A program made the translations under genes and the position numbers. This document shows positions 1 through 64,000 of a stretch of DNA of 64,000 nucleotides, one piece after another. Each line of letters starts with the position of its first letter. Positions within the stretch are counted from its first letter, which is position 1. Below the pieces are notes generated by a model, which ran no database searches, was not told where the DNA came from, and saw only the letters and a program-made list of their open reading frames with translations. The DNA is from an uncultured Actinomycetota bacterium (GTDB lineage Bacteria; Actinomycetota; Actinomycetes; Propionibacteriales; Nocardioidaceae): NCBI GenBank assembly GCA_963826265.1, contig CAWGWH010000002.1:1283246-1347245 (forward strand), in the 5' to 3' direction.

Positions 1-1
1 T

Positions 2-232
2 GAGGCGATCGGTGGCGAGATCATCAACGTCACCCGTGAGGGCACGCAGTGCGCGACGTTCGAGGAGTGCGCGACGCTGCTCGCGGACGGCGAGGACATC
101 GACTATGAAGGTGCCAGCGGTCCGACCGACATGAACGACACCGGTAGCCCGGCGTCCGGCACGATCGGCATCAACGAGTACACCGGCAACAAGTACGAGC
201 AGATCGACACGGTCTCTGGCCTGGTCGAGTGA
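2..232 (+). CDS. 3' end of a branched-chain amino acid ABC transporter substrate-binding protein (LivK/LivJ-like), cut by the window edge
   Basis: The frame starting at base 2 is open and ends ...DYEGASGPTDMNDTGSPASGTIGINEYTGNKYEQIDTVSGLVE* at TGA 230-232. The C-terminus looks like a type-I periplasmic binding protein. It sits next to livFGMH and is followed by a strong hairpin. Confidence 0.55.
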   Translation, partial: EAIGGEIINVTREGTQCATFEECATLLADGEDIDYEGASGPTDMNDTGSPASGTIGINEYTGNKYEQIDTVSGLVE

Positions 233-252
233 TCTGACTCAGCACCACGAAA

Positions 253-282
253 GAACCCCCCGGCCGTGAGGCCGGGGGGTTC
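253..282. terminator. Bidirectional intrinsic terminator hairpin between the convergent livK-like gene and livF
   Basis: GAACCCCCCGGCC-GTGA-GGCCGGGGGGTTC forms a perfect 13-bp stem, flanked by T-rich runs on both strands. Confidence 0.65.
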
Positions 283-317
283 CTTTCGCGTCGTTGGGCG
301 TGGGCGAGACGGGTCGG

Positions 318-1094
318 TCAGTCCTTGCCGAGGGTGCCGAGGTAGAGCTCGATCACCTTCGGGTCCTTCGCCAGGTCCTTGCCGGTTCCTGTGTAGGCGT
401 TGCGGCCCTGGTCGAGGACGTAGCCGCGGTCGCTGATCTGCAAGCAGCGGCTGGCGTTCTGCTCGACCATGATGACCGAGACCCCGGCCCGGTTGATCTT
501 GCGGGTCTGGACGAACACCTCGTCCTGCATCACGGGAGACAGCCCGGCCGACGGCTCGTCGAGCAACAGCACGGACGGCTCCATCATCAGCGCCCGACCC
601 ATGGCGACCATCTGCCGCTCACCACCCGACAACGAGCCGGCCCGCTGGCTGCGGCGGTCGTGGAGGGGCGGGAACAGGTCCCCGACGAACTCGAAGCGCT
701 TCTTGAAGGAGCTTGGGCGCTGGTAGACGCCCATCTCGAGGTTCTCCTGGATGGTGAGCGAGGGGAACACGTTGTTGTTCTGTGGGACGAAGCCGATGCC
801 CTTGCTGACCAGCCGGTCAGCGCGTTGGTTGGTGATGTCGTCGCCCTTGAGCGTGACGGTCCCGGAAGTGATCGTCACCAGCCCGAAGAGCGCCTTGAGC
901 AGGGTGGACTTCCCGGCCCCGTTGGGGCCGATGATCCCGACCAGCTCGCCCTCCTGGCAGTACAGGTCGGATCCGTTGAGGATGTTGACACCCGGCAGGT
1001 AGCCGGCCACCAGGTCGTCGGCGCGCAGCACCGCGCCCTCGGCGGCGGAGAGGTGTGCGCTCCGGTCGACGGTGGGCGTCTCGGTCTCAGCCAC
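318..1094 (-). CDS. livF: Branched-chain amino acid ABC transporter ATP-binding protein (LivF type)
   Basis: 258 aa with Walker A GPNGAGKST, ABC signature LSGGERQ and Walker B LLLDEPS. Its start overlaps the livG stop by 8 nt. Confidence 0.9.
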   Translation of the reverse strand: MAETETPTVDRSAHLSAAEGAVLRADDLVAGYLPGVNILNGSDLYCQEGELVGIIGPNGAGKSTLLKALFGLVTITSGTVTLKGDDITNQRADRLVSKGIGFVPQNNNVFPSLTIQENLEMGVYQRPSSFKKRFEFVGDLFPPLHDRRSQRAGSLSGGERQMVAMGRALMMEPSVLLLDEPSAGLSPVMQDEVFVQTRKINRAGVSVIMVEQNASRCLQISDRGYVLDQGRNAYTGTGKDLAKDPKVIELYLGTLGKD

Positions 1095-2085
1095 GGTTCT
1101 CCTCCTCGACGGCAGTGTCGGCTTCGGTGTCGGCCTCGTCGGCGTGCTCGGCCTCGAGCTCGGCCTGGGCCGCGGCGAGGATCTCCGCTTCCACGTCCTC
1201 GCTGAGGTCGACGTCGTGGTGGGAGCCGAGGTAGGCGTCGATGACCGCAGGGTTGCTCATCACCGCGTCGGGCGGCCCTTCGGCCACGATCTGGCCCTGC
1301 GCCATCACGATCACCCAGTCGGAGATGTCACGCACCATGTCCATGTCGTGCTCGACGAACAGCACGGTCCGCCCCTCGTCACGCAGCGACTTCACGTGGC
1401 CGAGCAGCGACTGCTTGAGCGCCGGGTTCACACCCGCCATCGGCTCGTCGAGCATCACCAGCTCGGGCTCGGCCATCAGTGCACGCGCCATCTCGAGCAG
1501 CTTGCGCTGGCCGCCGGACAGTGAGCCGGCGAAGTCCTCACGCTTCTTGATGAGCAAGAAGCGCTCGAGCAGGTCGTCGGCCTTGGACGTGTTGGACGCC
1601 TCCTGGCCTGCCCACAGCGGTCGGAACATCGCACTCAGCAGGCTCTCGCCCTTCTGGCCGGTGGCGCCGACCCGCATGTTCTCGATCACGGTCAGTTTGG
1701 AGAGCACCTTGGTGAGCTGGAAGGTGCGCACCATGCCCATCCGGGAGACCTTGTACGCCGGCACGTTGTTCAGCGAGGTGCCGTTGAACGACCAGCTGCC
1801 CTCGTTGGGGCGGTCGAACCCGGTCAGCAGGTTGAAGAACGTCGTCTTGCCGGCGCCGTTGGGGCCGATCAGGGCGGTGATGACACCTCGCTGGACCTCG
1901 ACGTGCTGGACGTCGACGGCGGTCAGGCCGCCGAACTGTCGCACGATGCCGTCGGCGACCACGATCGGATCGGGCTTGGATGCCCCCGGCTCGCGGTCGA
2001 CGTCCTGGAGCGCCCTCCGGGCGGCCGAGATGTCGACGCCTGTCACGTTCTCGGTCGGGGTGGTGGTGGTCACGTCAGCGGGCAT
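1087..2085 (-). CDS. livG: Branched-chain amino acid ABC transporter ATP-binding protein (LivG type) with an acidic C-terminal tail
   Basis: 332 aa with GPNGAGKTT, LSGGQRK and VMLDEP motifs. The C-terminal approx 45 aa are D/E-rich (EAEHADEADTEADTAVEEENRG). Confidence 0.9.
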   Translation of the reverse strand: MPADVTTTTPTENVTGVDISAARRALQDVDREPGASKPDPIVVADGIVRQFGGLTAVDVQHVEVQRGVITALIGPNGAGKTTFFNLLTGFDRPNEGSWSFNGTSLNNVPAYKVSRMGMVRTFQLTKVLSKLTVIENMRVGATGQKGESLLSAMFRPLWAGQEASNTSKADDLLERFLLIKKREDFAGSLSGGQRKLLEMARALMAEPELVMLDEPMAGVNPALKQSLLGHVKSLRDEGRTVLFVEHDMDMVRDISDWVIVMAQGQIVAEGPPDAVMSNPAVIDAYLGSHHDVDLSEDVEAEILAAAQAELEAEHADEADTEADTAVEEENRG

Positions 2086-3070
2086 CGAGCGCCAGCTCCC
2101 TTCGGTCTCCGAAGATCCCTTGTGGTCGGAAGATCATCAACAGCATCAACCCGAGACCGAGGAAGATGAACCGCATCAGGCTCGCCTGCTGCGAGTCCAT
2201 GATCGCCGGTGGGATGAGTGGGTTCTCCCCGCGCGTGGCTTGGCTGAAGAACGTGCCGAGGCCGGTGATGAGGAACCAGAAGATCACCGCACCGGCGACC
2301 GGGCCGAGCACCCGGGCCGCTCCGCCGATCAGCAGCACTGTGTAGGCGAAGAACGTCACGTCGGTCGCGAAGAACGACGGGCCGACGGCGGCGGAGCGAA
2401 GGGCGACCATGAAGCCCGCCAGCGCCCCGAACAGGCCGCCGATGACCAGCGACTGCATCTTGTAGGCGTAGACGTTCTTGCCGAGCGAGCGGACCGCGTC
2501 CTCGTCCTCACGGATCGACTTCAGCACCCGGCCCCACGGGCTGCGCATCAGCAACCAGACCACAAGGCACGACAGGATGACCATCGCCCAGCCGACCGTC
2601 ATCACCCAGGTGTCGTACGCGCTCCACTCCACGATCCCGAGGTCCAGGGAGCTCGAGTAGGGGTTGGCGGCGCGGAAGCCGCTGATGAAGTCGGTGACGC
2701 CGTCCTGCCCGCCGAACGTGTCGGAGAACTTGGCAGCACTGATGGTCTGCCGGATGATCTCGGCGGCCGCGATGGTCACGATCGCGAGGTAGTCGGCGCG
2801 CAGTCGCAGCGTGGGCACACCGAGCAGCAGCGCCAACACCACCGTCAGAAGCAGGCCGACGACCACGCCGAGCCACAGCGAGGTGGAGAAGATGGTCACC
2901 GCCGAGGCGATGGAGTAGCCGGCGATCATCATGAAGCCGGCCTGGCCGAAGTTCAGCAGTCCGGTGTAGCCGAAGTGAACGTTGAGCCCGATTGCGGCGA
3001 GGCAGTAGATGATTGCCGTGGGGCCGAGAGCCTGCTGGAGCGAGTCGCCCAGGATGGTCACGAAGTCCAT
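2075..3070 (-). CDS. livM: Branched-chain amino acid ABC transporter permease (LivM type)
   Basis: 331 aa polytopic membrane protein. Its position between livH and livG is typical. Its stop overlaps the livG start. Confidence 0.88.
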   Translation of the reverse strand: MDFVTILGDSLQQALGPTAIIYCLAAIGLNVHFGYTGLLNFGQAGFMMIAGYSIASAVTIFSTSLWLGVVVGLLLTVVLALLLGVPTLRLRADYLAIVTIAAAEIIRQTISAAKFSDTFGGQDGVTDFISGFRAANPYSSSLDLGIVEWSAYDTWVMTVGWAMVILSCLVVWLLMRSPWGRVLKSIREDEDAVRSLGKNVYAYKMQSLVIGGLFGALAGFMVALRSAAVGPSFFATDVTFFAYTVLLIGGAARVLGPVAGAVIFWFLITGLGTFFSQATRGENPLIPPAIMDSQQASLMRFIFLGLGLMLLMIFRPQGIFGDRRELALDAR

Positions 3071-3085
3071 GTCTTCCGTCCTTCC

Positions 3086-4492
3086 TCAGCCGACTCGCTG
3101 GGCCCGGCCGAGCAGACCCTGTGGTCGGATGAGCAGCACCACGATCAGAACGAGCAGTGCGCCCACGAACTTGAACTCGGCCGGCACGAAGAGCGTCGTG
3201 AGCTCGGTGAACAGGCCGATGATGAACGCGCCGACGATCGCGCCCCAGATGGTTCCGAGACCGCCGAGCACGACGGCCGCGAACACGAGGAGCAGGATCT
3301 TGAACCCGATCTGATAGTCGAAGCCTTGTGTGAGGCCTAGCAGCGCGCCGGCCAGGCCGGCCAGGGCGGCGCCGCCGATCCAGACGATCGAGATCACCCG
3401 CTCGACGTTGATGCCGGTGGCGGAGGAGAGCGCCGGGTTGTCGGCGACCGCCCGGGTCGCCTTCCCGATCCGGGTGTACTGCAGGAGGGCGGTCGTCGCA
3501 AACAGCGCTGACATCGCGAGCAGGAACACGACCACCTCCTTGGGCGTCACCAGCAGCGGCCCGATCTCCCACGGGGTGACCGCGGAGTACTGCGAGTAGT
3601 TGCGGCTCTGCGCGCCCGAGAAGTACTGGTAGATGCTGCGTAGGAAGATCGAGAGTCCGATGCTCACGATCATCATCGCGATGACGCCGGTGCCCCTGCT
3701 GCGCAGCGGATGCCACAGCGCCGCGTCGTTCAACCACCCGAATGCCGCCGAGAGTGCGAACGCGAACAGGACGCCGACGATGACGGTGATGTTGGCGCCG
3801 CCGATCGACACCTCTCCCGGCAACTGGTCGAAGGCGAACGCCATGATCGCCCCGAACGTGACCAGCTCACCGTGCGCGAAGTTAGTCAGCCCCGTAGTGC
3901 CGAAGATCATCGACAGGCCGAGGGCTGCCATCGCCAGCAATGACGAGAACACCAGGCCGCCGACCGTCAGCTGCAGCGCCTGCGTCAGCTTGCCGGAGCC
4001 ACCGCCGGTGAGGTCGCCGACCGGGAACGTCACGGACTGGTCGTTGTCGAGGTTGACCGGCACGCTGCGGGAGAGGACCTCGGGCTCGGTGTCCTCCGGC
4101 AGGGTCTCCTCGTCGAGCGTCACGGTGAAGGTCGACCCGAGCAGCTCCACCGGCGCACCCGGGAGGTCGACCACGAAGGTGCCGTCAGCGGCGCTGGTGC
4201 CCTCGCCGACCACCTCACCGGCTTCGTCCTCGACGGTGACGGTGACTCCTTCGACGCCCACTGCGGGCGTCTCGCGGCGGTCACAGATCCGGCCGAGGAT
4301 CGAGATCGTGTCGTCGTCCGTCGCCTCGGGGAGTGCGCATGCCGTCCCGGTGCCGGATGCCGGTGCTGCGACGGCCGGGGACGCGACCGCAACCGCCGTC
4401 CAGCCCGACACGATCAGAGCGGCCAAGAGCGCGAGCAGTGCCCTGGCGGCACGCGCACGTGGAGGTCGTGGTGTGTGCCCAGATGAATGCAA
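3086..4492 (-). CDS. livH: Branched-chain amino acid ABC transporter permease (LivH type) with an approx 168-aa N-terminal signal/TM plus beta-sandwich-like extension
   Basis: 468 aa. The C-terminal approx 300 aa match LivH-like permease sequence (GLSMIFGTTGLTNFAHGE...). The N-terminus has a positively charged hydrophobic leader, then GVEGVTVTVEDEAGEVVGEGTSAADGTFVVDLPG. Confidence 0.85.
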   Translation of the reverse strand: MHSSGHTPRPPRARAARALLALLAALIVSGWTAVAVASPAVAAPASGTGTACALPEATDDDTISILGRICDRRETPAVGVEGVTVTVEDEAGEVVGEGTSAADGTFVVDLPGAPVELLGSTFTVTLDEETLPEDTEPEVLSRSVPVNLDNDQSVTFPVGDLTGGGSGKLTQALQLTVGGLVFSSLLAMAALGLSMIFGTTGLTNFAHGELVTFGAIMAFAFDQLPGEVSIGGANITVIVGVLFAFALSAAFGWLNDAALWHPLRSRGTGVIAMMIVSIGLSIFLRSIYQYFSGAQSRNYSQYSAVTPWEIGPLLVTPKEVVVFLLAMSALFATTALLQYTRIGKATRAVADNPALSSATGINVERVISIVWIGGAALAGLAGALLGLTQGFDYQIGFKILLLVFAAVVLGGLGTIWGAIVGAFIIGLFTELTTLFVPAEFKFVGALLVLIVVLLIRPQGLLGRAQRVG

Positions 4493-4590
4493 TGGTCCTC
4501 CGTTCCGACGCCCGAGTGGCGTAGGTGGTGCCAGGACAATACCGAGTGATGGGGGTCACGCGGGATAGGTAGCGTCGCGTTACCGAGGCG

Positions 4591-5337
4591 TTACCCCACG
4601 GCCGCCGCCAGAGCCACCAGGAACGGGGCCACGACGAGCGCCGGCAGGAGGTCCGCGACCGGGATCTGACGCACCCGCAGCAGCCGCAGAGCGACCCCGA
4701 CCAGCAGCAGGCCGCCGACGGCCGTGAGCGCGGCGACGTGCGCGTCGGGGAGCACGTCGCCGAGCAGCACACCCACGACGGTGAGCCCGCCCTGGACCAC
4801 GATCACGGTCAGCGCGCTGGCCGCGACGCCCCAGCCGAAGGACGCCGCGAACGCCATCGCCGCGAACCCGTCCAGCGCGGATTTCAGGAAGAGCTCCTCG
4901 GCCCCGCGACCGAGCCCGTCGTTCAGGGATCCCAGGATCGTCAGCGGTCCGGTGCAGAAGAGGAGGGACGCCGCGACGAAGCCCTCCACGAACCGGTGCC
5001 GCTCGGCCGAGCCGGTGTCGGCCGTGAGGCGTCGCTGCAGCCAGCCCCCGATCGACTCGACCCGCTCCTCGAGCCGGAGCAGCGAACCCACGATCCCGCC
5101 GACCAGTAGAGACCCCAGGACGACCAGCATCGGGGCGCTGCTGCCGATGTGCGCGACCAGCTCCGGGTCGGTCACCGCGAGCGCCGAGAGGATGGCGATG
5201 AGCAGCGTCACCAGGCCCAGACCATCCGTCACGACATCCCGCGTGCGCTCCGAGAGACGGTGCCCGAGGAGGACCCCGAGCCCGGCTCCGAGCAGCACGG
5301 TGGCGACGTTCACGACGGTTCCGATACCCGGGAACAC
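4591..5337 (-). CDS. DUF554-family integral membrane protein
   Basis: 248 aa starting MFPGIGTVVNVATVLLGAGLGVLLGHRL, with multiple TM segments, as in YdfK/YqgA-type DUF554 proteins. Confidence 0.7.
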   Translation of the reverse strand: MFPGIGTVVNVATVLLGAGLGVLLGHRLSERTRDVVTDGLGLVTLLIAILSALAVTDPELVAHIGSSAPMLVVLGSLLVGGIVGSLLRLEERVESIGGWLQRRLTADTGSAERHRFVEGFVAASLLFCTGPLTILGSLNDGLGRGAEELFLKSALDGFAAMAFAASFGWGVAASALTVIVVQGGLTVVGVLLGDVLPDAHVAALTAVGGLLLVGVALRLLRVRQIPVADLLPALVVAPFLVALAAAVG

Positions 5338-5431
5338 AGGACTCCTCTGACAAGTCGGGACGCCTGAGCGTAGTCTCGGCTCACGAACCGGGTTCGGGGG
5401 ACACGAGATCCGGCGGACATGAGGGGTCCAG

Positions 5432-6004
5432 ATGCGGGCTCAGGTCCTGCTGCGACCGGCGCTGGCTGCCGACGCGCATGCCTTGGTGGACGTCTGGACC
5501 GACGTCTTGAGGCGCGTGGAGCGCGACCAGCAGCTCGAGGACGTCCGGCAGGTGATCGACCGTGTCGAGGCGGTGCCGGGGGAGCGGATCACGGTCGCCG
5601 AGGTCGACGGCCAGGTGGTCGGCGCCGTGCACCTGCGCGCGACCACGGTTAGCCCGATCAACCTCGACCCGGTGGTCCAGGCCATCTCCCCGCACGTGCT
5701 GCCGGAGTTCCGGCGGCACGGGATCGGGACCGCGCTCGTGGAGGCCGCGGTCGCCTTCGCCGAGGAGCTCGGGATCGGTCACATCGCCACGGCCGTCAGT
5801 GCCGCCGCCCGCGATTCCAACCGGTTCATGGCCCGGCTGGCCCTCGGGCCAGTCGCGACGCTGCGGGTCGCGCCGGTGGGCGCGGTCAAGGGACGGCTCC
5901 AGGCGCAGCGCCCGATGCTGGGGCGCGCCACCGGCCGGCAGCTCCCGAAGGTCCTCGCCGCCCGGCGCTCGATGCGGCGTCAGGGCGTCACGCCCTCGCG
6001 CTGA
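5432..6004 (+). CDS. GNAT-family N-acetyltransferase
   Basis: 190 aa with the GNAT motif A region VLPEFRRHGIGTALVEAAVAFA. Confidence 0.7.
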   Translation: MRAQVLLRPALAADAHALVDVWTDVLRRVERDQQLEDVRQVIDRVEAVPGERITVAEVDGQVVGAVHLRATTVSPINLDPVVQAISPHVLPEFRRHGIGTALVEAAVAFAEELGIGHIATAVSAAARDSNRFMARLALGPVATLRVAPVGAVKGRLQAQRPMLGRATGRQLPKVLAARRSMRRQGVTPSR

Positions 6005-6035
6005 GATTGTCCCCGGCGGCCGTTAGAGTCGCGTC

Positions 6036-8714
6036 GTGCCCGAGCCCCAGCCCACTGCGCCGCGCCTGTTGCTGCTCGACGGTCACTCGATGGCCTACCG
6101 CGCCTTCTTCGCGCTGCCGGTCGAGAACTTCTCCACCACCTCCGGCCAGCACACCAACGCCGTCTACGGCTTCACCTCGATGCTCGTCAACGTGCTGCGC
6201 GACGAGCAGCCCACCCACATCGCGGTGGCTTTCGACAAGTCCCGTCACACGTTCCGGCTGCAGGAGTACGCCGACTACAAGGCCGGCCGCAACAAGACGC
6301 CCAGCGAGTTCTCCTCGCAGCTCCCGCTGATCCAGGAGCTTCTCGACGCACTGCGGATCCCTTACCTGGAGCAGGAGGGGTACGAAGCCGACGACATCAT
6401 CGCGACGCTGGCCACCGAGGCCGGGCGCGAGGGGCTCCAGGTGCTGATCGTCTCCGGCGACCGTGACTCGTTCCAGCTGGTCACCGACACGTGCACCGTG
6501 CTCTACCCGATGCGCGGCGTCTCCGAGCTGGCCCGGATGACGCCGGAGGCTGTCGAGGCGAAGTACGGCGTGCCCCCGACCCGCTATCCCGAGCTCGCGG
6601 CGCTGGTGGGGGAGACGTCCGACAACCTGCCGGGCGTCCCCGGTGTCGGCCAGGGCTACGCGGCGAAATGGCTGAACCAGTACGACGGTCTCGACAACGT
6701 GATCGAGCACGCCGACGAGGTCACCGGCAAGAAAGGCGAGGCGCTGCGCGCCCACCTGTCCGACGTCATGCGCAACCGCCGGCTCAACGAGCTGGTCCGC
6801 GACCTCGACCTCGACCTCTCGCCGGACGACCTGCTGCACCGGGGCTGGGACCGTCATCGCGCCTTGGAGCTGTTCGACGAGCTCGAGTTCCGCGGCGAGC
6901 TGCGCACGCGCACCGTCGACGCGCTGGGGGAGGAGGAGCCGCTCGAGGAGGGCGGCTTCGAGCTCGACGGCCGCACCCTCGCCGCCGACGAGGTCGGTCC
7001 TTTCCTCGACGGGCTATCCGACCAGGTCGTGGGCGTCTATGTCCGCGGCAGCTGGGGTGCGGGCACCGGCTCCGTCGACGGGGTCGCGGTCGCCGCCGCG
7101 ACCGGAAGCGCGGCGTACGCCGACGTCGCCGAGCTCACGCCGGACGACGAGAAGGCACTCGCCGACTGGCTCGCGGACCCGCGGCGGCCCAAGGTGCTCC
7201 ACGACGCCAAGGGCCCGACGCTGGCCCTGGCGGCCCAGGGGTGGGAGCTGGCGGGCGTCGTGAGCGACACGGCGCTGACCGCCTACCTCGCCCAGCCGGA
7301 GCAGCGCTCCTACGCCCTGGCCGACCTGACACTGCGCTACCTGCGTCGCGAGCTGAAGGAGGAGGCCGACGACGACCAGGGCGAGCTGTTCGAGGCCGGC
7401 CCCGACGTCGGCGCCACGGCCATGCTCCATGCGCGGGCGGTGATCGACCTGGCCGAGGCGCTGGACGGCGAGGTGGAGCGGGCCGGCGGCAAGCGCCTCA
7501 TCACCGAGGTGGAGCTACCGCTGGTCGACGTCCTGGCCCGGATGGAGCGGATCGGCATCGCGGTGGATCATGACCACCTCGAGTCCCTCGAGTCCCACTT
7601 CGCCGACGAGGTCAGGCGCGCCGCCGACGATGCATTCGCCGTGATCGGCAAGGAGATCAACCTCGGGTCGCCCAAGCAGCTGCAGGTGGTGCTGTTCGAC
7701 GAGCTCGACATGCCCAAGACCAAGCGCACCAAGACCGGCTACACGACCGACGCCGATGCGCTGCAGTCCCTGTACGAGAAGACCGAGCACCCGTTCCTGA
7801 CCGCGCTGCTGCGCCACCGCGACGTGGCCCGGCTCCGGCAGACGATCGAGGGGCTGCTCAAGACGGTCGCGTCCGACGGCCGGATCCACACGACGTTCAA
7901 CCAGACGATCGCCGCGACCGGCCGGCTGTCGAGCACCGACCCGAACCTCCAGAACATCCCGATCCGCACCGAGGAGGGTCGCCGGATCCGCGAAGGCTTC
8001 GTGGTGGGCGCCGGGTCCGACTGCCTGCTGACTGCCGACTACAGCCAGATCGAGATGCGGATCATGGCGCACCTGTCCGAGGACGAGCTGTTGATCGAGG
8101 CGTTCCGCAGCGGCCGCGACTTCCACGCCGTGACCGCGGCGCGGGTGTTCGGGGTCGAGCCCTCCGACGTCAACACCGAGATGCGCGCCAAGATCAAGGC
8201 GATGAACTACGGCCTCGCCTACGGCCTGTCCGCGTTCGGACTGAGCCAGCAGCTGCGGATCGATCCGGGCGAGGCGCGCGGCCTGATGGACGAGTACTTC
8301 GAGACCTTCGGCGGGGTGCGCGACTACCTCGCGGGGGTGGTCGAAGAGGCCCGTCGCAGCGGCTTCACCGAGACCATCTGGGGGCGGCGGCGCTACCTGC
8401 CCGACCTGACCAGCGACAACCGGCAACGGCGCGAGATGGCCGAGCGGATGGCGCTGAACGCACCCATCCAGGGCTCCGCCGCCGACCTGATCAAGGTCGC
8501 CATGCTCAACGTCGACCGAGGAATCCGCGACGCCGGCCTCGCGTCGCGCATGCTGCTGCAGGTGCACGACGAGCTCGTGTTCGAGGTCGCTCAGGGCGAG
8601 CGCGGCCAGCTCGACGCGCTCGTCCGTGAGCAGATGGGCGCCGCGGCCGACCTCCGGGTCCCGCTCGACGTCTCGGTCGGCACCGGCCGCAGCTGGCACG
8701 ACGCCGCACACTGA
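6036..8714 (+). CDS. polA: DNA polymerase I
   Basis: 892 aa. It has the 5'-nuclease N-terminus (LLLLDGHSMAYRAFFALP) and polymerase motifs DYSQIEMRIMAH and QVHDELVFE. The start codon is GTG. Confidence 0.97.
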   Translation: MPEPQPTAPRLLLLDGHSMAYRAFFALPVENFSTTSGQHTNAVYGFTSMLVNVLRDEQPTHIAVAFDKSRHTFRLQEYADYKAGRNKTPSEFSSQLPLIQELLDALRIPYLEQEGYEADDIIATLATEAGREGLQVLIVSGDRDSFQLVTDTCTVLYPMRGVSELARMTPEAVEAKYGVPPTRYPELAALVGETSDNLPGVPGVGQGYAAKWLNQYDGLDNVIEHADEVTGKKGEALRAHLSDVMRNRRLNELVRDLDLDLSPDDLLHRGWDRHRALELFDELEFRGELRTRTVDALGEEEPLEEGGFELDGRTLAADEVGPFLDGLSDQVVGVYVRGSWGAGTGSVDGVAVAAATGSAAYADVAELTPDDEKALADWLADPRRPKVLHDAKGPTLALAAQGWELAGVVSDTALTAYLAQPEQRSYALADLTLRYLRRELKEEADDDQGELFEAGPDVGATAMLHARAVIDLAEALDGEVERAGGKRLITEVELPLVDVLARMERIGIAVDHDHLESLESHFADEVRRAADDAFAVIGKEINLGSPKQLQVVLFDELDMPKTKRTKTGYTTDADALQSLYEKTEHPFLTALLRHRDVARLRQTIEGLLKTVASDGRIHTTFNQTIAATGRLSSTDPNLQNIPIRTEEGRRIREGFVVGAGSDCLLTADYSQIEMRIMAHLSEDELLIEAFRSGRDFHAVTAARVFGVEPSDVNTEMRAKIKAMNYGLAYGLSAFGLSQQLRIDPGEARGLMDEYFETFGGVRDYLAGVVEEARRSGFTETIWGRRRYLPDLTSDNRQRREMAERMALNAPIQGSAADLIKVAMLNVDRGIRDAGLASRMLLQVHDELVFEVAQGERGQLDALVREQMGAAADLRVPLDVSVGTGRSWHDAAH

Positions 8715-8725
8715 CCGAGGACGTA

Positions 8726-8783
8726 TCTCCCAATCCCGGGCGGTGCCAGCGACGCCCGCTGGCATCCACCTGGGATCGGGAGA
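8726..8783. terminator. Long imperfect hairpin between convergent polA and rmlA
   Basis: TCTCCCAATCCC...GGGATCGGGAGA forms the outer stem with one mismatch. GCCAG/CTGGC forms an inner stem. Confidence 0.4.
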
Positions 8784-8791
8784 AAACGCCC

Positions 8792-9667
8792 TCACAGAAG
8801 CTTGGGAGACCTCAGGACGTCCAGGAGATAGTCGCCGTAGCCGCTCGCGGTGAGCTCGGCGGCACAGCTGCGGAGCTGGTCGTCGTCGATGAAGCCCATC
8901 CGCCATGCGACCTCCTCGGGGCACCCGAGCTTGGTCCCCTGCCGCCGTTCTACGTGGCGCACGAAGCGGCTGGCGTCGTTGAGGTCGTCGAAGGTCCCCG
9001 TGTCGAGCCACGCCGTTCCGCGCGGGAGCTTCTCGACGAGCAGCCGGCCCTCGGCCAGGTACAGGCGGTTGAGATCGGTGATCTCGAGCTCGCCGCGGGC
9101 CGACGGCGTGAGCGTCCTGGCTCGTTCGACGACGTCGGTGCCGTAGAAGTAGAGCCCGGGAACGGCGTACCGGCTGCGAGGGTGCTCCGGCTTCTCCTCG
9201 AGCGAGATCGCGACACCGTCGTCCCCGAACTCGACGACGCCGTAAGCGGACGGGTCGGAGACGCGGTAGCCGAAGACCGCCGCTCCGTCGATGTCTTGGA
9301 ACCGCCGCAGGTGGTTGCCCAGCCCACGCCCGTGGAAGATGTTGTCGCCGAGGACCAGGGCGACCCGGTCGCCGGCGATGTGCTCCTCGCCGATCAGGAA
9401 CGCCTGCGCGAGCCCCAGTGGCTCGGGCTGCACGGCGTAGGTGATCCGTACGCCCAGCGGCGCGCCGTCCCCGAGCAACCTGCGGAATTGCTCGTTCTCG
9501 TGCGGGGTGGTGATCACGAGGATGTCCCGGATCCCTGCGAGCATCAGGGTGGAGAGCGGGTAGTAGATCATCGGCTTGTCGTAGACCGGCGCCAGCTGCT
9601 TGCTGACGGCCCGCGTGATCGGGTGGAGCCGGCTGCCGGTGCCACCGGCGAGGATGATGCCGCGCAT
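8792..9667 (-). CDS. rmlA: Glucose-1-phosphate thymidylyltransferase
   Basis: 291 aa starting [46 protein letters not shown]. The ORF-track entry 8792..10021 carries a spurious 118-codon upstream extension. Confidence 0.93.
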
Positions 9668-9725
9668 GCTTCGATACTTCCAGACGTCGAACGGGTCGAC
9701 GCTGTGAGCCGGCCGAGAGGAGACC

Positions 9726-11105
9726 ATGAGCGAGTTGACGGTCGAGACCACCGACATTCCCGGCATGATCGTGCTGCGGCTGCCAATGCACCACGACTCG
9801 CGAGGCTGGTTCAAGGAGAGCTGGCAGCGCGAGAAGATGCTGGCGCTCGGCCTCCCTGACTTCGGTCCCGTGCAGCAGAACATCTCCTTCAACGAGCGCC
9901 GCGGTGTCACGCGCGGCATCCACGCCGAGCCGTGGGACAAGCTCGTGTCCCTGGCCACCGGACGCGGGTTCGGCGCTTGGGTCGACCTGCGTGAGGGTCC
10001 GCAGTTCGGCACCCTCGTCACGATCGAGCTGGACCCGTCCGTGGCCGTGTTCGTCCCGCGCGGGGTGGGGAACAGCTACCAGGCACTCGAGGACGGCACG
10101 GCCTACAGCTACCTGGTCAACGACCACTGGTCGGAGAACGGGCAGTACGTCGCGGTCGACCTGGGCGATCCCGCCGTCGGCGTCCCGTGGCCCATCCCGC
10201 TGGCGGAGGCCGACGTCTCCGACAAGGACCGCCAGAACCCGCGGCTGTCGCACGCCTCGCCCGTGCCACTCCCGGGTGTCTTGATCCTGGGCTCGGGGGG
10301 CCAGCTGGCACGGGCCCTGTCGCAGGTCTTCCCCGAGGCGCGCACGGCCGGCGTACGAGACCTCGACATCACGGACCGGGATGCGCTGGAGGCCTGGAAC
10401 TGGCCCGACTACGACGTTGTCATCAACGCTGCCGCATGGACCGACGTCGACGGCGCGGAGTCGCTGTCCGGTCGGCAGCAGGCGTGGCAGACCAACGCGC
10501 AGGGACCGGCCCACCTGGCCCGGCTGGCCACGAAGCACCGCTTCACGTTGGTCCACTACTCCACCGACTACGTGTTCGACGGCGCCCAGGATGACCACAC
10601 CGAGGACGAGCCCCTGTCACCGCTCGGCGTCTATGCCCAGAGCAAGGCGGCTGGTGACCTGGCCGTGTTGACGACGCCGCGTCACCTCCTGCTGCGCACC
10701 AGCTGGCTGGTGGGGGAGGGCAAGAACTTCGTGGCAACGATGAGTGCGCTCGCCCGGCGCGGGATCAGCCCGCAGGTCGTCGATGACCAGCATGGGCGGC
10801 TGACCTTCAGCCTCGAGCTCGCCCGCGCGACCAAGCACCTGCTCGACGTCAGCGCTCCGTTCGGGACCTACAACGTCACGAACGCAGGTCCCGTGATGTC
10901 GTGGGCGGAGGTTGCCCGCCAGGTGTTCGCACTCTGTGGACGTGACCCGGGCGACGTGGTTCCCATCAGCACCGAGCAGTACGCGTCAGGACGGTCCCCT
11001 GCCCCACGGCCGCGTCGCGGCGGTCTCCACCTCGCGAAGCTCCGCAGGACCGGGTTCGAGCCTGAGTCGGCCGCGACCGCGCTCGAGCGCTACCTGTCCA
11101 CGTGA
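9726..11105 (+). CDS. Fused dTDP-4-dehydrorhamnose 3,5-epimerase (RmlC) and dTDP-4-dehydrorhamnose reductase (RmlD)
   Basis: 459 aa. The N-terminal approx 180 aa form an RmlC cupin ([24 protein letters not shown]). The C-terminal approx 275 aa form an RmlD Rossmann domain ([32 protein letters not shown]). A GAGAGGAG ribosome-binding site lies upstream. Confidence 0.88.
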
Positions 11106-11143
11106 GGTGCGGGGCCACTCCACCCGGATGGGTCGGACGACCC

Positions 11144-12427
11144 TCAGCCCAGCTGAGGCGGAGCCACAGGGGTCGTCGCGGGAGCCCGGCGCAGCATCCG
11201 GACTGCCACCAGCAGCAGAACCATGAGCAGCGCCAGGTCTGTGAGCACCACGACCGTGAGCAGCCCGGTCACGGTGCTGCTGAGGAGCGCTCCGCCGACG
11301 AGGGCGGCGACTCCGATCCAGACCAGCAGGGACCAGGCCTGCTCCCGACGTGCGAGCACCGTGTAGACCAGCAGCTGAAGCATCCCGAGGACAGTGCCCA
11401 GCACGGCGTACGCCCACAAGTAAGGCTCCACCGCCGCGTACTGGCGGTCGCCGATGAAGTCCAGGGCGAGCCCGGAGAACAGCCACGCCCCAGTGGCGAC
11501 ACCACCGCCGACGAACGTGATCAGGGCCAGTCCGGTGGCGAGCGCTCGGGGGGCACGGCCACCGCTGGTCAGCGCTGGATAGGCCACGACGACCACGAAC
11601 TGAGGGAGGAAGAGCACCGCCTTCGCGAGGATCAGGCCAGCGGCGTACAGGCCTGCATCGTGCTGACTCAAGACGTTGCGCGCAACGATCACGTCGGCGT
11701 TCGTCAGGGCGAAGAATGCGAGCAGGGCCGAGGCGTTGTGGAACGTCTCGATGAGCACCGAGCGGGCGGCCGGCGCGTCCAAGTCGGCCGCTTGGGCCGG
11801 CGGTGTGGCGTCGCGGTGCCCACGCCGCAGGGCCCACGTGCCGACGAGAACCGGGACCCAGGCTGTCAGGGCCACGGCGGCGATCCCGGTGACCGCCTCG
11901 GGTTGCCACGCCATCAGCGGCAAGCCGACGAACACGCGCGGCACCCCGGTGGCGACGTAGATGAGGGACAGGTGCCACCAGCGCCGTTCGCCCTGGAGGA
12001 TCCCTGCCTGGCCGCCGGAGATGGTGATCGGGATCACCGCCGCTGCCACGAGGAGCGCTGACGGGAACGCCTGCACCCGCAACACCCAAGCGAGCAAGGG
12101 GCTCAGCACGACCATGGCGGCGCCGAGCCCGAGAGCGCACCACAGAGTCACGCGGAGCACCGTGGCCTCGACGTCCCGCGCCTGCCCCGGGTTGGTGGCC
12201 ACGCGCCGCGCAGCGTTCGCCTGCATCCCGAGCTGGATCACGCTCAGGATCATCAGCGCCGCCATCATGCCGGCAAGTGCGCCGTACTCACGGGGACCGA
12301 GCAGCCGGACGGCGAGCACCGTGAACCCGTAGGTGCCGAGGTGCATGACCATCGTGGAGGCGGCCAGGAACGTCGGGCTGGCGAGGAAGGCAGGCCGCAT
12401 CGCCTGGTTCACTCCGCCGCTCGACAC
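11144..12427 (-). CDS. Polysaccharide/oligosaccharide flippase, MOP (Wzx-like) superfamily
   Basis: 427 aa with about 12 predicted TM segments and typical 'polysaccharide biosynthesis protein' composition. It lies next to the rml genes. Confidence 0.65.
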   Translation of the reverse strand: MSSGGVNQAMRPAFLASPTFLAASTMVMHLGTYGFTVLAVRLLGPREYGALAGMMAALMILSVIQLGMQANAARRVATNPGQARDVEATVLRVTLWCALGLGAAMVVLSPLLAWVLRVQAFPSALLVAAAVIPITISGGQAGILQGERRWWHLSLIYVATGVPRVFVGLPLMAWQPEAVTGIAAVALTAWVPVLVGTWALRRGHRDATPPAQAADLDAPAARSVLIETFHNASALLAFFALTNADVIVARNVLSQHDAGLYAAGLILAKAVLFLPQFVVVVAYPALTSGGRAPRALATGLALITFVGGGVATGAWLFSGLALDFIGDRQYAAVEPYLWAYAVLGTVLGMLQLLVYTVLARREQAWSLLVWIGVAALVGGALLSSTVTGLLTVVVLTDLALLMVLLLVAVRMLRRAPATTPVAPPQLG

Positions 12428-12600
12428 GGCTCGGAGTGTGTCACAGGGCCGGCATCTGGCAGAGGTCCTGCGAGGGGGTGATGAGCGACACTCCTGCCAC
12501 GAATTGTCTGGGTTTGTTACTGCACGGTAGAGTCCGGCGACCCCCGGTCGGGGGTCCGTGGTCGGAGGGACCGCGATCCGTGGAGGGACTCTTCTTCATC

Positions 12601-13161
12601 ATGCGTACAACCATGATCTCAGGGCTGCTGCTGACCATCGCAGCGGCCCTCACCATGTTGCTCAGTTCGTGGCTTGACCTCGAGCTCGAGCCAACCGTGC
12701 TGCTCGGGGTGACCACGGGTGCCGTTCTCGCCCTGGTACCGGACCTCAGCGCAGCACGTCGGGTCGCCGGTTTCGTGCTGGGCGTTCTCGCCTCGCTCGT
12801 GGCGTACCTGGTTCGGGCGGGCTACACGCCCGACACCGCCGCTGGCCGGACCGTGTACGTGGTCCTGGCCATCGCGCTGTGTGTCGTGGTCGCCGTCGTG
12901 AGCGCCAGCCGGCTGCCGCTGTGGTCGGTCCTCCTCGGGGCCGGCACCTTCGCCGGCGCGTTCGAGGCGACCTACTCCGCGGCACCGCCACGTGTCCTCG
13001 ACAACGCCGTGGGTGGCGTCACGACGCTGCTGATGTGCGTCGCGATCGGATTCCTCGCCGCTGCGCTTGCAGACGGTGCCCGCGGTCAGGGCGCCACGCG
13101 CCGCGAGGAATCGGACCACGACGACACCACGACTGACGAGCAGATGGAGACCGCGAAGTGA
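12601..13161 (+). CDS. Hypothetical polytopic membrane protein, translationally coupled to the downstream surface protein
   Basis: 186 aa from ATG 12601 (MRTTMISGLLL...) with 5-6 hydrophobic segments and an acidic tail. Its stop overlaps the GTG start at 13158. The ORF-track start at 12436 is less likely. Confidence 0.5.
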   Translation: MRTTMISGLLLTIAAALTMLLSSWLDLELEPTVLLGVTTGAVLALVPDLSAARRVAGFVLGVLASLVAYLVRAGYTPDTAAGRTVYVVLAIALCVVVAVVSASRLPLWSVLLGAGTFAGAFEATYSAAPPRVLDNAVGGVTTLLMCVAIGFLAAALADGARGQGATRREESDHDDTTTDEQMETAK

Positions 13162-15545
13162 AGACCATCCCCCTGGGCCCAGGTGCCGCCCTCCTTGCAC
13201 TTGCATTCGTGGCCACCGGGCCCGCCGCGTACGCCGCTGAGGGCGACGTCGAGGTCGTCAACACCGAGACCATCCAGGTCTACATCAGCTCCGAGGGTGA
13301 CATCGAGAGCCAGCGCGTCTACGAGCAGCTGTCACTCACAGGTTCAGGCTCCGTCGAGCTCGCCAACCCGATCGAGGAGAGCGGACTGCGCAACCTTGAC
13401 GGCTTCTCGGGCCTCTCCGTCGAGGATGGCGTCCAGAACGTCGCGGTGGACGTCGATGGCGTGGAGCGCCTGCGATCAGTCTCCGACTACGAGGGCGAGC
13501 TGCCGCTCGACATCTCCGTCGAGTACCGACTCGACGGCGCCAGGGTGAACCCCTCCGACGTCGTCGGAGCCGAGGGCGAGCTCGAGGTCCTCTACACCGT
13601 CAAGAACGTCACCGCCAAGCCGCAGGAGGTCACCTTCACCGATGGCAACGGCGGCACCGTCACCGAGACGGTGGACGTTCCGATTCCGATGGTCGGGTCC
13701 CTCTCCACCGTGGCTCCGCCCTCCTTCACCGACGTCCGTTCGGAGCAGGCCAACATGGCAGGCGACGGCAAGGGCGGCACGCGTATGAGCTTCACCATGA
13801 CCCTGTTCCCGCCGCTGGGGTCCGACGAGGTCCAGTTCGGCTACACCGCAACTGTGGAGGACGCAGTTGTTCCACCGTCCTCCGTCTCGGCGCTGCCGGT
13901 CAACCCGCTGGAGAGCACGTCGTTCAAGACCGCCGGCGAGAGTTACAAGTCCGGGTCGGACACAGGTGTGCGCCTAGCGGAGGGCGCGACCGAGATCGAC
14001 GCCAATCTTCTGAAGCTTCAAGATGGTGCGGCAAAGCTCCTGGCGGGCTTGATCCAATTGTCCGACGGCGCCGACCAGCTCAACGCCGGTCTCGCAGGTG
14101 AGGCCGCCCCTGGTGCCGTGCAGCTCGCTGACGGTGCCGTCGTTCTGAAGGACGGCCTCGGTCAGATCGATGATGGCGCCGGCCGGCTGGCCGACGGGGC
14201 CGGGCGCCTCAAGGCCGGTTCCGGCGACGCGCTCAGCGGTAGCCAGCAGCTTGAGGCGGGGCTGGGGCAGATCAGCGGCGGTCTCGACCAATTGGCAGCG
14301 ACCGACGGACTCCCTGCGGCGCAGGTGGGCATCAAGCGGCTTCGTGCTGGCATCGACCTCGTCCTCGCAGGGCTGGGTAGCACCACTCAGCAGGACACCT
14401 TGATCGGTGGACTGCATGCGCTTGAAGTCGGTCTTGGCGACGCTGAGGCCGGAACTGGCCGCCTTGCCGGCGGGATGGATCAGCTACGAGGTCCTACTGG
14501 TCTCGGAGCGGCGCGGGGTGGCGTCGACACCATCAAGTCGCGCCTCGACAGCGAGACCCTGGCAGCCGGTGGAAGCCTCGACCAGCTGGTGGGTGGACTG
14601 GCCGCAATCAAGGCGAACTTCTGCGCCACGCACCCGGCCAAGAACGCGTGCGACGATCTGGTCGACCGGCTAGTGGCGGGAGTTGAGCATCCCGTAGAGG
14701 GCAGTCGCAAGAAGCTGACTGACGCGTCGAATGGTCTCGGAGATGTCTCCTCCGGGCTTGGCAACGCGATCGCGACACTCACGCCGCTCACGCCCGAGCA
14801 GTGCGCCGGTCTTGCACAGCCGACTCTTCGCTGTGGATTGATGAGCCTGGCGGCTGGGATCACCCGCGCCAAGGACGGTGCGGGCGAGCTCGGGCAGGGC
14901 GCCAAGGACCTGAAGGCGGGTGTCCTCGAGATCGATGGCGGCCTTGGTGAGCTCCAGGCCGGGATCACGAGTGCCGTCTCCGGGGTACTTCAACTGTCCA
15001 CCGGGGCCAATGACGCACACGCGGGGTCCGGAGAGCTGGCGGGCGGCTTGGGGCTGATCGCCGACGGAGCCGGCGAGCTGTCCGACGGCGCCAACCGGCT
15101 GGCCGACGGGACGGGCGAGGCGAGCGACGGCTCGCAGCGCCTGGCTGACGGTGCCGGCGAACTCTCAGACGGTCTCGGTGACGCGGCCGACGGCTCCAGC
15201 CGCCTGGCCGACGGGATGGCGGAGGCCGCCGACGGTGCACCGCAGATCGTCGACGGTGCCGGGCGTCTGTCCGAGGAGGGCATGTCGCAGCTGATCGGTG
15301 CGGGTCAGGACACTGCTCAGGACTACGGCAAGCTCTACGCGACTATCGCAGCCGGTGGTGAGCGTGCGGATGCCGAGAAGATGGCCTACGGCGCGCCCGC
15401 TGATGCCACGGGAGTCACGGCCTACACCTACGAGCTGCTTGGCGACGACGGCGAGGGTGGTCGGAACCTCAAGCGAGGCCTGGGCGGGCTGGCGCTCCTC
15501 GGCCTGGGAGGCTTGGCCTTCGGGCTCCGGCGACGGTTCGTCTGA
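13158..15545 (+). CDS. Secreted, C-terminally membrane-anchored protein with xxxLxxG-type heptad repeats (YhgE/Pip-like repeat region)
   Basis: 795 aa. It has a signal peptide (ALLALAFVATGPAAYAAEG), a beta-rich N-terminal region of approx 260 aa, and two arrays of LxDGxxx/LxAGxxx heptads. The C-terminus is a hydrophobic segment plus RRRFV. Confidence 0.75.
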   Translation: MKTIPLGPGAALLALAFVATGPAAYAAEGDVEVVNTETIQVYISSEGDIESQRVYEQLSLTGSGSVELANPIEESGLRNLDGFSGLSVEDGVQNVAVDVDGVERLRSVSDYEGELPLDISVEYRLDGARVNPSDVVGAEGELEVLYTVKNVTAKPQEVTFTDGNGGTVTETVDVPIPMVGSLSTVAPPSFTDVRSEQANMAGDGKGGTRMSFTMTLFPPLGSDEVQFGYTATVEDAVVPPSSVSALPVNPLESTSFKTAGESYKSGSDTGVRLAEGATEIDANLLKLQDGAAKLLAGLIQLSDGADQLNAGLAGEAAPGAVQLADGAVVLKDGLGQIDDGAGRLADGAGRLKAGSGDALSGSQQLEAGLGQISGGLDQLAATDGLPAAQVGIKRLRAGIDLVLAGLGSTTQQDTLIGGLHALEVGLGDAEAGTGRLAGGMDQLRGPTGLGAARGGVDTIKSRLDSETLAAGGSLDQLVGGLAAIKANFCATHPAKNACDDLVDRLVAGVEHPVEGSRKKLTDASNGLGDVSSGLGNAIATLTPLTPEQCAGLAQPTLRCGLMSLAAGITRAKDGAGELGQGAKDLKAGVLEIDGGLGELQAGITSAVSGVLQLSTGANDAHAGSGELAGGLGLIADGAGELSDGANRLADGTGEASDGSQRLADGAGELSDGLGDAADGSSRLADGMAEAADGAPQIVDGAGRLSEEGMSQLIGAGQDTAQDYGKLYATIAAGGERADAEKMAYGAPADATGVTAYTYELLGDDGEGGRNLKRGLGGLALLGLGGLAFGLRRRFV
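14016..14294 (+). repeat. First in-frame heptad (21-nt period) repeat array inside the surface protein gene
   Basis: LQDGAAK LLAGLIQ LSDGADQ LNAGLAG ... LADGAGR LKAGSGD ... LEAGLGQ ISGGLDQ. Confidence 0.7.
15057..15266 (+). repeat. Second in-frame heptad array: ten consecutive 21-nt units
   Basis: IADGAGE LSDGANR LADGTGE ASDGSQR LADGAGE LSDGLGD AADGSSR LADGMAE AADGAPQ IVDGAGR. Confidence 0.8.
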
Positions 15546-15552
15546 CCCAAAT

Positions 15553-15586
15553 CACGGCGCCGCCTCCCAATGGGGGCGGCGCCGTG
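15553..15586. terminator. Hairpin terminator between the convergent surface-protein gene and the HNH gene
   Basis: CACGGCGCCGCC-(10 nt)-GGCGGCGCCGTG forms a 12-bp perfect stem. Confidence 0.6.
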
Positions 15587-15596
15587 GCGTCTGCCG

Positions 15597-16913
15597 TCAG
15601 GCCGCCAGGCCCAGCCGGCGGGTGCCGGTGTGATCGACGAGGTAGTAGGCGCCGTGGGGGTCGCGCCAGATGTAGATGCCGGCGTAGGGCTGTTGGACGT
15701 CCCAGTTGCCGTGGGTCTTGACCCGGTGATGGAAGCCGGTCATCGGTCCGTAGTTCCCGATCCTCGACTGCCCAGCACCGGCGACCGCCCCGGGTTCGTA
15801 CTCCTCGGTGTGGTCGATCTGCTGGTGGCGAGGATCGAGGCTGCTCGCGAACGGGAACGTGTCGGCCGGCGTCATGAGATGCACGGCCTGCCTATGTCGG
15901 TCTGGGATCTCGTAGCTGTCGACCGGCGCTTGGCCCTCGAGGTCGAGCACCGGCGTGATGGTGACGTTGGCGGCCTGGCCCAGGTGGCGGCGGAGGTACG
16001 CCTCGGTCACCGGGCCGACACCCTCGACCCTGGCGACACCCTCCGAAGGCGCCTCGGGCGTGCTGCGGTACATGTGCACCAAGATGGTGACCGCCGGCAG
16101 CAGCTTGGACCAGTCCAGGTCCTGCCCCTGTTCTTGAGCCTGCCGGTGTCCGGCCAGCAGCTGGACCGCGGCTGCCGGGTTGGCCAGGAGCAGGATCGCC
16201 TTGACCCGGCGGTGATCGTTGTCGGCTGTGTCGCCCTGGTCGGCCAGCAGGTCGGCGAGCTGTTGCACGGTGGCGTCCAGCCGGGCGATGACGGCGAAGG
16301 GGGCGCGGATGTAGAAGCCACGCATCCCGTTCTCGGTGGACCGGGACGGGGTGGCGAACTGTCGCTTGGCCTCCTCGTCCTCGCGTCGCATGGCCGACCA
16401 CCGGTCGGCGGCGACGATCGCGGCAGCGACCAGCTCCTCGAACCGCGACCACGGGATCCGCCCGTCGGCGGACTCCACCACCCGCTCATCGACGTGGGCG
16501 GCCTGCTCGAGATTGAGGTCGCGGGTGCGGCGGGCGACGTAGCGCGCGTAGGAGACCTTCACCTCGAGCGACTCGACCCGGGCCCACAGCCGCGGCAGCC
16601 GGATCACCAGGTCCAACGCATCGGCCATCAGCGAGTGCGCCGTCCACGGCGAGACCCCGAGGCGGGCGCCGAGCTCGGCCGAGGCGAACTCCGCCACCGC
16701 CTCGGTGCCTACGCCACCGAACCGCCTGGCCCGCACACGCCCGGGCAGCTTGGCCAGCTGCGGATCGAGCGTGTCGGGGTTGTTGATCACCGCGTGCTGG
16801 AGGGCCGCCCTGAGGATTCCCACCTCACACCGCCGCTGCGTCGTGGCCAGGTCATCGACGTGGTCGAGCAGCTCACTTCCCGACATCTCCTCGATCGACC
16901 TAACCGCTTCCAT
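15597..16913 (-). CDS. DUF222 / HNH endonuclease-signature protein (REP13E12-like family)
   Basis: 438 aa. The N-terminus (ELLDHVDDLATTQRRCEVGILRAALQHA) is typical of DUF222. The C-terminal HNH-like region reads IDHTEEYEPG...GNYGPMTGFHHRVKTHGNW. Confidence 0.8.
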   Translation of the reverse strand: MEAVRSIEEMSGSELLDHVDDLATTQRRCEVGILRAALQHAVINNPDTLDPQLAKLPGRVRARRFGGVGTEAVAEFASAELGARLGVSPWTAHSLMADALDLVIRLPRLWARVESLEVKVSYARYVARRTRDLNLEQAAHVDERVVESADGRIPWSRFEELVAAAIVAADRWSAMRREDEEAKRQFATPSRSTENGMRGFYIRAPFAVIARLDATVQQLADLLADQGDTADNDHRRVKAILLLANPAAAVQLLAGHRQAQEQGQDLDWSKLLPAVTILVHMYRSTPEAPSEGVARVEGVGPVTEAYLRRHLGQAANVTITPVLDLEGQAPVDSYEIPDRHRQAVHLMTPADTFPFASSLDPRHQQIDHTEEYEPGAVAGAGQSRIGNYGPMTGFHHRVKTHGNWDVQQPYAGIYIWRDPHGAYYLVDHTGTRRLGLAA

Positions 16914-16995
16914 GCCTCAACCCAAGCACTGGCCACCGACACCTCCGGACCTCAGAACCCCTTGTCCACAAGGGATTCCGGCATCGTGACCCAAC

Positions 16996-17010
16996 CGTGA
17001 CCGGGTCACG
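16996..17010. promoter_or_regulatory. 15-nt perfect palindrome upstream of the FUSC-family gene (candidate operator)
   Basis: CGTGACC-G-GGTCACG lies 33 nt upstream of ATG 17043. Confidence 0.3.
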
Positions 17011-17042
17011 CGCGGTCGGCCGGCCCGTCCTATGCTCGGCGG

Positions 17043-18143
17043 ATGAAGGATGCACTATCCCGGCGGCTGCGCGATCCCATGTTCTGGAGCGATGTCTTGC
17101 AGCTGTTCAAGACCGCGCTGGCTGCGGTGGTGGCGTGGGTCCTGGCGGATGCGGTGCTGGAGCTGAGTCAACCTTTCCTGGCTCCATGGGCGGCACTGCT
17201 CGTGGTCCACGCGACCGTCTACCGGACCTTCTCCGAGGGTGCCCGGCAGGTGGCGGCGACTGTCATCGCGGTGCTGCTGGCTGCCGGGGTCGGACACGCC
17301 CTCGGGCTCGACACCGCCGCGGTGGCAGTCCTGATCGTGGTTGCCCTGGTGCTCGGGTCGTTTCCGTGGTTCGGCACGGAGGTGACCCTGATCGCCACGA
17401 CCGGCGTCGTGGTGCTGACCACCGGGTTCACCGATGACCTGCTTTTGCTGCAGCGGCTTGCCGGCACCGCCATCGGAGTCGGGGTGGGGCTGCTGATCAA
17501 CCTGGTCGTATGGCCGCCGTTGCTCCGTCGTACGGCGATCACCGCGTTGAACCGCATCTACGAGGGGATCGGTGACCTCCTCGCGGACATCGCCGCCGGG
17601 CTCGAGGACGACTCCACGAACGCCGATGCCGACTGGTGGGTCGACCGGAGCCGCGACCTGGACGCGGAGCTCGACCACGCCTGGGCCCTGGTCCGACAAG
17701 CGCGCGAAAGCGCCTGGATGAACCCTCGGCGCACGGCAGACGAGTTTCGTAACCCCAAGCAGTGGCACGCGTCGCTGCGACAGATGGAGCAGGCGGTCGC
17801 CGAGACCCGCAGCATGGCCCACACGCTCTGGGCAGGGTCGAACCCGCGCCAGGACCCCGACGCGGCGTTCGCAGCGGATTGGACGTCCGTGCTCAAGGCC
17901 ACGGCGCGGGTGATCGCCGGCTCCGACGCCGATGAGTTCGACGGGGTCCGGCAGCGGCTGGACACGCTGGTGCGCGAGCTCGGCTCCGGTAGCCCGCTCT
18001 CCCCGAGGTGGCCGGTCCACGGGGCGCTGATCGTCAACCTGCGCAACATCCTCGACGCGATGGACGACGTGGCGGTGGCCCACCCATTTGCCGAGCCGCC
18101 GCGACCGCTGGCGCAGGTGAGGGGCGTGCGGCGACGGGGTTGA
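17043..18143 (+). CDS. FUSC / aromatic acid exporter (ArAE) family membrane protein
   Basis: 366 aa. The N-terminal half has about 5 TM segments (LFKTALAAVVAWVLA...). The C-terminal half is a soluble helical region, as in FUSC-family proteins. Confidence 0.65.
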   Translation: MKDALSRRLRDPMFWSDVLQLFKTALAAVVAWVLADAVLELSQPFLAPWAALLVVHATVYRTFSEGARQVAATVIAVLLAAGVGHALGLDTAAVAVLIVVALVLGSFPWFGTEVTLIATTGVVVLTTGFTDDLLLLQRLAGTAIGVGVGLLINLVVWPPLLRRTAITALNRIYEGIGDLLADIAAGLEDDSTNADADWWVDRSRDLDAELDHAWALVRQARESAWMNPRRTADEFRNPKQWHASLRQMEQAVAETRSMAHTLWAGSNPRQDPDAAFAADWTSVLKATARVIAGSDADEFDGVRQRLDTLVRELGSGSPLSPRWPVHGALIVNLRNILDAMDDVAVAHPFAEPPRPLAQVRGVRRRG

Positions 18144-18155
18144 CCTCTGTGTACG

Positions 18156-18974
18156 TCAGCCGAGGTCGGCCATGAAGATCGCGGTGCCGGGGGTGTGCCG
18201 GCCGCGGATCGCGGACCAGCCGCCCCAGACGCGGTCGTGACCCTCGGGCCACTCCGGCTCGAGCAGCCGGCGCAGCCGGAAGCCGTGGGTGTCGAGCACG
18301 TCGACCCAATCACCGAGGGTGCGGTGGTGCTCGACGTAGGAGACCTCTCCGGTGGCGTCGTCGATCTCGACGTACGGCGTGCGGTCCCAGTAGGACTGGC
18401 TCGCGGTGAGGCCCGGCTCGCCCGGGTCGTCGGGGAACATCCAGCGGGTCGGGTGGGTGATGGAGAACGCGTAGCGGCCGCCGGGGCGGAGCACCCGCGC
18501 GGTCTCGGCCACGGCTCGGTCGAGGTCGCTGACGAACTGGAGTGCCCCGAACGAGCAGAAGACGACGTCGAAGCTGCGGTCGGTGAAGGGGAGGTGGGTG
18601 GCCGTGCCAAGGACAGCCGGCACCGGGATCCCGGACTCGTCGTCGATCCGGCGCGAGTGCTGCAGCTGGCGGTGTGACAGGTCGAGGCCGACCGCGCGAC
18701 CGCCCTCGGCGATCACCCATCTGGAGCACTGGCCGGCACCGGAGCCCACCTCGAGCACGTCACGGTCCCGCACCGAACCGAGCGCACCCGCGTCGGTCTC
18801 GGTGAGCCCCTCCGGCCCCCACACGAACCCCACGTCGCCGAGGAAGGGACCGTGGGTCGCCTGGTACTCATCGGCGTACCGGTCCCAGTCCGGTCCGTTC
18901 GCCTGCCGCGACTCCGCCTCGTCGACCGCCCGCCGTTCCACCCGCACCGCCGGGTGCGGCCACGCCTGTTCCAC
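18156..18974 (-). CDS. Class I SAM-dependent methyltransferase
   Basis: 272 aa with motif I VLEVGSGAGQ and post-I GLDLS, and a Methyltransf_11-like layout. Confidence 0.8.
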   Translation of the reverse strand: MEQAWPHPAVRVERRAVDEAESRQANGPDWDRYADEYQATHGPFLGDVGFVWGPEGLTETDAGALGSVRDRDVLEVGSGAGQCSRWVIAEGGRAVGLDLSHRQLQHSRRIDDESGIPVPAVLGTATHLPFTDRSFDVVFCSFGALQFVSDLDRAVAETARVLRPGGRYAFSITHPTRWMFPDDPGEPGLTASQSYWDRTPYVEIDDATGEVSYVEHHRTLGDWVDVLDTHGFRLRRLLEPEWPEGHDRVWGGWSAIRGRHTPGTAIFMADLG

Positions 18975-19083
18975 GTCATGAGCCTAGTCCGACGGCGCTA
19001 GCCCTTGACATGGTGGACCGCGACTCAACTATTGTCCCCGAAATCGGCGCCGGCGCCCGCCGGCGCCCTACGGGGGGTTCCAG

Positions 19084-21024
19084 ATGAGTCGACGGCTTCA
19101 CTCCTTCGCGTGCATCGCACTGGCTCTGGCGGCGGGACTGCTCGCCGTCCCGGCACCCGCCTCCGCCGCTCCGGCGGAGCGACCGGCGCCCCGGTTCCGC
19201 CACCTCGATCCCGGTGGGCAGCCCGACCTGGACGAGCGGGTGCCGGTCAACGTCGTGTTCGTCGGGCACGAGCAAGCCGACGTGCGCAGCACCGCGTTCC
19301 GCTCCGACCTGCCCCGGCGGGCTGAACCGCTCGTGAGGTCCCGCCTCTGGTACGGCGTGGTCGAGAAGATCGGCATCGACTATCGATACCAGTACGACCT
19401 GACGTTCACCAAGCGGTCCTACGAGAACCGGCTCTTCCGGTTCCTGTCCAGGATCGCCACCGACAAGCCGGTCACGACCTTCCAGCAGGACTACAACGCC
19501 CAGGCGGGCACGCTCGACGTCACCGACAACTCTTGGATCGACGCGACCCGAGTGGAGCGGTGGCTCGCCGCAAACGCACCACGGGGCGTAGACACCCGGC
19601 AGAACACGGTCTACCTGATCAACTGGTTCGGCCGGCCCGACTTCCAGTTCCACGTCTACACCAAGACCGACGAGCCCGAGCCGGACACGGGATACAACTT
19701 CGGCGAGCTTCGCGACAGCCGCAAGCTCACCGCGTGGGGCGGCACCACGGCCGCTGACGAGGAGAGCGGTCTGGGCCGCACCCGCCGGGTGTGGTTCCAC
19801 GACCTGTCCGCGGGGCCTGAGGCGTTCGCCGGCAGCTACGACATCTCGAACGCCGATCTCGACGGGGACGACGAGCCCGATTACCGGATCCCGCCGGCGT
19901 GGGAGTACGCCGACGACGGCTACCGCTCACCCGCCGCGCTCACTGGCGACCTGGCCAAGCTGGTCCGCTACGTGGCCCTCGACGCACTGATGACCACCTC
20001 GCCGATCTACCCGGTCGAGCTGCCCACGACCGAGCCGCCGACCTCCATCGACCTCGACAGCAACACCTACGAGGCCTGGGCCGGCGTCGACGCCAGCAGC
20101 ACCTACATCAAGCCCAGGCTGCTGAGGACGGAGCTGTCCGAGCTGCTGCTCGGCCGCAAGAACCTCAGCTACGACAACCAGGACTTCCCGCTCACCGGCC
20201 GTGCCCGCACGTGCTACCGGGGCTGGCTGGCGGGTGTGTCGTGCGATCCGTCAAGCGGACTGCCGGCCGATGCCAACCTCTTCCTCCAGAACCTGGAGGA
20301 CCTGGCCCGCACCAAGGACGACGGCAACCGGGTCGACTACGAGCTGCCGATGTTCAACTACGCCGTCAGCACCGACGACCCCACTCCGCTGGGGTTCGCC
20401 GACGACAACTGGAGTGACGGCACCGCGAGCTTCGTCTTCAACTTCATCAACCCGTTCATCGTGGAGGCCGGGTATGGCCTGACCACGACCCAGATCCACG
20501 AGGTCGGGCACCACGTGGGGTTGTCGCACCCGCACGACGGCTATGACCCCGAGAGCGGCACCGACTTCGATCCCACGGGCGAGTTCTACTTCACCTGGCT
20601 CGGGACGTCGGTGAACTCGATCATGAGCTACATCGACCTCAACTGGGACTTCTCGCAGTTCGACCAGGACAACATGGCGCGGTTCCAGGCGGCGGCGTAC
20701 GTCGAAGGGGCCAACCGGCTCGCCGGCGAAGCCCTGGCGGGCCCCACTCCGAGGCGGGCACTCGACGAGCTCCGTCGGGCCGATGCCCTGGTCGGTGCGA
20801 CCGAGAGGGCGTTCGCGCGGCACCGCTACCCCCAGGCATGGCGGCTGGCCGGTCGCGCGTACGCGCAGGCCGCAGAGGGTGCCGAGGAGGCGGGCGTCGA
20901 CGTCGACCTGTCGGTCCAGCGGGCTCTCCGGGCTGCGCGGACCTCGCCGGTGCCGCAGAATGACGAGGTCGAGGGCGCCACTGTCGACACCCTGGAGCCG
21001 GGCGACCCGAGGCTGCTGCCCTGA
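19084..21024 (+). CDS. Secreted zinc metalloprotease of the metzincin type with a large N-terminal region
   Basis: 646 aa with signal peptide ALALAAGLLAVPAPASAAP. HEVGHHVGLSH (HExxHxxGxxH, nt 20497-20529) is followed by a Met-turn candidate SIMSY. Confidence 0.7.
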   Translation: MSRRLHSFACIALALAAGLLAVPAPASAAPAERPAPRFRHLDPGGQPDLDERVPVNVVFVGHEQADVRSTAFRSDLPRRAEPLVRSRLWYGVVEKIGIDYRYQYDLTFTKRSYENRLFRFLSRIATDKPVTTFQQDYNAQAGTLDVTDNSWIDATRVERWLAANAPRGVDTRQNTVYLINWFGRPDFQFHVYTKTDEPEPDTGYNFGELRDSRKLTAWGGTTAADEESGLGRTRRVWFHDLSAGPEAFAGSYDISNADLDGDDEPDYRIPPAWEYADDGYRSPAALTGDLAKLVRYVALDALMTTSPIYPVELPTTEPPTSIDLDSNTYEAWAGVDASSTYIKPRLLRTELSELLLGRKNLSYDNQDFPLTGRARTCYRGWLAGVSCDPSSGLPADANLFLQNLEDLARTKDDGNRVDYELPMFNYAVSTDDPTPLGFADDNWSDGTASFVFNFINPFIVEAGYGLTTTQIHEVGHHVGLSHPHDGYDPESGTDFDPTGEFYFTWLGTSVNSIMSYIDLNWDFSQFDQDNMARFQAAAYVEGANRLAGEALAGPTPRRALDELRRADALVGATERAFARHRYPQAWRLAGRAYAQAAEGAEEAGVDVDLSVQRALRAARTSPVPQNDEVEGATVDTLEPGDPRLLP

Positions 21025-21213
21025 TCCGTGGTGGTGCAGGCGTGAGCGCCGGTTGGACTCTCACGCTCGCGCAGGCGTAATCTTGCACACTGCGCCATCA
21101 GGTCTGCCCGTCCCACAGGAGCGGACCGGGCTCGCTATCCATCTTCACCGGTAGTGAAACCGACCTGCTGCGCGTGCCCGACGACATCTGACCACCGAGG
21201 AATTCATTCCCTT

Positions 21214-22725
21214 ATGACGAGCAGCACCTACCTCTCCGCCCCTTCGACCGAACTTGGCGACGCGCCCCAGGTGGCGGTCAACGACATCGGCTCGGCGGAG
21301 GACTTCCTCGCCGCGATCGACGCGACCATCAAGTACTTCAACGACGGTGACATCGTGGATGGCACCATCGTCAAGGTCGATCGGGACGAGGTCCTGCTCG
21401 ACATCGGCTACAAGACCGAGGGCGTGATCCCGAGCCGCGAGCTCTCGATCAAGCACGACGTCGACCCCAACGAGGTCGTCGAGGTCGGCGACAAGGTCGA
21501 GGCCCTGGTCCTCCAGAAGGAGGACAAGGAAGGCCGCCTGATCCTGTCCAAGAAGCGCGCCCAGTACGAGCGCGCCTGGGGCACCATCGAGCAGGTCAAG
21601 GAGGAGGACGGCGTCGTCGAGGGCACCGTCATCGAGGTCGTCAAGGGCGGCCTGATCCTCGACATCGGCCTGCGCGGCTTCCTGCCGGCCTCCCTGGTGG
21701 AGATGCGTCGCGTCCGCGACCTGCAGCCGTACGTCGGCCAGACGCTCGAGGCGAAGATCATCGAGCTCGACAAGAACCGCAACAACGTGGTGCTGTCGCG
21801 TCGCGCCTGGCTGGAGCAGACCCAGTCCGAGGTGCGTCACGGGTTCCTCACGCAGCTGCAGAAGGGCCAGATCCGCAAGGGTGTCGTGTCCTCGATCGTC
21901 AACTTCGGTGCGTTCGTCGACCTCGGCGGCGTCGACGGCCTGGTCCACGTGTCCGAGCTGTCGTGGAAGCACATCGACCACCCCTCCGAGGTGGTCACCG
22001 TCGGTGACGAGGTCACCGTCGAGGTGCTCGACGTCGACATGGACCGCGAGCGGGTCTCGCTGTCGCTCAAGGCGACGCAGGAGGACCCCTGGCAACACTT
22101 CGCCCGCACCCACCAGATCGGTCAGATCGTGCCGGGCAAGGTCACCAAGCTGGTGCCGTTCGGCTCGTTCGTGCGGGTCGAAGAGGGCATCGAGGGCCTG
22201 GTCCACATCTCCGAGCTGGCCGAGCGCCACGTGGAGATCCCGGAGCAGGTCGTCCAGGTCAACGACGATGTCATGGTCAAGATCATCGACATCGACCTCG
22301 AGCGTCGCCGGATCTCGCTGTCCCTCAAGCAGGCCAACGAGACCGCGACCGCGGCCGACGTGGAGGAGTTCGACCCCACGCTGTACGGCATGACCGCGTC
22401 GTACGACGACCAGGGCAACTACATCTACCCGGAGGGCTTCGACCCGGAGACCGGCGAGTGGCTCGAGGGCTTCGACGAGCAACGCGCCGTCTGGGAGGAG
22501 CAGTACGCCAAGGCGCACACTCGCTGGGAGGCCCACGTCAAGCAGCAGGCCGAGGCCGCCCAGGCCGAGGTCGAGGCCGGCGAGGCCACGTCGTACTCCT
22601 CCGGGAGCACCGACGAGACCGCCCCCGCCGCCGCCCCCGAGAGTGGTGGCGACACGGGCGGTTCGCTCGCCAGCGACGAGGCGCTGCAGGCGCTCCGCGA
22701 GAAACTCACCGGCGGGGGCAACTGA
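21214..22725 (+). CDS. rpsA: 30S ribosomal protein S1
   Basis: 503 aa from ATG 21214 (MTSSTYLSAPSTELG...) with repeated S1 domains (GDIVDGTIVKVDRDEVLLDIGYKTEGVIP etc.). Confidence 0.95.
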   Translation: MTSSTYLSAPSTELGDAPQVAVNDIGSAEDFLAAIDATIKYFNDGDIVDGTIVKVDRDEVLLDIGYKTEGVIPSRELSIKHDVDPNEVVEVGDKVEALVLQKEDKEGRLILSKKRAQYERAWGTIEQVKEEDGVVEGTVIEVVKGGLILDIGLRGFLPASLVEMRRVRDLQPYVGQTLEAKIIELDKNRNNVVLSRRAWLEQTQSEVRHGFLTQLQKGQIRKGVVSSIVNFGAFVDLGGVDGLVHVSELSWKHIDHPSEVVTVGDEVTVEVLDVDMDRERVSLSLKATQEDPWQHFARTHQIGQIVPGKVTKLVPFGSFVRVEEGIEGLVHISELAERHVEIPEQVVQVNDDVMVKIIDIDLERRRISLSLKQANETATAADVEEFDPTLYGMTASYDDQGNYIYPEGFDPETGEWLEGFDEQRAVWEEQYAKAHTRWEAHVKQQAEAAQAEVEAGEATSYSSGSTDETAPAAAPESGGDTGGSLASDEALQALREKLTGGGN

Positions 22726-22744
22726 CCCGCACCTGAGTCACGCC

Positions 22745-22780
22745 GAACGGCCCGCCCGGATCACCCGGGGCGGGCCGTTC
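22745..22780 (+). terminator. rpsA terminator hairpin
   Basis: GAACGGCCCGCCC-GGATCACCCG-GGGCGGGCCGTTC forms a 13-bp perfect stem 20 nt after the stop codon. Confidence 0.65.
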
Positions 22781-22862
22781 CGCGTCCGGCACGCCACGGC
22801 CCTGGCGAGGTCGACGTCGGGAAGCGCGTCCCACGTGGGCCGGTCCTCGTCGGGCGATGGTA

Positions 22863-22895
22863 GGGCCCGGCTCACCGTGATGGTGAGCCGGGCCC
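22863..22895 (-). terminator. Hairpin downstream of the small minus-strand ORF
   Basis: GGGCCCGGCTCACC-GTGAT-GGTGAGCCGGGCCC forms a 14-bp perfect stem. Confidence 0.55.
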
Positions 22896-22918
22896 GGGGA
22901 CGTGTCAGGCGCTGGGTA

Positions 22919-23071
22919 TCAGCGGTAGGCGGGGCCGATGAACTGAGGGTCGACGGCGTGGGAGGGCGGCGGGGGCGTGGAGCCCCGGTCGTCGTGTCGG
23001 GTCACGAGGAGGGTCTCGACGGCCACCGCAGCGACCGCGATCACCAGCAGGATGATCATTACGGTGTTCAT
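22919..23071 (-). CDS. Candidate small single-pass membrane protein (50 aa), absent from the ORF track because of its size
   Basis: MNTVMIILLVIAVAAVAVETLLVTRHDDRGSTPPPPSHAVDPQFIGPAYR*. It has its own downstream hairpin and is divergent from the GlxA/AraC regulator. Confidence 0.4.
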   Translation of the reverse strand: MNTVMIILLVIAVAAVAVETLLVTRHDDRGSTPPPPSHAVDPQFIGPAYR

Positions 23072-23155
23072 GGCAGTAATTCTGCGCCCGTGCTATTCCT
23101 GCCACCAGTGGCAGTAATGACACCCTGCATTGATTTTCTGCCATACCTGGGGCAG
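23071..23155. promoter_or_regulatory. AT-richer divergent control region with repeated TGGCAG/CTGCCA motifs (candidate AraC-family operator)
   Basis: The exact 10-mer TGGCAGTAAT occurs at 23071-23080 and 23109-23118. The palindrome CTGCCAC-CA-GTGGCAG lies at 23099-23114. CTGCC...GGCAG lies at 23138-23155. Confidence 0.4.
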
Positions 23156-23165
23156 AGTGTGCTGC

Positions 23166-24122
23166 GTGAAGAAAGTCGCGGTGCTCGTGCAAGACGGCGT
23201 GGAGCCGTTCGGTCTCGGTGCGATGTGCGAGGTGTGGGCCGAGCCCTACCATCCCGAAGACGACAACCCGGTCTTCGACTTCGTGGTCGCGACGCCCCGA
23301 CCGGGCCGGGTCAGTGGCCCGTCGAGCTACGACCTGCAGGTCGAGCACGGGCTCGACGCCGCCGCGGACGCCGACCTCCTCTGCGTGACTCCGAAGCGGG
23401 GGTACCGCGACCCGTCGCCGGAGGTGGTGGAGCTGCTCCGTGACGCACACGATCGCGGTGCCCACGTCTTCGCCCACTGCACGGCCGCATTCATCCTCGG
23501 CGAGGCCGGGCTGCTCGACGGCCGGCGCGCCACGACCCACTGGCGACACGTCGACGAGCTCCGCGACGCCTACCCGCAGGCGCTGGTGGACGGCAACGTG
23601 CTCTACGTGCAGGACGGCACCATCGTCACGGGGGCCGGGTCTGCTGCCGGGCTCGATGCGGCGCTTCACCTGATGCGGCAGCAGTTCGGGGCCAAGACCG
23701 CGGCCGACGCCGCACGCCGGATGGTCGTCCCACCCCACCGGGACGGAGGGCAGGCGCAGTACATCGCGCGCGCGGTGCCCGACTGCGACGCCGAGACTCT
23801 CGGACCGCTCCTCACGTGGATCACCGAGAACCTCGCCGACGACCTCGGCGTCGACGCGCTGGCGAGACGCAACCACATGTCCCCGCGCACGTTCGCCCGA
23901 CGTTTCCGCGACGAGACCGGCACCACGCCGCACGCCTGGGTCACCCGGCAGCGGTTGCAGGCGGCCGAGGAGCTGCTCGAGCGCACCGACCACTCCGTCG
24001 ACTGGATCGCCGGCGAGGTCGGGTTCGGCAACGGTGCCGCGCTGCGCCACCACTTCAGCCGCGCGCGAGGCGTCTCGCCGCAGCAGTACCGCCGTACCTT
24101 CGCGGCGATGGAGAGCGCCTGA
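23166..24122 (+). CDS. GlxA-family transcriptional regulator (DJ-1/PfpI-like domain plus AraC-type HTH)
   Basis: The N-terminal VAVLVQDGVEPFGLGAMCEVW...HCTAAFILGEAGLLDG is a class I glutamine-amidotransferase-like fold. The C-terminal HTH reads MSPRTFARRFRDETGTTPHAWVTRQRL. GTG 23166 is the preferred start and ATG 23130 is possible. Confidence 0.85.
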   Translation: MKKVAVLVQDGVEPFGLGAMCEVWAEPYHPEDDNPVFDFVVATPRPGRVSGPSSYDLQVEHGLDAAADADLLCVTPKRGYRDPSPEVVELLRDAHDRGAHVFAHCTAAFILGEAGLLDGRRATTHWRHVDELRDAYPQALVDGNVLYVQDGTIVTGAGSAAGLDAALHLMRQQFGAKTAADAARRMVVPPHRDGGQAQYIARAVPDCDAETLGPLLTWITENLADDLGVDALARRNHMSPRTFARRFRDETGTTPHAWVTRQRLQAAEELLERTDHSVDWIAGEVGFGNGAALRHHFSRARGVSPQQYRRTFAAMESA

Positions 24123-24218
24123 CGTGACCGGCGTCCACACGTCGGGTTCGGAGTCATCTCTCCACCGGGCTCACGACCCCGCGACTACCGCGTCAAGTAC
24201 CTCCCCAACGGCGAAGTC

Positions 24219-25511
24219 CTACCGACGGGGGACTTGAGGACCAGGCGCGTCCGGCTGCGCGGGCTCCGGCAACCGGCCACGGATCACCTTTCCGGTCGCG
24301 GTGCGCGGCAGGTCGTCGACGAACCGCCAGGACTTGGGCCGCTTGGGCGGGGAGAGCCGCTGCCGTGCGTACGCCGTGAGCTCCGCCTCGGTCGCGGAGC
24401 CGACAACGGCCGCGCAGACCCGCTGGCCCCAGTCGACGTCCGGGACGCCGTAGACAGCCACGTCGTCGACCCCGGGGTGCTCGCGGAGGGCGTTCTCGAC
24501 CTCGACCGGGTAGACGTTGACTCCTCCGCTGATGACGAGGTCCTCGCGACGGCCGTCGAGGGTCAGGTAGCCGTCGTCGTCGAGCCGCCCGAGGTCCCCG
24601 ACGGTGAACGCCGGCCCGTCGAGCGTCTCTCGCCAGGCGGCCGCGGTCTTCTCCGGCGCCCCGAAGTAGGAGAAACGCGCGTGCTCCGGCACGCGGCACC
24701 AGATCGTGCCGTCCTCGTCGACGGCCAGAGCGCGCCCCGGGCGAGCCCGCCCGACGGTGCCGGGGCGCGCCAGCCACTCCTCGGACCGGCAGGCGGTGAA
24801 CTGGCCCTCGGTCGACCCGTAGAACTCCCAGGTGGTGCCGGCTGGAAACAGGTCGAGCAGCCGGCGCTTGACGTCGGGCGGGCACGCGGCGCCGGCGTGC
24901 GCCACCAGCCGGAAGCTGCTCAGGTCGGGCACGTCCGCGTCGTCCCAGCGGGCGAACAGCCGCTGGAGGTGGGTCGGCACGCAGAACATCGTCGTCGGCC
25001 GCTCGGCTGCGATCAGCCTGGTGACCCGACCGGGATCGAAGCGGCCGCCGAAGATCAGCCGCCCGCCCGCCAGCAGCGTCCCCATCGCGAACCGGAGCGG
25101 CGCCGAGTGGTGGATCGGACTCAGCACGAGGTTCACGTCGTCGGACCGGAAACCCCACAGGTCCCGCTCCTCGGCGACCAGCGCCTCGGCCGCGCCGGGC
25201 TCGAGCAGCCCGGAGAACACCGACTTCGGGCGACCGGTGGTGCCGCTGGTGACATGCATGGGGCGTCCGAGCGGCAGCCCGACCGGGTACGCCGAGTGGA
25301 GCCGCTCGAGCTCGGCGGGGTCGTCGACGACGAGCCGCGGCGCTACGTCCGCAAGGATCGGCTCGAGCTCGGCGGCCGTCAGCCGCGGGTCCAGTGGCAC
25401 CGGGAACACGCCGCCCGCCAGCAGCCCGGTCACCACCTCGACGTACGCCGTCGAGCCGGGGAGCCGCAGCGCGACCCGGTCGCCGGGCCGGAGGTCGGCG
25501 GGCTCGGTCAC
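24219..25511 (-). CDS. AMP-dependent synthetase/ligase (short acyl-CoA synthetase-like adenylating enzyme)
   Basis: 430 aa with the [12 protein letters not shown]-loop-like motif, YGSTEG, and C-terminal GKVIRGRL. Confidence 0.85.
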
Positions 25512-25518
25512 GGGACTG

Positions 25519-25528
25519 ACGCTACTGT
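25519..25528. promoter_or_regulatory. Two overlapping -10-like hexamers for back-to-back leaderless transcripts
   Basis: Plus strand: TACTGT (25523-25528) lies 7 nt before ATG 25536. Minus strand: TAGCGT (complement of 25519-25524) lies 7 nt before GTG 25511. Confidence 0.4.
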
Positions 25529-25535
25529 CCTGCGC

Positions 25536-26129
25536 ATGCGCGTCGGGCTGACGGGGGGAGTCGCCTCGGGGAAGAGCACGGTGTCTGCGATCCTGGGCGA
25601 GCTCGGCGCGGTCGTCATCGATGCCGACCTGCTGGCGCGGGAGGCGGTGGCGCCAGAAACCGATGGGCTAGCCGCGGTCGTGGCGGCGTTCGGGGAGGGC
25701 GTGCTCGCCGCGGACGGCAGCCTGGACCGCGCGGCGGTGGGTGCGATCGTCTTCGCGGACGAGGGTCAGCGGCGGACGCTGGAGGGCATCATCCACCCGC
25801 GGGTGCGCGCCCGGGCGGCGGAGATCGAGGCGGAGGCGCCGCCGGATGGGGTCGTAGTCCACGACATCCCGCTGCTCACCGAGACCGGCCAGGCAGGCTC
25901 GTTCGACGCGGTGGTCGTCGTCGACGTGCCGGTGGAGACCCAGCTGGACCGGATGGTCGAGCTGCGCGGCATGAGCAGGCAGGAGGCCGAGTCGCGGGTC
26001 GCGGCGCAGGCGTCGCGCGAGGAGCGGCTCGCGATTGCGACGTACGTCGTCGACAACACCGGCACGATCGAGGAGCTGCGGGACCGGGTCGCCGAGGTCT
26101 ATGCCGACCTGGCACGCGACGCTGGGTGA
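25536..26129 (+). CDS. coaE: Dephospho-CoA kinase
   Basis: 197 aa starting [17 protein letters not shown]. The ORF-track entry 24234..26129 is an antisense read-through of the ligase gene. Confidence 0.92.
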
Positions 26130-26205
26130 ATCGTCACCTCGGGGGGACCTCAGAAACCGGCCCTGGCATGCCCAGTTCGCAGGTGTCCGGGTACCGTCCC
26201 CTGAC

Positions 26206-27480
26206 GTGCGTCGCCTGCTCCTCCCGCTCCTGACCCCGCTGCTGCTGCTCGCGTTCGCGGCCTGTGGCAGCAGCCCCGAGCCCGGCGCGGACCGGACGCC
26301 CGACTCGGCGCCGACGGTGTCCGCGGAGCGACCCGACTCCGACGCCCCGACCTCCTGGGGCCCGACCGAGGGCGAGCTGGCGCGCGCGGCCGAGGTAGTG
26401 GCGGCGTGGGGCCCGGACCGGCTCGCCGGCCAGGTGATCGTCGGGCGCTACCACGGGACCGACCCGGCGGTTCCCGCCGCGCTGGTGCGCGACCTGCACC
26501 TGGCGGGCGTGAGCGTCACGACCGAGAACGTTGTCGACGCCGACCAGGTGCGGGCCACGACCGACGCCATCGAACAGGCCCACGCCGCCGACGGCCGGGA
26601 GTGGCCGGCGATCGTCGGCGTCGACCAGGAGGGGGGCGTGGTCGCGCACCTGCGGGGCGTCGCCACCGACTTCCCGGCCTTCGCCACTGCCGGGGCGGCC
26701 GTGGCGAACCAGGGTGAGGCGGGGGAGCGACTGGTGACCGCCGCCGCCCGGACCACCGCGATGGAGCTGCGCGGGCTCGGGTTCACGTGGGTCTTCGCAC
26801 CGGTCGCCGACGTCACGATCGGTGCGGCCGACCCCACGATCGGCACCCGGTCGCCGTCGACCGACCCCGACCTGGCCGCCCGAGCGGTGGGTGCCGCGGT
26901 CAGGGGGTACGACGAGGCCGGAGTCGTGTCGACGACCAAGCATTTCCCGGGCCACGGCAGCGTGACCGCGGACAGCCACGAGGTGCTGCCCGTGCTCGGT
27001 ACGTCGCTGCCCGACCTCCGGGCGCGCGACCTGCCGCCGTTCGCAGCCGCGATCGAGGCGCAGGCGCCGGCGGTGATGATGGGTCATCTCGACGTGACCG
27101 CACTGGCGCCGGGGGTGCCGTCCAGCCAGGCGCCCGCGGTCTACGAATTCCTCCGTGACGACCTCGGCTTCGAGGGGGTCACGATCACCGACTCGCTCGG
27201 GATGGGGGCCGCGCTCACCCAGAGCTACCCGTCGGTGCGGGCGCTCCAGGCGGGCGCCGACCTGCTGCTGATGCCGGTCGACCCGCGCGAGACACACCGG
27301 CTGGTGGTGGCCGCGATCCGCTCCGGCGAGGTGGAGCGCCAGCGGATCGAGGAGGCCGCCACCCGGGTCGTCGCGTTGCAGCTGTGGCAGCAGCGAGTCG
27401 CCGCCGACGTACCGGTGCCGGAGGACGTCGTCGCGCGGGCACAGCAAGCCGCGGCGGCACTCATGGCGGCGGGGAGCTAG
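26206..27480 (+). CDS. Glycoside hydrolase family 3 lipoprotein (beta-N-acetylhexosaminidase / NagZ-like)
   Basis: It starts at GTG with a lipobox (LLLAFAAC). GH3 N-domain motifs include GVDQEGGVV, KHFPGHG and ITDSLGMGA. Confidence 0.85.
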   Translation: MRRLLLPLLTPLLLLAFAACGSSPEPGADRTPDSAPTVSAERPDSDAPTSWGPTEGELARAAEVVAAWGPDRLAGQVIVGRYHGTDPAVPAALVRDLHLAGVSVTTENVVDADQVRATTDAIEQAHAADGREWPAIVGVDQEGGVVAHLRGVATDFPAFATAGAAVANQGEAGERLVTAAARTTAMELRGLGFTWVFAPVADVTIGAADPTIGTRSPSTDPDLAARAVGAAVRGYDEAGVVSTTKHFPGHGSVTADSHEVLPVLGTSLPDLRARDLPPFAAAIEAQAPAVMMGHLDVTALAPGVPSSQAPAVYEFLRDDLGFEGVTITDSLGMGAALTQSYPSVRALQAGADLLLMPVDPRETHRLVVAAIRSGEVERQRIEEAATRVVALQLWQQRVAADVPVPEDVVARAQQAAAALMAAGS

Positions 27481-27603
27481 CAACGGCAACGAGCACCGGG
27501 AAAAAATGGCCGTCGAACGGGCGATGAAATCGAGGAGCTTCGCCGGTCTGATCGGGGGAAACCCTGATGCCGCCTGTCCCCACCTTGTGATGGAGTTGCC
27601 CCC

Positions 27604-29781
27604 ATGCATCGTCAGATCGCCGGCCGGCTGACCGGCCCAGTCACCAAATGGTTCGTCTTCGCCGCCGTTCTCGGCATCACGGTCCTGATGGCCGGCCTCA
27701 ACTCCAAGCTGATCGACGTCCAGAACAACGAGGCCTCGTCCTGGCTGCCTGGCTCCGCCGAGTCCACGAAAGTGGTCGAGGAGCTCTCGGGGACGATCGA
27801 TCCCAACGACATCCCGACCTTGGTCGTCTACCACAGCAGCTCCGGTCTGACCGACGACGACTTCGCGGCGATGGACGAGCAGGCACAGGAGATCGCGGCG
27901 ATCGACGGGGTCACCGACGAGGGTGTGATCTCCCCGAATGCCGCGGCCGAGCTGGAGGCTCAGGGTCAGCCGGTGCCACCGCTCGTCTCCGAGGACGGCG
28001 AGGTCGCCTATCTCGCGCTCACGTTCAACTTCGGTGAGAACGGCTGGAACGACATCCCGGCCGCTGCCGACCAGATCCGCGAGATCGCGCAGATCGACGG
28101 CGTCACGGTGCACCTGGCCGGCTTCGGCGGCCAGGCGGCCGACGCGGCTGAAGCGTTCGAGGGCATCGACACCAACCTGATCATGATCACGCTGCTCGTG
28201 GTGATCGTGATCCTGTTGTTCACCTATCGCAGCCCGATCCTCTGGCTGCTGCCGATCATCTCGGCCGTCGTCGCCTACACGATCTCGGGTGGTGTGGTCT
28301 ACCTGCTGGCGAGGTACGCCGATCTCACCGTGAACGGGCAGAGCCAGGCGATCCTGGGCATCCTGGTGATCGGCGCCGGCACCGACTACGCCCTCCTGCT
28401 CGTGGCCCGATATCGCGAGGAGCTGCGCCGCCACGAGGATCGGCATGAGGCGATGGCGTTCGCCCTCCACCGGGCCGCCCCGGCGATCATGGCCAGCGCC
28501 GCGACCGTCGTGGTCGGCATGCTGTGCCTGAGCTTCGCCGAGCTCAACTCGACCGCCGGCCTCGGACCGGTCCTCGCCGTGGGCGTCAGCGTCACCTTCC
28601 TGGTGATGGTGACCCTGCTCCCGGCCATGCTCGTGATCTGCGGCCGCTGGATCTTCTGGCCGAAGCGGCCGGCGTTCGGCTCGCCGGAGCCGACCAGCTC
28701 GGGTTTCTGGTCCAGGGTCGGCGGCCGGATCGCGCCTCGTCCGCGCTTCGTGTGGTCGGTGACGGCAGGTCTGTTGCTGGTGGCCTGCCTCGGCCTGTTC
28801 AAGCTCGACCCGTCCGGGCTCGCGACCGAGGAGTCCTACACGAAGGAGTTCGACTCGATCCAAGGTCAGGCCCTGCTGGCCGACCACGGGCTCGACGACA
28901 CCTCCAACACCGTCCAGGTGGTCGCCAACTCCGATCAGGTCACCGCCGTGCAGGAGGCGATGACCGGCATCGAGGGCCTGGGCGAGGCCAGGCCGGTGCA
29001 GGAGATCGGCGACGGTCGCTCGTTCTTCGAGGCGACGATCAGAGCGGACATCTCGTCCACTGCGGCGTTCGAAATCGTCGAGTCGACCCGCGACGCCGTC
29101 CACGACGTCGACGGTGCTGATGCCCTGGTCGGCGGTGGGTCGGCCTTCTACCTGGACACCAAGATCGCTTCCGAGCGCGACAACCGGGTCATCATGCCGA
29201 TCGTGCTGGTCGTGGTGTTCTTGATCCTGATCCTCCTGCTGCGGGCGCTGGCCGCGCCCCTGATCCTGATGGGGACGGTGGTCCTGTCGTTCGGAGCCGC
29301 GCTCGGCATCGCCACCTTGCTGTTCACCGAGGTGTTCACCCGGGCGCCGTTCTTCGAGGTCAACGAGGGGTTCGCGCACACCGATCCAGGGTTCCCGCTG
29401 TTCACGTTCGTGTTCCTGGTCGCTCTCGGCATCGACTACAACATCTTCCTGATGACTCGCGTCCGCGAGGAGACGGCGACCCGTGGCACCCGAGAGGGCT
29501 CGCTCGTGGCGCTGTCCTCGACCGGGGGTGTGATCACCTCGGCCGGCCTGGTCCTGGCGGCCACGTTCCTGGTGCTGGGCTCGCTGCCGCTGGTGTTCCT
29601 GGCCCAGCTCGGGGTGGCGGTGGCGCTCGGGGTGCTGCTCGACACGATGATCGTGCGGTCCGTGCTGGTCACCGCGATCAACCTCGACCTGGGCGGGAAG
29701 ATCTGGTGGCCGAGCAAGCTCGACCGTGGCGAGCCGCGGAAGGAGGCTCCGGCTCCCGAGGAGGAGTGGGCCCCGGCCTGA
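27604..29781 (+). CDS. MMPL-family (RND superfamily) membrane transporter
   Basis: 725 aa with two 6-TM bundles, each preceded by an extracytoplasmic loop. MMPL-typical segments include GAGTDYALLLVARYREEL and GIDYNIFLMTRVREE. Confidence 0.9.
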   Translation: MHRQIAGRLTGPVTKWFVFAAVLGITVLMAGLNSKLIDVQNNEASSWLPGSAESTKVVEELSGTIDPNDIPTLVVYHSSSGLTDDDFAAMDEQAQEIAAIDGVTDEGVISPNAAAELEAQGQPVPPLVSEDGEVAYLALTFNFGENGWNDIPAAADQIREIAQIDGVTVHLAGFGGQAADAAEAFEGIDTNLIMITLLVVIVILLFTYRSPILWLLPIISAVVAYTISGGVVYLLARYADLTVNGQSQAILGILVIGAGTDYALLLVARYREELRRHEDRHEAMAFALHRAAPAIMASAATVVVGMLCLSFAELNSTAGLGPVLAVGVSVTFLVMVTLLPAMLVICGRWIFWPKRPAFGSPEPTSSGFWSRVGGRIAPRPRFVWSVTAGLLLVACLGLFKLDPSGLATEESYTKEFDSIQGQALLADHGLDDTSNTVQVVANSDQVTAVQEAMTGIEGLGEARPVQEIGDGRSFFEATIRADISSTAAFEIVESTRDAVHDVDGADALVGGGSAFYLDTKIASERDNRVIMPIVLVVVFLILILLLRALAAPLILMGTVVLSFGAALGIATLLFTEVFTRAPFFEVNEGFAHTDPGFPLFTFVFLVALGIDYNIFLMTRVREETATRGTREGSLVALSSTGGVITSAGLVLAATFLVLGSLPLVFLAQLGVAVALGVLLDTMIVRSVLVTAINLDLGGKIWWPSKLDRGEPRKEAPAPEEEWAPA

Positions 29782-29787
29782 CCGGGG

Positions 29788-30639
29788 TCACGGCACCGCG
29801 AGCAGGTCCTCGTGGTGGACGGTCACCCGGAGGGTGCCGGCCTGCGCCTGCGCCAGGCGTCGACGCGCGTACGGCGCGGCGACCGGTGCGAGCTCGGGTC
29901 GCTGCTCGACGGCGGCGCCGACCCAGCCGGTGACCCACGCCGCCGCCAGTGCGTGCTCGTCGGGACCGAGCCGCCACGGACTCGGGAGTGTGGTCACGGC
30001 GAGCCCGGCCGCGTCGAGCTGAGCGACGGCCGCGGCCGGGGCGTCAGGCCCGAGCAGCGTTCCTGAACCGGTCGCCCGCCGCTGGTGGGCGTTGAACGCG
30101 TCCATCACGTCCCCGTCGAGCTCGTCCGACGGCGCGAGCTCGGCGCGGCCGACCACCGAGAGCGTCACCAGCACCGGGCACCCGGCCACGAGGCATTCCG
30201 CGACCAGCCGTTCGAGCTCCGGAGCGGTCAGCATGTCGAGCAGCGCCGACGCCGTCACCAGATCGGCGTCGCTCAGCGACTCCGGGGGGAGCCGGGTGAT
30301 GTCGTCCAGACGGCGCTCGATCGTGGCAGCGCTGCCGTCGGCGGCCGCCGGCGGTGGGTACGCCGCCGCCCGGTCGAGCAGGTCGCGGTCCCGGTCGTGC
30401 AGTACCCACCGCTGGGGACCCGGCAGCCTCGGCGCGAGCCACCGCGCCATCGAACCGGTGCCGGAACCCAGGTCGTGGACCACCAGGCCGCCGTCGGCCG
30501 GCAGGACGCGGCGGAGCGCGTCGACGAGCCCACCGGCCCTGGCCGCCGCGTCGGCGGGCTCGCGGAGGGCGAGCCAGTCGCCGTCGGCACGGACCACCTC
30601 GGACCCCATGCCACCTCCCTCATCGTCGGACGTCGTCAC
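29788..30639 (-). CDS. SAM-dependent methyltransferase
   Basis: 283 aa with motif I VVHDLGSGTGS. It is convergent with the MMPL gene with a 6-nt gap. Confidence 0.7.
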   Translation of the reverse strand: MTTSDDEGGGMGSEVVRADGDWLALREPADAAARAGGLVDALRRVLPADGGLVVHDLGSGTGSMARWLAPRLPGPQRWVLHDRDRDLLDRAAAYPPPAAADGSAATIERRLDDITRLPPESLSDADLVTASALLDMLTAPELERLVAECLVAGCPVLVTLSVVGRAELAPSDELDGDVMDAFNAHQRRATGSGTLLGPDAPAAAVAQLDAAGLAVTTLPSPWRLGPDEHALAAAWVTGWVGAAVEQRPELAPVAAPYARRRLAQAQAGTLRVTVHHEDLLAVP

Positions 30640-30678
30640 GCTAGTGGAGCGCGGCCGCGGCCAGCGAGGGGGACGAAT

Positions 30679-31308
30679 TCAAGAGCTCAGACGCCTGAGA
30701 CTGGCGAGGACGTTGATCTCGCCGGCGTGTCCCACTCGGCCGGTCAGCGTGGCTTCACCGTCGAGCGGTGAGCCCAACACCCGTGCGACGGCGAGCTCGA
30801 GGTCTCCGGCCCTGACCAGCGTGACCATGCCCTCGTCGGTCACCGAGTCGACCGAGGTCACGTCCGGAGCCTCGCCGGAGGTGCCGCTTCCGCGCACCTG
30901 CATCCGGGGTGGGATGTCGACGCGCTCGCCATCTTGCTCGAAGTACATCTGCGCCTGCGTGCCGCCGGTCAGGATCGCGGCGGCCAGGGTGGCCGCCCAG
31001 ACCGGGTCGCCACAGCCGTCGTACACCCATCGATCCCCCAGCACGGAGTGCTCACTGGTCCCGATCAGGTGGGTCTCAGCCCCCGCGAGCGGAGTCGCAC
31101 GGTAGGTGAGCGGGGTCTGCAGCACGGCGCCGCCTTCGGACAGCCAGAGGATCGTCTCGACGCCCACCTCGCCGGCGGGATCGTCGAAGCGGTACTCGGC
31201 GAGCTTTTCCGCCACGGTGCGATCTGAGGCCCAGGACCGCGTCGGGAGCCACGACTCGACAAGCTCCTGCTTCGAGGGAGAGAGCGTGGCTCGGTGGACA
31301 ATGCCCAT
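30679..31308 (-). CDS. Maltokinase N-terminal cap-like domain protein (function unknown)
   Basis: 209 aa starting MGIVHRATLSPSKQELVESWLPTRSW, with ...YRFDDPAGEVGVE...LTYR...HSVLGDRWVYDGCGDPV. From memory, this matches stand-alone Mak_N_cap-like proteins. Confidence 0.55.
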   Translation of the reverse strand: MGIVHRATLSPSKQELVESWLPTRSWASDRTVAEKLAEYRFDDPAGEVGVETILWLSEGGAVLQTPLTYRATPLAGAETHLIGTSEHSVLGDRWVYDGCGDPVWAATLAAAILTGGTQAQMYFEQDGERVDIPPRMQVRGSGTSGEAPDVTSVDSVTDEGMVTLVRAGDLELAVARVLGSPLDGEATLTGRVGHAGEINVLASLRRLSS

Positions 31309-31412
31309 GACCGGACCCTACGCGGCTCTGACTTCGTGGCAGCTCCACAGGTGAACCCAGAACCAGCCGCGCCCGTTCCTCCTAACGGCGGCGGCCCAGC
31401 CGCCGCAGGGAG

Positions 31413-32138
31413 GTGGTCGTGGTGCCGGTCGGCCGGGCGCTCGCGGCTGGGCTCGTCGCGCTGTCCGCCCTGCTCGCCGGGCTGACGGCGAACCCCGGCC
31501 TGACTGTCCCGGCCTGGGGCACCGGGCTGGTGTGCGGCGGGCTGGTGGCGGTGGCGGTCGTCCGGGGCCTCGCTCGGGACGACGCAGATCACCTGACGCC
31601 GGCCGATGTGGTCACGCTGACCCGGGCCATGATCGCCTGCGCGGTCGCGGCCCTGATGGTGGAGTCGTGGCTCGGCCACACCGCGACGGCACTGCTCGTC
31701 GGGCTCGCGGTGATCGCCCTGGTGCTCGACTCGGTCGACGGCCGGGTGGCGCGGGTGACCCGGCGGTCGACCGGGTTCGGGGCGCGCTTCGACGGCGAGG
31801 CCGACGCGTTCCTCCTGCTCGTGCTCAGTGCCCACGTGGCGGCGTCGCACGGTGTCTGGGTGCTGGCGATCGGCGCCGCCCGCTACGCCTTCTGGGCGGT
31901 GGGGTCCGTCTGGCCGTGGCTGCGCAGTCCGCTCCCACGGCGCGACTGGCGCAAGGTCGTCACGGCCGTCCAGGGGATCGTGCTCGTCGCCGCCGCCGCG
32001 GACGTGGCGCCGCGGCCCGCGGTCACGCTGGCCCTGGTAGCGGCCCTGGTCCTGCTCACGGAGTCGTTCGGCCGAGACGTCCTCTGGCTGGTGCGGCGCC
32101 GGCCCCGGGCACGGCTCGTCGGAGCGTCCGCGCCGTGA
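31413..32138 (+). CDS. CDP-alcohol phosphatidyltransferase family protein
   Basis: 241 aa polytopic protein with a perfect DGx2ARx8Gx3Dx3D motif (DGRVARVTRRSTGFGARFDGEAD). Confidence 0.85.
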   Translation: MVVVPVGRALAAGLVALSALLAGLTANPGLTVPAWGTGLVCGGLVAVAVVRGLARDDADHLTPADVVTLTRAMIACAVAALMVESWLGHTATALLVGLAVIALVLDSVDGRVARVTRRSTGFGARFDGEADAFLLLVLSAHVAASHGVWVLAIGAARYAFWAVGSVWPWLRSPLPRRDWRKVVTAVQGIVLVAAAADVAPRPAVTLALVAALVLLTESFGRDVLWLVRRRPRARLVGASAP

Positions 32139-32896
32139 CCACCACCGACGACCGCGCCGCGTACGGGCTCGCCCTGGAGCAGGCACGGCAGGCGGCGTAC
32201 CCGCCCGGTGAGTACGTCGGGCAGGAGAGCTTCATGACGGCCTCCGAGATCCGCGCGCTGGCGGGGGGCGCGCGTATCGGCCGGGCGGACCGGGTGCTCG
32301 ACGTCTGCTGCGGGGTCGCCGGGCCGGGCCGTCTCGTGGCAGCCGAGACGGGATGTCGCTACCTCGGCGTCGACCTCGACCCGGGCGCTGTCGCGGCGGC
32401 CCGGCTGGCCGCGGCCGACCTGCCGTGCCGGTTCGAGGTACGCCGGGTGCCGCCCCTCCCGCCGGGAACCTTCGACGTCGTGCTGCTGCTCGAGACGTTG
32501 CTGGCCTTCCACGAGAAGCGGCCGCTGCTGGCGGCGGTCGCGGCAGCGCTGCGGCCCGGCGGCCGGTTCGCCCTGACGGTCGAGGAGGGGGCGCCGCTGA
32601 CCGCGCCGGAGCGAGCGAGGATGCCGGCGTCCGACACGGTGTTTCCGGTGCCGCTGCCCGACCTGGTCGACCTGCTGGAACAGGAGGGCTTCGGGGTCGA
32701 CTCGATCGAGGAGTGCAGTGATGCCCACCGGGACACGGCGGCGGCGCTGGCGGACGCGTTCGAGGCCGACGGGGTCTCGATCGGCGCCCAGATCGGGCTG
32801 GGCACGCTCGACGACCTGGTCGCGGCACACCGGCTCTGGGCCGAGTGGCTGGGTGCCGGCCGGATCCGCAAGCTGTCCCTCATTGCCGTCCGGTGA
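32135..32896 (+). CDS. Class I SAM-dependent methyltransferase, translationally coupled to the phosphatidyltransferase
   Basis: The GTG start overlaps the upstream stop (GTGA at 32135-32138). Motif I is VLDVCCGVAGPG. Confidence 0.8.
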   Translation: MTTTDDRAAYGLALEQARQAAYPPGEYVGQESFMTASEIRALAGGARIGRADRVLDVCCGVAGPGRLVAAETGCRYLGVDLDPGAVAAARLAAADLPCRFEVRRVPPLPPGTFDVVLLLETLLAFHEKRPLLAAVAAALRPGGRFALTVEEGAPLTAPERARMPASDTVFPVPLPDLVDLLEQEGFGVDSIEECSDAHRDTAAALADAFEADGVSIGAQIGLGTLDDLVAAHRLWAEWLGAGRIRKLSLIAVR

Positions 32897-32994
32897 ACCG
32901 CCGTCCGGTGAACCGCGGGGCGGCACCGCCCGTTCTCCCGGGTGACATCGCTCCGCGACCGTCGCGGGAGCGATCCCGACGAAGGGAGTGGCTC

Positions 32995-33411
32995 ATGGGC
33001 ACGCGCGTGCTGGCGGCGCTGGCGGTGCTGGTGTCGGCGGGGGTGCACCTCTACCTCTGGGACGACGGCTACAAGGACCTCGACAAGATCGGGCCCGCGT
33101 TCCTTCTCAACGCGGCCGGTGGGGTGGTGATCGCGGTGCTCCTGCTCGCCTGGTCCCACTGGATCCCGGCGTTCCTGGCACTCGGGTTCGGGGTGTCGAC
33201 GCTCGGCGCCTTCATCATCTCGACCACTGTGGGGCTCTTCGGACTGGAGGAGTCGTGGGAGGGCTGGTACGTGTGGACGGCGGCGGGTTCGGAGGTGGCC
33301 GCGATCCTGCTGGGTGGGATGCTCCTGCTCCGCAACAACCCGCTGCGCCCAGGTGGCTCAGGTGGCGAGTCGCAGCACCACGCGGCCGTCCGTCGTCCGG
33401 ACCTCCACTGA
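32995..33411 (+). CDS. Small 4-TM membrane protein, function unknown
   Basis: 138 aa from ATG 32995, preceded by GAAGGGAG. The 3' end overlaps the convergent anti-sigma gene by 54 nt. Confidence 0.5.
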   Translation: MGTRVLAALAVLVSAGVHLYLWDDGYKDLDKIGPAFLLNAAGGVVIAVLLLAWSHWIPAFLALGFGVSTLGAFIISTTVGLFGLEESWEGWYVWTAAGSEVAAILLGGMLLLRNNPLRPGGSGGESQHHAAVRRPDLH

Positions 33412-34080
33412 GGCGAGCTCGGCGGGCGTACGCGCGGTGGCGGCCATGATCGTCATCTCGCGGCCGCCCACCGACCGCCAGCTGCCGACCTGCTCCATGC
33501 GCCCGGTCCGAGTCCGCACGAACAGCTCGTAGTCGGCCTCCGGAGGCAGGTCGTAGGGGACCGCGTCCGGGTCGTAGGTGCACGTGAGCCCGACCCGGGT
33601 TCCCCAGGTGACCTCCTCCAGGCTCACGGTGGCCCGGACCGGCACCTCGCCGACCGGTGCCATCTGCAGCTCCGGCACCGGTTCCTCCGACACGTCGGCC
33701 GTGGGCTGCCCGGGCGGCGGTGCGGGGTCCTCGCCGAGCTGCGCGAGGCCCACGGGTACGACGACGAGCAGCGCCGAGGCGGCAGCGATCCCGGCCGTGA
33801 GCAGCGTGCGGCGGCGCCGGCTGCGTCGTACCTCGCCCATCAGCGCGGGCAGCAGTGTCGGCGGCGGCTCGTGCACCGGCCCGGCCATCGGCTCCTCGAG
33901 CACCGTGGCGTCGACGCGTCCGAGCAGGCCGGGGAGCCCCGCCAGCGCGGCAACCGACCGGGTGCAGACCGCGCACGTGGCCAGGTGCTGCTTGAAGGCC
34001 ACCCGCTCGGCCGGGGAGAGCGCTCCCAGCACGTAGGCGCCGTCGTCGTGCACGAACTCGCAGCTCATGGGGGTGTTCAT
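33358..34080 (-). CDS. Anti-sigma factor (zf-HC2 type) with one TM segment and an extracytoplasmic domain
   Basis: 240 aa from ATG 34080 (MNTPMSCEFVHDDGAYVLGALSPAERVAFKQHLATCAVC). Its start overlaps the sigma gene stop (ATGA). Confidence 0.75.
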   Translation of the reverse strand: MNTPMSCEFVHDDGAYVLGALSPAERVAFKQHLATCAVCTRSVAALAGLPGLLGRVDATVLEEPMAGPVHEPPPTLLPALMGEVRRSRRRRTLLTAGIAAASALLVVVPVGLAQLGEDPAPPPGQPTADVSEEPVPELQMAPVGEVPVRATVSLEEVTWGTRVGLTCTYDPDAVPYDLPPEADYELFVRTRTGRMEQVGSWRSVGGREMTIMAATARTPAELASVEVRTTDGRVVLRLAT

Positions 34081-34610
34081 GCCTCCACCCCCAGTTCCTC
34101 GAGCGCCAGCCGCAGCGCGCGCAGCGCGTAGTGCGTACGTGACTTCACCGTGCCCTCGGGGACCTCCAGGCGCCGGGCCGCCTCGGCGACCGGCCGGCCA
34201 CGGTAGTAGCACTCGAGCAGCACGTCGCGGTGCTCGCGTGACAGGCGGGTGAGTGCCTCGGCCACGACCCACGACAGCAGCAGCTGGTCACTCTCGTCGG
34301 CCACCCCGTCGTCGGGCAGCTCGGCGAGCGGCGTCTCGCGGTGGGAGCGGCTGCTCCGCCACTGGTCGATCACGATGTTGCGGGCGACGGTGAAGAGCCA
34401 CGCCCGCACCGCCTGCGGCGGACTCTCCAGGATGGTGCGGTGCCGCCAAGCGCGCAGCAGCGTCTCCTGGGCCACGTCCTCGGCCCGACCCTGGTCGGTG
34501 GGCACGAGCCGTCGGCAGTAGCGCCACAGGGCGACCGCGTGGTCGTCGTGCAGCTGCTGCATGAGCATGACGTCGGGATCGGGCACTGGATTGGACACCT
34601 GCTTCCTCAC
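34077..34610 (-). CDS. ECF-type RNA polymerase sigma factor
   Basis: 177 aa. Region 2 reads DVAQETLLRAWRH. Region 4 reads RDVLLECYYRGRPVAEAARRLEVPEGTVKSRTHYALRAL. Confidence 0.9.
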   Translation of the reverse strand: MRKQVSNPVPDPDVMLMQQLHDDHAVALWRYCRRLVPTDQGRAEDVAQETLLRAWRHRTILESPPQAVRAWLFTVARNIVIDQWRSSRSHRETPLAELPDDGVADESDQLLLSWVVAEALTRLSREHRDVLLECYYRGRPVAEAARRLEVPEGTVKSRTHYALRALRLALEELGVEA

Positions 34611-34640
34611 CCCTACACACGGTCCGCGATCCGCGCGGGT

Positions 34641-36338
34641 TCACCGCGGTCCGGTCGGCCGGTCCCCATTGTGGCTGCCACCGGCGTACGCCGCGACGAA
34701 ACGGTCCCGGAACGCGTCCATCCGCCACACCGGGGCGTCCGGCTCCGGTCGCAGGCCGGCGTCCCAGCCCCAGCCGGCGATCCGGTCGAGCACGGCCGGG
34801 TCGCGCGCGATCACCGCGACCGGCACGTCGTTCCCGGCATCGGACCCGGACACGATCGTGGCCGGCTGGTGGTCGCCCAGCACGACCACCACGAGGTCGT
34901 CGTCGCCATAGGTCGTCACGAACCGGACGAACGCCCGCAGTGAGTAGGTGACGGCGTCGAAGTAGGCCTGCCGCACCCGCTCGCGGTCGGGCCAGATGTC
35001 CGCCTCGGACGGGAGTGTCTGCGGCATCCCGTCGAAGACCGAGCCGTCGCCGACGTCGGCCTGGTCGATCAGCCGGGGGACCCGCGACCAGGGCGCGTGG
35101 CTGGTGATCAGGTCGATCTCCGCCATCACCGGCCGGCGCGGGTGCGGCGCGAGCTCGAGCCGGTGGAACGCGTCGAGGGTGTACTGGTCGGGCATCGTGG
35201 GGTAGCCGAACCGTGGGCCCTCGTAGCCGACGTTGCGCGAGTCGTAGACGTGGTCGAAGTCGTAGAACTCACCCTGCGGCCAGTCCCGGTTGTTGGCGGG
35301 GACGGAGGCCACCGTGCGCCAACCGGCCCGGCCGAACAGCCGCGTGAGGGTCAGCCGGGGGCTGGTCACCAGCACGTCGTACCGCGGCTGGCTGTCGATC
35401 CAGAGGCCCGACTGGAGCGTGGCGTGGGCCAGCCAGCTGAGTGCGCCGAAGGTCGGCGAGGTGAGGTAGGCGCTCCGGCTCTCGAAACCGGCCTCTTCCA
35501 GCTGCTCGTTGCCGGCGTCCATCGTGTACGTGACCCGCGGGGAGAGATCCGGATCCTCCAGCGCCACCCGGCCCAGGCTCTCGACGAAGACGATCAGCAC
35601 GTCCTTGCCGCGCAGGCCCTCGAGCAGGTCCTCGCCGGGCACGTCTCCCAGCGGATCGGAGCGGGAGGCCACCAGGAACTCGCGGCGGTCCGCCAGCTGC
35701 CCCGGGATCCGGGTGACCTGGCCCTGCACGTAGGTGGCGGTGTCGTGGCTGGCGATCGGACCGGCCGGGCCGCGTACGTCGAGCAGCGTGAGCACCAGCC
35801 AGAGCGCCGTCAGTACGGCCACCGCCGGCAGCGCCACGGCGCGGTGACGCGACGCCACCCGGGCTACCCGCAGCACCGCGAGCGGCAGCAGCACGAGCAG
35901 CGCGACCACGGCCACCCCACCCCCGACCACGAGGAGGGTGCCCAGCCGCGGCCCGAAGGAGTCGCGGACGGTCTCGACCAGGGAGGCGGCGTACCGCCAG
36001 TCGATCAGGGGGTCGAAGGGCCGGTTCAGCGCCTCGACGAACCCGATGTCGAACAGCTTGAACACCGCGGCCAGACCGAGGACCACCCCCGCGGTCATCG
36101 CCAGCGCCGAACGCAGCCACGCCGGCCGCGCCGGGACGAGCAGCACGGCAGCGACCAGGAGCACTGCTTCGACGGGCAGCCGGAGGAACGCCGAGGGACG
36201 CAGGTCCTCGAGGCTCGTCGGGGCGGTCATTGCCGCGACCACCAGGGCGAGCGCGAGCACCGACCGGACTACGGAGCCGACGCGTGTCCACCACGGGACG
36301 GAACCGGGTTGAACCGAGCGCACGGCCACTCCGTTCAC
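34641..36338 (-). CDS. Membrane-anchored sulfatase / LtaS-like (alkaline-phosphatase superfamily) phospho-headgroup transferase
   Basis: 565 aa with about 5 N-terminal TM segments, then VLIVFVESLG (metal-binding Glu context), TSPTFGALSW (candidate Thr nucleophile) and VVVLGDHQP. The start codon is GTG and the exact start is uncertain. Confidence 0.7.
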   Translation of the reverse strand: MNGVAVRSVQPGSVPWWTRVGSVVRSVLALALVVAAMTAPTSLEDLRPSAFLRLPVEAVLLVAAVLLVPARPAWLRSALAMTAGVVLGLAAVFKLFDIGFVEALNRPFDPLIDWRYAASLVETVRDSFGPRLGTLLVVGGGVAVVALLVLLPLAVLRVARVASRHRAVALPAVAVLTALWLVLTLLDVRGPAGPIASHDTATYVQGQVTRIPGQLADRREFLVASRSDPLGDVPGEDLLEGLRGKDVLIVFVESLGRVALEDPDLSPRVTYTMDAGNEQLEEAGFESRSAYLTSPTFGALSWLAHATLQSGLWIDSQPRYDVLVTSPRLTLTRLFGRAGWRTVASVPANNRDWPQGEFYDFDHVYDSRNVGYEGPRFGYPTMPDQYTLDAFHRLELAPHPRRPVMAEIDLITSHAPWSRVPRLIDQADVGDGSVFDGMPQTLPSEADIWPDRERVRQAYFDAVTYSLRAFVRFVTTYGDDDLVVVVLGDHQPATIVSGSDAGNDVPVAVIARDPAVLDRIAGWGWDAGLRPEPDAPVWRMDAFRDRFVAAYAGGSHNGDRPTGPR

Positions 36339-36349
36339 ACGACCGACGA

Positions 36350-36390
36350 GGGAACACGAGAAGGAACGAGCAGGTCGCCGCTCCGGTTCA
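36350..36390. promoter_or_regulatory. Palindromic ECF-type promoter motif readable on both strands in the 87-bp divergent region
   Basis: Plus strand: GGAAC(36363-36367)-N17-GGTTC(36385-36389). Minus strand: TGAACC-N16-CGTTCC. An additional GGGAAC lies at 36350-36355. Confidence 0.3.
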
Positions 36391-36424
36391 CCGGCGCGGG
36401 GATGGCCCGGGAGTTGGTGGTCCG

Positions 36425-37423
36425 ATGCAGCGGGAGGCGTGGGCGTTCTGGTTGCGCGAGCCGGGCGCGGGAGAGATCCGGCCTGCCCGGCTCACACCAC
36501 CTGGGCCCGACGACGTGCTGGTCCGCACCGTGTGCTCCGGGGTGAGCCGTGGCACCGAGTCGCTGGTCTTCAGCGGGAGGGTCCCGACCGGGCAGCGCGC
36601 CGTCATGCGCGCGCCGTTCCAGGAGGGGGAGTTCCCGGCGCCGGTGAAGTACGGCTACCTCAACGTGGGAGTCGTCGAGGTCGGGCCGTCCGGGCTGCTG
36701 GGACGCACCGTCTTCTGTCTGCACCCCCACCAGACGGCGTACGTCGTCCCCGCCTCGGCGGTGACCCTGGTGCCCGACGACGTCCCGGCGCGCCGGGCGG
36801 TCCTGGCCGGACTGGTCGAGACCGCGGTCAACGCGCTCTGGGACGCCGGCCCGCTGCTCGGTGACCGGGTGGCCGTGGTGGGCGCCGGAGCCCTGGGCTG
36901 CTGCGTCGCCCGGCTGCTGGTCGCGATCCCCGGGGTCTCGGTGACGTTGGTCGACGTCGACCCCGGCCGAGCCGCGGTCGCGGCGGCCCTGGGCGTCGGC
37001 TTCTCGCTGCCCGGTGACGCGCCGGGCGACCTGGACCTCGTGATGCACACGAGTGCCACGTCGAAGGGGCTGCAACGGTCCCTGGAGCTGCTCGCGCCGG
37101 AGGGCACCGTCGTCGAGCTCAGCTGGTACGGCGACGCCGAGACGACCCTGTCGCTGGGAAGTGGCTTCCACTCCGGCCGGCTGACGATCCGCGGCAGCCA
37201 GGTCGGGTCGATCGCGGCGGCACGTCGTGTGCGGTGGACCACGGCCGACCGGCTCCGGCTCGCGCTCGACCTCCTGCGTGACCCGGCTTTCGACGTACTT
37301 CTGACCGGCCGATCCCGTTTCGCCGACCTCCCCGCGGTGCTGCCCAGGCTGGTGAGCGGCGAGCTCCCCGCCCTGTGCCACTCGGTGTCCTACGAGGACG
37401 GTGACCTGCCGTGTTCAGCGTGA
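36425..37423 (+). CDS. MDR-superfamily dehydrogenase (BchC-like subgroup, SGxSxGTE motif)
   Basis: 332 aa from ATG 36425 with GGGAG upstream. It has [10 protein letters not shown] and the Rossmann motif [10 protein letters not shown]. Confidence 0.85.
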
Positions 37424-37803
37424 GCGTGCGCGACCACATGATGGTCGCCCACAGCCTGCGCGGCGACGTCTTCGGCCCGGCGCAGGCGCTGCACGGTGCG
37501 ACGTTCGTGGTGGACGCGACGTTCGCCGGGCCGGCCGTGGACGACGACGGGATCCTGGTCGACATCGGCCGGGCCGCCGGCGCGCTGCGGGTGGTGGTCG
37601 CAGACCTGGGCTACCGCAACCTCGACGAGGACGACCGGTTCGTCGGTCGCAACACCACGACCGAGGTGCTGGCCCAGCACGTGGCCGACCGGTTGGCCGA
37701 GCAGGTCGGCGGCGAGGGACTGGGCGACGGCCGCGTGACCCGCCTGACGGTCACCCTGCACGAGTCGCACGTCGCGCGGGCGAGCTACGAGAGAGGGGTA
37801 TGA
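37411..37803 (+). CDS. 6-pyruvoyl-tetrahydropterin synthase / QueD-family T-fold protein, predicted non-canonical
   Basis: 130 aa with MMVAHSL...LHGATF aligning to the QueD AAHRL...C..LHGHSF region. The GTG start overlaps the upstream gene by 13 nt. Confidence 0.8.
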
Positions 37804-38843
37804 GTGTGACCCCGATCGTGACGATGGTCGCCCCGGACGGGGTCGGTGACCCGCTCCGGCCGAGCGGTGGCAACACCTACGACCGTCGGCTGTGCCAGGA
37901 GCTGGCGGCCGCCGGGTGGGCTGTCGACCTGCAGCTGGTCCCAGGTGGCTGGCCGCGGGCCGACGCGGAGTCACGTCTCCACCTGGCGGCCGTCCTGGCC
38001 CGGCCACCCGCCGGCGCCTCGGTGCTGCTCGACGGGCTGGTCGCGCTCGCCGCACCCGACGTGGTGGTGCCGGAGGGCCGGCGCCTCCGGACGGTGGTGA
38101 TCGTGCACATGCCGCTCGGCTACGCAGGCGAAGGAGCCGTGCTGCGCTCGGCGACCGCCGTCGTCGCCACCAGTCACTGGACCCGCCGCTGGCTGCTCTC
38201 CCGCCACCGGCTCGACCCGGCCCGCGTGCACGTCGCCGCACCGGGCGTCGATCCCGCACCGCCGGCAGCTGGGAGCCCCGAAGGCGGCTCCCTCCTGTGC
38301 GTCGGCGCGGTGGTGCCGGCGAAGGGGCACGACCTGCTCGTCGCCGCGCTGGCCTCGGTCGCCGACCTGCCCTGGCGGTGCGTGTGCGTGGGCCCGCTGG
38401 ACCGCGATCCGACGTACGTCGCCCGGCTCCGCGCCGACATCGCGGCGGCCGGCCTCGGCGACCGGGTCGAGCTCACCGGGCCGCTCACCGGGGGGCGCCT
38501 CGCCGCGGCCTACGCGGCGGCCGACGTCCTGGTGCACGCCAGCCGGGCCGAGACCTACGGGATGGTCGTCACCGAGGCGTTGGCCCGAGGTCTGCCGGTG
38601 GTCGCGTGTGCGGCGGGTGGGGTGCCGGAAGCGCTGGGGGCCGCACCCGACGGCGGCACGCCGGGTGTGCTCACCCCCGTCGACGACGTCGACGCCCTGG
38701 CACGCGCCCTGCGCGGCTGGATCACGGACGCCGGACTGCGCAGACGGTTGCGGGCCGCCGCACGGAGCCGACGGCCGCAGCTGGCCGACTGGCTGGCCAC
38801 GGGCCACCGGGTGGCCCGGGTGCTCGAGGACGTGGCGGCATGA
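37800..38843 (+). CDS. GT-B fold glycosyltransferase (GT4-like)
   Basis: 347 aa with the EX7E motif ETYGMVVTE followed by [10 protein letters not shown]. An ATGA overlap couples it to the upstream gene. Confidence 0.85.
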
Positions 38844-39724
38844 GTCCCCGGTGGGGGTGGCTCCTGGGTTCCGCCGTGCTCGTTGCCGTGGTGTGGTGGC
38901 TCGGTACCGACCCGTTCGTGAGCGGCGTACGCGCCCTCGACGTCGAGACCTTGGCGGTGGGCGCGGCGCTGGGCGTGCCGATCACCGTGGCGAGTGCGTG
39001 GCGCTGGCGACTGGTGGCGCGTGGACTGGGCGTCGACCTGCCGGTGGGCCGGGCGACGGCGGCCTGCTACCGGTCCCAGCTCCTCAACTCGGTGCTCCCC
39101 GGTGGGGTCCTCGGTGACGTGCACCGAGGCCTCGACCACGGACGCGCCGCCGGTGACTCGGCCCGCGGGCTGCGCTCGGTCGCCTGGGAGCGGACGGCGG
39201 GCCAGATCGTGCAGGCGTCGGTCGCCGTCCTCGTCCTGGTGCTGATGCCGTCACCGGCGCGGTCGTCGCTGCCGGGGATGCTCACGATCCTGGTCGTCGG
39301 CGTGGTGCTGCTCGCGGTCCTCGTGCGCCGCTGGTCGACGCTGCGAGCCGACCTCGCAATGCTGCTCGAGCGGCGGATCTGGCCCGGCGTGGTGCTGGCC
39401 TCGACCGTGGTCGTGGCCGGCCTGGTGGCGACCTTCGTCGTCGCCGCCCGTGCGGTCGGCGTCACCGCACCGCTGCCGACCCTGGTGCCGCTGGCAGTGC
39501 TGGTGCTGGTCGCGGCGGCCGTGCCCTCGAACCTGGCGGGGTGGGGGCCCCGCGAGGGCATGGCCGCCTGGGCGTTCGCCGCAGCCGGCCTGGGCGCGGA
39601 GCAGGGCCTGGCCACGTCGGTCGCGTTCGGCGTCATGGTGGTGGTGGCCGTGCTGCCGGGCGTCGCGGTGCTCGTCGTCGGGACGCGTGCGCGGGAAAGA
39701 GCGGAGGAGCCGGTCCATGGCTGA
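38840..39724 (+). CDS. LPG_synthase_TM / UPF0104-family membrane protein (homologous to the MprF flippase domain)
   Basis: 294 aa with about 8 TM segments and WRWRLVARGLGVDLPVGRATAACYRSQLLNSVLPGGVLGDVHRG. It has an ATGA overlap upstream and an 8-nt overlap downstream. Confidence 0.7.
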   Translation: MSPRWGWLLGSAVLVAVVWWLGTDPFVSGVRALDVETLAVGAALGVPITVASAWRWRLVARGLGVDLPVGRATAACYRSQLLNSVLPGGVLGDVHRGLDHGRAAGDSARGLRSVAWERTAGQIVQASVAVLVLVLMPSPARSSLPGMLTILVVGVVLLAVLVRRWSTLRADLAMLLERRIWPGVVLASTVVVAGLVATFVVAARAVGVTAPLPTLVPLAVLVLVAAAVPSNLAGWGPREGMAAWAFAAAGLGAEQGLATSVAFGVMVVVAVLPGVAVLVVGTRARERAEEPVHG

Positions 39725-40412
39725 GCGCCCGTACACGATCCTCAGCTGCGGGGTCTCGATCGACGGCTATCTCGACGCCGCGACCCCCGAGCGGCTGGTG
39801 CTCTCGAACGACGACGACCTGCGGCGGGTTGACGCCGTCCGGGCGGACGTCGACGCGATCCTGGTCGGCGCCGAGACCGTACGCCACGACAACCCCCGGC
39901 TGCTCGTGCGCGACGCCCGGCTGCGCGAGTGCCGGCGGGCCCGCGGGCTGGGCGAGCACCCGATGAAGGTGACGGTGACGCGAGGTGGTCGGCTCGACCC
40001 GACGGCGTGCTTCTTCGCGACCGGCGACTGCGAGAAGGTCGTCTACTGCGAACGAGGGAGCGTCGAGGCGGCCCGTGCCCGCCTGGGCTCGGTCGCGACC
40101 GTGGTCGACGGAGGTGACCCGGTAGCCATCCGCAGCCTGAGCGAGGACCTCTGGGGGCGCGGCGTACGACGGTTGATGGTCGAGGGGGGCGGGCAGATCC
40201 ACACGCAGTTCCTCACCGCCGGGCTCGCCGACGAGCTGCACCTGGTGGTGGCGCCGTTCTTCGTCGGCGACCCGCGGGCCCGCCGCTTCGTGGGGGCCGG
40301 CGCCTTCCCGTGGCACCCGGGGCACCGGGCGCACCTCGCGGAGACCCGTCAGATGGGCGACGTGGTGCTGCTGCGCTACGCCTTCGCTCCGGACCGGGAG
40401 GCCGTGTCGTGA
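39717..40412 (+). CDS. RibD C-terminal-domain reductase (diaminopyrimidine ribosyl reductase type) lacking a deaminase domain
   Basis: 231 aa with SIDGYLD, ILVGAETVRHDNPRL and MVEGGGQIHTQFLTAGLADELHLVVAPFFVG. Confidence 0.85.
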   Translation: MAERPYTILSCGVSIDGYLDAATPERLVLSNDDDLRRVDAVRADVDAILVGAETVRHDNPRLLVRDARLRECRRARGLGEHPMKVTVTRGGRLDPTACFFATGDCEKVVYCERGSVEAARARLGSVATVVDGGDPVAIRSLSEDLWGRGVRRLMVEGGGQIHTQFLTAGLADELHLVVAPFFVGDPRARRFVGAGAFPWHPGHRAHLAETRQMGDVVLLRYAFAPDREAVS

Positions 40413-41038
40413 GGCGCGCGACGGTACGCCGCTCGGTGCGGATGCCGCTGCGCATGGGCGGGGGAGAGGTCGTCGACGGCGTGGTGCACACCTTCGACGG
40501 CCTGGTGGACGACGCCGAGCACCTCGTGGTGGGGCTCGGTGTCGTCCAGGCGGGCAGGGTGCCGCTGGTGCGGCTGCACAGCGAGTGCCTGACCGGGGAC
40601 GCACTGGGCAGCGCCCGCTGCGACTGCGGCCCGCAGCTGGCCGAGGCGGTCGAGCGGCTGTCCGAAGTCGGCGGCTACCTCGTGTACCTGCGGCAGGAGG
40701 GGCGGGGGATCGGGCTGTACAACAAGATCGACGCCTACGCACTGCAGGATCGCGGGCTCGACACGTTCGAGGCGAACCGAGCGCTGGGTTTCGGCGACGA
40801 CGAGCGCTCGTACGGCGTGGCGGCGCAGATGCTCCTCGCGCTCGGGGTCGACCGGGTCACTCTGCTCACGAACAACCCCGACAAGGTCGGCCAGCTGCAC
40901 GCCGCGGGCGTGACCGTCGAGGACTTCCTGACCACCGGGCTGCACCTCTCGCCGGTCAACCGGCGCTACCTGTCGGCCAAGGCCGGCCACGGCCACCGGT
41001 TGCTCGGCCTGCTCGCGACGCACGCCGATCCGGCGTGA
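40409..41038 (+). CDS. ribA: Monofunctional GTP cyclohydrolase II
   Basis: 209 aa with LHSECLTGDALGSARCDCG (zinc Cys triad), YLRQEGRGIGLYNKIDAYALQD and LLTNNPDKV. A GTGA overlap couples it to the upstream gene. Confidence 0.92.
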   Translation: MRRATVRRSVRMPLRMGGGEVVDGVVHTFDGLVDDAEHLVVGLGVVQAGRVPLVRLHSECLTGDALGSARCDCGPQLAEAVERLSEVGGYLVYLRQEGRGIGLYNKIDAYALQDRGLDTFEANRALGFGDDERSYGVAAQMLLALGVDRVTLLTNNPDKVGQLHAAGVTVEDFLTTGLHLSPVNRRYLSAKAGHGHRLLGLLATHADPA

Positions 41039-41050
41039 GGCCTCACGCCG
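41031..41050. terminator. Perfect 20-nt palindrome spanning the ribA stop codon, between convergent ribA and the sigma gene
   Basis: CGGCGTGAGG/CCTCACGCCG. Confidence 0.4.
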
Positions 41051-41068
41051 TATCGGTGGGCCTCGGCG

Positions 41069-42025
41069 TCAGGCCGCCAGGTCGGGGTCACCCAGCCGGC
41101 GCAGCCGGTTGAGGGCCTCGCGCTCGAGCTGGCGTACCCGCTCGGCGGAGATGCCGTGCGTGGTCCCGATGTCGGCGAGCTTGTGCTGGCGGCCGTCGAC
41201 CAGGCCGTAGCGCGACCGGATGATGTCGGCCGACCGGTCGTCGAGCTGGCCGACCAGTGCGTTGAGCCGCTCGCGCGCCTCGTGGTCGAGCACGTCGAGG
41301 TCAGGCCCCGGGGTGCTCTCCTGCGCGATCAGGTCACCCAGCGAGGTGTCGCCGTCCTCATCGACCGGCGAGTCGAGGCTGACGTGCTCGCGACCCCACG
41401 AGAGGAGGTCGAGGACGCGCTCGAAGTCCATCCCGAGCTCGGCGGCGATCTCCTCCGGCTCCGGGTCGCGGCCGAGCTGGCGCTCCAGGGTGCGGCGGGC
41501 GCCGCCGACCTGGTTGAGCTCCTCGACGACGTGCACGGGGAGGCGTACGACGCGAGCCTGCTGCGCGATGCCGCGGGTGATCGCCTGACGCACCCACCAG
41601 GTCGCGTAGGTGGAGAACTTGTAACCCTTCGCGTAGTCGAACTTCTCGACAGCGCGGATCAGGCCGGTATTGCCCTCCTGGATCAGGTCCAGCATGGGCA
41701 TCTGGGCGCGGCCGTACTTGCGGGCGATCGAGACGACCAGCCGCAGGTTGGCGTTGATGAACGTGTTGATGGCGCGCTGGCCCTCTTCGGCCAGCCATTC
41801 CAGCTCTTCGCGGCTGGCGCGCATCGGGGCGCCGCCCTTGGCGCGGGCGATCCGGCCGGTGTCGAGCAGGTGCTGGGCCATCAGGCCTGCCTCGATCGTC
41901 TTGGCCAGCTCCACCTCGGTGGCGGCGTCGAGCAGCGGGTTGCGCGCGATCTCGTCGAGGTACAGCCCTACGCTGTCGCGACCCTCGATCTCGCGGGCCC
42001 GGGCGGTCGTGGTGCGTGTCGCCAT
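41069..42025 (-). CDS. Sigma-70 family, group-2-like RNA polymerase sigma factor (SigB/HrdD type)
   Basis: 318 aa from ATG 42025 with GGAAGGGGG upstream. It has regions 1.2 to 4 ([56 protein letters not shown]). Confidence 0.9.
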   Translation of the reverse strand: MATRTTTARAREIEGRDSVGLYLDEIARNPLLDAATEVELAKTIEAGLMAQHLLDTGRIARAKGGAPMRASREELEWLAEEGQRAINTFINANLRLVVSIARKYGRAQMPMLDLIQEGNTGLIRAVEKFDYAKGYKFSTYATWWVRQAITRGIAQQARVVRLPVHVVEELNQVGGARRTLERQLGRDPEPEEIAAELGMDFERVLDLLSWGREHVSLDSPVDEDGDTSLGDLIAQESTPGPDLDVLDHEARERLNALVGQLDDRSADIIRSRYGLVDGRQHKLADIGTTHGISAERVRQLEREALNRLRRLGDPDLAA

Positions 42026-42053
42026 GGTGCAGCCCCCTTCCTTACGTCTCTCC

Positions 42054-42079
42054 AACGCTCACGAAACCCTGTGGATTCC
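42054..42079 (-). promoter_or_regulatory. ECF-type promoter candidate upstream of the group-2-like sigma gene
   Basis: The minus strand reads GGAAT-N17-CGTT, about 30 nt upstream of ATG 42025. Confidence 0.3.
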
Positions 42080-42237
42080 CACCGGGGGTTCGGAACTCTT
42101 GCCTGGAACGACGGGTGAGGAGGGCCAGAAGTTGCCTTCCGGCGCAACTCTCAGGGAGTTCTCAGGGGTGCCGGTCCTGCGCCTCGGTGCACACCCCCGT
42201 ACCCGTTCAGCCGGTAGCCACTCGGGCCGGGACCCAT

Positions 42238-44370
42238 TCAGGCCAGGCCCATCCGGTCCAGCACCCACGCCAGCGTGAACGCGCGATCGTGCCAGGCCTT
42301 GTAGCGCCCGGACACGCCGCCGTGGCCGGCTGCCATCTCGGTCTTGAGCAGGAAGTGCCGCCGGCCGGTCGCGGTGGCCCGCAGCCGGGAGACCCACTTC
42401 GCCGCCTCCACGTACAGCACCCGGGTGTCGTGCAGCGAGCACTCGGCGAGGATCGGCGGGTAGTCGACCGCCGCGACGTTGTCGTAGGGCGCGTACGACG
42501 CGATGTAGTCGTAGGTCTCCTGGTCCGCCTCGGGGTTGCCCCACTCGTCGTACTCGATGACGGTCAGCGGCAGCGACGAGTCCAGCATCGTGGTGAGGTT
42601 GTCGACGAACGGCACGCCCGCGACCACGCCGGCGAACGCCTCGGGCGCCAGGTTGGCCACCGCGCCGGCGAGCAGCCCGCCCGCGCTCGCACCCTCGGCA
42701 ACCAGCACGTCCGGACGGGTGAGCCCCGCGGCGACCAGGTGGCGGGCGCACGCGACGAAGTCGGTGAAGGTCGTGCGCTTGTGAAGCAGCTTGCCGTCGT
42801 CGTACCAGCGGCGCCCCATCTCACCGCCGCCCCGCACGTGGGCGATGGCGAAGCCGGCGCCGCGGTCGAGCAGCGACAGCCGGGCGATCGCGAAGTAGGG
42901 GTCCATGGAGGCCTCGTAGGCGCCGTAGGCGTAGAGCAGCACCGGGATCGGGCCGCCGCCGGTCGCGCCGCGGCGGCACACGAAGGAGATCGGGATCCGC
43001 TCGCCGTCCTCGGCCTCCGCCCACAGCCGGTGCTCCTCGTAGTCGGCCGGGTCGTAGCCGCCGAGCACGGGGAGCCGTCGCAACAGGGTCAGGCGACGCG
43101 AGGCGACCTCGTAGTCGTAGATCGACGACGGCACCGTCATCGAGGTGTAGCCGAGCCGGACCACCGGGGCGTCGAAGTCGGGGTTGCCGGACGACCCGAC
43201 GGTGTAGATCTCCTGGTCGAACTCGACCAGGAAGTCCTCGGCCACCCCGTCGGCCCCGAGCGTGAGCAGCCGGAGCTGGGTGAGGCCGGCGTTGCGCTGG
43301 TGGACCACCAGGTGGCCGGCGAACGCGTCGACGTCCTCGAGCCGGACCGCGGGATCGTGGGCGATCAGCGGTCGCCAGGCCTCGCCCGGGGTCGCCGCGA
43401 CCGGTGCGACGCCGAGCTCGAAGTCGGGACCGGTGCGGTTGTGGAGCACGAGCAGCACGTCCTCGCCGGCGATCACGGCGTGCTCGACGCCGTACTCCAC
43501 GCCGTCCTCGCGCTCGGCGAACACCCAGAGCCCGGCGTCCGGGTCCTCGGTGTCGAGGAGCCGCACCTCGGAGGTGATCTTGGAGGTGGAGACGACCTGC
43601 ACGAACCGGTCGCTGCGGCTGCGGCCGACCCCGGTCCAGAACCGTTGATCGGTCTCGTGGTGGACCAGCTCGTCGTCGGTCTGGTCGGTGCCGAGCCGGT
43701 GACGCCACACCTTGTCGGGCCGCCAGGTCTCATCGACGGTCGCGTAGTAGAACGACTCGCTGTCGGGGTGCCAGGTGGCGCCTCCGAGCACGCCGGTGAT
43801 CGTGTCGTGCAGCAGCTCGCCGGTGTCGAGGTCCTTCACGCGCACCGTGTACCGCTCGTCGCCCGTGGTGTCGGTGGCATAGGCGAGCAACTGCGTGCTC
43901 GGGCTCACCGACGAGCCGCCCAGGGAGAAGAAGTCGTGGCCCTCGGCGAGCCGGTCGAGGTCGAGCAGCACCTCTTCGCCGGGCAGTGCGGGCTGGTCGG
44001 GGGCGCAGTCCTGGTCGGGCTGCGGGGGAGTCCAGTCAGCTGGGTGGGTGACCGGGACCCGGCAGCTGGCGCCGTACTCGCGCCCCTCGAAGGAACGGCC
44101 GTAGTACCAGTAGCCGCGGCTGCGTGTCGGGACCGACAGGTCGGTCTCCAGCGTCCGGGCCTTGATCTCCTCGAAGATGGTCTGCCGCAGGTCCGCGAGG
44201 TGGGCCGTGACCGCCTGCGTGTGCTCGTTCTCCGCCTCGAGCAGGGCGAGCACCGCCGGGCTGTCCTTGTCGCGCAGCCACTCGTACTCGTCGACGCGGG
44301 CGCGGCCGTGGTGGGAGGTGGTGACCGGCCGGCGGTCCGCGACCGGTGGGGAGAGCAGGGGCTGCGACAT
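42238..44370 (-). CDS. ptrB: Oligopeptidase B (prolyl oligopeptidase family S9A)
   Basis: 710 aa from ATG 44370 (MSQPLLSPPVADRRPVTTSHHGRARVDEYEWLRD). The catalytic region reads GASAGGLL. The longer ORF-track entry reaching 45264 is an antisense extension. Confidence 0.9.
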   Translation of the reverse strand: MSQPLLSPPVADRRPVTTSHHGRARVDEYEWLRDKDSPAVLALLEAENEHTQAVTAHLADLRQTIFEEIKARTLETDLSVPTRSRGYWYYGRSFEGREYGASCRVPVTHPADWTPPQPDQDCAPDQPALPGEEVLLDLDRLAEGHDFFSLGGSSVSPSTQLLAYATDTTGDERYTVRVKDLDTGELLHDTITGVLGGATWHPDSESFYYATVDETWRPDKVWRHRLGTDQTDDELVHHETDQRFWTGVGRSRSDRFVQVVSTSKITSEVRLLDTEDPDAGLWVFAEREDGVEYGVEHAVIAGEDVLLVLHNRTGPDFELGVAPVAATPGEAWRPLIAHDPAVRLEDVDAFAGHLVVHQRNAGLTQLRLLTLGADGVAEDFLVEFDQEIYTVGSSGNPDFDAPVVRLGYTSMTVPSSIYDYEVASRRLTLLRRLPVLGGYDPADYEEHRLWAEAEDGERIPISFVCRRGATGGGPIPVLLYAYGAYEASMDPYFAIARLSLLDRGAGFAIAHVRGGGEMGRRWYDDGKLLHKRTTFTDFVACARHLVAAGLTRPDVLVAEGASAGGLLAGAVANLAPEAFAGVVAGVPFVDNLTTMLDSSLPLTVIEYDEWGNPEADQETYDYIASYAPYDNVAAVDYPPILAECSLHDTRVLYVEAAKWVSRLRATATGRRHFLLKTEMAAGHGGVSGRYKAWHDRAFTLAWVLDRMGLA

Positions 44371-44377
44371 GTGAGCC

Positions 44378-44387
44378 AATCTAGTGT
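44378..44387. promoter_or_regulatory. Two overlapping -10-like hexamers for back-to-back leaderless transcripts
   Basis: Minus strand: TAGATT (complement of 44378-44383) lies 7 nt before ATG 44370. Plus strand: TAGTGT (44382-44387) lies 7 nt before GTG 44395. Confidence 0.4.
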
Positions 44388-44394
44388 GGCGACG

Positions 44395-45297
44395 GTGAGC
44401 AGCCTCCGACAGGACCAGGTCACCGATCCGGACGATCCGCTGGTCGCCGAGCTCGCCGAACGCCAGTGGCGCTGGCGGATCCGGCACCGGTACGCCGACG
44501 AGGCGACGGGGCGGGACGCGGCGGCTGCGCTGGTGCGCGAGCTGTTCGAGCACTCGCGGCTGGTGCGCACCCCGATCGGGTTCGTGTGGCTCGGACCCGA
44601 CGGCGAGCACACCTTCGTCCACGACGTACGGGCAGAGGGCGGGGACCCGCGGCACGTGGCGGCGCTGCGCGCCCTGGCCACGGACCTCGCCGGCTCGCCG
44701 CTCGCCGCCGGCGCCCCGCCGGGGGAGCCGAGCCGCGAGGCGTTCGTCGGCGACGGGACGTTCCGGCTCACGGCGACCTCGATGCGGCTCGACGTCACGG
44801 GGCCGGTGCCGGGGGAGGAGCTGGCCGCCCGGGCCGACGTCACTGCGATGACCGTGGCGGAGGTGCGGGCCTACCGGGACGGCGCCGTGCTGTCCTACGC
44901 GCAGTCGCGGACGGAGGCAGGGGAGTCGCCGGAGCTGGCCCGCACGAGCTCCGAGGCGGCCTTCGACGAGCTGCTGCCGAGCGCGCGGCCCGGCCCGGAC
45001 CAGCACCTGTTCACCATCCGTCACGCCGGCGAGCGCGCGGGCGTGCTGTGGGTCTGCCGGCGCTGGCCGGCTCAGGCGTGGGTGTACGACGTGGAGGTCG
45101 ACCCGGCCTGGCGCGGCCACGGGCTGGGCGCGGCGGCGATGGTGCACGCCGCCCGGTGGACGCGCGCGGCCGGCCTGCCCTGGCTGGGACTCAACGTCTT
45201 CGGCCCCAACGTCCACGCCCGCTCGCTCTACGAGCGACTCGGCTACGTCGTCGAGGAGGAGCACTTCGCCCGCGAACCGTCCACAGCCGAGGCATGA
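44395..45297 (+). CDS. Two-domain protein with a C-terminal GNAT acetyltransferase domain
   Basis: The C-terminus WVYDVEVDPAWRGHGLGAAAMVHAARW...LYERLGY is GNAT motif A/B. GTG 44395 is preferred on promoter geometry and GTG 44386 is possible. The ORF-track entry from 42016 is antisense to ptrB. Confidence 0.65.
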   Translation: MSSLRQDQVTDPDDPLVAELAERQWRWRIRHRYADEATGRDAAAALVRELFEHSRLVRTPIGFVWLGPDGEHTFVHDVRAEGGDPRHVAALRALATDLAGSPLAAGAPPGEPSREAFVGDGTFRLTATSMRLDVTGPVPGEELAARADVTAMTVAEVRAYRDGAVLSYAQSRTEAGESPELARTSSEAAFDELLPSARPGPDQHLFTIRHAGERAGVLWVCRRWPAQAWVYDVEVDPAWRGHGLGAAAMVHAARWTRAAGLPWLGLNVFGPNVHARSLYERLGYVVEEEHFAREPSTAEA

Positions 45298-45566
45298 ACC
45301 TGTGGAAAACGGCTTCTTCCTGTGGACGCGCGGCGTCCGGCTGTGGACAGGTGAGAAAAGTCCGAAATACTTGGCCGAACCCCTTGCGTACCCCCTTCGA
45401 GGCCCCGTAGAACTCTCCGTACCAACTCGCCGCTTGCGGAGGGTTGGGGATCGAATCGGAGAGAAGATCCGTACGGCGAGCTTGCTCGCCGCGTCGGCCC
45501 GGTGACGGGGGCGGCGGGATCGGACGGCCGGAACGGTCGACCGGGCGTCACAAACCGGTCAAACCC

Positions 45567-45603
45567 GAGGGGCCCCTGATGCTCATACCATCAAGGGCCC
45601 CTC
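45567..45603 (-). terminator. dinB terminator hairpin
   Basis: GAGGGGCCCCTGATG...CATCAAGGGCCCCTC forms a stem of approx 14 bp, 13 nt downstream of the dinB stop. Confidence 0.6.
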
Positions 45604-45615
45604 ACCTATTTCCTC

Positions 45616-46923
45616 CTACTCCCGATCCGGGGGTTGCCACACGTGCAGCGCGGGGTCGTCGACCGGGTATGACCTGACCGGCCCGGGAGCGGTGAGGGCG
45701 GTCTCGAACCGCACCGTCACCACGCCCCGGCCCGAGCCCCACACCCAGCCGCGCCCGAGTTCGTCGTGCTCGACGTCCATGCCGGGCGCCCAGGACGACC
45801 GTCGCAGGGTCGGCGCCTCGACCTCGGCCGTCGGCTCGTCGTCCTCGCCGTCGTCGCCGAAGAGGTCCTCCTGGATCCAGTCGGCGAGCCCGGAGACGCC
45901 CACCCCGAGCAGCCTCACGCCGCCGGAGGTGTCGAGCTCCGCGAGCAGTCCGCGCGCCAGCCGGCCGACCACGCTGGCCCGGTCGGTGGGCGAGGCGAGG
46001 GTCGAGGACCGGTTGAGGGTGGTGAAGTCGTGGAGCCGGACCTTGATGGTCACGGTGCGCCCGGACAGCCCGTGCTTGCGCAGCCGCTCGGCGACCTGCC
46101 CCGCCTGCCGGGTCAGCAGGCCCTCCATCAGCTTCCGGTCGGTGAGGTCGACGTCGTAGGTGCCCTCGACCGACACCGACTTGGTCTCGCGCTCGGGGAC
46201 CACCGGCCGGTCGTCCTCGGCCCGTGCCAGGGCGTGCAGACCGGTCCCGTGGGAGCGCCCGAGCAGCCGCACCAGCTCCTCGACGGTGACGGTCTCGAGC
46301 TCGGCCACGGTGTGGATGCCGGCGCGCCGGAGCCGCTCGACGGTGGCGGGGCCGACCCCGGGGATGACGCTGACGTGCATGGGGCGCAGCAGCTCCTGCT
46401 CGCCGCCGGGAGGGACGATGACCAGTCCGTCAGGCTTGCCCAGGTCGCTGGCCACCTTGGCGATGAACTTGGACGACCCGATCCCGACCGATGCGGTGAG
46501 CCCGCCGGTGACGACCACGACGCGCGAGCGCAGCTCCTCCGCGAACGCACGGACCGTCGCCACCTCGACGTCGGGCAGTCCGGCGGCGGCCAGGTCGACG
46601 AACGCCTCGTCCAGCGACAGCGGCTCGACCAGGGGTGACACCTCGCCCAGCAGGTCCATCACGGCCCGGCTGGTGTCGCGGTAGGCATGGAACCGTCCGC
46701 TCAGGAAGGCGGCGTGCGGGCACCGCGACCGCGCCTCGCGCGTCGACATCGCGGACCGGATGCCGTAGCGGCGGGCCTCGTACGACGCCGTGGCGACCAC
46801 GCCGCGGCCGCCGACGCCTCCCACGACGACCGGCTTGCCCCGGAGCGAGGGCTTGTCGCGCTGCTCGACCGCGGCGAAGAACGCGTCGAGGTCGAGGTGG
46901 AGCACCGAGGCGTCCGGCCGCAT
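45616..46923 (-). CDS. dinB: DNA polymerase IV (Y-family) with an extended C-terminus
   Basis: 435 aa from ATG 46923 (MRPDASVLHLDLDAFFAAVEQRD...SYEARRYGIRSAM). A QEDLF clamp-binding-like motif is followed by an 80-aa tail. Confidence 0.92.
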   Translation of the reverse strand: MRPDASVLHLDLDAFFAAVEQRDKPSLRGKPVVVGGVGGRGVVATASYEARRYGIRSAMSTREARSRCPHAAFLSGRFHAYRDTSRAVMDLLGEVSPLVEPLSLDEAFVDLAAAGLPDVEVATVRAFAEELRSRVVVVTGGLTASVGIGSSKFIAKVASDLGKPDGLVIVPPGGEQELLRPMHVSVIPGVGPATVERLRRAGIHTVAELETVTVEELVRLLGRSHGTGLHALARAEDDRPVVPERETKSVSVEGTYDVDLTDRKLMEGLLTRQAGQVAERLRKHGLSGRTVTIKVRLHDFTTLNRSSTLASPTDRASVVGRLARGLLAELDTSGGVRLLGVGVSGLADWIQEDLFGDDGEDDEPTAEVEAPTLRRSSWAPGMDVEHDELGRGWVWGSGRGVVTVRFETALTAPGPVRSYPVDDPALHVWQPPDRE

Positions 46924-46930
46924 GCCCTGC

Positions 46931-46936
46931 AAACTA
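46931..46936 (-). promoter_or_regulatory. -10-like hexamer consistent with a leaderless dinB mRNA
   Basis: The minus strand reads TAGTTT, then 7 nt, then ATG 46923. Confidence 0.3.
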
Positions 46937-47050
46937 CTGGGCCACGTGCGCGGGGCCGCTGACCATCCACACGACCCGCCCGGGACCCGCTCTCCACAGG
47001 CCTGCCCGGCTGGTCGTTCCCCCGTCGGCGGTCGCGGGGACCGTAGCCGC

Positions 47051-48058
47051 ATGACCACTCCCGCCACTCCGCCCGATGGGCGACCCGCCCTGCCACCCGC
47101 GCTCCCACCGGCGGGGCCGATGACCCTCCGTTCCGCCGACGACGTGCTGGCCGCGGTCCGCGTCGTGCTCGGCTTCGAGCCGCACGACTCGCTGGTGCTG
47201 ATCACCGCCGGCGGGCAGCATCCGCTGCAGGCCCGGGTCGACCTCCCCCGCGACACCTCGCACGCCGACTTCGAGCAGACCTTGGACGAGCTCGCCGCCC
47301 AGCTGCTCGAGCCGGTCAGCCGGCTCGACGCCCGGTGTGTGCTGCTGGTCGCCTACACCCCACACGAGCGACTGGGTCGACGCTGCCTGCGTGGCCTGGT
47401 GCGTCGCCTGACCGCGGCCGGCACCAGCGTGGCCGACGCGCTGCGCGCCGACGGCCGGCGGTGGTACCCCCTCGACCACGACCGGTCCGGTCTCACCGTC
47501 TCCGGCGTGCCGTACGACGTGGACGCCCACCCGTTCCTGGTCGCGGCCGTGGTCGAGGGCCGGGTCGTGCACGGCAGCCGCGACGAGCTTGCGGCGACCA
47601 TGCGACCCGACCCCGCGATGGTCGCCGAGGTCGAGGGAGCCAGGCCCCAGCCTTCTGCGGAAGCACGTTGGGTGCAGGCACAGGCCGCCCGGCACGCCGG
47701 GTCCGGCACGACGCCATCCTCCGCCGAGGCCGCTCGGCTGCTCGAAGGCATCGCGGAGGCCGAGGTGCGAGAAGCGGTCTGGACGGGCGCCGACCGGACC
47801 GCGGCCCCGGCGGCGGTGGGGTTCTGGACCGAGCTGGTGCGACGGGCGCCCGCCGACCTGGTCGCCGACGCCGCAGCGGTGCTCGCGTTCCAGAGCTGGC
47901 TCAGCGGCGACGGCGCCCGGGCGTGGTGCGCGGTCGATCGAGCGCTGGCGGCCGACCCCGACCAGGGGTTGGCGCGGCTCGTCGGCGACCTGCTCGAGGC
48001 GGCGTTCCCACCCCATGAGTGGGAGTCGACCCGCGACGCTCTCGGGTTCGCGTCGTGA
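47051..48058 (+). CDS. DUF4192-family protein
   Basis: 335 aa from ATG 47051. LRSADDVLAAVRVVLGFEPHDSLVLI is typical of the DUF4192 N-terminus (from memory). Confidence 0.65.
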   Translation: MTTPATPPDGRPALPPALPPAGPMTLRSADDVLAAVRVVLGFEPHDSLVLITAGGQHPLQARVDLPRDTSHADFEQTLDELAAQLLEPVSRLDARCVLLVAYTPHERLGRRCLRGLVRRLTAAGTSVADALRADGRRWYPLDHDRSGLTVSGVPYDVDAHPFLVAAVVEGRVVHGSRDELAATMRPDPAMVAEVEGARPQPSAEARWVQAQAARHAGSGTTPSSAEAARLLEGIAEAEVREAVWTGADRTAAPAAVGFWTELVRRAPADLVADAAAVLAFQSWLSGDGARAWCAVDRALAADPDQGLARLVGDLLEAAFPPHEWESTRDALGFAS

Positions 48059-48123
48059 GTCGGGCCGCATCCGGGGGACCGAGGGGGGTCGCCCGCTGGG
48101 CGAAACGTCCCTAATGTCGGCTC

Positions 48124-49587
48124 ATGGGCGAAGAGGTAGCCGCACAAGAGTTCTCCCGCGCCGACCGCACCCGGCACCGGGAGAAGGTCCGGCGCTGCCT
48201 CGACGTGTTCGCGCGGATGCTGCGCGAGGCCCGCTTCGACACCGACGACCCGATGACCGGGCTCGAGGTCGAGCTGAACCTCGTCGACGACTTCGGCGAC
48301 CCAGCGCTGAAGAACGCCGAGGCGCTCGCCGCGATCGCCGACCCCGGGTTCGTCACCGAGCTCGGCCAGTTCAACATCGAGATCAACGTGCCGCCGGTCC
48401 TTCTCCGCGAGGGCGGGCTCTCGACGTTCGAGGAGACGCTGCGGCAGAGCCTGAACTCGGCCGAGCAGAAGTCCTCCGAGGTCGGCGCGCACATGGTGAT
48501 GATCGGCATCCTGCCCACGCTCGCCGAGGGGCACTTCTCGCTCGACAGCATCACGCCCAACCCGCGCTACCGACTGCTGAGCGAGCAGATCATGTCGGCG
48601 CGGGGTGAGGACATCTCGATCGCGATCTCGGGCAGCGAGCGGTTGGTCACGACCGCCGACTCGATCGTCCCGGAAGCGGCCTGCACCAGCACCCAGTTCC
48701 ACGTGCAGACCTCGCCCGACCAGTTCGCGGAGTACTGGAACGCGTCGCAGGCCGTCAGCGCGATCCAGATCGCGGTCGGCGCCAACTCGCCGTACCTGCT
48801 TGGCCGCGAGCTGTGGCGTGAGACCCGGATCCCGCTGTTCGAGCAGGCCACCGACACTCGCAGCGAGGAGCTGAAGGCGCAGGGCGTCCGGCCGCGGGTG
48901 TGGTTCGGGGAGCGGTGGATCACCTCGGTGTTCGACCTGTTCGAGGAGAACGTCCGCTTCTTCCCGGCGCTGCTGCCGATCACCGATGACGAGGACCCGC
49001 TCGAGGTGCTCGAGGGCGGCGGAACCCCACAGCTGCATGAGCTGCGCCTCCACAACGGCACGGTCTACCGCTGGAACCGGCCGGTCTACGACACCGTCGA
49101 CGGGGTCCCGCACCTGCGGGTGGAGAACCGCTGTCTGGGGGCCGGGCCGACCGTGGTCGACCTGGTCGCCAACGCCGCGTTCTACTTCGGCCTGGTGCGC
49201 GCCCTCGCGGAGAGCGAGCGGCCGCTGTGGTCACAGATGTCGTTCTCCGCCGCCGAGGAGAACTTCCACGCCGCGGCCGAGCACGGCATCGACACCCAGG
49301 TCTACTGGCCCGGCGTCGGTCAGGTTCCCGCCACCGAACTGGTGCTGCGGCGGCTGCTCCCGATGGCCCACGACGGCCTGGCGCAGTGGGGGGTGCCGAC
49401 CGAGGAGGCAGACCGGCTGTTGGGGATCATCGAGCAGCGGTGCCTCACCGGCAGCAACGGGGCGGAGTGGTTCGTCGGTCGGATGCGCGACCGTTCCGAC
49501 CTGGACCGGTACGACGCGCTGCGGGCGACCCTCGAGGAGTACCGCACCAACATGCACACCAACGAGCCGGTGCACACCTGGACCTGA
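48124..49587 (+). CDS. Glutamate-cysteine ligase family 2 (GCS2) / carboxylate-amine ligase-like protein
   Basis: 487 aa with GLEVELNLVD and IEINVPP motifs. TAATGT lies 6 nt upstream of the ATG, suggesting a leaderless transcript. Confidence 0.75.
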   Translation: MGEEVAAQEFSRADRTRHREKVRRCLDVFARMLREARFDTDDPMTGLEVELNLVDDFGDPALKNAEALAAIADPGFVTELGQFNIEINVPPVLLREGGLSTFEETLRQSLNSAEQKSSEVGAHMVMIGILPTLAEGHFSLDSITPNPRYRLLSEQIMSARGEDISIAISGSERLVTTADSIVPEAACTSTQFHVQTSPDQFAEYWNASQAVSAIQIAVGANSPYLLGRELWRETRIPLFEQATDTRSEELKAQGVRPRVWFGERWITSVFDLFEENVRFFPALLPITDDEDPLEVLEGGGTPQLHELRLHNGTVYRWNRPVYDTVDGVPHLRVENRCLGAGPTVVDLVANAAFYFGLVRALAESERPLWSQMSFSAAEENFHAAAEHGIDTQVYWPGVGQVPATELVLRRLLPMAHDGLAQWGVPTEEADRLLGIIEQRCLTGSNGAEWFVGRMRDRSDLDRYDALRATLEEYRTNMHTNEPVHTWT

Positions 49588-49624
49588 CCGACAGTGACTG
49601 CCGGGCATCAGAGCAGGCCACCCG

Positions 49625-50032
49625 TCACCGGATCCGCTGCCAGTACCGCCGCAGCCCGCTGCGCGGATCCCACCAGCCGTGCCGGGTGACGACCACCCAC
49701 GTGAGGTCGCGGCCGGCCTCGGCGTAGGCGCTGCGCGCCGCGGCGAGCCAGGCCAGGTCGATGTCCTGCGGGACCAGCTCGCCCGGTCGCGTCAGCCACA
49801 CCAGGTGCGGCACCGACCCGGCGCGGGCCAGCAGCGCGGCGCAGACATCGGAGCGCAGGGCGTGGTCGGTCCCGCTGAGGGCAGCTGCGGCGCTGACCTC
49901 CTGGCCGCCGGGACGGCCCACGTGCAGCACCGGTGCGAACCGTCGGCGCCGCTCGCTGGCCGCGTGCCGGCGTACCGCCTCGCGCAGCACCAGGGCGGCG
50001 GGACGCGGCAGCGGGTTCTCGAAGAGCGGCAC
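49625..50032 (-). CDS. Hypothetical protein
   Basis: 135-aa ORF whose G/C-rich third positions fit coding sequence. I recognise no motif. Confidence 0.45.
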   Translation of the reverse strand: MPLFENPLPRPAALVLREAVRRHAASERRRRFAPVLHVGRPGGQEVSAAAALSGTDHALRSDVCAALLARAGSVPHLVWLTRPGELVPQDIDLAWLAAARSAYAEAGRDLTWVVVTRHGWWDPRSGLRRYWQRIR

Positions 50033-50158
50033 GCCGATCAGCCTGCCCGATCGGGCGCACCCGCCCGCCGGTCCTCCACAGGCTCCCGGTGGGGCCGCCG
50101 ATTCGGTAGCGTGCCCGCGAGGGCCTGTGTCAGGCCGCAGCCGAGCTGAGGAGGGTCA

Positions 50159-50563
50159 ATGGGGACCGTCGTGGTGGGTTACGTGCCGAAGCCGGAGGGT
50201 GAGGCAGCCCTCAACAGCGGAATCGCCGAGGCGAAACTGCGCGGAGCCAAGATCGTGGTGGTCAACTCGCACCGCGGCGGGAGCGAGTTCGACCAGGAGG
50301 CCTCCGTGAAGGCCGAGAAGGAGATGGAGCGGATCGGGACCCTACTGGACGAGTCCGGCGTCGAGCACGAGCTGCGCCAGCTGGTGCGTGGCTTCGAGCC
50401 CGCCGAGGACCTGATCAGCATCGCCGAGGCGGCCGACGCTGAGCTGATCGTGATCGGGCTGCGCCGTCGGTCGCCGGTCGGCAAGCTGATCCTGGGCAGC
50501 AACGCGCAGCGGATCCTGCTCGACGCCAAGTGCCCGGTGCTCGCGGTCAAGGCCGACTCCTGA
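50159..50563 (+). CDS. Universal stress protein (UspA family)
   Basis: 134 aa with a GAGGAGGG ribosome-binding site. It has VVVGYV...LIVIGLRRRSPVGKLILGSNAQRILLDAKCPVLAVK. Confidence 0.88.
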   Translation: MGTVVVGYVPKPEGEAALNSGIAEAKLRGAKIVVVNSHRGGSEFDQEASVKAEKEMERIGTLLDESGVEHELRQLVRGFEPAEDLISIAEAADAELIVIGLRRRSPVGKLILGSNAQRILLDAKCPVLAVKADS

Positions 50564-50582
50564 CAGGTGGCAAGATGGCCCA

Positions 50583-51149
50583 ATGGCGATCCACATCACC
50601 GGTGACGAGCACGCCGACCAGGTACTGACCGACTCGTCGTTCGCACTGCTGGTCGGGATGATGCTCGACCAGCAGTACCCGATGGAGCACGCGTTCCGCG
50701 GCCCTGCCAAGGTGCTGGACCGGTTCGGCTCGATCGAGCCGGGCGACATCGCGGCGGCCGACCCCGAGCGGTTCGCGGAGCTCAGCTCCACGCCGCCGGC
50801 GATCCACCGCTTCCCGGGCTCGATGGCGGCCCGGCTGCAGGAGCTGGCCAGGATCGTCGTCGAGCAGTACGACGGCGACGCGGCGCGGATCTGGTCCGGT
50901 GCGACCGACGGCAAGGACCTCCTGAAGCGGGTCCAGGCGCTGCCGGGGTTCGGCAAGCAGAAGTCGCAGATCTTCGTGGCGCTGCTCGCCAAGCAGCTCG
51001 GCGTACGCCCGGACGGGTGGGAGGAAGTGGTCGGCACCTACGCCGAGGACGGCTACCGGTCGGTGGCCGACGTGGTCGACGAGGCCTCGCTGCAGAAGGT
51101 CCGCGACCACAAGAAGGAGATGAAGGCGGCGGCCCGCGCGTCCCAGTGA
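50583..51149 (+). CDS. HhH-GPD-type base-excision DNA repair family protein
   Basis: 188 aa with FALLVGMMLDQQ...LPGFGKQKSQIFVALL. Confidence 0.75.
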   Translation: MAIHITGDEHADQVLTDSSFALLVGMMLDQQYPMEHAFRGPAKVLDRFGSIEPGDIAAADPERFAELSSTPPAIHRFPGSMAARLQELARIVVEQYDGDAARIWSGATDGKDLLKRVQALPGFGKQKSQIFVALLAKQLGVRPDGWEEVVGTYAEDGYRSVADVVDEASLQKVRDHKKEMKAAARASQ

Positions 51150-51277
51150 GCGAGCCAGTGACACGGGTGATCGCGCCGCGTGTGCCGGTTCGGTTCCGGC
51201 TTCGGCCGCGTGGCACAATGGCGGACGCGGCTCTTGACGACACCGGGCTTTGCCGCGCCCATTGCCCCTGACGAGAG

Positions 51278-52909
51278 GTGTTCGTGTCCTCGAACGCGCG
51301 CAAGCAGCTTCCCGCCGAGGTGCTGGCACACCCCGCAGTGCTGGCTCTCATCGAGCGAGGTCGACCGACCGGCAGCATCACCCCCGACGAGGTCAGGCAG
51401 GCAAGTGAGGACGCCGACGTCGAGCCACGCCACCTCAAGGCGCTGTTGGCGCACCTGAGCAGCCTGGGGATCTCGGTGAGCATGCCGGTGGCAACGCGCG
51501 TCGTGGCGGCGACCAGCACCCGGTCGAAGACCACGGCGGCGACCAAGAAGGCCACCGCGAAGAAGCCGGCTGAGAAGCCGGCCGCCAAGAAGGCACCCGC
51601 GAAGAAGGCCGACGCCACCTCGACCAAGGAGGCTGCCGACAAGCCAGCAGCGAAGAAGGCTGCAGCCAAGAAGGGCGAGGCGAAGCCGGCGGCGAAGAAG
51701 GCCGCCGACAAGAAGCCGGCGGCGAAGAAGCCCGCCGCCAAGACAGCTGCCAAGACAGCCGCGAAGACGGCCGCCAAGCCTGCCGGCAAGAAGGCCTCGG
51801 CGAAGGCCACCACCGAGGACGTCGAGCCGGTCGCGATCGGTCCCGACGGCAAGAAGATCCTGCCCGACCTGCCCGACGAGCAGTTCGAGAAGGACGTCGC
51901 CACCGACCCCTCCATCAAGGAGGACGAGAAGGAAGCGTCGTTCGTCGTCTCCGACGCCGACGAGTCCGGTGAGCCCGAGCAGCAGGTGACCGTCGCCGGC
52001 GCGACCGCCGACCCGGTCAAGGACTACCTGAAGCAGATCGGCAAGGTGCCGCTGCTGAACGCCGAGATGGAGGTCGAGCTCGCCAAGCGGATCGAGGCCG
52101 GCCTCTTCTCGGAGGAGAAGCTCGGCAAGGGCGGGAAGGTCAGCGCCAAGCTGCTCGAGGAGCTCGAGTGGATCGCCGAGGACGGCCGCCGCGCCAAGAA
52201 CCACCTGCTCGAGGCGAACCTCCGGCTGGTGGTGTCGCTGGCCAAGCGCTACACCGGTCGCGGCATGCTCTTCCTCGACCTGATCCAGGAGGGCAACCTC
52301 GGCCTGATCCGCGCGGTCGAGAAGTTCGACTACACCAAGGGCTACAAGTTCTCGACGTACGCGACGTGGTGGATCCGGCAGGCGATCACGCGCGCCATGG
52401 CCGACCAGGCCCGCACCATCCGAATCCCGGTCCATATGGTCGAAGTCATCAACAAGCTGGCCCGGGTCCAGCGGCAGATGCTGCAGGACCTCGGCCGTGA
52501 GCCCACTCCCGAGGAGCTGGCCCACGAGCTCGACATGACCCCCGAGAAGGTCATCGAGGTGCAGAAGTACGGCCGTGAGCCGATCTCGCTGCACACCCCC
52601 CTGGGTGAGGACGGCGACTCCGAGTTCGGCGACCTGATCGAGGACTCCGAGGCGATCGTGCCGGCCGACGCCGTGTCGTTCACGCTCCTCCAGGAGCAGC
52701 TGCACGCCGTGCTCGACACGCTCTCCGAGCGCGAGGCGGGGGTGGTGTCGATGCGCTTCGGGCTGACCGACGGTCAGCCCAAGACGCTCGACGAGATCGG
52801 CAAGGTCTACGGCGTCACGCGCGAGCGGATCCGGCAGATCGAGTCCAAGACCATGTCGAAGCTGCGCCACCCCAGTCGTTCCCAGGTCCTGCGGGACTAC
52901 CTCGACTGA
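51278..52909 (+). CDS. sigA: Principal RNA polymerase sigma factor (HrdB/SigA/RpoD type)
   Basis: 543 aa with a K/A/P-rich N-terminal linker. Conserved segments include [77 protein letters not shown] and [18 protein letters not shown]. Confidence 0.95.
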
Positions 52910-53052
52910 CCCACCCGGGTGGGTGTGGCCTGGTCCTTCCGGACCGGAGGGCTGGACCACTCGCACATTTTGCGCTCGGGTGCCCGCCCGGCGGCCCTAC
53001 CCTTCGAGCAGTACGACGGCACGGGGGGTGTCGTCGTCCGGGGGGAGGGGCC

Positions 53053-53214
53053 ATGGTGCCCGTACTTGTGTTCTTCTCAGGCCTGTTGGTCGTCATGCTC
53101 GTCGCCGTCTGGGTCCACCAGCGTCGCGAGAGTCGACCGCACGGACGCCACGTCGCCGGTCCACCGGTCCGCGACCTGCGTCGCGACCGACGGGTGCCCA
53201 AGCACGCGGCGTAG
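53053..53214 (+). CDS. Candidate small membrane protein (53 aa), absent from the ORF track
   Basis: A GGGGGGAGGGG Shine-Dalgarno-like run ends 2 nt before ATG 53053 (close spacing). The product is MVPVLVFFSGLLVVMLVAVWVHQRRESRPHGRHVAGPPVRDLRRDRRVPKHAA*. Confidence 0.35.
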   Translation: MVPVLVFFSGLLVVMLVAVWVHQRRESRPHGRHVAGPPVRDLRRDRRVPKHAA

Positions 53215-53282
53215 GCGACGGCTGGGCGCCGGGCGGGGAGCGGATCGGCTGAGGCCGGTCGCTCACGCCGTACCCTGGGCGC

Positions 53283-53618
53283 GTGCCCAGCTTCATCAAG
53301 ACCGTGACCTTCGACTGCGGTGACCCGCTCGCGGCAGCGGGCTTCTGGGCCGAGGCCCTGGGCTCGGACGTCGACGAGGACTCCACCGAGGACCGGGCCT
53401 TCGTCGAGGCACCTGGCTGGGGCGGGCCGAACCTCTGGTTCGTGCGCGTGCCCGAAGCCAAGAGCGCCAAGAACCGGATGCACTTCGACCTGCGATCGCC
53501 GGGGACCATCCCCGAGGAGGTGGCCAGGCTCGAGGCGCTGGGCGCCACGGTCCTGACGCCGGGGGAGGAGCTGGTGGTCATGCAGGACCCGGAGGGCAAC
53601 GAGTTCTGCGTCGAGTGA
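53283..53618 (+). CDS. VOC (glyoxalase/bleomycin-resistance fold) family protein
   Basis: 111 aa. It has FWAEALG...NRMHFDL...MQDPEGNEFCV, as in Glyoxalase_6-like proteins. Confidence 0.8.
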   Translation: MPSFIKTVTFDCGDPLAAAGFWAEALGSDVDEDSTEDRAFVEAPGWGGPNLWFVRVPEAKSAKNRMHFDLRSPGTIPEEVARLEALGATVLTPGEELVVMQDPEGNEFCVE

Positions 53619-54643
53619 CCCGGCCCCGCGCTTCGCTGGTCGCTGCCGTGGCGGTCGCCGCGGTCATGGCCGGATGCAGCGCCGATGAGCCGGCCGGTCC
53701 GGCCGGCTCCCCGACGAGTCCCTCGTCGTCGACGGCCGACGCGACCGAGGATCCGGCCACAGGCCTACCCACGGGCTCGACCACGCCGACCACGCCGACC
53801 ACGCCGACCACGGAGCCCGAGCCGGCGCCGGTCCGGCCGGCTGACTTCGACGTACGCCGGGCGCGGGCGGCCGTGCGGCATCTGGCCGGTCGGATCGGGC
53901 CCCGGCACGGCACCAGCCCGGCATTCGCCCGGGCGGTCGAATGGTTCTCGGGCGAGCTCGAGGGCCTCGGCTACCGGGTGCGACGGCAGGGGTTCGACGC
54001 CCCGGCCGGCGTCTCATGGGGCGCGCCCGTGCCCGCAGGACGCTCCGTCAACGTGATCGCAACGCCGCCCGGACTGGATCCGACGTCCCCCCACGTGGTG
54101 ATCGGCGCGCATCTAGACACGGTCCCGCAGGCTCCGGGGGCCGAGGACAACGGCTCCGGCGTTGGGGTGGTGCTGGCGGCTGCTGCCGCCGCGGCCGATC
54201 GCGACACCCGGCTGCCCGTCGTGTGGGTGGCGTTCGGCGCCGAGGAGCCGCGCGGCCCCAGCGACGCCGACCACCACTACGGATCGCGCGCGTACGTCGC
54301 CTCCCTGGGCCCAGCGGAGCGGCAGGCGGTGCGGGGAATGGTGTCGCTCGACCGGGTAGGCGTGGGCGAGCGGGTGCCGGTGGGTTCGGCCCAGGAGTCC
54401 GACCCCCTGCAGCGCTCCCTGCTCGCGGCCGCCGAGCGGGCCCGGGTCCCCGCGACGCCCGACCCGTTCCAGCGCAGCAGCGACCACTGGTCGTTCGTGC
54501 TGGAAGGGATGCCGGGCGCCCGGCTCGGCAGCGCGCCGTACGCCGAGTACCACTCAGCCGGCGACATCCCGTCCGTCGTCGACCCGGCCCAGCTCGAACG
54601 GGTCGGGAGACTCCTCCTTGCCTGGCTGACGCCGTCAGGGTGA
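53615..54643 (+). CDS. M28-family aminopeptidase lipoprotein
   Basis: A GTGA overlap couples it to the upstream gene. It has a lipobox (VMAGC) and the zinc site context HLDTVPQAPGAEDNGSGVGV. Confidence 0.85.
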   Translation: MTRPRASLVAAVAVAAVMAGCSADEPAGPAGSPTSPSSSTADATEDPATGLPTGSTTPTTPTTPTTEPEPAPVRPADFDVRRARAAVRHLAGRIGPRHGTSPAFARAVEWFSGELEGLGYRVRRQGFDAPAGVSWGAPVPAGRSVNVIATPPGLDPTSPHVVIGAHLDTVPQAPGAEDNGSGVGVVLAAAAAAADRDTRLPVVWVAFGAEEPRGPSDADHHYGSRAYVASLGPAERQAVRGMVSLDRVGVGERVPVGSAQESDPLQRSLLAAAERARVPATPDPFQRSSDHWSFVLEGMPGARLGSAPYAEYHSAGDIPSVVDPAQLERVGRLLLAWLTPSG

Positions 54644-55735
54644 GCCGGTGCGCACGTCGCCCAGTATCTCCTCGGCGGCCGCTCCGCGGACCGGCCGCGG
54701 CGCGAAGTCTGGCCCCATCCGGTACGGCTCGAGCCGGACGTCCGCGAGCCGGTCACCCCGGAACGTTGCCACCAGCATCACGCCCTCCATCGTCTGCTCC
54801 ATGAAGTCCATGTCGAAGACGAAGTTGCCGAGGGAGTGCGCGATGACAGCGTCTCCGACCCGCTCCATGCCCTGCACCCAGTGGGGGTGACCGCCGACGA
54901 CCAGGTCGGCGCCGGCGCGGACCAGCGCCCGCCCGACCTGCGACTGGATCGGCTCCGGCGTGTGCGTGTACTGATCGCCCCAGTGGGGGAGCACGACCAC
55001 GACGTCGACCCGGTCGGCGAGGCGCCGCACCACGCCGGTCACGTGGTCGAGGTCGGGCTGCTGCAGCGGCCCGGTGCGCGGCGGCATCCGGACCGAGAGC
55101 GCGCCTGGGGAGCCCAGCGTGGCCATCGGGGTCTCGCCGATCGCGTTGAAGCCCACGAAGCCGAACGTGACGCCGTTGCGCCGTACGACGGCGGCGCGAC
55201 TGGCCTGGGCGAGGTCTCGGCCGGCGCCGAAGGACTGGATCCGACGGCCTCCGAACGCCCGCAGGGTCTCATCGAGAGCGACCGGCCCGAAGTCGCCGGT
55301 GTGGTTGTTGGCGAGCGAGAGCGCGTCGAAGCCGAGCCGCTCGAGCCCCGCCAGCGACCCCGGCGGCGCGAAGAACGAGTCGTCGTTCGGCTGCCGCGGC
55401 TCGCCGTTGTCGGACAGCGTGCTCTCGAGGGTGCCGACCGCGATGTCTGCCCGGTCGATCCGGTCGGCGAGGAACCGCAGGGGGCGCGCCGGCTCCTCGG
55501 GGCTGGCGACGCCGCGCCCGAGCATGATGTCCCCGACGACCAGCACCCGCGTGACCGGTGGCGGCTCGGGACTCGCGGTCGGCGACGAGGACGGGCCGGG
55601 GGAGTCCGTCGAAGGCTCGGACGCGGAGGCGGTCGAGCGCTCGGGGGCCGGCCGCGGCGCGGCGTCCACGCTGCAGCCGGCGGCCAGCCCGGCGATCGCC
55701 AGCGCCGCGGGGGCGCCGTACCACCGACCGAACAT
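54635..55735 (-). CDS. CapA-family (PGA_cap metallophosphatase-like) lipoprotein
   Basis: 366 aa with lipobox LAAGC, and VLVVGDIMLGRG, LANNHTGDFG and HWGDQY motifs. Confidence 0.85.
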   Translation of the reverse strand: MFGRWYGAPAALAIAGLAAGCSVDAAPRPAPERSTASASEPSTDSPGPSSSPTASPEPPPVTRVLVVGDIMLGRGVASPEEPARPLRFLADRIDRADIAVGTLESTLSDNGEPRQPNDDSFFAPPGSLAGLERLGFDALSLANNHTGDFGPVALDETLRAFGGRRIQSFGAGRDLAQASRAAVVRRNGVTFGFVGFNAIGETPMATLGSPGALSVRMPPRTGPLQQPDLDHVTGVVRRLADRVDVVVVLPHWGDQYTHTPEPIQSQVGRALVRAGADLVVGGHPHWVQGMERVGDAVIAHSLGNFVFDMDFMEQTMEGVMLVATFRGDRLADVRLEPYRMGPDFAPRPVRGAAAEEILGDVRTGSP

Positions 55736-55819
55736 GGCCCCACGGTACGGACTGCAACCCTTTCCCAGCCGTTAGCGTCTTCGCAGGACCACCATCGAAG
55801 CTCGGGAGGGAGCAACGCC

Positions 55820-56374
55820 ATGAGGAACGTTCGCCACGCACTCGCCATCGCGGCCGCCGCCGCACTGACCACCACGCTCTTCGCCGCACCGGCCCACGCC
55901 CAAGGCGTCCGGACCGACGACGGCGCCGACGCCACCGCGTCGCTCACCGACATCCGGATCGTCCGGGTCCGGCACACCGACGACCGGTTGACCGTCAAGG
56001 TCAACTTCCCGGACCTGCGGAAGAACGCCTCCGCGAGCATGAACATCTACGTCGACACCGACTTGGGCGCGAGGGGCCCCGAGTACGTCCTCGGCACGCC
56101 GCTGTTCAGCGGCAGCGACTACGCGCTGTGGCGTATGGAGGACTGGAAGTTCACCGGGACCAGGCCGGTCGACTGCCGCTACGGCATGACCTACAAGTGG
56201 CGCCGCGACTTCGTGGTCTTCTCCGCGCGCCGCGGCTGCTTCGACCGGCCGAACGAGCTCCGGATCGGGCTGCGGATGCACGACACGGCCGACGCGTCCC
56301 ACCCGGTGACCGACTGGCTGAGGGGCCGCCGCCTGTTCACCCGCTGGCTGGACGCCGCCGCCCCGAACGCCTGA
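55820..56374 (+). CDS. Secreted hypothetical protein
   Basis: 184 aa from ATG 55820 with a GGGAGGGAG ribosome-binding site and signal peptide LTTTLFAAPAHAQG. Confidence 0.6.
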   Translation: MRNVRHALAIAAAAALTTTLFAAPAHAQGVRTDDGADATASLTDIRIVRVRHTDDRLTVKVNFPDLRKNASASMNIYVDTDLGARGPEYVLGTPLFSGSDYALWRMEDWKFTGTRPVDCRYGMTYKWRRDFVVFSARRGCFDRPNELRIGLRMHDTADASHPVTDWLRGRRLFTRWLDAAAPNA

Positions 56375-56383
56375 CCGACCCGG

Positions 56384-56668
56384 TCACAGCCGATCCCGGC
56401 GGACCCGCCGCCGCAGCTGCCAGATGCGCAGCGTGCCGGCGACCGCCGCGAGCACCAGGCCCGCGACGCTGGCGATCAGGAGCGCCACCGCCAGGGGAGT
56501 CTCGCCCTCCCAGCCCAGGAACGTCACATCGACCGGGTCGGTGTTCTGCGCGATGAAGACGATCAGCAGCACGAGGACGATCGCGCTCCCGACCACCGCG
56601 ATCCACAGTCCGCTGGTGCGGGAGCCGCGCAGCGGGTTCGGCTCCGGGCGTGTCTCGCTGTCGGTCAT
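56384..56668 (-). CDS. LapA/DUF1049-family small membrane protein
   Basis: 94 aa with two TM segments and a basic tail (WQLRRRVRRDRL). Confidence 0.7.
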   Translation of the reverse strand: MTDSETRPEPNPLRGSRTSGLWIAVVGSAIVLVLLIVFIAQNTDPVDVTFLGWEGETPLAVALLIASVAGLVLAAVAGTLRIWQLRRRVRRDRL

Positions 56669-56704
56669 GGAGCGACCCTAACCGGCTGCGGGCCCGGGGA
56701 CGTC

Positions 56705-56759
56705 GTTGCAACTCAGGGGTTGCATGTCGCGACGAGAGATGCAACCATCGAGTTGCAAT
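56705..56759. promoter_or_regulatory. Nested palindromic operator candidate (four TTGCA-type half sites) for the downstream ArsR-family regulator
   Basis: GTTGCAACTC...GAGTTGCAAT is the outer pair (9/10). GGTTGCAT...ATGCAACC is the inner pair (8/8). GTCGCGAC is the centre. Confidence 0.5.
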
Positions 56760-56785
56760 AGACCGCGACCCGAGAGGACCCAGCG

Positions 56786-57253
56786 ATGACCACGCACGAG
56801 AACCTGGACGCCGACCTCATCGACCGGATCGACCGGCAGATCGAGATCGACGCGACCGCCGAGACGGTGTGGCAGCTGGTCTCCCGCCCCGGCTGGTGGA
56901 TCAACGAGGGGGAGGTCGCCCCGGACCCAGCCATCCGCCGCGAGGACGACCTGCACGTTGTCGTCCACCCGACGTACGGCGAGTTCCGACTGCAGACGCT
57001 GCAGGAGGACCGGCCGCGTTACGTCGCGTTCCGCTGGCTCGACCAGGACGCACCCGAGAGCGGGACGACGGTCGAGTTCTGGATCGACGAGCGGGCCGGC
57101 GGGGTCACCCTGCGGGTCGCGGAGAGCGGCTTCACCCATCTCCCCAAGGACCGTGCGGCGATCGCGACCCAGGTCACCGAGAACACGCGGGGCTGGGAGC
57201 TCGAGCTCGAGGCGGCCCGCCGCTACGTGTTGGCTGTGGGCGGGCCAGCGTGA
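56786..57253 (+). CDS. SRPBCC (AHSA1/START-like) domain protein
   Basis: 155 aa. The operon position ahead of an ArsR regulator is typical. Confidence 0.75.
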   Translation: MTTHENLDADLIDRIDRQIEIDATAETVWQLVSRPGWWINEGEVAPDPAIRREDDLHVVVHPTYGEFRLQTLQEDRPRYVAFRWLDQDAPESGTTVEFWIDERAGGVTLRVAESGFTHLPKDRAAIATQVTENTRGWELELEAARRYVLAVGGPA

Positions 57254-57567
57254 CCGGCGGGACTCTCACGCCGGTGTTTGCGGCGTTGGGCGACGACACG
57301 CGTTGGGCGATCCTGGCGCGGCTGGGGGAGGCGCCGGGCTCGGCGTCGGCCCTCGCCCGTGAGCTGCCGGTCAGTAGGCAGGCGATCGTGAAGCACCTCG
57401 AGGTGCTGCGGGCCGCCGGGCTGGTGGAGTCCGAGACCCGCGGTCGCGAGGTGGTCCACCGCGCGATCGGCGGCCGGCTCAACGACGTGGCTCGGCGGCT
57501 CGAGGAGATCGGCAGCGCCTGGGACGCCCGGCTCGCGGGCATCAAGCGGCTCGCCGAGGGCGGGTGA
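57250..57567 (+). CDS. ArsR/SmtB-family transcriptional regulator
   Basis: A GTGA overlap couples it to the upstream gene. It has FAALGDDTRWAILARL...ELPVSRQAIVKHLEVLRAAGLV. Confidence 0.88.
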   Translation: MTGGTLTPVFAALGDDTRWAILARLGEAPGSASALARELPVSRQAIVKHLEVLRAAGLVESETRGREVVHRAIGGRLNDVARRLEEIGSAWDARLAGIKRLAEGG

Positions 57568-57571
57568 GGTC

Positions 57572-58417
57572 TCAACCGGCGGCGACCAGGGCCACGGCGG
57601 CTCCGCACAGCACCAGGCCGATCGCCTGCCAGCGGTGGACGTGCTCACGGAGCACGGTCGCTGCGAGCAGCACCGTGAACGCGGGGTACAACGACGCCAG
57701 CACCGCCGTGACCGTCAGGAAGCCCTGCTGGGTGGCCACCAGGAACGCCCCCGTGGCCGTCGCGCCGAGAACGCCGGTCGCTGCTCCGGCGTACGCCGCG
57801 CGGGAGCGGGGCACCCAGGCGGCGCGGGCCAGGCTGGCCGCGACCACGATGACCACCGCCGCGACGAGCTGGTTGAGCGCGAGCGGGGCGAAGCCGGCCG
57901 ACTCGGGGATCTGGGCGAGTGACGCGAAGAGCGTGCCGAACCCGAGCCCGGCCAGCACCCCGTCGAGCATGCCCGACCCGGCCGGGCTCGCGCCGGTGAC
58001 GTCCTCGCCTGCCGGTTCCCTCGCCACGAGCCAGATGCCGGGCATGGCCGCGAGGATGCCCAGCCACACCAGGACCGCGGGCCGCTCTCCGGAGATCAGT
58101 CCGACCGCGACGGGGAGCAGCGCGGCGCCGACCCCTGAGACGGGGGCGACGACGCCCATCCGGCCCGAGGAGAGTCCCCGGTAGAGGAACACCGTGCCGA
58201 GGCCGTTGCCGGCACCGGCGAGCACCGCCCAGCCGTAGTCGCCGCCGACGGGGTCGCCCGCCACGACCAGCGAGACCCCGACCATGACCACCCCACCGGC
58301 CGCCTGGCCGACCAGCGCCACGGCCCACGGGCTGGCCCGCTTGGAGAACACGCCACCGATGAAGTCCGACAGCCCGTACGCCACGGCCGAGCCGAGCGCG
58401 AGCAGGATCGCGATCAC
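57572..58417 (-). CDS. EamA/DMT-family transporter
   Basis: 281 aa from GTG 58417 (VIAILLALGSAVAYGLSDFIGG) with about 10 TM segments. A GTGA overlap couples it to the upstream DUF456 gene. Confidence 0.8.
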   Translation of the reverse strand: MIAILLALGSAVAYGLSDFIGGVFSKRASPWAVALVGQAAGGVVMVGVSLVVAGDPVGGDYGWAVLAGAGNGLGTVFLYRGLSSGRMGVVAPVSGVGAALLPVAVGLISGERPAVLVWLGILAAMPGIWLVAREPAGEDVTGASPAGSGMLDGVLAGLGFGTLFASLAQIPESAGFAPLALNQLVAAVVIVVAASLARAAWVPRSRAAYAGAATGVLGATATGAFLVATQQGFLTVTAVLASLYPAFTVLLAATVLREHVHRWQAIGLVLCGAAVALVAAG

Positions 58418-58890
58418 GTGAGGACCACGCCCACGACCCAGCACCCGGCCGCGAGCGTGCCGGCCGCGAGCTCGATCAGGATGCTGAGGCCGACCGCGCG
58501 CAGGGCCGCCTTGGTGGTGGGGCCGGCCGCGGCCGCGCCGAGGCGGCGTCTCTCCGCGAGGTACACACCGAGCACGAAGCCCAGGAACAGTCCGATCACC
58601 GGTACGACGAAGAAGCCGACCAGGCCGAGCGCCACCCCGGTCCACTGCGTGGACGACGGGATCCCGATCTCCTTGAGCCGCCGGCCGGGCACGGCGTACT
58701 TGGCCAGCGCACCGAGCAGGGTGAGGCATGCGGCGACACCGAGGACGATCCAGGCGGTGCGCTCGCCGAGCTCGGTGGCCCAGACGAGGATCGCCCCGAG
58801 GATGAGCAGCCCACCGGGGAGGATCGGGACCAGGATGCCGAGCAGCCCGATCGCGATGGCGACCGCGACCGCGAACTCCAGCCAGCTCAC
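58414..58890 (-). CDS. DUF456-family membrane protein
   Basis: 158 aa with LGILVPILPGGLLILGAILVW and 4 TM segments. Confidence 0.7.
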   Translation of the reverse strand: MSWLEFAVAVAIAIGLLGILVPILPGGLLILGAILVWATELGERTAWIVLGVAACLTLLGALAKYAVPGRRLKEIGIPSSTQWTGVALGLVGFFVVPVIGLFLGFVLGVYLAERRRLGAAAAGPTTKAALRAVGLSILIELAAGTLAAGCWVVGVVLT

Positions 58891-58924
58891 CGCGACACCT
58901 TCCCACAGGGTCTTCCCGGGGACG

Positions 58925-58959
58925 GCGAAGGCCCCGGACCGATGGTCCGGGGCCTTCGC
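58925..58959 (-). terminator. Strong hairpin downstream of the 77-aa gene
   Basis: GCGAAGGCCCCGGACC-GAT-GGTCCGGGGCCTTCGC forms a 16-bp perfect stem. Confidence 0.6.
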
Positions 58960-58978
58960 AGACGTCTACGTCGTGGGC

Positions 58979-59212
58979 TCAGAGCTCCGCGTCGGGTGCA
59001 ATGGCCGGGATGTCGCCGAGCTTGTGGGTCTCGTCGTGGAACGCAACCGCGACGTCGCGCAGGGCGTCGCCGTGCTCACGCGCGTGGTGGGCGCAGAAGT
59101 GCAGCTCACCACCGGACTGGAGCTCGACCCGGAGGTAGGCCTGTGCCCCGCAGCGGTCGCAGCGGTCTGCAGCGCTCAGCGCGGATGCACCAGGGGCAAC
59201 GGCGGTGTTCAC
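58979..59212 (-). CDS. Conserved actinobacterial small Cys/His protein (DUF7455-like, from memory)
   Basis: 77 aa with CDRCGAQAYLRV...LHFCAHHAREH, a zinc-ribbon-like CxxC...CxHH pattern. Confidence 0.6.
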   Translation of the reverse strand: MNTAVAPGASALSAADRCDRCGAQAYLRVELQSGGELHFCAHHAREHGDALRDVAVAFHDETHKLGDIPAIAPDAEL

Positions 59213-59542
59213 ATCGGCCTCATTTCTGCTTTCTCGGGGTGTCTGGTGAACGTAGTGGCGGTACCCAAAGATTCCCGCCGGGACGTGTCGCCCGACACCT
59301 CAATCCAACCACGGCACCTAAATCGACCTGCGAGGGATTCCATGTGCTGAACCTCCCTCTCGACTCAGTGGCTACGGTGAGTGTGACGCGGTGGCGGGCC
59401 ATCTCGTTGCCAAATGCGGAACCTTGTAGACGAATATTTTCTCCCACGTGATCTGACCCACAGGTGCTGCCTGTGCGACCCACGGTAGACCCGGCCCCGG
59501 CTATCCATCGGCAGGCGAGCCTGCGTCGGCGTACGGCGTGTC

Positions 59543-61690
59543 GTGGGTAGATTCGGAGTCGACAACACCATCGATGGCCGACCCAACGACACGGATCAGA
59601 CACGGAGCAGCACCATCGCCGACCACACCTACAACGCCGCCCACCTCCTCGTCCTGGAGGGGCTGGAGGCGGTGCGCAAGCGCCCTGGCATGTACATCGG
59701 GTCCACCGACACCCGCGGCCTCATGCACTGCCTCTGGGAGATCATCGACAACGGCGTCGACGAGGCGCTCGCCGGTTCCGCGCAGACGGTCGAGGTGACG
59801 CTCCACCCCGACGACTCCGTCGAGGTGTACGACGACGGCCGGGGCATCCCGACCGACAAGGAACCCAAGACCGGGCTGCCGGGCGTCGAGGTGGTCGCGA
59901 CCAAGCTCCACGCCGGCGGCAAGTTCGGCGGCGGCTCGTACGTCGCGACCGGCGGCCTGCACGGCGTGGGCCTCTCGGTCGTCAACGCGCTGTCGTCGCG
60001 GATGGACATCGACGTCGACCGCTCGCCCTCCCAGCAGGGGCTCAGCTTCCAGCGCGGCGTTCCCGGCGTCTTCGACAAGGACGGCCCCGGCGGCGCGTTC
60101 ACCCCCAAGTCGGGCCTGACCCGGAAGGGCAAGCGAGTCGCCCAGGGCAAGACCGGTACCCGGATCCGTTTCTGGCCCGACCGCCAGATCTTCACCAAGG
60201 ACGCCCGGTTCGAGTTCGAGGGGCTGCTGGGCCGGGCCCGGCAGACGTCGTTCATCGTCCCCGGCCTCGAGCTGGTGATCCGCGACCTGCGCGGCACCGA
60301 CGACGTGGGGGGCCCGGTCGAGGAGAAGTTCCGCCACGACGGCGGGATCGCGGAGTTCGTCGAGTTCCTGTCGCACGACGAGCCCGTCACGGAGGTGCGG
60401 CGGCTCCAGGGCAAGGACAACTTCACCGAGACCGTCCCGATGCTCGACGACGAGGGGCACATGACGCCGCAGGAGGTGGAGCGTGAGCTGACCGTCGACG
60501 TGGCGGTCCGATGGGGCACCGGTTACGACACCGAGATGAAGTCATTCGTGAACGTGATCGCCACCCCCAAGGGTGGCACCCACGTGAGCGGCTACGAGGC
60601 GGCGCTGACCAAGACGTTCAACGAGGCGATGCGGGCGTCGAAAGCGCTCAAGGTCAACGACGACGACGTGATCAAGGACGACGTCCTCGAGGGCATGACG
60701 GCGGTCGTGACGGTCCGGCTGGCCGAGCCGCAGTTCGAGGGGCAGACCAAGGAGATCCTCGGGACGCCGGCGGTGCGCGCCGTTGTCCGCAAGATCGTCA
60801 GCGGCGAGCTCAAGAAGTTCCTCACCTCCACGAAGCGGACCGACAAGGCCCAGGCCAAGCTGCTCATGGAGAAGGTGGTGTCGGCGTCCAAGACCCGGAT
60901 CGCCGCACGCCAGCACAAGGAGACCCAGCGCCGTAAGAACGCCCTCGAGTCCTCCGCTCTCCCGTCGAAGCTCGCCGACTGCCGCGCCACCGACAACGAG
61001 CGCACCGAGCTCTTCATCGTCGAGGGCGACTCCGCGCTCGGCACCGCCAAGCTGGCCCGCGACTCCGAGTTCCAGGCCCTGCTGCCGATCCGCGGCAAGA
61101 TCCTGAACGTCCAGAAGGCGTCGGTGGGCGACATGTTCAAGAACGCCGAGTGCGCCTCGATCCTGCAGGTCGTCGGCGCCGGGTCCGGCCGCACGTTCGA
61201 GCTCGACTCGGTGCGCTACGGGCGGATCATCTTCATGGCGGACGCGGACTCTGACGGCGCCCACATCCGGACCCTGCTCGCGACCCTGTTCTTCAAGTAC
61301 ATGGAGGACCTGGTCGCGGCCGGCCGCGTGTTCTCCGCCGTACCCCCGCTGCACCGGATCGAGCTCTCCAACCCCAAGAAGGGGATGGACAAGTACGTCT
61401 ACACCTACTCCGACGACGAGCTGCAGCGGAAGCTGGCCGAGCTGTCGAAGAAGGGCGTCCGCTGGAAGGACCCCGTGCAGCGCTACAAGGGCCTCGGCGA
61501 GATGGACGCCGACCAGCTGGCCGAGACCACCATGGACCCCCGCCGCCGCACCCTGCGGCGGCTCACCCTCGACGATGCCGACGAGGCCGCCCGCGTCTTC
61601 GACCTCCTGATGGGCTCCGACGTCGCCCCGCGCAAGGAGTTCATCGTGCAGGGTGCCTATGAGGTCGACATCGAGGCGCTGGACGCGTGA
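59543..61690 (+). CDS. parE: Type IIA topoisomerase ATPase subunit B, ParE-like paralogue
   Basis: 715 aa with LEGLEAVRKRPGMYIGSTD, GLMHCLWEIIDNGVDEA, a Toprim domain (ELFIVEGDSALG) and PLHRI..YKGLGEM. The context beside the principal sigma gene matches the Streptomyces parE locus (from memory). The GTG start is uncertain. Confidence 0.88.
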   Translation: MGRFGVDNTIDGRPNDTDQTRSSTIADHTYNAAHLLVLEGLEAVRKRPGMYIGSTDTRGLMHCLWEIIDNGVDEALAGSAQTVEVTLHPDDSVEVYDDGRGIPTDKEPKTGLPGVEVVATKLHAGGKFGGGSYVATGGLHGVGLSVVNALSSRMDIDVDRSPSQQGLSFQRGVPGVFDKDGPGGAFTPKSGLTRKGKRVAQGKTGTRIRFWPDRQIFTKDARFEFEGLLGRARQTSFIVPGLELVIRDLRGTDDVGGPVEEKFRHDGGIAEFVEFLSHDEPVTEVRRLQGKDNFTETVPMLDDEGHMTPQEVERELTVDVAVRWGTGYDTEMKSFVNVIATPKGGTHVSGYEAALTKTFNEAMRASKALKVNDDDVIKDDVLEGMTAVVTVRLAEPQFEGQTKEILGTPAVRAVVRKIVSGELKKFLTSTKRTDKAQAKLLMEKVVSASKTRIAARQHKETQRRKNALESSALPSKLADCRATDNERTELFIVEGDSALGTAKLARDSEFQALLPIRGKILNVQKASVGDMFKNAECASILQVVGAGSGRTFELDSVRYGRIIFMADADSDGAHIRTLLATLFFKYMEDLVAAGRVFSAVPPLHRIELSNPKKGMDKYVYTYSDDELQRKLAELSKKGVRWKDPVQRYKGLGEMDADQLAETTMDPRRRTLRRLTLDDADEAARVFDLLMGSDVAPRKEFIVQGAYEVDIEALDA

Positions 61691-61777
61691 ACCTCGACAG
61701 GCAGGTCCGCTGGTCGCTCGGCTGACGCGGCTCCTCGAGGTGACAACGGCTCGCCTCTTCCCTCGGAGCACAGCGAC

Positions 61778-62140
61778 GTGGACGATGGATCGACGAGCGT
61801 CAGCTCGTTCGCGTCGACCGGAGGGGGAGCTGTGGGGTTCATCCAGATCATCGAGTACCAGACTTCGCGCAACGAGGAGATCGAGGCTCTCGGCAAGGAG
61901 TTCCGAGAGCAATCGGCCGAAGCGACGGGGGCGGCGAAACCGCTGCGCGGAACCGTCACCGCCGACCAGGACAGGCCCGGCTTCTTCCTCAGTCTCATCG
62001 AGTTCGAGTCGGCCGAAGCCGCCATGGAAGCCTCGAGCCGTCCTGAGACCCAAGCGTTCTTCGGTCGCCTCAGCGAGCTCATGGATGGCCCCCCGAAGTT
62101 CTACAACCTGGCCGTGGTCGACACCTGGGAGATGGGGTAG
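61778..62140 (+). CDS. Hypothetical small protein, possibly an ABM/dimeric alpha-beta-barrel fold
   Basis: GFIQIIEYQT...FLSLIEFESAEAAMEASSRPE. The start is ambiguous between ATG 61778 and GTG 61832. Confidence 0.45.
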   Translation: MDDGSTSVSSFASTGGGAVGFIQIIEYQTSRNEEIEALGKEFREQSAEATGAAKPLRGTVTADQDRPGFFLSLIEFESAEAAMEASSRPETQAFFGRLSELMDGPPKFYNLAVVDTWEMG

Positions 62141-62141
62141 G

Positions 62142-63020
62142 TCAGGCAGGGCGTGCGCCCAGCACGCTGATCGCCTGAGCGGCGGCACGGGCACCCGCCG
62201 CCAGCGCGGCAGCCGGGTCGCGGTCTGCCGTCCAGACGCTCAGGAACCCGGCCGCGAACGCGTCCCCCGCCCCGGTCGTGTCCACGACCGTGGCTGGTAC
62301 CGGGTCGACCCGGGTCGACGTCCCGCCCGTGGTCAGCGACGCGCCGTCGGCGCCCAGGGTCAGGACCACGGCCGGGAACGGCTGCGCCAGTGCGGCGGCG
62401 ACCTCGTCCGGGTCCTCGAGTGCGGTCAGGAACCGGCCCTCGAGGAGGTTCGGGAGCAGCACGTCGGCCCCGGCGACCCAGCCGAGGAAGGCGTCTGCCC
62501 CGGAGTGGGCGAGGAAGCCCGCCGAGCTGGGGTCGACCGACACCCCGCAACCCGCCGCTCGCGCTCGCGCCAGCAGGTCGAGCACGACGGGGCGCACGGC
62601 GTCGTCGAAGAACGAGTACCCGGTCAGGTGCAGCCACCCCACTCCGTCGAGCACGTCAGCCGGAAGGTCGTCGGACGAGAGCCGGGCGTTCGCGGCACGG
62701 TCGACGAACATGGTCCGCTCGCCCGCCGGGTCGAGGTTCAGGACGATCGTGGCCGTCTCCGCGTCGGGGTCGGCGCCCACGCGGGCGTCCACGCCGTACG
62801 CCGTAAGCGCTTCCCGGTGCCGCGCCGCACCTTCGACCCCGGCGCGCCCGACGAACCGGACGTCGGCTCCGAGGTGACCCAGCCACGCCGCGACGTTGGC
62901 GGCCGACCCGCCGGCAGTCCGGCGGATCTCGGCGTCGGTGTCGCTCGCGGTGTTCACCGAGCCGAGGGGGCGGACCACGATGTCGTCGACCACGTCGCCG
63001 ACGACGAGCAGACGTGTCAT
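62142..63020 (-). CDS. PfkB-family carbohydrate kinase, likely a pseudouridine kinase by context
   Basis: 292 aa with VVGDVVDDIV and VVDTTGAGDAFAAGF motifs. A 4-nt overlap couples it to psuG. Confidence 0.8.
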   Translation of the reverse strand: MTRLLVVGDVVDDIVVRPLGSVNTASDTDAEIRRTAGGSAANVAAWLGHLGADVRFVGRAGVEGAARHREALTAYGVDARVGADPDAETATIVLNLDPAGERTMFVDRAANARLSSDDLPADVLDGVGWLHLTGYSFFDDAVRPVVLDLLARARAAGCGVSVDPSSAGFLAHSGADAFLGWVAGADVLLPNLLEGRFLTALEDPDEVAAALAQPFPAVVLTLGADGASLTTGGTSTRVDPVPATVVDTTGAGDAFAAGFLSVWTADRDPAAALAAGARAAAQAISVLGARPA

Positions 63021-63922
63021 CCGCGGGCGGCCCAGGCGCGGGCGATGTCGGCGGCGACTCGGATGTTGTTGGCCGCGATCTCGAGGTTCACCTCCAGGCT
63101 CGTGCCGCCGGTGATCTCCACGATCCGCTGCAGCAGGAACGGCGTCACCTCCTTGCCAGTGAGCCCCTCGGCCTCAGCGAGTGCCTGCGCGAGGGCGGCG
63201 TCGTGGACACCCGGCTCGAGCTGACGCTCCGGCGGCAGCGGGTTCGCGACCAGCACGGCCGAGCGCCGGCCGAGAGCGTCGTTCGCGGCCATCACCTCGG
63301 CCACCGCGGGCCCGTCGGGCACCGACCAGTCGAGCTGCTCGCCCGAGGTCGTCAGCCAGAAGCTGGGGAACTCGGTGGTTCCGTAGCCGACGACGGTCAC
63401 GCTCAGGGTCTCGAGTCGCTCCAGGGTCGCGGGGATGTCGAGGATCGACTTCACGCCGGCCGACACCACCGTGATCGGCACCTGGGCCAGCACCGGCAGG
63501 TCGGCCGACTCGTCGAACGTGGTCGCCGCGCCGCGGTGGACCCCACCCAGCCCACCGGTGGCGAAGACCCGGACCCCCGCGAGTGAGGCGATGAAGGCCG
63601 TCCCCGCGACGGTGGTGGCCCCGCTGTCACCGCGGGCGACGACCACGGGCAGGTCGCGCACGGACACCTTGACGATGTCCTCCTCGGCGACGCGACGCAG
63701 CTCGGCGTCGGTGAGCCCGACCTTGAGCGAGCCGTCAAGGACCGCGACCGTCGCCGGCGTGACCTGGCGCTCCCGGAGGATCTCCTCGAAGTCGCGCGCG
63801 GCGTCGAAGTTGCGGGGCCGCGGAAGTCCGTGGCTGATGATGGTGGACTCCAGCGCGACCACCGGGTCGCCGGCCTCGAGGGCCCGCGCGACATCCGGTG
63901 ACACGCTCAGCGGCAACGACAT
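63017..63922 (-). CDS. psuG: Pseudouridine-5'-phosphate glycosidase
   Basis: 301 aa with VVALESTIISHGLPRPRN and GGLGGVHRGA. Confidence 0.93.
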   Translation of the reverse strand: MSLPLSVSPDVARALEAGDPVVALESTIISHGLPRPRNFDAARDFEEILRERQVTPATVAVLDGSLKVGLTDAELRRVAEEDIVKVSVRDLPVVVARGDSGATTVAGTAFIASLAGVRVFATGGLGGVHRGAATTFDESADLPVLAQVPITVVSAGVKSILDIPATLERLETLSVTVVGYGTTEFPSFWLTTSGEQLDWSVPDGPAVAEVMAANDALGRRSAVLVANPLPPERQLEPGVHDAALAQALAEAEGLTGKEVTPFLLQRIVEITGGTSLEVNLEIAANNIRVAADIARAWAARG

Positions 63923-63928
63923 CTCTCG

Positions 63929-64000
63929 TCACACCCGCCGTTCGAGCAGTCCGGTGTCGACGTCGTAGACGAACCCGCCGACCAGCACGGTGTCGGGGAT
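63929..64000 (-). CDS. 3' end of an unidentified gene, cut by the window edge
   Basis: The open frame reads ...IPDTVLVGGFVYDVDTGLLERRV* with its stop at 63929-63931. It faintly resembles a beta-carbonic anhydrase C-terminus, but this is not established. Confidence 0.3.
   Translation of the reverse strand: MPDTVLVGGFVYDVDTGLLERRV

Follow-up and report, generated by a model that had tools for sequence, protein, structure and literature searches.

What do the genes at 29788-41038 of the window analyzed here, a 64,000-nucleotide (64-kb) stretch of DNA from an uncultured Actinomycetota bacterium, make, and do they belong together? A preliminary description proposed that they form an envelope-modification supercluster, with an MMPL exporter at its left border. 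The interval runs exactly from the stop codon of methyltransferase 1 to the stop codon of GTP cyclohydrolase II (GCH II). We hold, at about even confidence, that this interval without its Mak_N_cap gene is one conserved functional unit, controlled by a SigL-type sigma factor and leading from GTP to an envelope-associated product. In the cluster, enzymes that rework GTP are combined, under one such sigma, with a transferase for phospholipid head groups, a flippase-like protein and an LtaS-like (lipoteichoic-acid-synthase-like) protein, and the conservation of an orphan cluster of this kind across Actinomycetota points to an undescribed cell-envelope component.

Gene content and conservation of the cluster

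GC3 frame analysis gave a single gene model, on which domains were called with Pfam and NCBIfam. All of the domains named in the preliminary description were found at 29788-41038, although of its "two or three methyltransferases" there are two and no third. Residue-for-residue copies with the same start exist in a public protein collection for nine proteins, namely the MDR-type dehydrogenase (ADH), PTPS-like T-fold protein, CDP-alcohol phosphatidyltransferase (CDP-OH), flippase-like protein (LPG_TM), GT4 glycosyltransferase, methyltransferase 1, GCH II, RibD_C-type reductase and Mak_N_cap protein; the public copy of the LtaS-like protein, of 560 aa, starts five codons downstream of the start called here.

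A comparative scan of species genomes anchored on the ADH recovered at least 597 loci, and genes were counted by tblastn on the best 80 of these, with a denominator of 81 because one Nocardioides locus was entered twice (L001 and L003). Nine genes are kept together in these 80 related loci: the ADH, PTPS-like protein (80/81), GT4 (76/81), flippase-like protein (73/81), CDP-OH (71/81), RibD_C (65/81), methyltransferase 1 (57/81), GCH II (54/81) and LtaS-like gene (53/81). Among the 61 loci with full flanks, the PTPS-like protein is present in 61, GT4 in 59, the flippase-like protein and CDP-OH in 56 each, RibD_C in 42, methyltransferase 1 in 43, GCH II in 45 and the LtaS-like gene in 44. The related loci belong to two classes, Actinomycetes and Thermoleophilia, and the co-conservation expected of the GTP module, GT4, CDP-OH, flippase-like and LtaS-like proteins is thus seen across both. 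Unbiased all-against-all clustering of the related loci yielded no further conserved family in more than eight of them, and no mycobacterial locus occurs among the best 80 of the at least 597. In other genomes the usual order is ADH, PTPS-like, GT4, methyltransferase 1, flippase-like, RibD_C and GCH II on one strand, with CDP-OH on the other, divergent from the ADH and less than 600 bp away in 51 of 70 loci.

The linkage proposed between the modules is therefore supported in part: synteny, fusion of the CDP-OH and LtaS-like genes and a shared SigL-type promoter speak for it, but it does not extend to two of the genes originally included. The MMPL transporter (27604-29781, plus strand; Pfam, 390 bits) and the Mak_N_cap or "CG0192-related" protein (30679-31308, minus strand; Pfam/NCBIfam) are each found in 0/80 related loci, and neither gene has a SigL-type promoter in the 64-kb window, which places both outside the cluster as local insertions.

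Two further genes are accessory. Methyltransferase 2 (253 aa, 32135-32896, plus strand; Pfam methyltransferase domains), whose start overlaps the CDP-OH stop, occurs in 20/81 loci, from Nocardioidaceae and Thermoleophilia, while a small membrane protein (138 aa, 32995-33411, plus strand) with about three hydrophobic segments by hydropathy and no Pfam or NCBIfam match occurs in 18/81, invariably adjoining the LtaS-like gene. Methyltransferase 1 (273 aa, 29788-30609, minus strand; Pfam Methyltransf_25) lies elsewhere mostly inside the operon, flanked by GT4 and the flippase-like gene.

SigL-type sigma factor and promoters

The ECF sigma factor (177 aa, 34077-34610, minus strand) scores 217 bits against a cut-off of 202 for NCBIfam NF007227, and its best PDB match is Mycobacterium tuberculosis SigL (6dv9_F, E 1.9e-43). 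Similarly to the SigL-RslA pair, it is accompanied by a membrane-anchored anti-sigma (240 aa, one TM segment, 33358-34080, minus strand; Pfam zf-HC2, NCBIfam anti-sigma) with a zinc-binding H-x3-C-x2-C motif; the start of its gene and the stop codon of the sigma gene share 4 nt. The motif TGAACC-N16-CGT, which equals the consensus published for M. tuberculosis SigL (-35 TGAACC, -10 CGTGTC; PMC2703886), is present in five copies in the 64-kb window against 0.36 expected, and five or more were found in 0/100 shuffles. All five copies stand correctly oriented in promoter positions, each before a cluster unit: the CDP-OH/methyltransferase 2 operon (31352-31376, plus strand), the small membrane protein (32909-32933, plus strand), the ECF sigma/anti-sigma operon, immediately before the sigma gene (34619-34643, minus strand), the ADH-to-GCH II operon (36310-36334, plus strand) and the LtaS-like gene (36366-36390, minus strand); there are no others in the 64 kb. 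Five of six transcription units, that of the sigma gene included, thus carry a predicted SigL-type promoter, an assignment drawn from sequence and conservation, and the remaining unit, of Mak_N_cap and methyltransferase 1, is without one, methyltransferase 1 having no such motif of its own in the window. The CGT of the motif before the sigma gene ends 8 nt before its GTG, a spacing that suggests a leaderless transcript under autoregulation.

In related loci that bear the ECF pair, the motif is kept upstream of the ADH in 14 (of 14), of CDP-OH and of the ECF gene in 10 each, of the small protein in 6 and of the LtaS-like gene in 5, and it also precedes cluster genes in genomes where the sigma gene is located elsewhere. 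The pair itself is a lineage-specific neighbor of the cluster, present in 17/81 loci from Nocardioidaceae and relatives, and not a constant member of it. The SigL regulon is small and oriented toward envelope and lipid functions (PMC4105308), although the M. tuberculosis targets (pks10-pks7, mpt53 and Rv1139c-Rv1138c) differ from the genes of this cluster.

GTP-processing enzymes and the Streptomyces counterpart

GCH II (209 aa, 40409-41038, plus strand; Pfam, 179 bits; NF001591, 249 bits) retains its catalytic residues, with the Zn Cys triad and a Tyr at the Escherichia coli Y105 position. The RibD_C-type pyrimidine reductase (231 aa, 39717-40412, plus strand; Pfam RibD_C, 127 bits) contains no deaminase domain, and among NCBIfam models it scores highest with that of the archaeal 2,5-diamino-6-ribosylamino-pyrimidinone 5'-phosphate reductase, at 130.8, below the equivalog cut-off of 186. 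RibD_C co-occurs with Tyr-type GCH II, and in a Streptomyces/Pseudonocardiales variant both are replaced by a Met/His/Leu-GCH II and a creatininase-family gene, the latter found in 22 loci with Met/His/Leu-GCH II and in 0/30 loci with the Tyr type. Met-type GCH II stops at the formylamino-pyrimidine. Conversion of the formylamino-pyrimidine to the diamino-pyrimidine has been proven for a formamidase of the creatininase family (PMC9478397); a formamidase-type creatininase beside Met-type GCH II therefore implies the same diaminopyrimidine intermediate, and this activity, together with the variant gene pattern, indicates that both routes converge on it. These steps resemble those of archaeal ArfA, ArfB and ArfC and bacterial BrbF, in which GTP yields a (formylamino-)diaminopyrimidine ribotide that is reduced without prior deamination, and the creatininase-family protein of the Streptomyces-type variant resembles the formamidase BrbF. 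In contrast to the archaeal riboflavin/F420 steps, there are no later riboflavin or FO enzymes, and the genes lie amid those for lipid and glycosyl transfer.

The ADH (332 aa, 36425-37423, plus strand; Pfam/NCBIfam) is a polyol-dehydrogenase-like and BchC-like MDR-type NAD(P) dehydrogenase with an N-terminal half too divergent for Zn ligands to be assigned. The PTPS-like T-fold protein (130 aa, 37411-37803, plus strand; Pfam, 76 bits) matches S. coelicolor SCO6650 in the PDB (3d7j, E 1.9e-45). In comparison with QueD, the catalytic Cys of PTPS/QueD and one of the Zn-binding His residues are missing, and owing to these losses the protein may be non-catalytic.

Orthologous to the operon is an orphan cluster of S. 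coelicolor that contains SCO6650 and SCO6655, a GCH II paralogue. Streptomyces loci hold SCO6650 orthologues of 80-95% identity at the T-fold position, in the order CDP-OH, ADH, PTPS-like, GT4, methyltransferase 1, flippase-like and GCH II. Unlike the window, with its canonical Tyr-type GCH II and close RibD_C, they have Met-type GCH II, the creatininase-family gene and a RibD_C just ~30% identical, and most are without the LtaS-like gene, methyltransferase 2, small protein and SigL pair.

Membrane enzymes, proposed pathway and alternatives

CDP-OH (CDP-OH_P_transf, 239 aa, 31419-32138, plus strand; Pfam PF01066, 52.5 bits) has an intact D-x2-D-G-x2-A-R-x8-G-x3-D-x3-D motif, with D104...D129 invariant within the family, and solved family members match it weakly and over the motif region alone. 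The LtaS-like protein (34641-36338, minus strand; Pfam Sulfatase, 26.1 bits against a cut-off of 25) has about five N-terminal TM segments by hydropathy followed by an alkaline-phosphatase-superfamily domain, and E253, T296, S413-H414 and D489-H490 are invariant in its family. The sole significant PDB match of the family profile is the lipoteichoic acid (LTA) primase LtaP (4uop, E 1.3e-5), in which the residue aligned with T296 is presumably the nucleophile Thr, by analogy with S. aureus LtaS. Its AlphaFold model is poor (pLDDT 57.5), and Foldseek with this low-pLDDT model gave weak LtaS/LtaP/EptC matches (E ~4e-3, TM 0.24-0.32). The suggested link between the two enzymes is supported in that a single ORF encodes both in 21/80 loci, the Kribbella and Marmoricola fusions having both PF01066 and PF00884 with motifs intact; in 16 further loci of the 80 the genes are unfused but adjacent and co-directional. 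The LPG_synthase_TM flippase-like protein (294 aa, 38840-39724, plus strand; Pfam PF03706, 79.7 bits), encoded within the ADH-to-GCH II operon, where stop and start codons of neighboring genes overlap, belongs to the family that is home to the MprF flippase domain but is without the C-terminal aminoacyl-PG synthase domain of MprF, and it has no detectable similarity to solved sequences. The closest solved relatives of GT4 (GT-B, 347 aa, 37800-38843, plus strand; Pfam Glycos_transf_1, 103 bits) are sucrose-phosphate synthase, MshA, PimA and PimB'.

From these assignments we infer a scheme in which a lipid-linked head group is made, flipped and transferred, and likewise the identity of that head group. 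For the chemistry of the product, we infer that GCH II would convert GTP to 2,5-diamino-6-ribosylamino-4(3H)-pyrimidinone 5'-phosphate, which the deaminase-less RibD_C would reduce to the ribityl form, a polyol phosphate. The ADH and the catalytically altered T-fold protein may remodel this form, perhaps by way of a 2'-keto intermediate and ending in a pterin-like ring, with decoration by GT4 and the methyltransferase(s). CDP-OH could then couple the product or a derivative to a CDP-activated lipid at the cytoplasmic face, the likely donor being CDP-diacylglycerol since the cluster has no cytidylyltransferase. The flippase-like protein would carry the lipid to the outer leaflet, where the LtaS-like enzyme, with a Thr nucleophile and metal site, would move the phospho-head group onto an extracytoplasmic acceptor or polymerize it, releasing diacylglycerol. 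The SigL-like sigma, once freed from its membrane-bound zinc anti-sigma, would switch the gene set on. Outward transfer cannot be obligatory, since the LtaS-like gene is absent from most Streptomycetaceae clusters (present in 3/15 loci, against 14/15 for CDP-OH).

That same absence favors an alternative we regard as unlikely, in which two pathways are only co-regulated, as neighbors on the chromosome within one SigL envelope-stress regulon: the ADH, T-fold protein, GT4, methyltransferase, RibD_C and GCH II would yield a glycosylated metabolite of pyrimidine or pterin type that is soluble and serves as cofactor or protectant, and CDP-OH and the flippase-like and LtaS-like proteins would make or remodel an ordinary phospholipid-derived polymer. 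MshA and sucrose-phosphate synthase use soluble phosphorylated acceptors, and GT4-type enzymes of cyanobacteria and green sulfur bacteria are known to make pterin glycosides. Such a division is, however, hard to reconcile with the divergent pairing of CDP-OH and ADH, the retention of CDP-OH without the LtaS-like gene, the flippase-like gene embedded by overlapping codons in the "soluble" operon (73/81 loci) and the tight linkage across two classes.

Somewhat less probable still is that CDP-OH and the LtaS-like protein are the "missing" actinobacterial LTA machinery, in which a dedicated phosphatidylglycerol (PG) or PG-phosphate synthase would supply a distant LtaS for the polymerization of glycerol phosphate, the GTP-derived product merely decorating or priming the polymer. 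As in polyglycerol-phosphate LTA synthesis, where PgsA makes PG and LtaS/LtaP act outside, a CDP-alcohol phosphatidyltransferase is combined with a ~5-TM extracytoplasmic alkaline-phosphatase-fold enzyme with conserved Glu, Thr and Asp-His catalytic positions; LtaP is the only solved relative that the profile search found, and the fusion fits a PG-to-polyGroP logic. We know of no PgsA-LtaS fusion, whereas the pair is fused here in many genomes. LTA-making Actinobacteria are reportedly without clear LtaS orthologues (PMC3196553), yet in Streptomyces, the genus whose LTA has been characterized, most of these clusters are without the LtaS-like gene. Moreover, similarity to LtaP is marginal, CDP-OH is not close to PgsA-type enzymes, the pair is linked to GTP-processing enzymes, GT4 and a flippase homologue of MprF type rather than an LtaA-type glycolipid-anchor flippase, and this reading leaves unexplained why linkage to the T-fold protein, ADH, RibD_C and GCH II is obligatory.

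Although riboflavin and FO biosynthesis begin with GCH II and RibD_C, a stress-inducible paralogous supply of riboflavin/F420 precursors beside unrelated membrane genes is highly improbable, given the missing deaminase domain, the absence of all Rfam families, the FMN riboswitch included, at the cluster, the lack of other riboflavin-pathway families conserved beside it in the all-against-all clustering, the persistence of ADH, T-fold protein, GT4 and CDP-OH in the roughly one quarter of full-flank loci without GCH II, and the fusions and shared promoters that bind the membrane genes to the cluster.

Gene organization and conservation of the cluster

The window is actinobacterial DNA with a G+C content of 72%, and for this reason genes were called from third-position GC together with start-codon context. 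Nine of the encoded proteins are identical, residue by residue, to entries in a public protein collection, where the LtaS-like protein has 560 aa and starts five codons later than in our call; the nearest named relatives are Nocardioides species. Pfam and NCBIfam recover every domain named in the preliminary description of positions 29788-41038, with two methyltransferases where two or three had been counted and no third present.

With these models we assigned, on the forward strand, the CDP-alcohol phosphatidyltransferase (CDP-OH, 31419-32138), methyltransferase 2 (MT2, 32135-32896), the MDR dehydrogenase (ADH, 36425-37423), a PTPS-like T-fold protein (37411-37803), a GT4 glycosyltransferase (37800-38843), a flippase-like LPG_synthase_TM protein (38840-39724), RibD_C (39717-40412) and GCH II (40409-41038), and on the reverse strand methyltransferase 1 (MT1, 29788-30609), a zf-HC2 anti-sigma factor (33358-34080), an ECF sigma factor (34077-34610) and the LtaS-like protein, with multiple transmembrane (TM) segments and a sulfatase domain (34641-36338). 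A small membrane protein is encoded at 32995-33411 (+). Stop-to-start overlaps of 4-13 nt join all six genes from ADH to GCH II, and such overlaps are also found for CDP-OH/MT2 and for the sigma/anti-sigma genes; we therefore regard each of these groups as an operon.

To survey the neighborhood in other genomes, the ADH was queried against a library of protein-cluster representatives, and diverse matches were aligned and used for a scan of one genome per GTDB species; an ADH alignment of 46 sequences diverged too much to derive a pattern from it, and one of 12 sequences was used instead. The scan returned at least 597 loci, of which the best 80 were taken with 10-kb flanks and compared with every window protein by tblastn (the denominator is 81 because one Nocardioides locus was counted twice, as L001 and L003). 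These best 80 loci originate from Nocardioidaceae, Streptomyces, Micromonospora, Actinoplanes, Dactylosporangium, Kutzneria, Amycolatopsis, Actinokineospora, Terrabacter, Humibacillus, Cellulomonas, Kribbella and Spirillospora, as well as from Thermoleophilia (Solirubrobacterales, Gaiellales). The neighborhood comparison proposed in the preliminary description thus finds the core genes co-conserved: the PTPS-like protein is encoded in 80/81 loci, GT4 in 76/81, the flippase-like protein in 73/81, CDP-OH in 71/81, RibD_C in 65/81, MT1 in 57/81, GCH II in 54/81 and the LtaS-like protein in 53/81, with MT2 (20/81), the small membrane protein (18/81), the ECF sigma factor (17/81) and the anti-sigma factor (12/81) found in fewer. 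The 61 loci whose flanks are complete give an unchanged picture when counted alone, and unbiased, all-against-all clustering of the ORFs called in the 80 loci yielded additional families in at most eight loci each. The common order elsewhere is CDP-OH, divergent from a co-directional series of ADH, PTPS-like, GT4, MT1, flippase-like, RibD_C and GCH II genes, with the LtaS-like gene adjoining CDP-OH. Four Solirubrobacterales loci (L004, L025, L036, L040) have a gene for an Acyl_transf_3 membrane acyltransferase (PF01757, E 3e-37) inserted between the flippase-like gene and a fused CDP-OH::LtaS-like gene, and this enzyme may O-acylate the product.

A SigL-type promoter motif and the linkage of the cluster genes

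The ECF sigma factor matches NF007227 at 217 bits (cut-off 202), and its best solved relative is Mycobacterium tuberculosis SigL (6dv9_F, E 1.9e-43). Directly downstream of its gene lies that of the anti-sigma factor, which has the zinc motif H-x3-C-x2-C (HLATCAVC) and one TM segment. The published SigL consensus consists of a -35 element TGAACC and a -10 element CGTGTC (PMC2703886), and the SigL regulon has been described as small and oriented toward the envelope and lipids (PMC4105308). When the regions upstream of ADH in ECF-bearing loci were aligned, two conserved, divergent copies of TGAACC-N16-CGT were found. This motif occurs five times in the 64-kb window against 0.36 expected, a number reached in 0/100 shuffles, and all five copies lie inside the cluster in the correct orientation: before CDP-OH/MT2 (31352-31376, +), the small membrane protein (32909-32933, +), the ECF sigma factor (34619-34643, -), the ADH operon (36310-36334, +) and the LtaS-like gene (36366-36390, -). 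The copy before the sigma factor ends 8 nt ahead of its GTG, which suggests a leaderless, autoregulated transcript. Judged from subfamily, a ZAS-type membrane anti-sigma factor and an apparently autoregulatory promoter, the pair is a SigL-type ECF sigma/anti-sigma module.

Of the 14 related loci with an ECF gene, all 14 have the motif upstream of ADH, 10 upstream of CDP-OH, 10 upstream of the sigma factor, six upstream of the small protein and five upstream of the LtaS-like gene. It also precedes cluster genes in Terrabacter, Micromonospora, Cellulomonas, Kribbella, Actinoplanes and Kutzneria loci that have no ECF gene within 10 kb. Examples from Micromonospora and Terrabacter carry it inside the operon, 37-70 nt before the flippase-like gene (L056, 13268, +; L064, 13346, +; L073, 12466, +), which suggests an internal SigL-type promoter served by a sigma factor encoded elsewhere. 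In the window, the motif was not found for Mak_N_cap/MT1 or for the MMPL transporter gene, and a search of the region for a sigma-70 consensus promoter found none.

The two promoters at 36310-36390 cross, each lying within the leader transcribed from the other, with predicted start sites approximately 10-15 nt apart. Because these sites are nearly palindromic (TGAACC...CGTTCA), strands were assigned from asymmetric versions in distant genomes. A first promoter candidate, GGAAC-N15-18-SGTT, occurred twice against 1.97 expected and upstream of ADH in just 1/14 ECF-bearing loci; it was dropped because it corresponds to a portion of the nearly palindromic TGAACC-N16-CGT sites read on the opposite strand.

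The strongest argument for linkage is a Rosetta-stone fusion. CDP-OH and LtaS-like genes occur together in 48 loci; in 37 of these they are adjacent and co-directional, and in 21 of the 37 they form one uninterrupted ORF, which would place the two proteins in one pathway. The fused ORFs of Kribbella qitaiheensis (779 aa) and Marmoricola (745 aa) each contain PF01066 and PF00884 and keep the CDP-OH motif together with the FVES, SPTFG and GDH motifs. In the window, MT2 and the genes for the small protein, the sigma factor and the anti-sigma factor lie between the two. Synteny, fusion and promoter motif support the earlier proposal of one linked envelope unit in part, and strongly for the core genes, leaving out the MMPL and Mak_N_cap genes, and on the same evidence we reject a chance juxtaposition of cluster genes.

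In L008, a long-read MAG, the CDP-OH ORF at 18000-19420 (-) continues into the LtaS-like N-terminus and is broken by an in-frame stop, beyond which LtaS-like sequence resumes without a change of frame; the locus holds either a pseudogene or a fused gene that a sequencing error has interrupted.

Membrane enzymes and the origin of a putative head group

The catalytic motif of CDP-OH (D-x2-D-G-x2-A-R-x8-G-x3-D-x3-D) is complete, with D104, D107, G108, A111, R112, G121, D125 and D129 invariant in 22 homologues, and the protein has 6-7 hydrophobic segments. Comparison with the characterized subfamilies (PgsA, PssA, PIP synthase, Cls, CPT/EPT) indicated membership in none of them: scores against NCBIfam equivalogs are all far under the cut-off (best 27.6 vs. 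180), and PDB profile matches are limited to the motif region. The flippase-like protein matches PF03706 at 79.7 bits over profile positions 1-301 of 302; at 294 aa it consists of the TM domain only, and the aminoacyl-PG synthase domain of full MprF was not found in it.

The LtaS-like protein has five hydrophobic segments (residues 20-186) followed by a 350-aa soluble domain that scores 26.1 bits against Pfam Sulfatase (cut-off 25). A profile of 25 diverse homologues, in which E253, T296, S413-H414 and D489-H490 are invariant, has as its sole PDB match the Listeria LTA primase LtaP (E 1.3e-5). In the alignment with LtaP (4uop), T296 falls on the Thr within SNTADAE, a residue that we regard as the nucleophile from comparison with Staphylococcus aureus LtaS. 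The local sequence, TSPTFG, lacks the formylglycine motif C/S-x-P-x-R of true sulfatases. In these features, an N-terminal TM bundle and a Thr with Glu and Asp-His as presumed metal ligands, the protein agrees with LtaS/LtaP/EptA-type lipid phospho-head-group transferases of the alkaline phosphatase superfamily. Its AlphaFold model is poor (pLDDT 57.5) because the alignment is shallow, and Foldseek searches with this model place LtaS, LtaP, EptC and PbgA at the top with weak scores (E ~4e-3, TM 0.24-0.32). Circumstantial evidence, namely the fusion to CDP-OH in 21 loci, suggests by analogy that the LtaS-like protein may take the phospho-head group of a membrane phospholipid and pass it to an acceptor on the extracytoplasmic side.

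Among the cytoplasmic enzymes, GCH II (249 bits against NF001591, cut-off 148) keeps R49, C54, C65, C67, E92, R94, Y105, D126, R128 and K154, including the Zn Cys triad, the catalytic Arg, Glu and Lys residues and a Tyr at the position of Escherichia coli Y105, which is needed for deformylation. The RibD_C protein (127 bits) has no deaminase domain, and its best NCBIfam model is the archaeal ArfC-type diaminopyrimidine ribotide reductase TIGR01508, at 130.8 bits, short of the 186.45 cut-off. The T-fold protein (PF01242, 76 bits) is a homologue of Streptomyces coelicolor SCO6650 (PDB 3d7j) and falls under the NCBIfam cut-offs for QueD and PTPS; in an alignment with the E. coli QueD sequence, HGH is changed to HGA with loss of one Zn-binding His, and, as in SCO6650, there is no Cys at the QueD/PTPS catalytic position. 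Likeness of the ADH to polyol and threonine dehydrogenases is confined to the Rossmann half. The nearest solved relatives of GT4 are sucrose-phosphate synthase, MshA, PimA and PimB', whose acceptors are phosphorylated sugars or polyols, or phosphatidylinositol.

The cluster occurs with two GCH II variants. Thirty loci are of the window type, with Tyr at the Y105 position, a close RibD_C in most and a creatininase-family gene in none. The variant found in Streptomycetaceae, Pseudonocardiales and Spirillospora (20 loci with GCH II and two truncated loci) has Met, His or Leu at this position and a creatininase-family gene (PF02633, E 3e-62) in 22/22 loci. A divergent RibD_C (~30% identity) is encoded in 11 loci, 10 of them of the creatininase variant, and adjoins the creatininase gene in variant loci where checked. 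The S. coelicolor GCH II paralogue SCO6655, with Met at the Y105 position, was reportedly found by Spoonamore and coworkers in 2006 to stop at the formylamino-pyrimidine ribotide. BrbF, a member of the creatininase family, deformylates this compound to the diaminopyrimidine ribotide (PMC9478397). The two variants would therefore arrive at the same intermediate by different enzymes, and their convergence points to 2,5-diamino-6-ribosyl/ribitylamino-pyrimidinone 5'-phosphate as the committed precursor.

We reject a role in riboflavin supply on synteny, fusion and promoter evidence; nor does anything point to riboflavin itself, since the deaminase is absent, ORF clustering of the 80 loci found no other riboflavin-pathway family conserved beside the cluster, and Rfam families, the FMN riboswitch included, were not found in the window.

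Two observations on individual sequences concern these enzymes. The GCH II of a Gaiellales MAG (L005) has Phe, Ser and Ser aligned at the three Zn Cys positions, and may be an inactive copy or reflect an assembly or alignment error. Two database proteins, P0101 (494 aa; PF00107 and PF01242) and P0398 (715 aa), appear to be an ADH-PTPS-like fusion or an extended ADH; either such fusions are genuine or they arose from faulty gene calling across the 13-nt overlap.

Starting from the polyol-phosphate pyrimidine, we propose that ADH and the T-fold protein would remodel the compound; speculatively, C1' would be reduced and C2' then oxidized, in imitation of the Amadori step of GCH I, after which the ring could close to a dihydroneopterin-phosphate-like product. 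The remodelled pyrimidine would be glycosylated and methylated, and CDP-OH would couple this head group to a CDP-activated lipid, for which CDP-diacylglycerol is the likely donor because the cluster has no cytidylyltransferase. The MprF-flippase homologue would flip the lipid and the LtaS-like domain would use it outside the membrane, a route that parallels the one from PgsA through PG to LtaS. The chief caveat is that most Streptomyces clusters among the examined loci have no LtaS-like gene; in these organisms the pathway may end with the lipid.

Tentatively, and with more doubt than confidence, we suggest that many Actinomycetota make a new class of envelope molecule along these lines: a phospholipid with a GTP-derived head group, possibly a glycosylated, methylated ribitylamino-diaminopyrimidine or a pterin-like polyol phosphate, which would be flipped by the MprF-like protein and used by a distant LtaS-type enzyme in decorating or polymerising a surface structure, with a SigL-type envelope signal turning the system on. 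Such a source would be unprecedented for the head groups of bacterial phospholipids. Clear LtaS orthologues have been reported to be lacking in Actinobacteria (PMC3196553), which gives the LtaS-like family extra interest; it would represent a new LtaS-type transfer system in this group and, if the proposal is true, a candidate for an LtaS-like activity whose absence from actinobacterial genomes has long been reported.

Full-text literature searches, including searches for SCO6649-SCO6655, found no description of the function of the cluster. Two of its S. coelicolor proteins were characterized in isolation more than 15 years ago, without an assigned pathway, and are now tied to a nine-gene unit conserved in soil Actinomycetes and Thermoleophilia. 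The link of the cluster to a CDP-alcohol transferase and an LtaS-like enzyme, the CDP-OH::LtaS-like fusion, the SigL-type regulon and the correlation of the GCH II switch residue with a creatininase-family gene all appear to be new. With the Rosetta-stone fusion, a regulator with its motif and two converging enzyme routes, an orphan cluster becomes a concrete experimental hypothesis, and a compact SigL-type regulon is defined outside mycobacteria.

Genes flanking or inserted in the cluster

An MMPL transporter (27604-29781, +; Pfam/NCBIfam), which the preliminary description had listed with the region, is encoded at the left border between a GH3 gene and MT1. It is found in 0/80 related loci and, as it also has no SigL-type motif, does not belong to the system. 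A stand-alone Mak_N_cap protein of 209 aa (30679-31308, -; Pfam/NCBIfam), which scores 175 bits against the NCBIfam model 'CG0192-related protein' (cut-off 165), lies between MT1 and CDP-OH in the window genome only, again with 0/80 related loci. In Nocardioides sp. GXQ0305 (L001/L003) the GH3 gene directly abuts MT1. The closest named genome has GH3, MT1 and CDP-OH as immediate neighbours in that order; the MMPL and Mak_N_cap genes are thus insertions specific to the window genome, the former a local insertion unrelated to the cluster.

On the right flank, the genes for a SigB-like sigma factor, a prolyl oligopeptidase and DinB were each found in 3/81 loci. The SigB-like protein, a group-2 sigma-70 factor of 328 aa (41069-42055, -), directly follows the cluster, accompanies it in just the three closest loci, at 91% identity, and lies outside it. 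The longest ORF of the prolyl oligopeptidase (42238-45264, -) has 1008 aa, but its Pfam domains begin only at residue 306 and its L001 orthologue has 721 aa; the true start is probably ~290 codons downstream of the ORF start.

Follow-up and report, generated by a model that had tools for sequence, protein, structure and literature searches.

A widely conserved PTPS-IV gene cluster of Actinomycetota and a possible GTP-derived envelope product

What could a bacterium make with a GTP cyclohydrolase II, a pyrimidine reductase, a PTPS-family protein, a dehydrogenase, a glycosyltransferase and a flippase-like membrane protein encoded side by side? This question is raised by a locus in the window, a 64,000-nucleotide stretch of DNA from an uncultured Actinomycetota bacterium; the literature that we searched names no product for the cluster. 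The answer that we tentatively favour, while giving it less than an even chance, is a dedicated non-riboflavin route, separate also from folate and queuosine synthesis, which would turn GTP into a pterin-like polyol, both glycosylated and methylated, that is coupled to a membrane lipid or envelope glycan.

Six overlapping genes as a likely expression unit

Six open reading frames were found on the + strand at 36425-41038 as predicted, every junction overlapping, although their physical order differs from that in which the original prediction listed them:

36425..37423, + strand: BchC-like medium-chain dehydrogenase/reductase (MDR), 332 aa, first gene of the operon; bchC model and GxGxxG motif
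37411..37803, + strand: T-fold protein of the PTPS-IV subfamily, SCO6650 orthologue type, 130 aa; PF01242, 76 bits
37800..38843, + strand: GT4 glycosyltransferase (retaining, GT-B), 347 aa; Glycos_transf_1, 104 bits
38840..39724, + strand: polytopic membrane protein of the MprF flippase-domain family (flippase-like), 294 aa; PF03706, 82.7 bits over residues 7-273
39717..40412, + strand: stand-alone RibD_C pyrimidine reductase, 231 aa; PF01872, 128.5 bits
40409..41038, + strand: GTP cyclohydrolase II (GCH II) of canonical type, 209 aa; PF00925, 179 bits

The junctions are, in this order, a 13-nt overlap (37411-37423), through which the MDR and PTPS-IV genes are predicted to be translationally coupled, ATGA (37800-37803), ATGA (38840-38843), the 8-nt overlap ATGGCTGA (39717-39724) and GTGA (40409-40412). 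GC content is 0.90-0.95 at third and 0.45-0.59 at second codon positions in all six frames, a contrast expected of real genes in a genome of 72% GC, and publicly called proteins, all on one 1.93-Mb NCBI/ENA contig, are identical to the six translations, with the same starts, stops and lengths. A stable hairpin (41023-41058), situated where two genes converge, overlaps the stop codon of GCH II and is likely to be the operon terminator (41020-41075: minimum free energy -32.9 kcal/mol, z-score -2.96 against shuffles, 1 of 200 shuffles equally stable). Given this strong 3' hairpin, the overlapping junctions and the fact that no convincing internal terminator was found within the operon, the six genes likely form a single expression unit, as had been proposed.

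The families had been named correctly, and five of the six assignments exceeded the Pfam gathering score (PTPS, Glycos_transf_1, LPG_synthase_TM, RibD_C and GTP_cyclohydro2). The MDR assignment is weaker, with ADH_zinc_N just below its cut-off (29.2 against 31.8 bits), but the protein matches the NCBIfam bchC model TIGR01202 (1.2e-14) and carries the GxGxxG motif VVGAGALG; its weak structure matches are polyol dehydrogenases (iditol, sorbitol, galactitol-1-phosphate and idonate dehydrogenases). The closest solved structures to the glycosyltransferase are sucrose-phosphate synthase (6KIH), MshA, PimA and PimB'. MshA and PimA glycosylate polyol phosphates and phosphatidyl-polyols. The flippase-like protein, which contains hydrophobic segments and matches the TIGR00374 flippase-like domain (7e-8, NCBIfam), consists of LPG_synthase_TM only, the synthase domain being absent, and a sequence search returned no solved structural relative.

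A GTP module and a PTPS-IV protein

The locus is not an orphan, as it had been called. It belongs to a chromosomal, widely conserved cluster of the PTPS-IV/SCO6650-SCO6655 type, with relatives in 595 or more species-level genomes and in over 8000 protein clusters, and it is retained, though rearranged, in different orders and classes of Actinomycetota. Neighbours were counted in 57 loci with full flanks (in some cases in 80 loci). An MDR orthologue lies immediately 5' of the PTPS gene in 56 of the 57 full loci, and GT4 (53), flippase-like (50), RibD_C (47) and GCH II (41) genes recur around them.

The GCH II of the window exceeds the cut-off of the RibA model NF001591 (248.8 bits) and keeps the zinc cysteine triad and the switch tyrosine (HSECLTGD...RCDCG and KIDAY110ALQD). 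The top NCBIfam model for the RibD_C protein is the archaeal TIGR01508 rib_reduct_arch (130.8 bits, cut-off 186), against 80.8 bits for eubacterial RibD, and the best structure matches are 5XV5, 6P8C and 2AZN; it thus appears closest to the archaeal/fungal-type 2,5-diamino-6-ribosylamino-pyrimidinone 5'-phosphate reductases, which act before deamination. In 55 of the 57 full loci either RibD_C or a creatininase-family gene is present, never both. The GCH II switch residue is tyrosine in every one of the 36 RibD_C loci carrying a GCH II and Met, His, Gln or Leu in all 11 creatininase loci (Streptomyces type), so that the cluster exists in two covarying variants, the window having the first. This exclusivity and covariation point to a working GTP module that is adapted to the cluster. 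Pfam detected no other rib gene in or adjoining the operon, whether for a deaminase, for DHBP synthase, for lumazine synthase or for riboflavin synthase, and neither an FMN riboswitch nor any other Rfam family was found across the whole window, which supports the earlier view that this is not a riboflavin operon.

The PTPS-IV protein is 65% identical to SCO6650 (PDB 3D7J, E 1.9e-45). When aligned to rat PTPS (1B66), it has Ala for Cys42, HGA for HGH and (G/S)Y for the Asp-His pair, but retains the anchoring glutamate (NTTTE); the description of this protein as degenerate therefore holds, and it lacks the canonical PTPS catalytic residues. PTPS-IV is reportedly a subfamily of COG0720, as proposed by Phillips et al. 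in 2012. Residues 21-25 are FGPAQ, the signature by which PTPS-IV is defined in PMC5445326, and the protein resembles that subfamily also in having no CxxxHGH-type motifs and in its PF00925 and PF01872 neighbours. This PTPS-IV/GCH II/RibD_C neighbourhood was already reported in 2017 (AGeNNT, PMC5445326), but the published PTPS-IV descriptions, unlike the present analysis, make no mention of a dehydrogenase, GT4, methyltransferase or membrane module.

The extended cluster and its variants

The unit is larger than the six genes originally recognised, the extended cluster covering about 29.8-41.06 kb of the window. A CDP-alcohol phosphatidyltransferase, a SAM methyltransferase and an LtaS/LtaP-like phosphotransferase, located at 29.8-36.3 kb, are also members; these, together with a further methyltransferase and an ECF sigma/anti-sigma pair, had been overlooked upstream of the operon:

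29788..30639, - strand: SAM-dependent methyltransferase; Methyltransf_25
31413..32138, + strand: membrane protein of the CDP-alcohol phosphatidyltransferase family, about 241 aa (start uncertain); PF01066, 51.4 bits
32135..32896, + strand: second SAM-dependent methyltransferase, 253 aa; codon-position GC and VLDVCCGVAGPG (motif I)
32995..33411, + strand: small hydrophobic protein, about 138 aa; translation
33358..34080, - strand: membrane-anchored anti-sigma factor with a zf-HC2 domain, 240 aa; zf-HC2, 3.8e-7
34077..34610, - strand: ECF sigma factor, 177 aa; Sigma70_r2 and Sigma70_r4
34641..36323, - strand: LtaS/LtaP-like polytopic membrane protein with a C-terminal sulfatase/alkaline-phosphatase-superfamily domain, 560 aa; PF00884, 26.1 bits (cut-off 25)
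36310..36390, + strand: two tandem ECF-type promoter-like motifs (GAAC-N18-GTT); motif match

The phosphatidyltransferase, whose weak best matches are archaetidylinositol-phosphate, PIP, PS and PGP synthases, has a counterpart within 8 kb in 50 of the 57 full loci; in 33 of these the counterpart and the MDR gene are adjacent and divergent, and in five it lies downstream with the same orientation. With the start assumed in the window, the phosphatidyltransferase had no exact match in the public protein collection. The stop codon of its gene is overlapped by the GTG start of the second methyltransferase (GTGA), which matches the DVU_1556 family (1.1e-15) and occurs in 17 of 80 loci. The in-cluster methyltransferase of a related locus (L017) matched a single window protein, that at 29788..30639 (59% identity, 273 aa), which is the orthologue of the methyltransferase that in most related clusters separates GT4 from the flippase-like gene; an in-cluster methyltransferase is present in 41 of the 57 full loci. 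The small hydrophobic protein, with relatives in 11 of 80 loci and no family match, is a weak candidate for membership.

The LtaS/LtaP-like gene, transcribed divergently from the operon and with a start codon fixed by an identical protein (P0121), recurs within 8 kb in 40 of the 57 full loci. Its product has five to six hydrophobic helices at the N-terminus, and the sole structure match of the family profile is a weak one (2.4e-4) to the lipoteichoic acid primase 4UOP, with which the metal-binding Glu, Thr and GDH motifs align; E248, T288-S289-P290-T291 and D484-H485 are invariant, and the AlphaFold model is poor (pLDDT 55). The anti-sigma factor has one hydrophobic helix and its gene is coupled to the sigma gene via an ATGA overlap. 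The sigma gene adjoins the cluster in 14 of the 57 full loci, an association that is lineage-specific. Both promoter-like motifs (GAAC 36311-36314 with GTT 36333-36335, and GAAC 36364-36367 with GTT 36386-36388) sit in the 101-bp divergent intergenic region 5' of the operon, where no sigma-70-type site was found, and both blocks are kept in four related loci (L001, L002, L003 and L005); a promoter function is predicted from the motifs, and expression may depend on the neighbouring ECF sigma factor.

The relative proposed at S. coelicolor SCO6650-SCO6655 proved to be real, as the PTPS-like proteins share the identity given above and the Streptomyces loci are syntenic. Four of these (L025, L060, L076 and L078) have the MDR-PTPS-GT4 backbone of the window, with methyltransferase, flippase-like, CDP-alcohol phosphatidyltransferase and GCH II genes nearby. 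They differ from it, as the original prediction had missed, in carrying a creatininase-family gene and Met at the GCH II switch; the window, by contrast, combines RibD_C with a Tyr-type GCH II, the LtaS-like gene and the ECF sigma pair. Neither a reductase nor an LtaS-like gene was found within 8 kb in Streptomyces-type clusters. SCO6655, the GCH II paralogue of the S. coelicolor region, reportedly stops at the formylated intermediate, according to Spoonamore et al. (2006).

Many Actinomycetota make F420, and the cluster could be seen as an alternative, archaeal-style early pathway to the ribityl-aminopyrimidine precursor of riboflavin or F420, with PTPS-IV filling a missing step. The RibD_C protein is of archaeal type, and the sole published functional statement on PTPS-IV, an aside citing unpublished data, places it in F420 synthesis (PMC5041015). 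The Streptomyces variant, with its non-Tyr GCH II and a creatininase-family enzyme that weakly matches ArfB, would also fit, since ArfB of archaea and BrbF of rhizobia, both formamidases, belong to this family (PMC9478397). We nevertheless regard this explanation as improbable: the GT4, methyltransferase, CDP-alcohol transferase and flippase-like genes match those of the GTP enzymes in conservation and do not fit into the making of flavins or F420, and the core extends to Xanthobacter, Stappia and Salinarimonas. A search near the cluster found neither FO synthase nor lumazine synthase nor an FMN riboswitch, and PTPS-IV retains a residue for binding the 2-amino group, a group lost in the flavin route.

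The absence of GCH II from 16 and of RibD_C from 10 of the 57 full loci, and the position of the sigma/anti-sigma pair between the lipid genes of the window and the operon, would suit two unrelated adjoining modules, GTP-processing paralogues and an envelope glycolipid/glycan set, without a shared product. This is distinctly improbable, given that GT4, flippase-like, RibD_C and GCH II genes share overlapping start and stop codons in the window, that the linkage persists through gene-order changes in Streptomyces, Micromonospora, Nocardioides, Solirubrobacterales and Alphaproteobacteria, and that the residue at the GCH II switch changes with the type of cluster. GCH II and RibD-type enzymes begin toxoflavin-type pathways, and tailoring enzymes (glycosyltransferase, methyltransferases) are present here, but a specialised cluster making, in the way of toxoflavin, an antibiotic or toxin derived from a pteridine or pyrimidine seems most improbable: the distribution is very broad and largely vertical, the cluster is set among housekeeping genes (such as polA, rpsA and a primary-like sigma factor) and has the GC content of its surroundings, and typical resistance or regulatory genes were not seen.

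A possible route from GTP to the envelope

In the dedicated route that we favour, GCH II would open GTP to 2,5-diamino-6-ribosylamino-pyrimidinone 5'-phosphate, as expected from RibA chemistry, and the stand-alone reductase would convert the ribosyl to a ribityl chain without prior deamination, so that the 2-amino group would be kept. The dehydrogenase and the re-tooled T-fold protein could then remodel the polyol chain, one plausible route being oxidation of a secondary alcohol and ring closure to a dihydropterin, with the retained glutamate serving as an anchor for the 2-amino-4-oxo-pyrimidine ring. A precedent for GCH II feeding a pterin is the bypass of GCH I by chlamydial RibA and TrpF (PMC4161248), in which the GCH II product is converted to a dihydroneopterin-type pterin, albeit by an Amadori isomerase and for folate synthesis; the window instead encodes a T-fold protein alongside a reductase and a dehydrogenase, in a non-folate context. 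Judging from the families present, GT4 would add a sugar and the methyltransferase(s) would methylate the product.

The pteridine glycoside pathway of cyanobacteria and Chlorobium, as outlined in PMC5683033, comprises GCH I, PTPS, sepiapterin reductase and a pteridine glycosyltransferase, and at the family level the window follows the same logic (GTP cyclohydrolase, PTPS-fold protein, NAD(P)-dependent oxidoreductase, group-1 glycosyltransferase), with GCH II replacing GCH I and an MDR replacing the short-chain reductase. The window PTPS differs in lacking the Cys, the Asp-His pair and one zinc His, and the window has methyltransferases and a lipid/envelope module in addition. The product could be a soluble pterin-glycoside-type cofactor or pigment, similar to the biopterin and neopterin glycosides of cyanobacteria and Chlorobium, the membrane proteins serving export only or belonging to a separate neighbouring process, an explanation that is possible but on the unlikely side. 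Pterin glycosides are established in bacteria (PMC13259868), and the core common to both phyla, MDR, PTPS-IV, GT4 and methyltransferase only, mirrors the reductase-PTPS-glycosyltransferase logic of their synthesis (PMC5683033).

The membrane partner is also not the same in the two phyla. In five alphaproteobacterial loci the core is divergent from a large Glyco_trans_2_3 membrane glycosyltransferase, and the two of these scanned against NCBIfam both match OpgH/MdoH glucan-synthase models. Nevertheless, in each phylum the core is linked to a membrane enzyme that forms a lipid or a glycan, and in the window operon the flippase-like gene overlaps with GT4 on one side and with RibD_C on the other. 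Members of the CDP-alcohol phosphatidyltransferase family, which accompany the cluster in most full loci, form phosphodiesters and do not transport solutes.

For the envelope-coupled product that we prefer, the families and their conserved linkage suggest that the CDP-alcohol phosphatidyltransferase would join a head-group hydroxyl to CDP-diacylglycerol (it could use another CDP-alcohol donor), that the MprF-type flippase-like protein would carry the lipid to the outer leaflet, and that the LtaS/LtaP-like enzyme may hand the phospho-head group to an envelope acceptor. A phospholipid anchor is not universal, since neither the phosphatidyltransferase nor the flippase-like gene was found in three alphaproteobacterial loci scanned with window proteins or Pfam, and the reduction and lipid/envelope steps are not universal either, given the content of the Streptomyces-type clusters. 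Parts of the PgsA1-PimA, LtaS/LtaP and OpgB logic (phosphatidylinositol mannoside, lipoteichoic acid and OPG substitution) are matched in the window by the CDP-alcohol phosphatidyltransferase, the PimA/MshA-related GT4, the lipid flippase-type protein and the membrane-anchored sulfatase-superfamily transferase, a comparison in which every one of these proteins stays below the cut-offs of the named family models; the head-group precursor would here be derived from GTP, rather than from inositol or glycerol phosphate.

Conservation of the operon and its neighbourhood

The six + strand ORFs of the operon lie exactly where the original prediction had placed them, and adjacent frames overlap at every junction as it described, by 13 nt, ATGA, ATGA, 8 nt and GTGA in turn. 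Third-position GC is 0.90-0.95 in each of the six frames, in a window of ~72% GC. One public contig of 1.93 Mb already carries all six translations, with identical ends, as called proteins. The proposed families were supported well above the Pfam threshold for five proteins and fell marginally below it for the MDR dehydrogenase, which besides a BchC model had polyol dehydrogenase structures as weak matches. No convincing internal terminator was found in the operon; a terminator-like site within the RibD_C gene (40243-40256) forms merely 5 pairs and was treated as chance.

Features of the operon. Window proteins were searched against 80 related loci; counts refer to those 57 whose 8-kb flanks are complete.
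36425-37423, + strand, MDR dehydrogenase (ADH_zinc_N just below Pfam threshold; BchC-model match), 56/57 loci
37411-37803, + strand, PTPS-like protein (PF01242, the PTPS/QueD T-fold model, 76.1 bits, cut-off 22.4)
37800-38843, + strand, GT4 glycosyltransferase (Pfam, well above threshold), 53/57 loci
38840-39724, + strand, MprF-flippase-like protein (PF03706), 50/57 loci
39717-40412, + strand, RibD_C reductase (Pfam, well above threshold), 47/57 loci
40409-41038, + strand, GCH II (NF001591, 248.8 bits, cut-off 148), 41/57 loci
41023-41058, stable hairpin between convergent genes, closing the operon at its 3' end

The description of this gene set as an orphan was wrong. A scan of one genome per species identified at least 595 carriers, including Nocardioides, Micromonospora, Streptomyces, Nocardiopsis, Pseudonocardia, Terrabacter and Solirubrobacterales; clustering at 90% identity divides the PTPS-IV family, to which the PTPS-like protein belongs (see below), into more than 8000 protein clusters. 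The gene neighbourhood is conserved, with recurrent neighbours in the 57 full loci and individual operon genes found in between 41 (GCH II) and 56 (MDR) of them. The complete six-gene set is present in 27 of these loci, nine of which have the gene order of the window, and we regard it as very unlikely that the genes constitute two unrelated modules. The 90% identity cluster of the 332-aa MDR dehydrogenase (P0246) also contains one 715-aa member, on a 146-kb ENA contig. This member is either a genuine fusion or an artefact of gene calling across the divergent region.

The original prediction had pointed to a related cluster in Streptomyces coelicolor, around SCO6650-SCO6655, and synteny confirmed this relationship: the genes for MDR, PTPS-IV, GT4, methyltransferase, flippase-like protein and GCH II are syntenic between the window and 11 Streptomyces, Nocardiopsis and Pseudonocardia loci, and the PTPS-like protein shares 65% identity with SCO6650 (PDB 3D7J). 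The window differs in that its methyltransferase gene is displaced to 29788-30639, and in having RibD_C and a GCH II with Tyr110, whereas the SCO6650-SCO6655 type has a creatininase-family gene and a GCH II with a non-Tyr residue (Met). The operon is thus a member of a known cluster type, in its commoner, RibD_C/Tyr variant. None of the papers found in the literature on the SCO genes, the enzyme combination, PTPS-IV or pterin glycosides names a product of the cluster, and Actinomycetota go unmentioned in a review of bacterial pterins from June 2026.

The neighbours of the cluster are housekeeping genes (polA, rpsA, a primary-like sigma factor and a Y-family polymerase), its GC content equals that of its surroundings, and megablast returned no plasmid match to the operon. 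A specialised metabolite as the product of such a cluster seems highly improbable. The window has no tRNA. Elsewhere it contains an RmlC-RmlD fusion of 459 aa (9726-11105), with dTDP-4-dehydrorhamnose 3,5-epimerase and reductase domains in one protein, followed by three consecutive + strand ORFs (319, 241 and 795 aa; 11102-15545) with no Pfam match at 1e-5 and slightly lower GC (0.68-0.69), and then by a DUF222 gene (15597-16913, - strand). The stretch 11102-15545 may be a mobile or defence islet. Downstream of the operon, a prolyl oligopeptidase family protein (42238-45264, - strand) has ~300 N-terminal residues with no Pfam match before its propeller domain.

A modified PTPS and two variants of GCH II

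The PTPS-like protein had been called degenerate, which is a fair label because catalytic residues are lost while the Glu that anchors the substrate is kept. When aligned with rat PTPS (1B66), the catalytic Cys is absent (GKC aligns to GPA), the Asp-His dyad is absent (DHKNLD aligns to (G/S)YRNLD) and the three-His zinc site is incomplete, one zinc His being gone in all 14 aligned members (HGH to HGA). The retained Glu, which anchors the 2-amino-4-oxo-pyrimidine face of the substrate, is E85, invariant within an NTTTE motif that aligns with STTEN of the rat enzyme. Strongly conserved new histidines suggest re-tooling, not decay. The Cys-containing motif is replaced in the translation by FGPAQ, the signature of the PTPS-IV subfamily (PMC5445326). 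The neighbourhood of that subfamily holds PF00925 and PF01872 (PMC5445326), and here GCH II (PF00925) and RibD_C (PF01872) are encoded in the same operon as the PTPS-like protein.

The GCH II scores as a canonical RibA, and its translation contains both the zinc Cys triad (SEC...RCDC) and the motif KIDAY110ALQD. The Tyr of GCH II is said, from work by Spoonamore et al. in 2006 and Ren et al. in 2005, to allow deformylation. For RibD_C the top-scoring model is TIGR01508 (130.8 bits, below its cut-off of 186.45), and the nearest structures are archaeal/fungal-type 2,5-diamino-6-ribosylamino-pyrimidinone 5'-phosphate reductases, so that by similarity the window reductase appears closest to enzymes which act before deamination. 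Tyr110 together with RibD_C indicates that the window encodes a canonical GCH II and a reductase.

In Streptomyces, Nocardiopsis and one Pseudonocardia locus, a creatininase-family gene replaces RibD_C, and 55 of the 57 full loci have one or the other but not both. The GCH II switch residue (the position aligned to E. coli Tyr105, Tyr110 in the window) tracks this partner enzyme: every one of the 36 RibD_C loci with a GCH II has Tyr there, and the 11 creatininase loci all have Met, His, Gln or Leu. The Met of SCO6655 reportedly halts the enzyme at the formylated intermediate (Spoonamore et al., in Biochemistry in 2006). The formamidases that act on this intermediate in archaea and rhizobia are creatininase-family enzymes (PMC9478397). 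The creatininase-family protein of the Streptomyces variant could not be assigned to ArfB, as it scored under every model cut-off and had MftE as its top match. Separately, the GCH II of an Aquabacter locus (L055, 11597-12718) is 373 aa long and matches the long RibA model PRK08815 throughout, and therefore has an extra N-terminal domain relative to the 209-aa enzyme of the window.

The original prediction that this is not a riboflavin operon held. Pyrimidine deaminase, DHBP synthase, lumazine synthase and riboflavin synthase were absent from the six genes and the scanned flanks. Riboflavin operons of Actinomycetota usually have an FMN riboswitch leader; no Rfam family reached its gathering score anywhere in the window, which therefore has no FMN riboswitch. 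PMC5041015 mentions, as unpublished data, an involvement of PTPS-IV in F420 synthesis. A route to a flavin or F420 precursor, for a gene set with GCH II and RibD_C, appears quite improbable.

Upstream partners and envelope enzymes in two phyla

The conserved unit extends upstream of the operon and is about twice the size originally described.

Features upstream of the operon (counts as for the operon)
29788-30639, - strand, SAM methyltransferase, 59% identical to the in-cluster methyltransferase of a related locus (L017); 41/57 loci, usual site between the GT4 and flippase-like genes
31413-32138, + strand, CDP-alcohol phosphatidyltransferase; 50/57 loci, 33 of which have it immediately divergent from the MDR gene
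32135-32896, + strand, second methyltransferase, overlapping the phosphatidyltransferase stop codon
33358-34080, membrane-anchored zf-HC2 anti-sigma factor, between the cluster halves
34077-34610, ECF sigma factor, between the cluster halves
34641-36323, - strand, LtaS/LtaP-like polytopic protein with a sulfatase-superfamily domain (PF00884, 26.1 bits); 40/57 loci

The ECF sigma/anti-sigma pairing is lineage-specific (14/57 loci). Two tandem GAAC-N18-GTT motifs (36310-36390) lie in the 101-bp divergent intergenic region that separates the operon from the LtaS-like gene, and both are conserved in four related loci (L001, L002, L003 and L005). Since the sigma/anti-sigma pair adjoins them, these motifs look like, and fit, predicted ECF-type promoters. 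A CG0192-related protein with a maltokinase N-terminal cap domain (30679-31308, - strand) is encoded between the displaced methyltransferase and the phosphatidyltransferase; it has no relative in the 80 loci and so is probably not part of the cluster. The ORF at 32359-33159 (- strand), which gave conserved tblastn matches in 17 loci, was rejected as a conserved gene of its own, as codon-position GC identified it as a shadow of the methyltransferase at 32135-32896 (+ strand), a warning for ORF-based reading of high-GC DNA.

The LtaS-like protein has 5-6 hydrophobic helices. As a single sequence it matched no solved structure, and the sole match of its family profile, a weak one (2.4e-4), was 4UOP, the Listeria lipoteichoic acid primase LtaP. 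In the alignment with 4UOP, VFVES carries the metal-binding Glu, TSPT is the Thr motif and GDHQ holds the GDH motif, and all three are invariant in the LtaS-like family. An AlphaFold2 model from a 33-sequence alignment (pLDDT 55, pTM 0.45) was too poor for fold comparison. The flippase-like protein (294 aa) consists of the transmembrane domain alone: it lacks the MprF synthase domain, reaches 15 bits with the bifunctional MprF model, whose cut-off is 600, and matched no solved structure in a sequence search.

PTPS-IV is also found in Alphaproteobacteria (Xanthobacter, Aquabacter, Salinarimonas and Stappia). Five alphaproteobacterial loci (L055, L081, L082, L083 and L084) keep an MDR-PTPS-IV-GT4-methyltransferase core, with RibD_C nearby in three, and in all five a large membrane glycosyltransferase of the Glyco_trans_2_3 family (583-618 aa) is encoded divergently from the core. 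Of these glycosyltransferases, the two that were scanned, from L081 and L082, match OpgH/MdoH glucan-synthase models of NCBIfam, that of L081 passing NF003963 with 954 bits. An OpgC-like gene lies upstream in L082, and a Methyltransf_21 gene lies beside the glycosyltransferase in L083 and L084. The same core is therefore accompanied, at the same position in two phyla, by two unrelated envelope enzymes. We take this swap as the best evidence for a membrane lipid or envelope glycan as the final destination of the product. That the product is instead a soluble pterin glycoside we consider unlikely.

A possible route from GTP to the cell envelope

We propose, tentatively and with somewhat less than even confidence, a route that leads from GTP to the envelope. 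GCH II would convert GTP to a diaminopyrimidine nucleotide, and RibD_C would reduce the ribosyl group of this nucleotide to ribityl while leaving the 2-amino group in place. Next, MDR and PTPS-IV, whose genes are coupled, would modify the polyol, perhaps by oxidising an alcohol and closing a ring to yield a dihydropterin; the RibA and TrpF bypass of Chlamydia demonstrates that pterins can be made from a GCH II product (PMC4161248). GT4, whose nearest structures are MshA and PimA, would attach a sugar and the methyltransferases would decorate the product, which the CDP-alcohol transferase would join to CDP-diacylglycerol and the flippase-like protein would carry outward, where the LtaS-like enzyme may hand the phospho-head group to an acceptor.

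The end product of such a route could be an undescribed class of lipid or envelope component, a possibility we regard as doubtful: a head group derived from GTP, a glycosylated and methylated pterin or ribityl-diaminopyrimidine, built on CDP-diacylglycerol, flipped by an MprF-type protein, with LtaS-like transfer in many Actinomycetota and, in Alphaproteobacteria, a related substituent on periplasmic glucans made by OpgH.

The functional question posed by SCO6650/PTPS-IV and the odd GCH II paralogue SCO6655 dates from 2006-2008, and concerns a cluster found in hundreds of soil Actinomycetota, Streptomyces and Micromonospora included, and in some Alphaproteobacteria. The present analysis contributes a parts list in which the GTP enzymes are linked with an enzyme of phospholipid formation, a flippase-type protein and an LtaS-like transferase. 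It also shows that the cluster divides cleanly into two variants, with a GCH II switch residue that follows the partner enzyme, and that two phyla share a minimal core of four genes. For a pathway this widespread, the parts list suggests direct experiments. If the product were a soluble pterin glycoside, this would be the first such pathway from GCH II; if it were a pterin-like lipid or envelope substituent, a very large bacterial group would possess an envelope chemistry that is new.

Follow-up and report, generated by a model that had tools for sequence, protein, structure and literature searches.

The gene at 37411–37803 (forward strand) of the 64,000-nt stretch of DNA analysed here (the window) encodes an ortholog of Streptomyces coelicolor SCO6650, a member of the PTPS-IV subfamily of the COG0720/PTPS T-fold family, and its gene context shows it to be part of a conserved pathway in which GTP cyclohydrolase II comes first. 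The same context assigns to this pathway a diaminopyrimidine reductase of the archaeal type or an amidohydrolase of the creatininase family, a medium-chain dehydrogenase/reductase-like (MDR-like) protein, a glycosyltransferase of the GT4 family and a SAM methyltransferase dedicated to it, to which the Actinomycetota add a flippase-like protein, a CDP-alcohol phosphatidyltransferase and a sulfatase-like membrane protein. Taken as a whole, the explanation that we favour, and consider probable rather than secure, is that this SCO6650 ortholog performs a step other than the PTPS reaction on an intermediate derived from GTP cyclohydrolase II.

The gene runs from a GTG start to a TGA stop, encodes 130 aa and is the only COG0720 open reading frame in the window. 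Residues 4–127 match the Pfam PTPS family (PF01242; E = 3e-21), and phmmer aligns the protein with SCO6650 (PDB code: 3D7J) at 62% identity over the full length (E = 1.9e-45). An AF2 monomer model (pLDDT 90.5) gives a TM-score of 0.93 to 3D7J in Foldseek, as against 0.75–0.80 to QueD and PTPS structures and 0.64 to QueD2 (PDB code: 7v0f); the homology to SCO6650 suggested in the initial annotation is, therefore, one of orthology. At the profile level, the protein scores 181.6 bits with a PTPS-IV profile and 21.2 bits with a canonical QueD/PTPS-II profile, and its 35.5 bits with TIGR03367, the QueD equivalog model, fall below the cutoff of 89.25. SCO6650 is said to be a homohexameric T-fold protein, and the 2008 paper on its structure reportedly described neither zinc nor PTPS activity, the crystal being free of metal. 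Residues 21–25 spell FGPAQ, a motif typical of the PTPS-IV subfamily, which has already been named (PMC5445326). Matches to PyrR/PRPP-transferases in the PDB searches were weak and partial, were not backed by the fold search and were discarded as noise. A search of sequencing runs returned soil metagenomes only, with no RNA data.

The catalytic and zinc-binding positions were located through three independent alignments: a HMMER profile of 30 homologs against PDB chains, an hhalign comparison of that same 30-homolog profile with a QueD/PTPS-II alignment (probability 96%) and a MAFFT alignment of 35 sequences. The QueD and human PTPS reference sequences were matched residue by residue to PDB chains. 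All three alignments reproduce the register that the initial annotation had drawn by eye, and its reading of the individual residues stands. His14 (codon 37450–52) and His28 (37492–94) correspond to His16 and His31 of QueD, such that zinc ligands 1 and 2 are kept, the first of these as had been claimed. The catalytic Cys (Cys27 of QueD, or the PTPS-II Cys) is replaced by Ala24 (37480–82) and the third zinc His (His33 of QueD) by Ala30 (37498–500), again as proposed; the Asp70–His71 pair of QueD, likewise said to be absent, gives way to Gly67–Tyr68 (37609–14). A shifted catalytic Cys is excluded, as not a single Cys occurs in the translation of the mature protein. Also kept are Thr83-Thr84-Glu85 (37657–65), Glu85 being equivalent to the Glu in the 'TTE' motif of PTPS, and Glu118 (37762–64), the equivalent of Glu110 in QueD.

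None of the canonical motifs survives these substitutions. The stretch that aligns with the CxxxHGH of QueD/PTPS-I reads A24-QAL-H28-G-A30; Ala24, Ala30 and Gly67–Tyr68 stand in for the CxxxxxHGH motif and Asp–His relay of PTPS-II (2g64, 1b66 and 3i2b); and, with respect to the ExxHGH of PTPS-III, Gln25 occupies the catalytic Glu site and Ala30 that of the last His. On these grounds, the protein is predicted to be neither a PTPS, nor a CPH4 synthase (QueD), nor a PTPS-III enzyme, and the name '6-carboxytetrahydropterin synthase', which its homologs carry in the databases, is almost certainly wrong. By analogy with PTPS, the T83-T84-E85 anchor would recognize the 2-amino-4-oxo-pyrimidine ring; retention of this anchor together with Glu118 fits the binding of a pterin- or pyrimidine-like ligand combined with different chemistry.

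Loss of the triad and of the third ligand has been published before, for SCO6650 (3D7J) and the PTPS-IV subfamily, and a triad-less PTPS homolog is in itself ordinary, being the rediscovery of a known subfamily. Indeed, the PDB sequence of SCO6650 bears the same substitutions (FGPAQRLHGATF and LNYRNLD); the two proteins share the FGPAQxLHGAT and YRNLD motifs, and their losses (Cys, third His and Asp–His) and retentions are identical. After SCO6650, the best profile match is to the PTPS-II protein 2g64 (E = 1e-5). With the animal and bacterial PTPS-II enzymes (6-pyruvoyl-tetrahydropterin synthases such as 1B66, 3I2B and 2G64), the protein has in common an 'FG' that precedes the Cys position, a (K/R)NLD motif that follows the Asp–His position, the ring-anchoring TTE and the Glu of the C-terminal part, but it lacks the Cys, the third His, the Asp–His pair and the two-residue insertion of CxxxxxHGH, and its context holds GTP cyclohydrolase II in place of cyclohydrolase I or sepiapterin reductase. 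QueD (6-carboxy-5,6,7,8-tetrahydropterin synthase) of Escherichia coli (4NTM) resembles it in the T-fold (TM-score about 0.75–0.8), in zinc ligands 1 and 2 and in the Glu; however, identity is about 21%, CxxxHGH has become AxxxHGA, Asp–His has become Gly–Tyr, and no queuosine genes lie nearby.

These features are family-wide. The protein has >8000 homologs, with 629 representatives at 50% identity (E <= 1e-10). In 405 aligned family domains, Cys is never seen at position 24 (0/405), nor His at position 30 (0/405), and His14, His28, Glu85 and Glu118 are almost invariant. The loss of Cys24 and His30 is therefore ancient and selected rather than a product of decay, and the strong conservation of the family likewise excludes a pseudogene. 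Among members that are 40–64% identical, His14, Ser15, Phe21 to Ala24, His28, Gly29, Thr31, Asp51, Leu71, Asp72, Thr84, Glu85 and Glu118 are invariant; position 25 is Gln in 147 of 166 representatives and Glu in only three.

In the window, the PTPS-IV gene is the second of a translationally coupled six-gene operon on the forward strand, with start-to-stop overlaps throughout, in the order MDR-like, PTPS-IV, GT4, flippase-like, RibD_C reductase and GTP cyclohydrolase II. The MDR-like Rossmann protein (36425–37423; weak ADH_zinc_N and BchC matches) is weakly similar to the polyol(-phosphate) dehydrogenases 4oh1 and 4a2c, and the 3' end of its gene runs 13 nt into the PTPS-IV gene. The ATG of the GT4 gene (37800–38843; Glycos_transf_1, E = 6.5e-30) overlaps the PTPS-IV stop (ATGA); among named families, the protein comes closest to EpsE, MshA and BshA, in each case with a score below cutoff. 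The gene for the flippase-like membrane protein (LPG_synthase_TM, 38840–39724; PF03706, E = 4e-23; TIGR00374) in turn starts within the last 4 nt of the GT4 gene. The RibD_C pyrimidine reductase (39717–40412; PF01872, E = 3.8e-37) is of the archaeal/eukaryotic type, although its score with TIGR01508, 130.8 bits, is below the cutoff; the closest PDB chains are the 'Conserved protein' entries 5xv5, 5xux and 5xv0 (E ~5e-25), and, among named entries, it comes nearest to the 2,5-diamino-6-ribosylamino-4(3H)-pyrimidinone 5'-phosphate reductases 6p8c and 2azn. The GTP cyclohydrolase II (40409–41038; PF00925, E = 7.7e-53; NF001591, 247 bits, above cutoff) probably begins at a GTG at 40409 that overlaps the reductase stop (GTGA), and within 'IDAYALQD' it retains a Tyr at the position of Tyr105 in E. 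coli RibA.

Further members of the cluster lie upstream of the operon. A class I SAM methyltransferase with the N-terminal motif WLxLREPAD (MT1; 29788–30639, reverse strand; Methyltransf_25) is encoded 7 kb away, whereas in other loci its gene mostly sits between those for the GT4 and flippase-like proteins, and it is within the operon in the SCO6650-type comparison loci. A CDP-alcohol phosphatidyltransferase family protein (31413–32138, forward strand; PF01066, E = 9e-14) is a cluster accessory in Actinomycetota, and is followed by a second SAM methyltransferase (MT2; 32150–32896, forward strand; Methyltransf_11/12). Finally, a membrane protein with a C-terminal sulfatase/alkaline-phosphatase-superfamily domain (34641–36338, reverse strand; weak PF00884, E = 6e-6) is transcribed divergently from the operon.

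The same association recurs in the 80 related loci that were retrieved with a narrowed PTPS-IV alignment, the open reading frames of which were clustered using a GC3 filter against high-GC shadow frames. The MDR-like and GT4 genes each accompany PTPS-IV in 79/80 loci, with all three adjacent in 79/80. The flippase-like gene is present in 72/80, the CDP-alcohol phosphatidyltransferase in 66/80, the reductase in 61/80, MT1 in 56/80, the sulfatase-like gene in 50/80 and GTP cyclohydrolase II (within 10 kb) in 48/80; MT2 is only loosely associated (18/80). In many loci, the CDP-alcohol phosphatidyltransferase and the sulfatase-like protein share a single open reading frame. Both PF00925 and PF01872, which occur together in the window operon, have been independently reported as PTPS-IV neighbours (PMC5445326 supplement).

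The loci divide according to the residue at the Tyr position of the cyclohydrolase. The Tyr covaries with the reductase: Tyr-type enzymes are accompanied by it in 31/34 loci, and Met-, His- or Leu-type enzymes by a creatininase-family enzyme in 13/13. The window belongs to the former variant, unlike the Streptomyces loci, which have the MDR–PTPS–GT4 neighbourhood in common with it but combine a Met-type cyclohydrolase with a creatininase-family gene and have no reductase. A Tyr-to-Met switch is reportedly a feature of SCO6655.

From this context we infer that the PTPS-IV protein acts on a cyclohydrolase II-derived intermediate. Its ligand would be the pyrimidine ring of either the compound released by GTP cyclohydrolase II or the reduced, ribityl form of that compound, and the protein would then carry out a non-PTPS step on the ribosyl or ribityl side-chain, either by acid–base chemistry or assisted by a 2-His/1-Glu metal site, working closely with the MDR-like enzyme encoded directly upstream. 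The end of the pathway would be a methylated, glycosylated GTP-derived metabolite that is handled at the membrane in actinomycetes. Judged from the alignments, His14, His28 and Glu118 are the putative ligands of such a site, an idea that is weakened by the reportedly metal-free crystal of SCO6650. Moreover, the reductase is absent from Streptomyces-type clusters, and the ribityl form cannot, therefore, be the universal substrate. That GTP cyclohydrolase II lies within 10 kb in only 48/80 loci also speaks against this explanation. In the literature that could be reached, we found no activity, ligand or metal for any PTPS-IV member, and searches on SCO6650, its SCO665x neighbours and the gene cluster gave nothing useful. 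As now defined, the context supplies a concrete gene set that can be tested in the search for the product, comprising the core genes, the fusion to the methyltransferase and the two variants, Tyr/reductase and Met/creatininase.

A more ambitious proposal, which we offer tentatively and would not expect to hold in full, is that GTP cyclohydrolase II, the reductase (or an enzyme of creatininase type), the MDR-like protein, PTPS-IV, MT1 and the GT4 constitute an undescribed, widespread pathway by which GTP is converted into a pyrimidine or pterin that carries methyl and glycosyl groups. In one version, which is coherent in chemical terms, the reductase would yield a ribitylamino-pyrimidine, the polyol-dehydrogenase-like MDR protein would oxidize C2' to give the keto-amine that GTP cyclohydrolase I forms by Amadori rearrangement, and the zinc-less T-fold protein would close or process the ring. 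If true, this would amount to a way of making a neopterin-type pterin that does not depend on GTP cyclohydrolase I, and in Actinomycetota the flippase-like protein, the CDP-alcohol phosphatidyltransferase and the sulfatase-like transferase would link its product to the chemistry of lipids or of the envelope.

The alternative that survives best, though we think it rather unlikely, holds that PTPS-IV has no catalytic role and instead binds a pyrimidine or pterin, as a subunit, carrier or scaffold by which an unstable intermediate is shielded for, or presented to, the MDR-like protein or the GT4. Loss of the PTPS/QueD catalytic residues with retention of the ring anchor is what would be expected of such a protein, and the gene overlaps on either side, together with the near-constant adjacency in the 80 loci, suggest production in a fixed ratio with these two partners; indeed, one database representative (P0264) looks like an MDR::PTPS fusion. 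However, His14, His28 and Glu118 are remnants of the metal/acid–base site and not part of the ring anchor, and their virtual invariance from actinomycetes to marine proteobacteria is left unexplained by binding alone. Ala24 and Ala30 are themselves invariant, suggesting a pocket that has been reshaped for work rather than relaxed.

Less probable still is a role in the synthesis of the deazaflavin cofactor F420/FO or, more broadly, in providing the pyrimidine precursor of riboflavin and FO, for example as the missing deaminase step after the archaeal-type reductase. A published remark that cites unpublished data ties PTPS-IV to F420 (PMC5041015), and we count it against our favoured explanation; moreover, the GTP cyclohydrolase II and archaeal-type reductase of the cluster correspond to the first steps towards the FO pyrimidine. 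Of the early archaeal riboflavin/F420 enzymes (GTP cyclohydrolase III/ArfA, ArfB and ArfC), the window reductase is nearest to the ArfC type, and the Streptomyces-type clusters, with their non-Tyr cyclohydrolase II, encode an enzyme of the creatininase family, to which ArfB belongs, although it scores only 40 bits with the ArfB model (cutoff 180). Against this, the archaeal pathway is not known to include a PTPS-like protein, a GT4 or a methyltransferase, and the tightest partners of PTPS-IV, namely the GT4, the methyltransferase and the MDR-like protein, have no role in known F420 or riboflavin routes. Unbiased clustering of the open reading frames in the 80 loci found no further widespread family, and no FMN riboswitch or other Rfam element was found in a search of the window. 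In PTPS, the His/Glu site that PTPS-IV retains faces the side-chain of the substrate and not its 2-amino group.

The reading of the protein as a QueD/PTPS that has diverged but still functions, with shifted Cys/His residues, or as a zinc-sparing paralog of the QueD2 type, is scarcely credible despite the PTPS-family Pfam match, the database name of its homologs and the displaced Cys that PTPS-I reportedly tolerates, given the complete lack of Cys in the mature protein and of Cys24 and His30 in the family domains, the low TIGR03367 score and QueD2 TM-score, and the fact that neither queC/queE/queF nor folE was found among the conserved neighbours in the 80 loci.

The PTPS-IV family extends well beyond the actinomycetes of the soil and is strictly conserved also in AT-rich marine bacteria and in haptophyte algae. 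The core of the cluster persists in a marine bacterium of 26% GC (locus L081), which carries an MDR-like protein (32% identity), a GT4 and MT1, and from which the flippase-like gene is absent. In haptophyte algae, 3× PTPS-IV is fused to an MT1-like domain; the similarity of this C-terminus to MT1 is marginal in pairwise BLASTP, and it was profile comparison with hhalign that gave the match (probability 87.6%; E = 3.5e-6).

The ORF at 37411–37803 (+) is a genuine, conserved gene. Its 130-residue product (opening [32 protein letters not shown]) is read from a GTG start codon, and residues 4–127 match the Pfam family PTPS (PF01242; E 3e-21). Homologues in the database number more than 8000, 629 representatives of a 50%-identity clustered library reach E ≤ 1e-10, and no other ORF of the 64-kb window belongs to COG0720. 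The best PDB match, over the full length, is 'Uncharacterized protein SCO6650' from S. coelicolor (3D7J; E 1.9e-45), which carries the same substitutions as the window protein, in line with the likeness suggested in the initial annotation. An AlphaFold2 model (mean pLDDT 90.5, pTM 0.85) gives a TM-score of 0.93 against 3D7J (62% identity), versus 0.75–0.80 against QueD and PTPS (~20% identity). The profile scores are 181.6 bits for its own subfamily versus 21.2 bits for canonical QueD/PTPS-II, and the NCBI QueD equivalog cutoff is missed (35.5 bits versus 89). The motifs of PTPS-I and PTPS-II, as well as those of PTPS-III, were likewise sought in the protein, and none is present; it belongs to none of these three groups. 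Residues 21–25 read FGPAQ, the signature typical of PTPS-IV (PMC5445326), and the two neighbours characteristic of this subfamily, PF00925 and PF01872 (supplement of PMC5445326), are both found in the operon. Together with the SCO6650 match, these features mark the protein as a new orthologue within a subfamily that is already known and has a solved structure, and every sequence- and context-based defining feature of PTPS-IV/SCO6650 that was tested is present. The supplement of the AGeNNT paper (PMC5445326) labels PF00925 'GTP cyclohydrolase I; includes FolE2'; as PF00925 is GTP cyclohydrolase II, its naming of FolE2 among the PTPS-IV neighbours seems to be a mislabelling.

The substitutions were mapped through three independent alignments. 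A HMMER profile from 30 homologues, searched against PDB chains, placed [11 protein letters not shown] opposite FGKCNnsNGHGHN of C. elegans, rat and human PTPS and PAQALHGAT opposite K(C/A)GRLHGHS of E. coli QueD, with YRNLD falling opposite DH(K/R)NLD. The same register was returned by hhalign of this profile (96% probability) against an alignment of QueD (E. coli and P. aeruginosa) and PTPS (human, rat and C. elegans), and again by a MAFFT alignment of 35 sequences, which reaches both termini; the QueD and human PTPS sequences were checked residue by residue against PDB chains. H14 and H28, corresponding to QueD zinc ligands 1 and 2 (H16 and H31), are kept, as are T83-T84-E85, the 'TTE' ring anchor of PTPS, and E118 (QueD E110). 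Conversely, A24 replaces QueD C27 (the PTPS-II Cys), A30 replaces zinc ligand 3 (H33), and G67-Y68 replace D70-H71; additionally, the residue in place of the PTPS-III catalytic Glu is Q25. The by-eye alignment to E. coli QueD had thus been in the correct register, with exact residue numbers, in keeping the first zinc His and in reading the catalytic Cys as Ala24, the third zinc His as Ala30 and the Asp-His pair as absent. Nor is the catalytic Cys present but shifted, as the mature protein contains no cysteine. The overall observation is confirmed, and its interpretation as a protein probably incapable of PTPS catalysis is supported; the loss of the triad and zinc ligand is, at the same time, published knowledge rediscovered, 3D7J having been released in 2008 and the subfamily since named.

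These losses extend across the subfamily. In 29 members at only 40–64% identity to the query, H14, S15, F21, G22, P23, A24, H28, G29, T31, D51, L71, D72, T84, E85 and E118 are invariant. A census of 405 aligned PTPS-IV domains (120 close homologues, 166 domains from the representatives at 50% identity and 119 from a marine clade) found Cys at position 24 in 0/405 and His at position 30 in 0/405, the latter being Ala or, in haptophyte domains only, Cys or Ile; H14, H28, E85 and E118 are essentially fixed. The losses are, on this basis, ancient and selected, and the conservation of A24 and A30 themselves points to a remodelled working pocket, not a relaxed one. The same conservation excludes a pseudogene.

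Six (+) genes are translationally coupled, with the PTPS-IV gene in second place. It overlaps the preceding MDR-like dehydrogenase gene (36425–37423) by 13 nt and, via ATGA, the following GT4 glycosyltransferase gene (37800–38843), which in turn overlaps a gene for a flippase-like LPG_synthase_TM protein (38840–39724) by 4 nt; the latter shares 8 nt with a RibD_C reductase gene (39717–40412), and a GTGA overlap leads to the last gene, encoding GTP cyclohydrolase II (40409–41038). The closest matches of the reductase include 6p8c and 2azn, enzymes that reduce the GTP cyclohydrolase II product. The MDR-like protein weakly resembles polyol and polyol-phosphate dehydrogenases (4oh1, 4a2c; E 1e-4 to 3e-3), and its ADH_zinc_N match falls under the Pfam cutoff; in place of GHE, the usual zinc-ligand motif of zinc alcohol dehydrogenases, it has 'KYGYLNVG', and it may therefore, like its PTPS-IV partner, be without catalytic zinc. 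Upstream lie genes for the SAM methyltransferase MT1 (29788–30639, (-)), a CDP-alcohol phosphatidyltransferase (31413–32138, (+)) and a sulfatase-like membrane protein (34641–36338, (-)). MT1 is flanked by an MMPL-family transporter (27604–29781; E 8.5e-117) and a Mak_N_cap/CG0192-related protein (30679–31308), neither of which was found in the other PTPS-IV loci searched. Between the lipid-type genes and the operon, an ECF sigma factor gene (34077–34610, (-)) overlaps that of a putative anti-sigma factor (33358–34272, (-)); such a pair recurs near the cluster in 17–18/80 loci and may, therefore, regulate it.

These 80 loci, which encode PTPS-IV relatives and were searched with the window proteins, are mostly from Actinomycetota (including Nocardioides, Micromonospora, Streptomyces, Pseudonocardia, Solirubrobacterales and Thermoleophilia), with two proteobacterial. 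The MDR-like and GT4 genes are each present in 79/80, followed by the flippase-like protein (72/80), CDP-alcohol phosphatidyltransferase (66/80), RibD_C reductase (61/80), MT1 (56/80), sulfatase-like membrane protein (50/80), GTP cyclohydrolase II (48/80) and a creatininase-family gene (13/80). Unbiased, GC3-filtered clustering of ORFs from the loci gave these families again, without adding another widespread one. The phosphatidyltransferase and sulfatase-like genes, separate and on opposite strands in the window, form a single ORF of ~800 aa in L003 (6553–8958) and ~38 other loci, running divergently from the MDR/PTPS-IV operon, and this may be a fusion.

Three further observations tie the gene set together. 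Firstly, the cluster's GTP cyclohydrolase II has Tyr at the position of E. coli RibA Y105 in 34 loci, 31 of which have the reductase, whereas the 13 loci with Met, His or Leu there (Streptomyces, Nocardiopsis and Pseudonocardia) all have the creatininase-family gene (13/13) and none the reductase (0/13). The archaeal deformylase ArfB belongs to the creatininase family, and the cluster's protein matches the ArfB model weakly (40 bits versus a cutoff of 180). According to Spoonamore and Bandarian, the reaction of the Met-type SCO6655 reportedly goes no further than the formylated pyrimidine. PMC13151069 describes 'a completely new function' for the third RibA homologue of S. coelicolor and confirms that much only. 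Secondly, a 26%-GC marine bacterium (locus L081) encodes, side by side, creatininase, MDR-like (32% identity), PTPS-IV, GT4, MT1-like, RibD_C and GTP cyclohydrolase II proteins; its cyclohydrolase is Tyr-type, accompanied by both reductase and creatininase genes, and the cluster has 0/3 of the flippase-like, phosphatidyltransferase and sulfatase-like membrane proteins. Thirdly, haptophyte proteins of 370–855 aa (Emiliania huxleyi and Gephyrocapsa oceanica; P0121, P0122, P0130, P0135, P0138 and P0181) contain three tandem PTPS-IV domains, the middle one with both its His14 counterpart and its FGPAQ degenerated. Of the longer proteins, P0138 matches the MT1 profile in its C-terminal region (hhalign probability 87.6%, E 3.5e-6), and P0181 shares the MT1 motif with it, by eye only; a 'DLDS' stretch between the PTPS-IV and MT1-like parts is a possible HAD-like motif. 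Accordingly, the conserved core comprises GTP cyclohydrolase II, a reductase and/or creatininase-type enzyme, and the MDR-like, PTPS-IV, GT4 and MT1 proteins, to which the flippase-like, phosphatidyltransferase and sulfatase-like proteins are actinobacterial additions. A further database protein, P0264 (305 aa), carries a PTPS-IV domain after an ADH_zinc_N segment, and is a genuine MDR::PTPS-IV fusion or else read-through across an overlapping stop/start.

With the fold of PTPS-IV, its kept and lost positions, how far these are conserved and its genetic linkage established, its function can be considered against that of its relatives. In PTPS/QueD structures, the pterin is anchored at its 2-amino-4-oxo-pyrimidine edge by the TTE Glu, three His residues hold a zinc ion that binds the side-chain hydroxyls, and side-chain protons are abstracted by the Cys once the Asp-His pair has activated it. 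By analogy, PTPS-IV would still bind this ring, present both in the product of GTP cyclohydrolase II and in the ribityl form of that product, whereas the proton abstractions would be beyond it. The invariance of H14, H28 and E118 suggests that the side chain is still the site of acid-base or 2-His/1-carboxylate metal chemistry. We consider it reasonably probable that, within the pathway, PTPS-IV catalyses a step other than the PTPS one, on a pyrimidine or pterin derived through GTP cyclohydrolase II; any specific reaction is a far less secure proposal. A non-catalytic binding or scaffold subunit would be consistent with the residue losses and with how tightly the gene is coupled to the MDR-like and GT4 genes, but leaves the invariance of H14, H28 and E118 without explanation, and seems rather unlikely. 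A role in F420/FO or riboflavin-precursor synthesis, raised in a remark citing unpublished data (PMC5041015) and compatible with the early riboflavin-type enzymes of the cluster, is more doubtful still: it is at odds with the constant presence of GT4, MT1 and MDR-like partners, clustering of the 80 loci gave no F420 gene among the conserved neighbours, and no Rfam family reaches gathering score anywhere in the window (1–64000), hence no FMN riboswitch. A cryptically functional QueD or PTPS is highly improbable for a protein without Cys, scoring under the curated cutoff and lacking a queuosine or folate context. For the favoured catalytic, non-PTPS step, one coherent but unproven scheme would have the cyclohydrolase product reduced to the ribityl chain, C2' oxidized by the MDR-like enzyme, and the ring closed or further processed in the T-fold pocket, before methylation by MT1 and glycosylation by GT4.

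PTPS-IV is a very large, mis-annotated family whose function is a long-standing question, and the gene set delimited here makes that function directly testable. Added here are how widespread and invariant the residue losses are, a broader conserved gene set that takes in MT1 and the actinobacterial membrane enzymes, the covariation of Tyr/reductase versus Met/creatininase, and the haptophyte triple-domain/methyltransferase fusion; we found no descriptions of these four in the searchable literature.

As regards the source of the window, near-identical DNA occurs in soil metagenome runs only, and the closest genome locus is that of a Nocardioides sp., at 73% protein identity.
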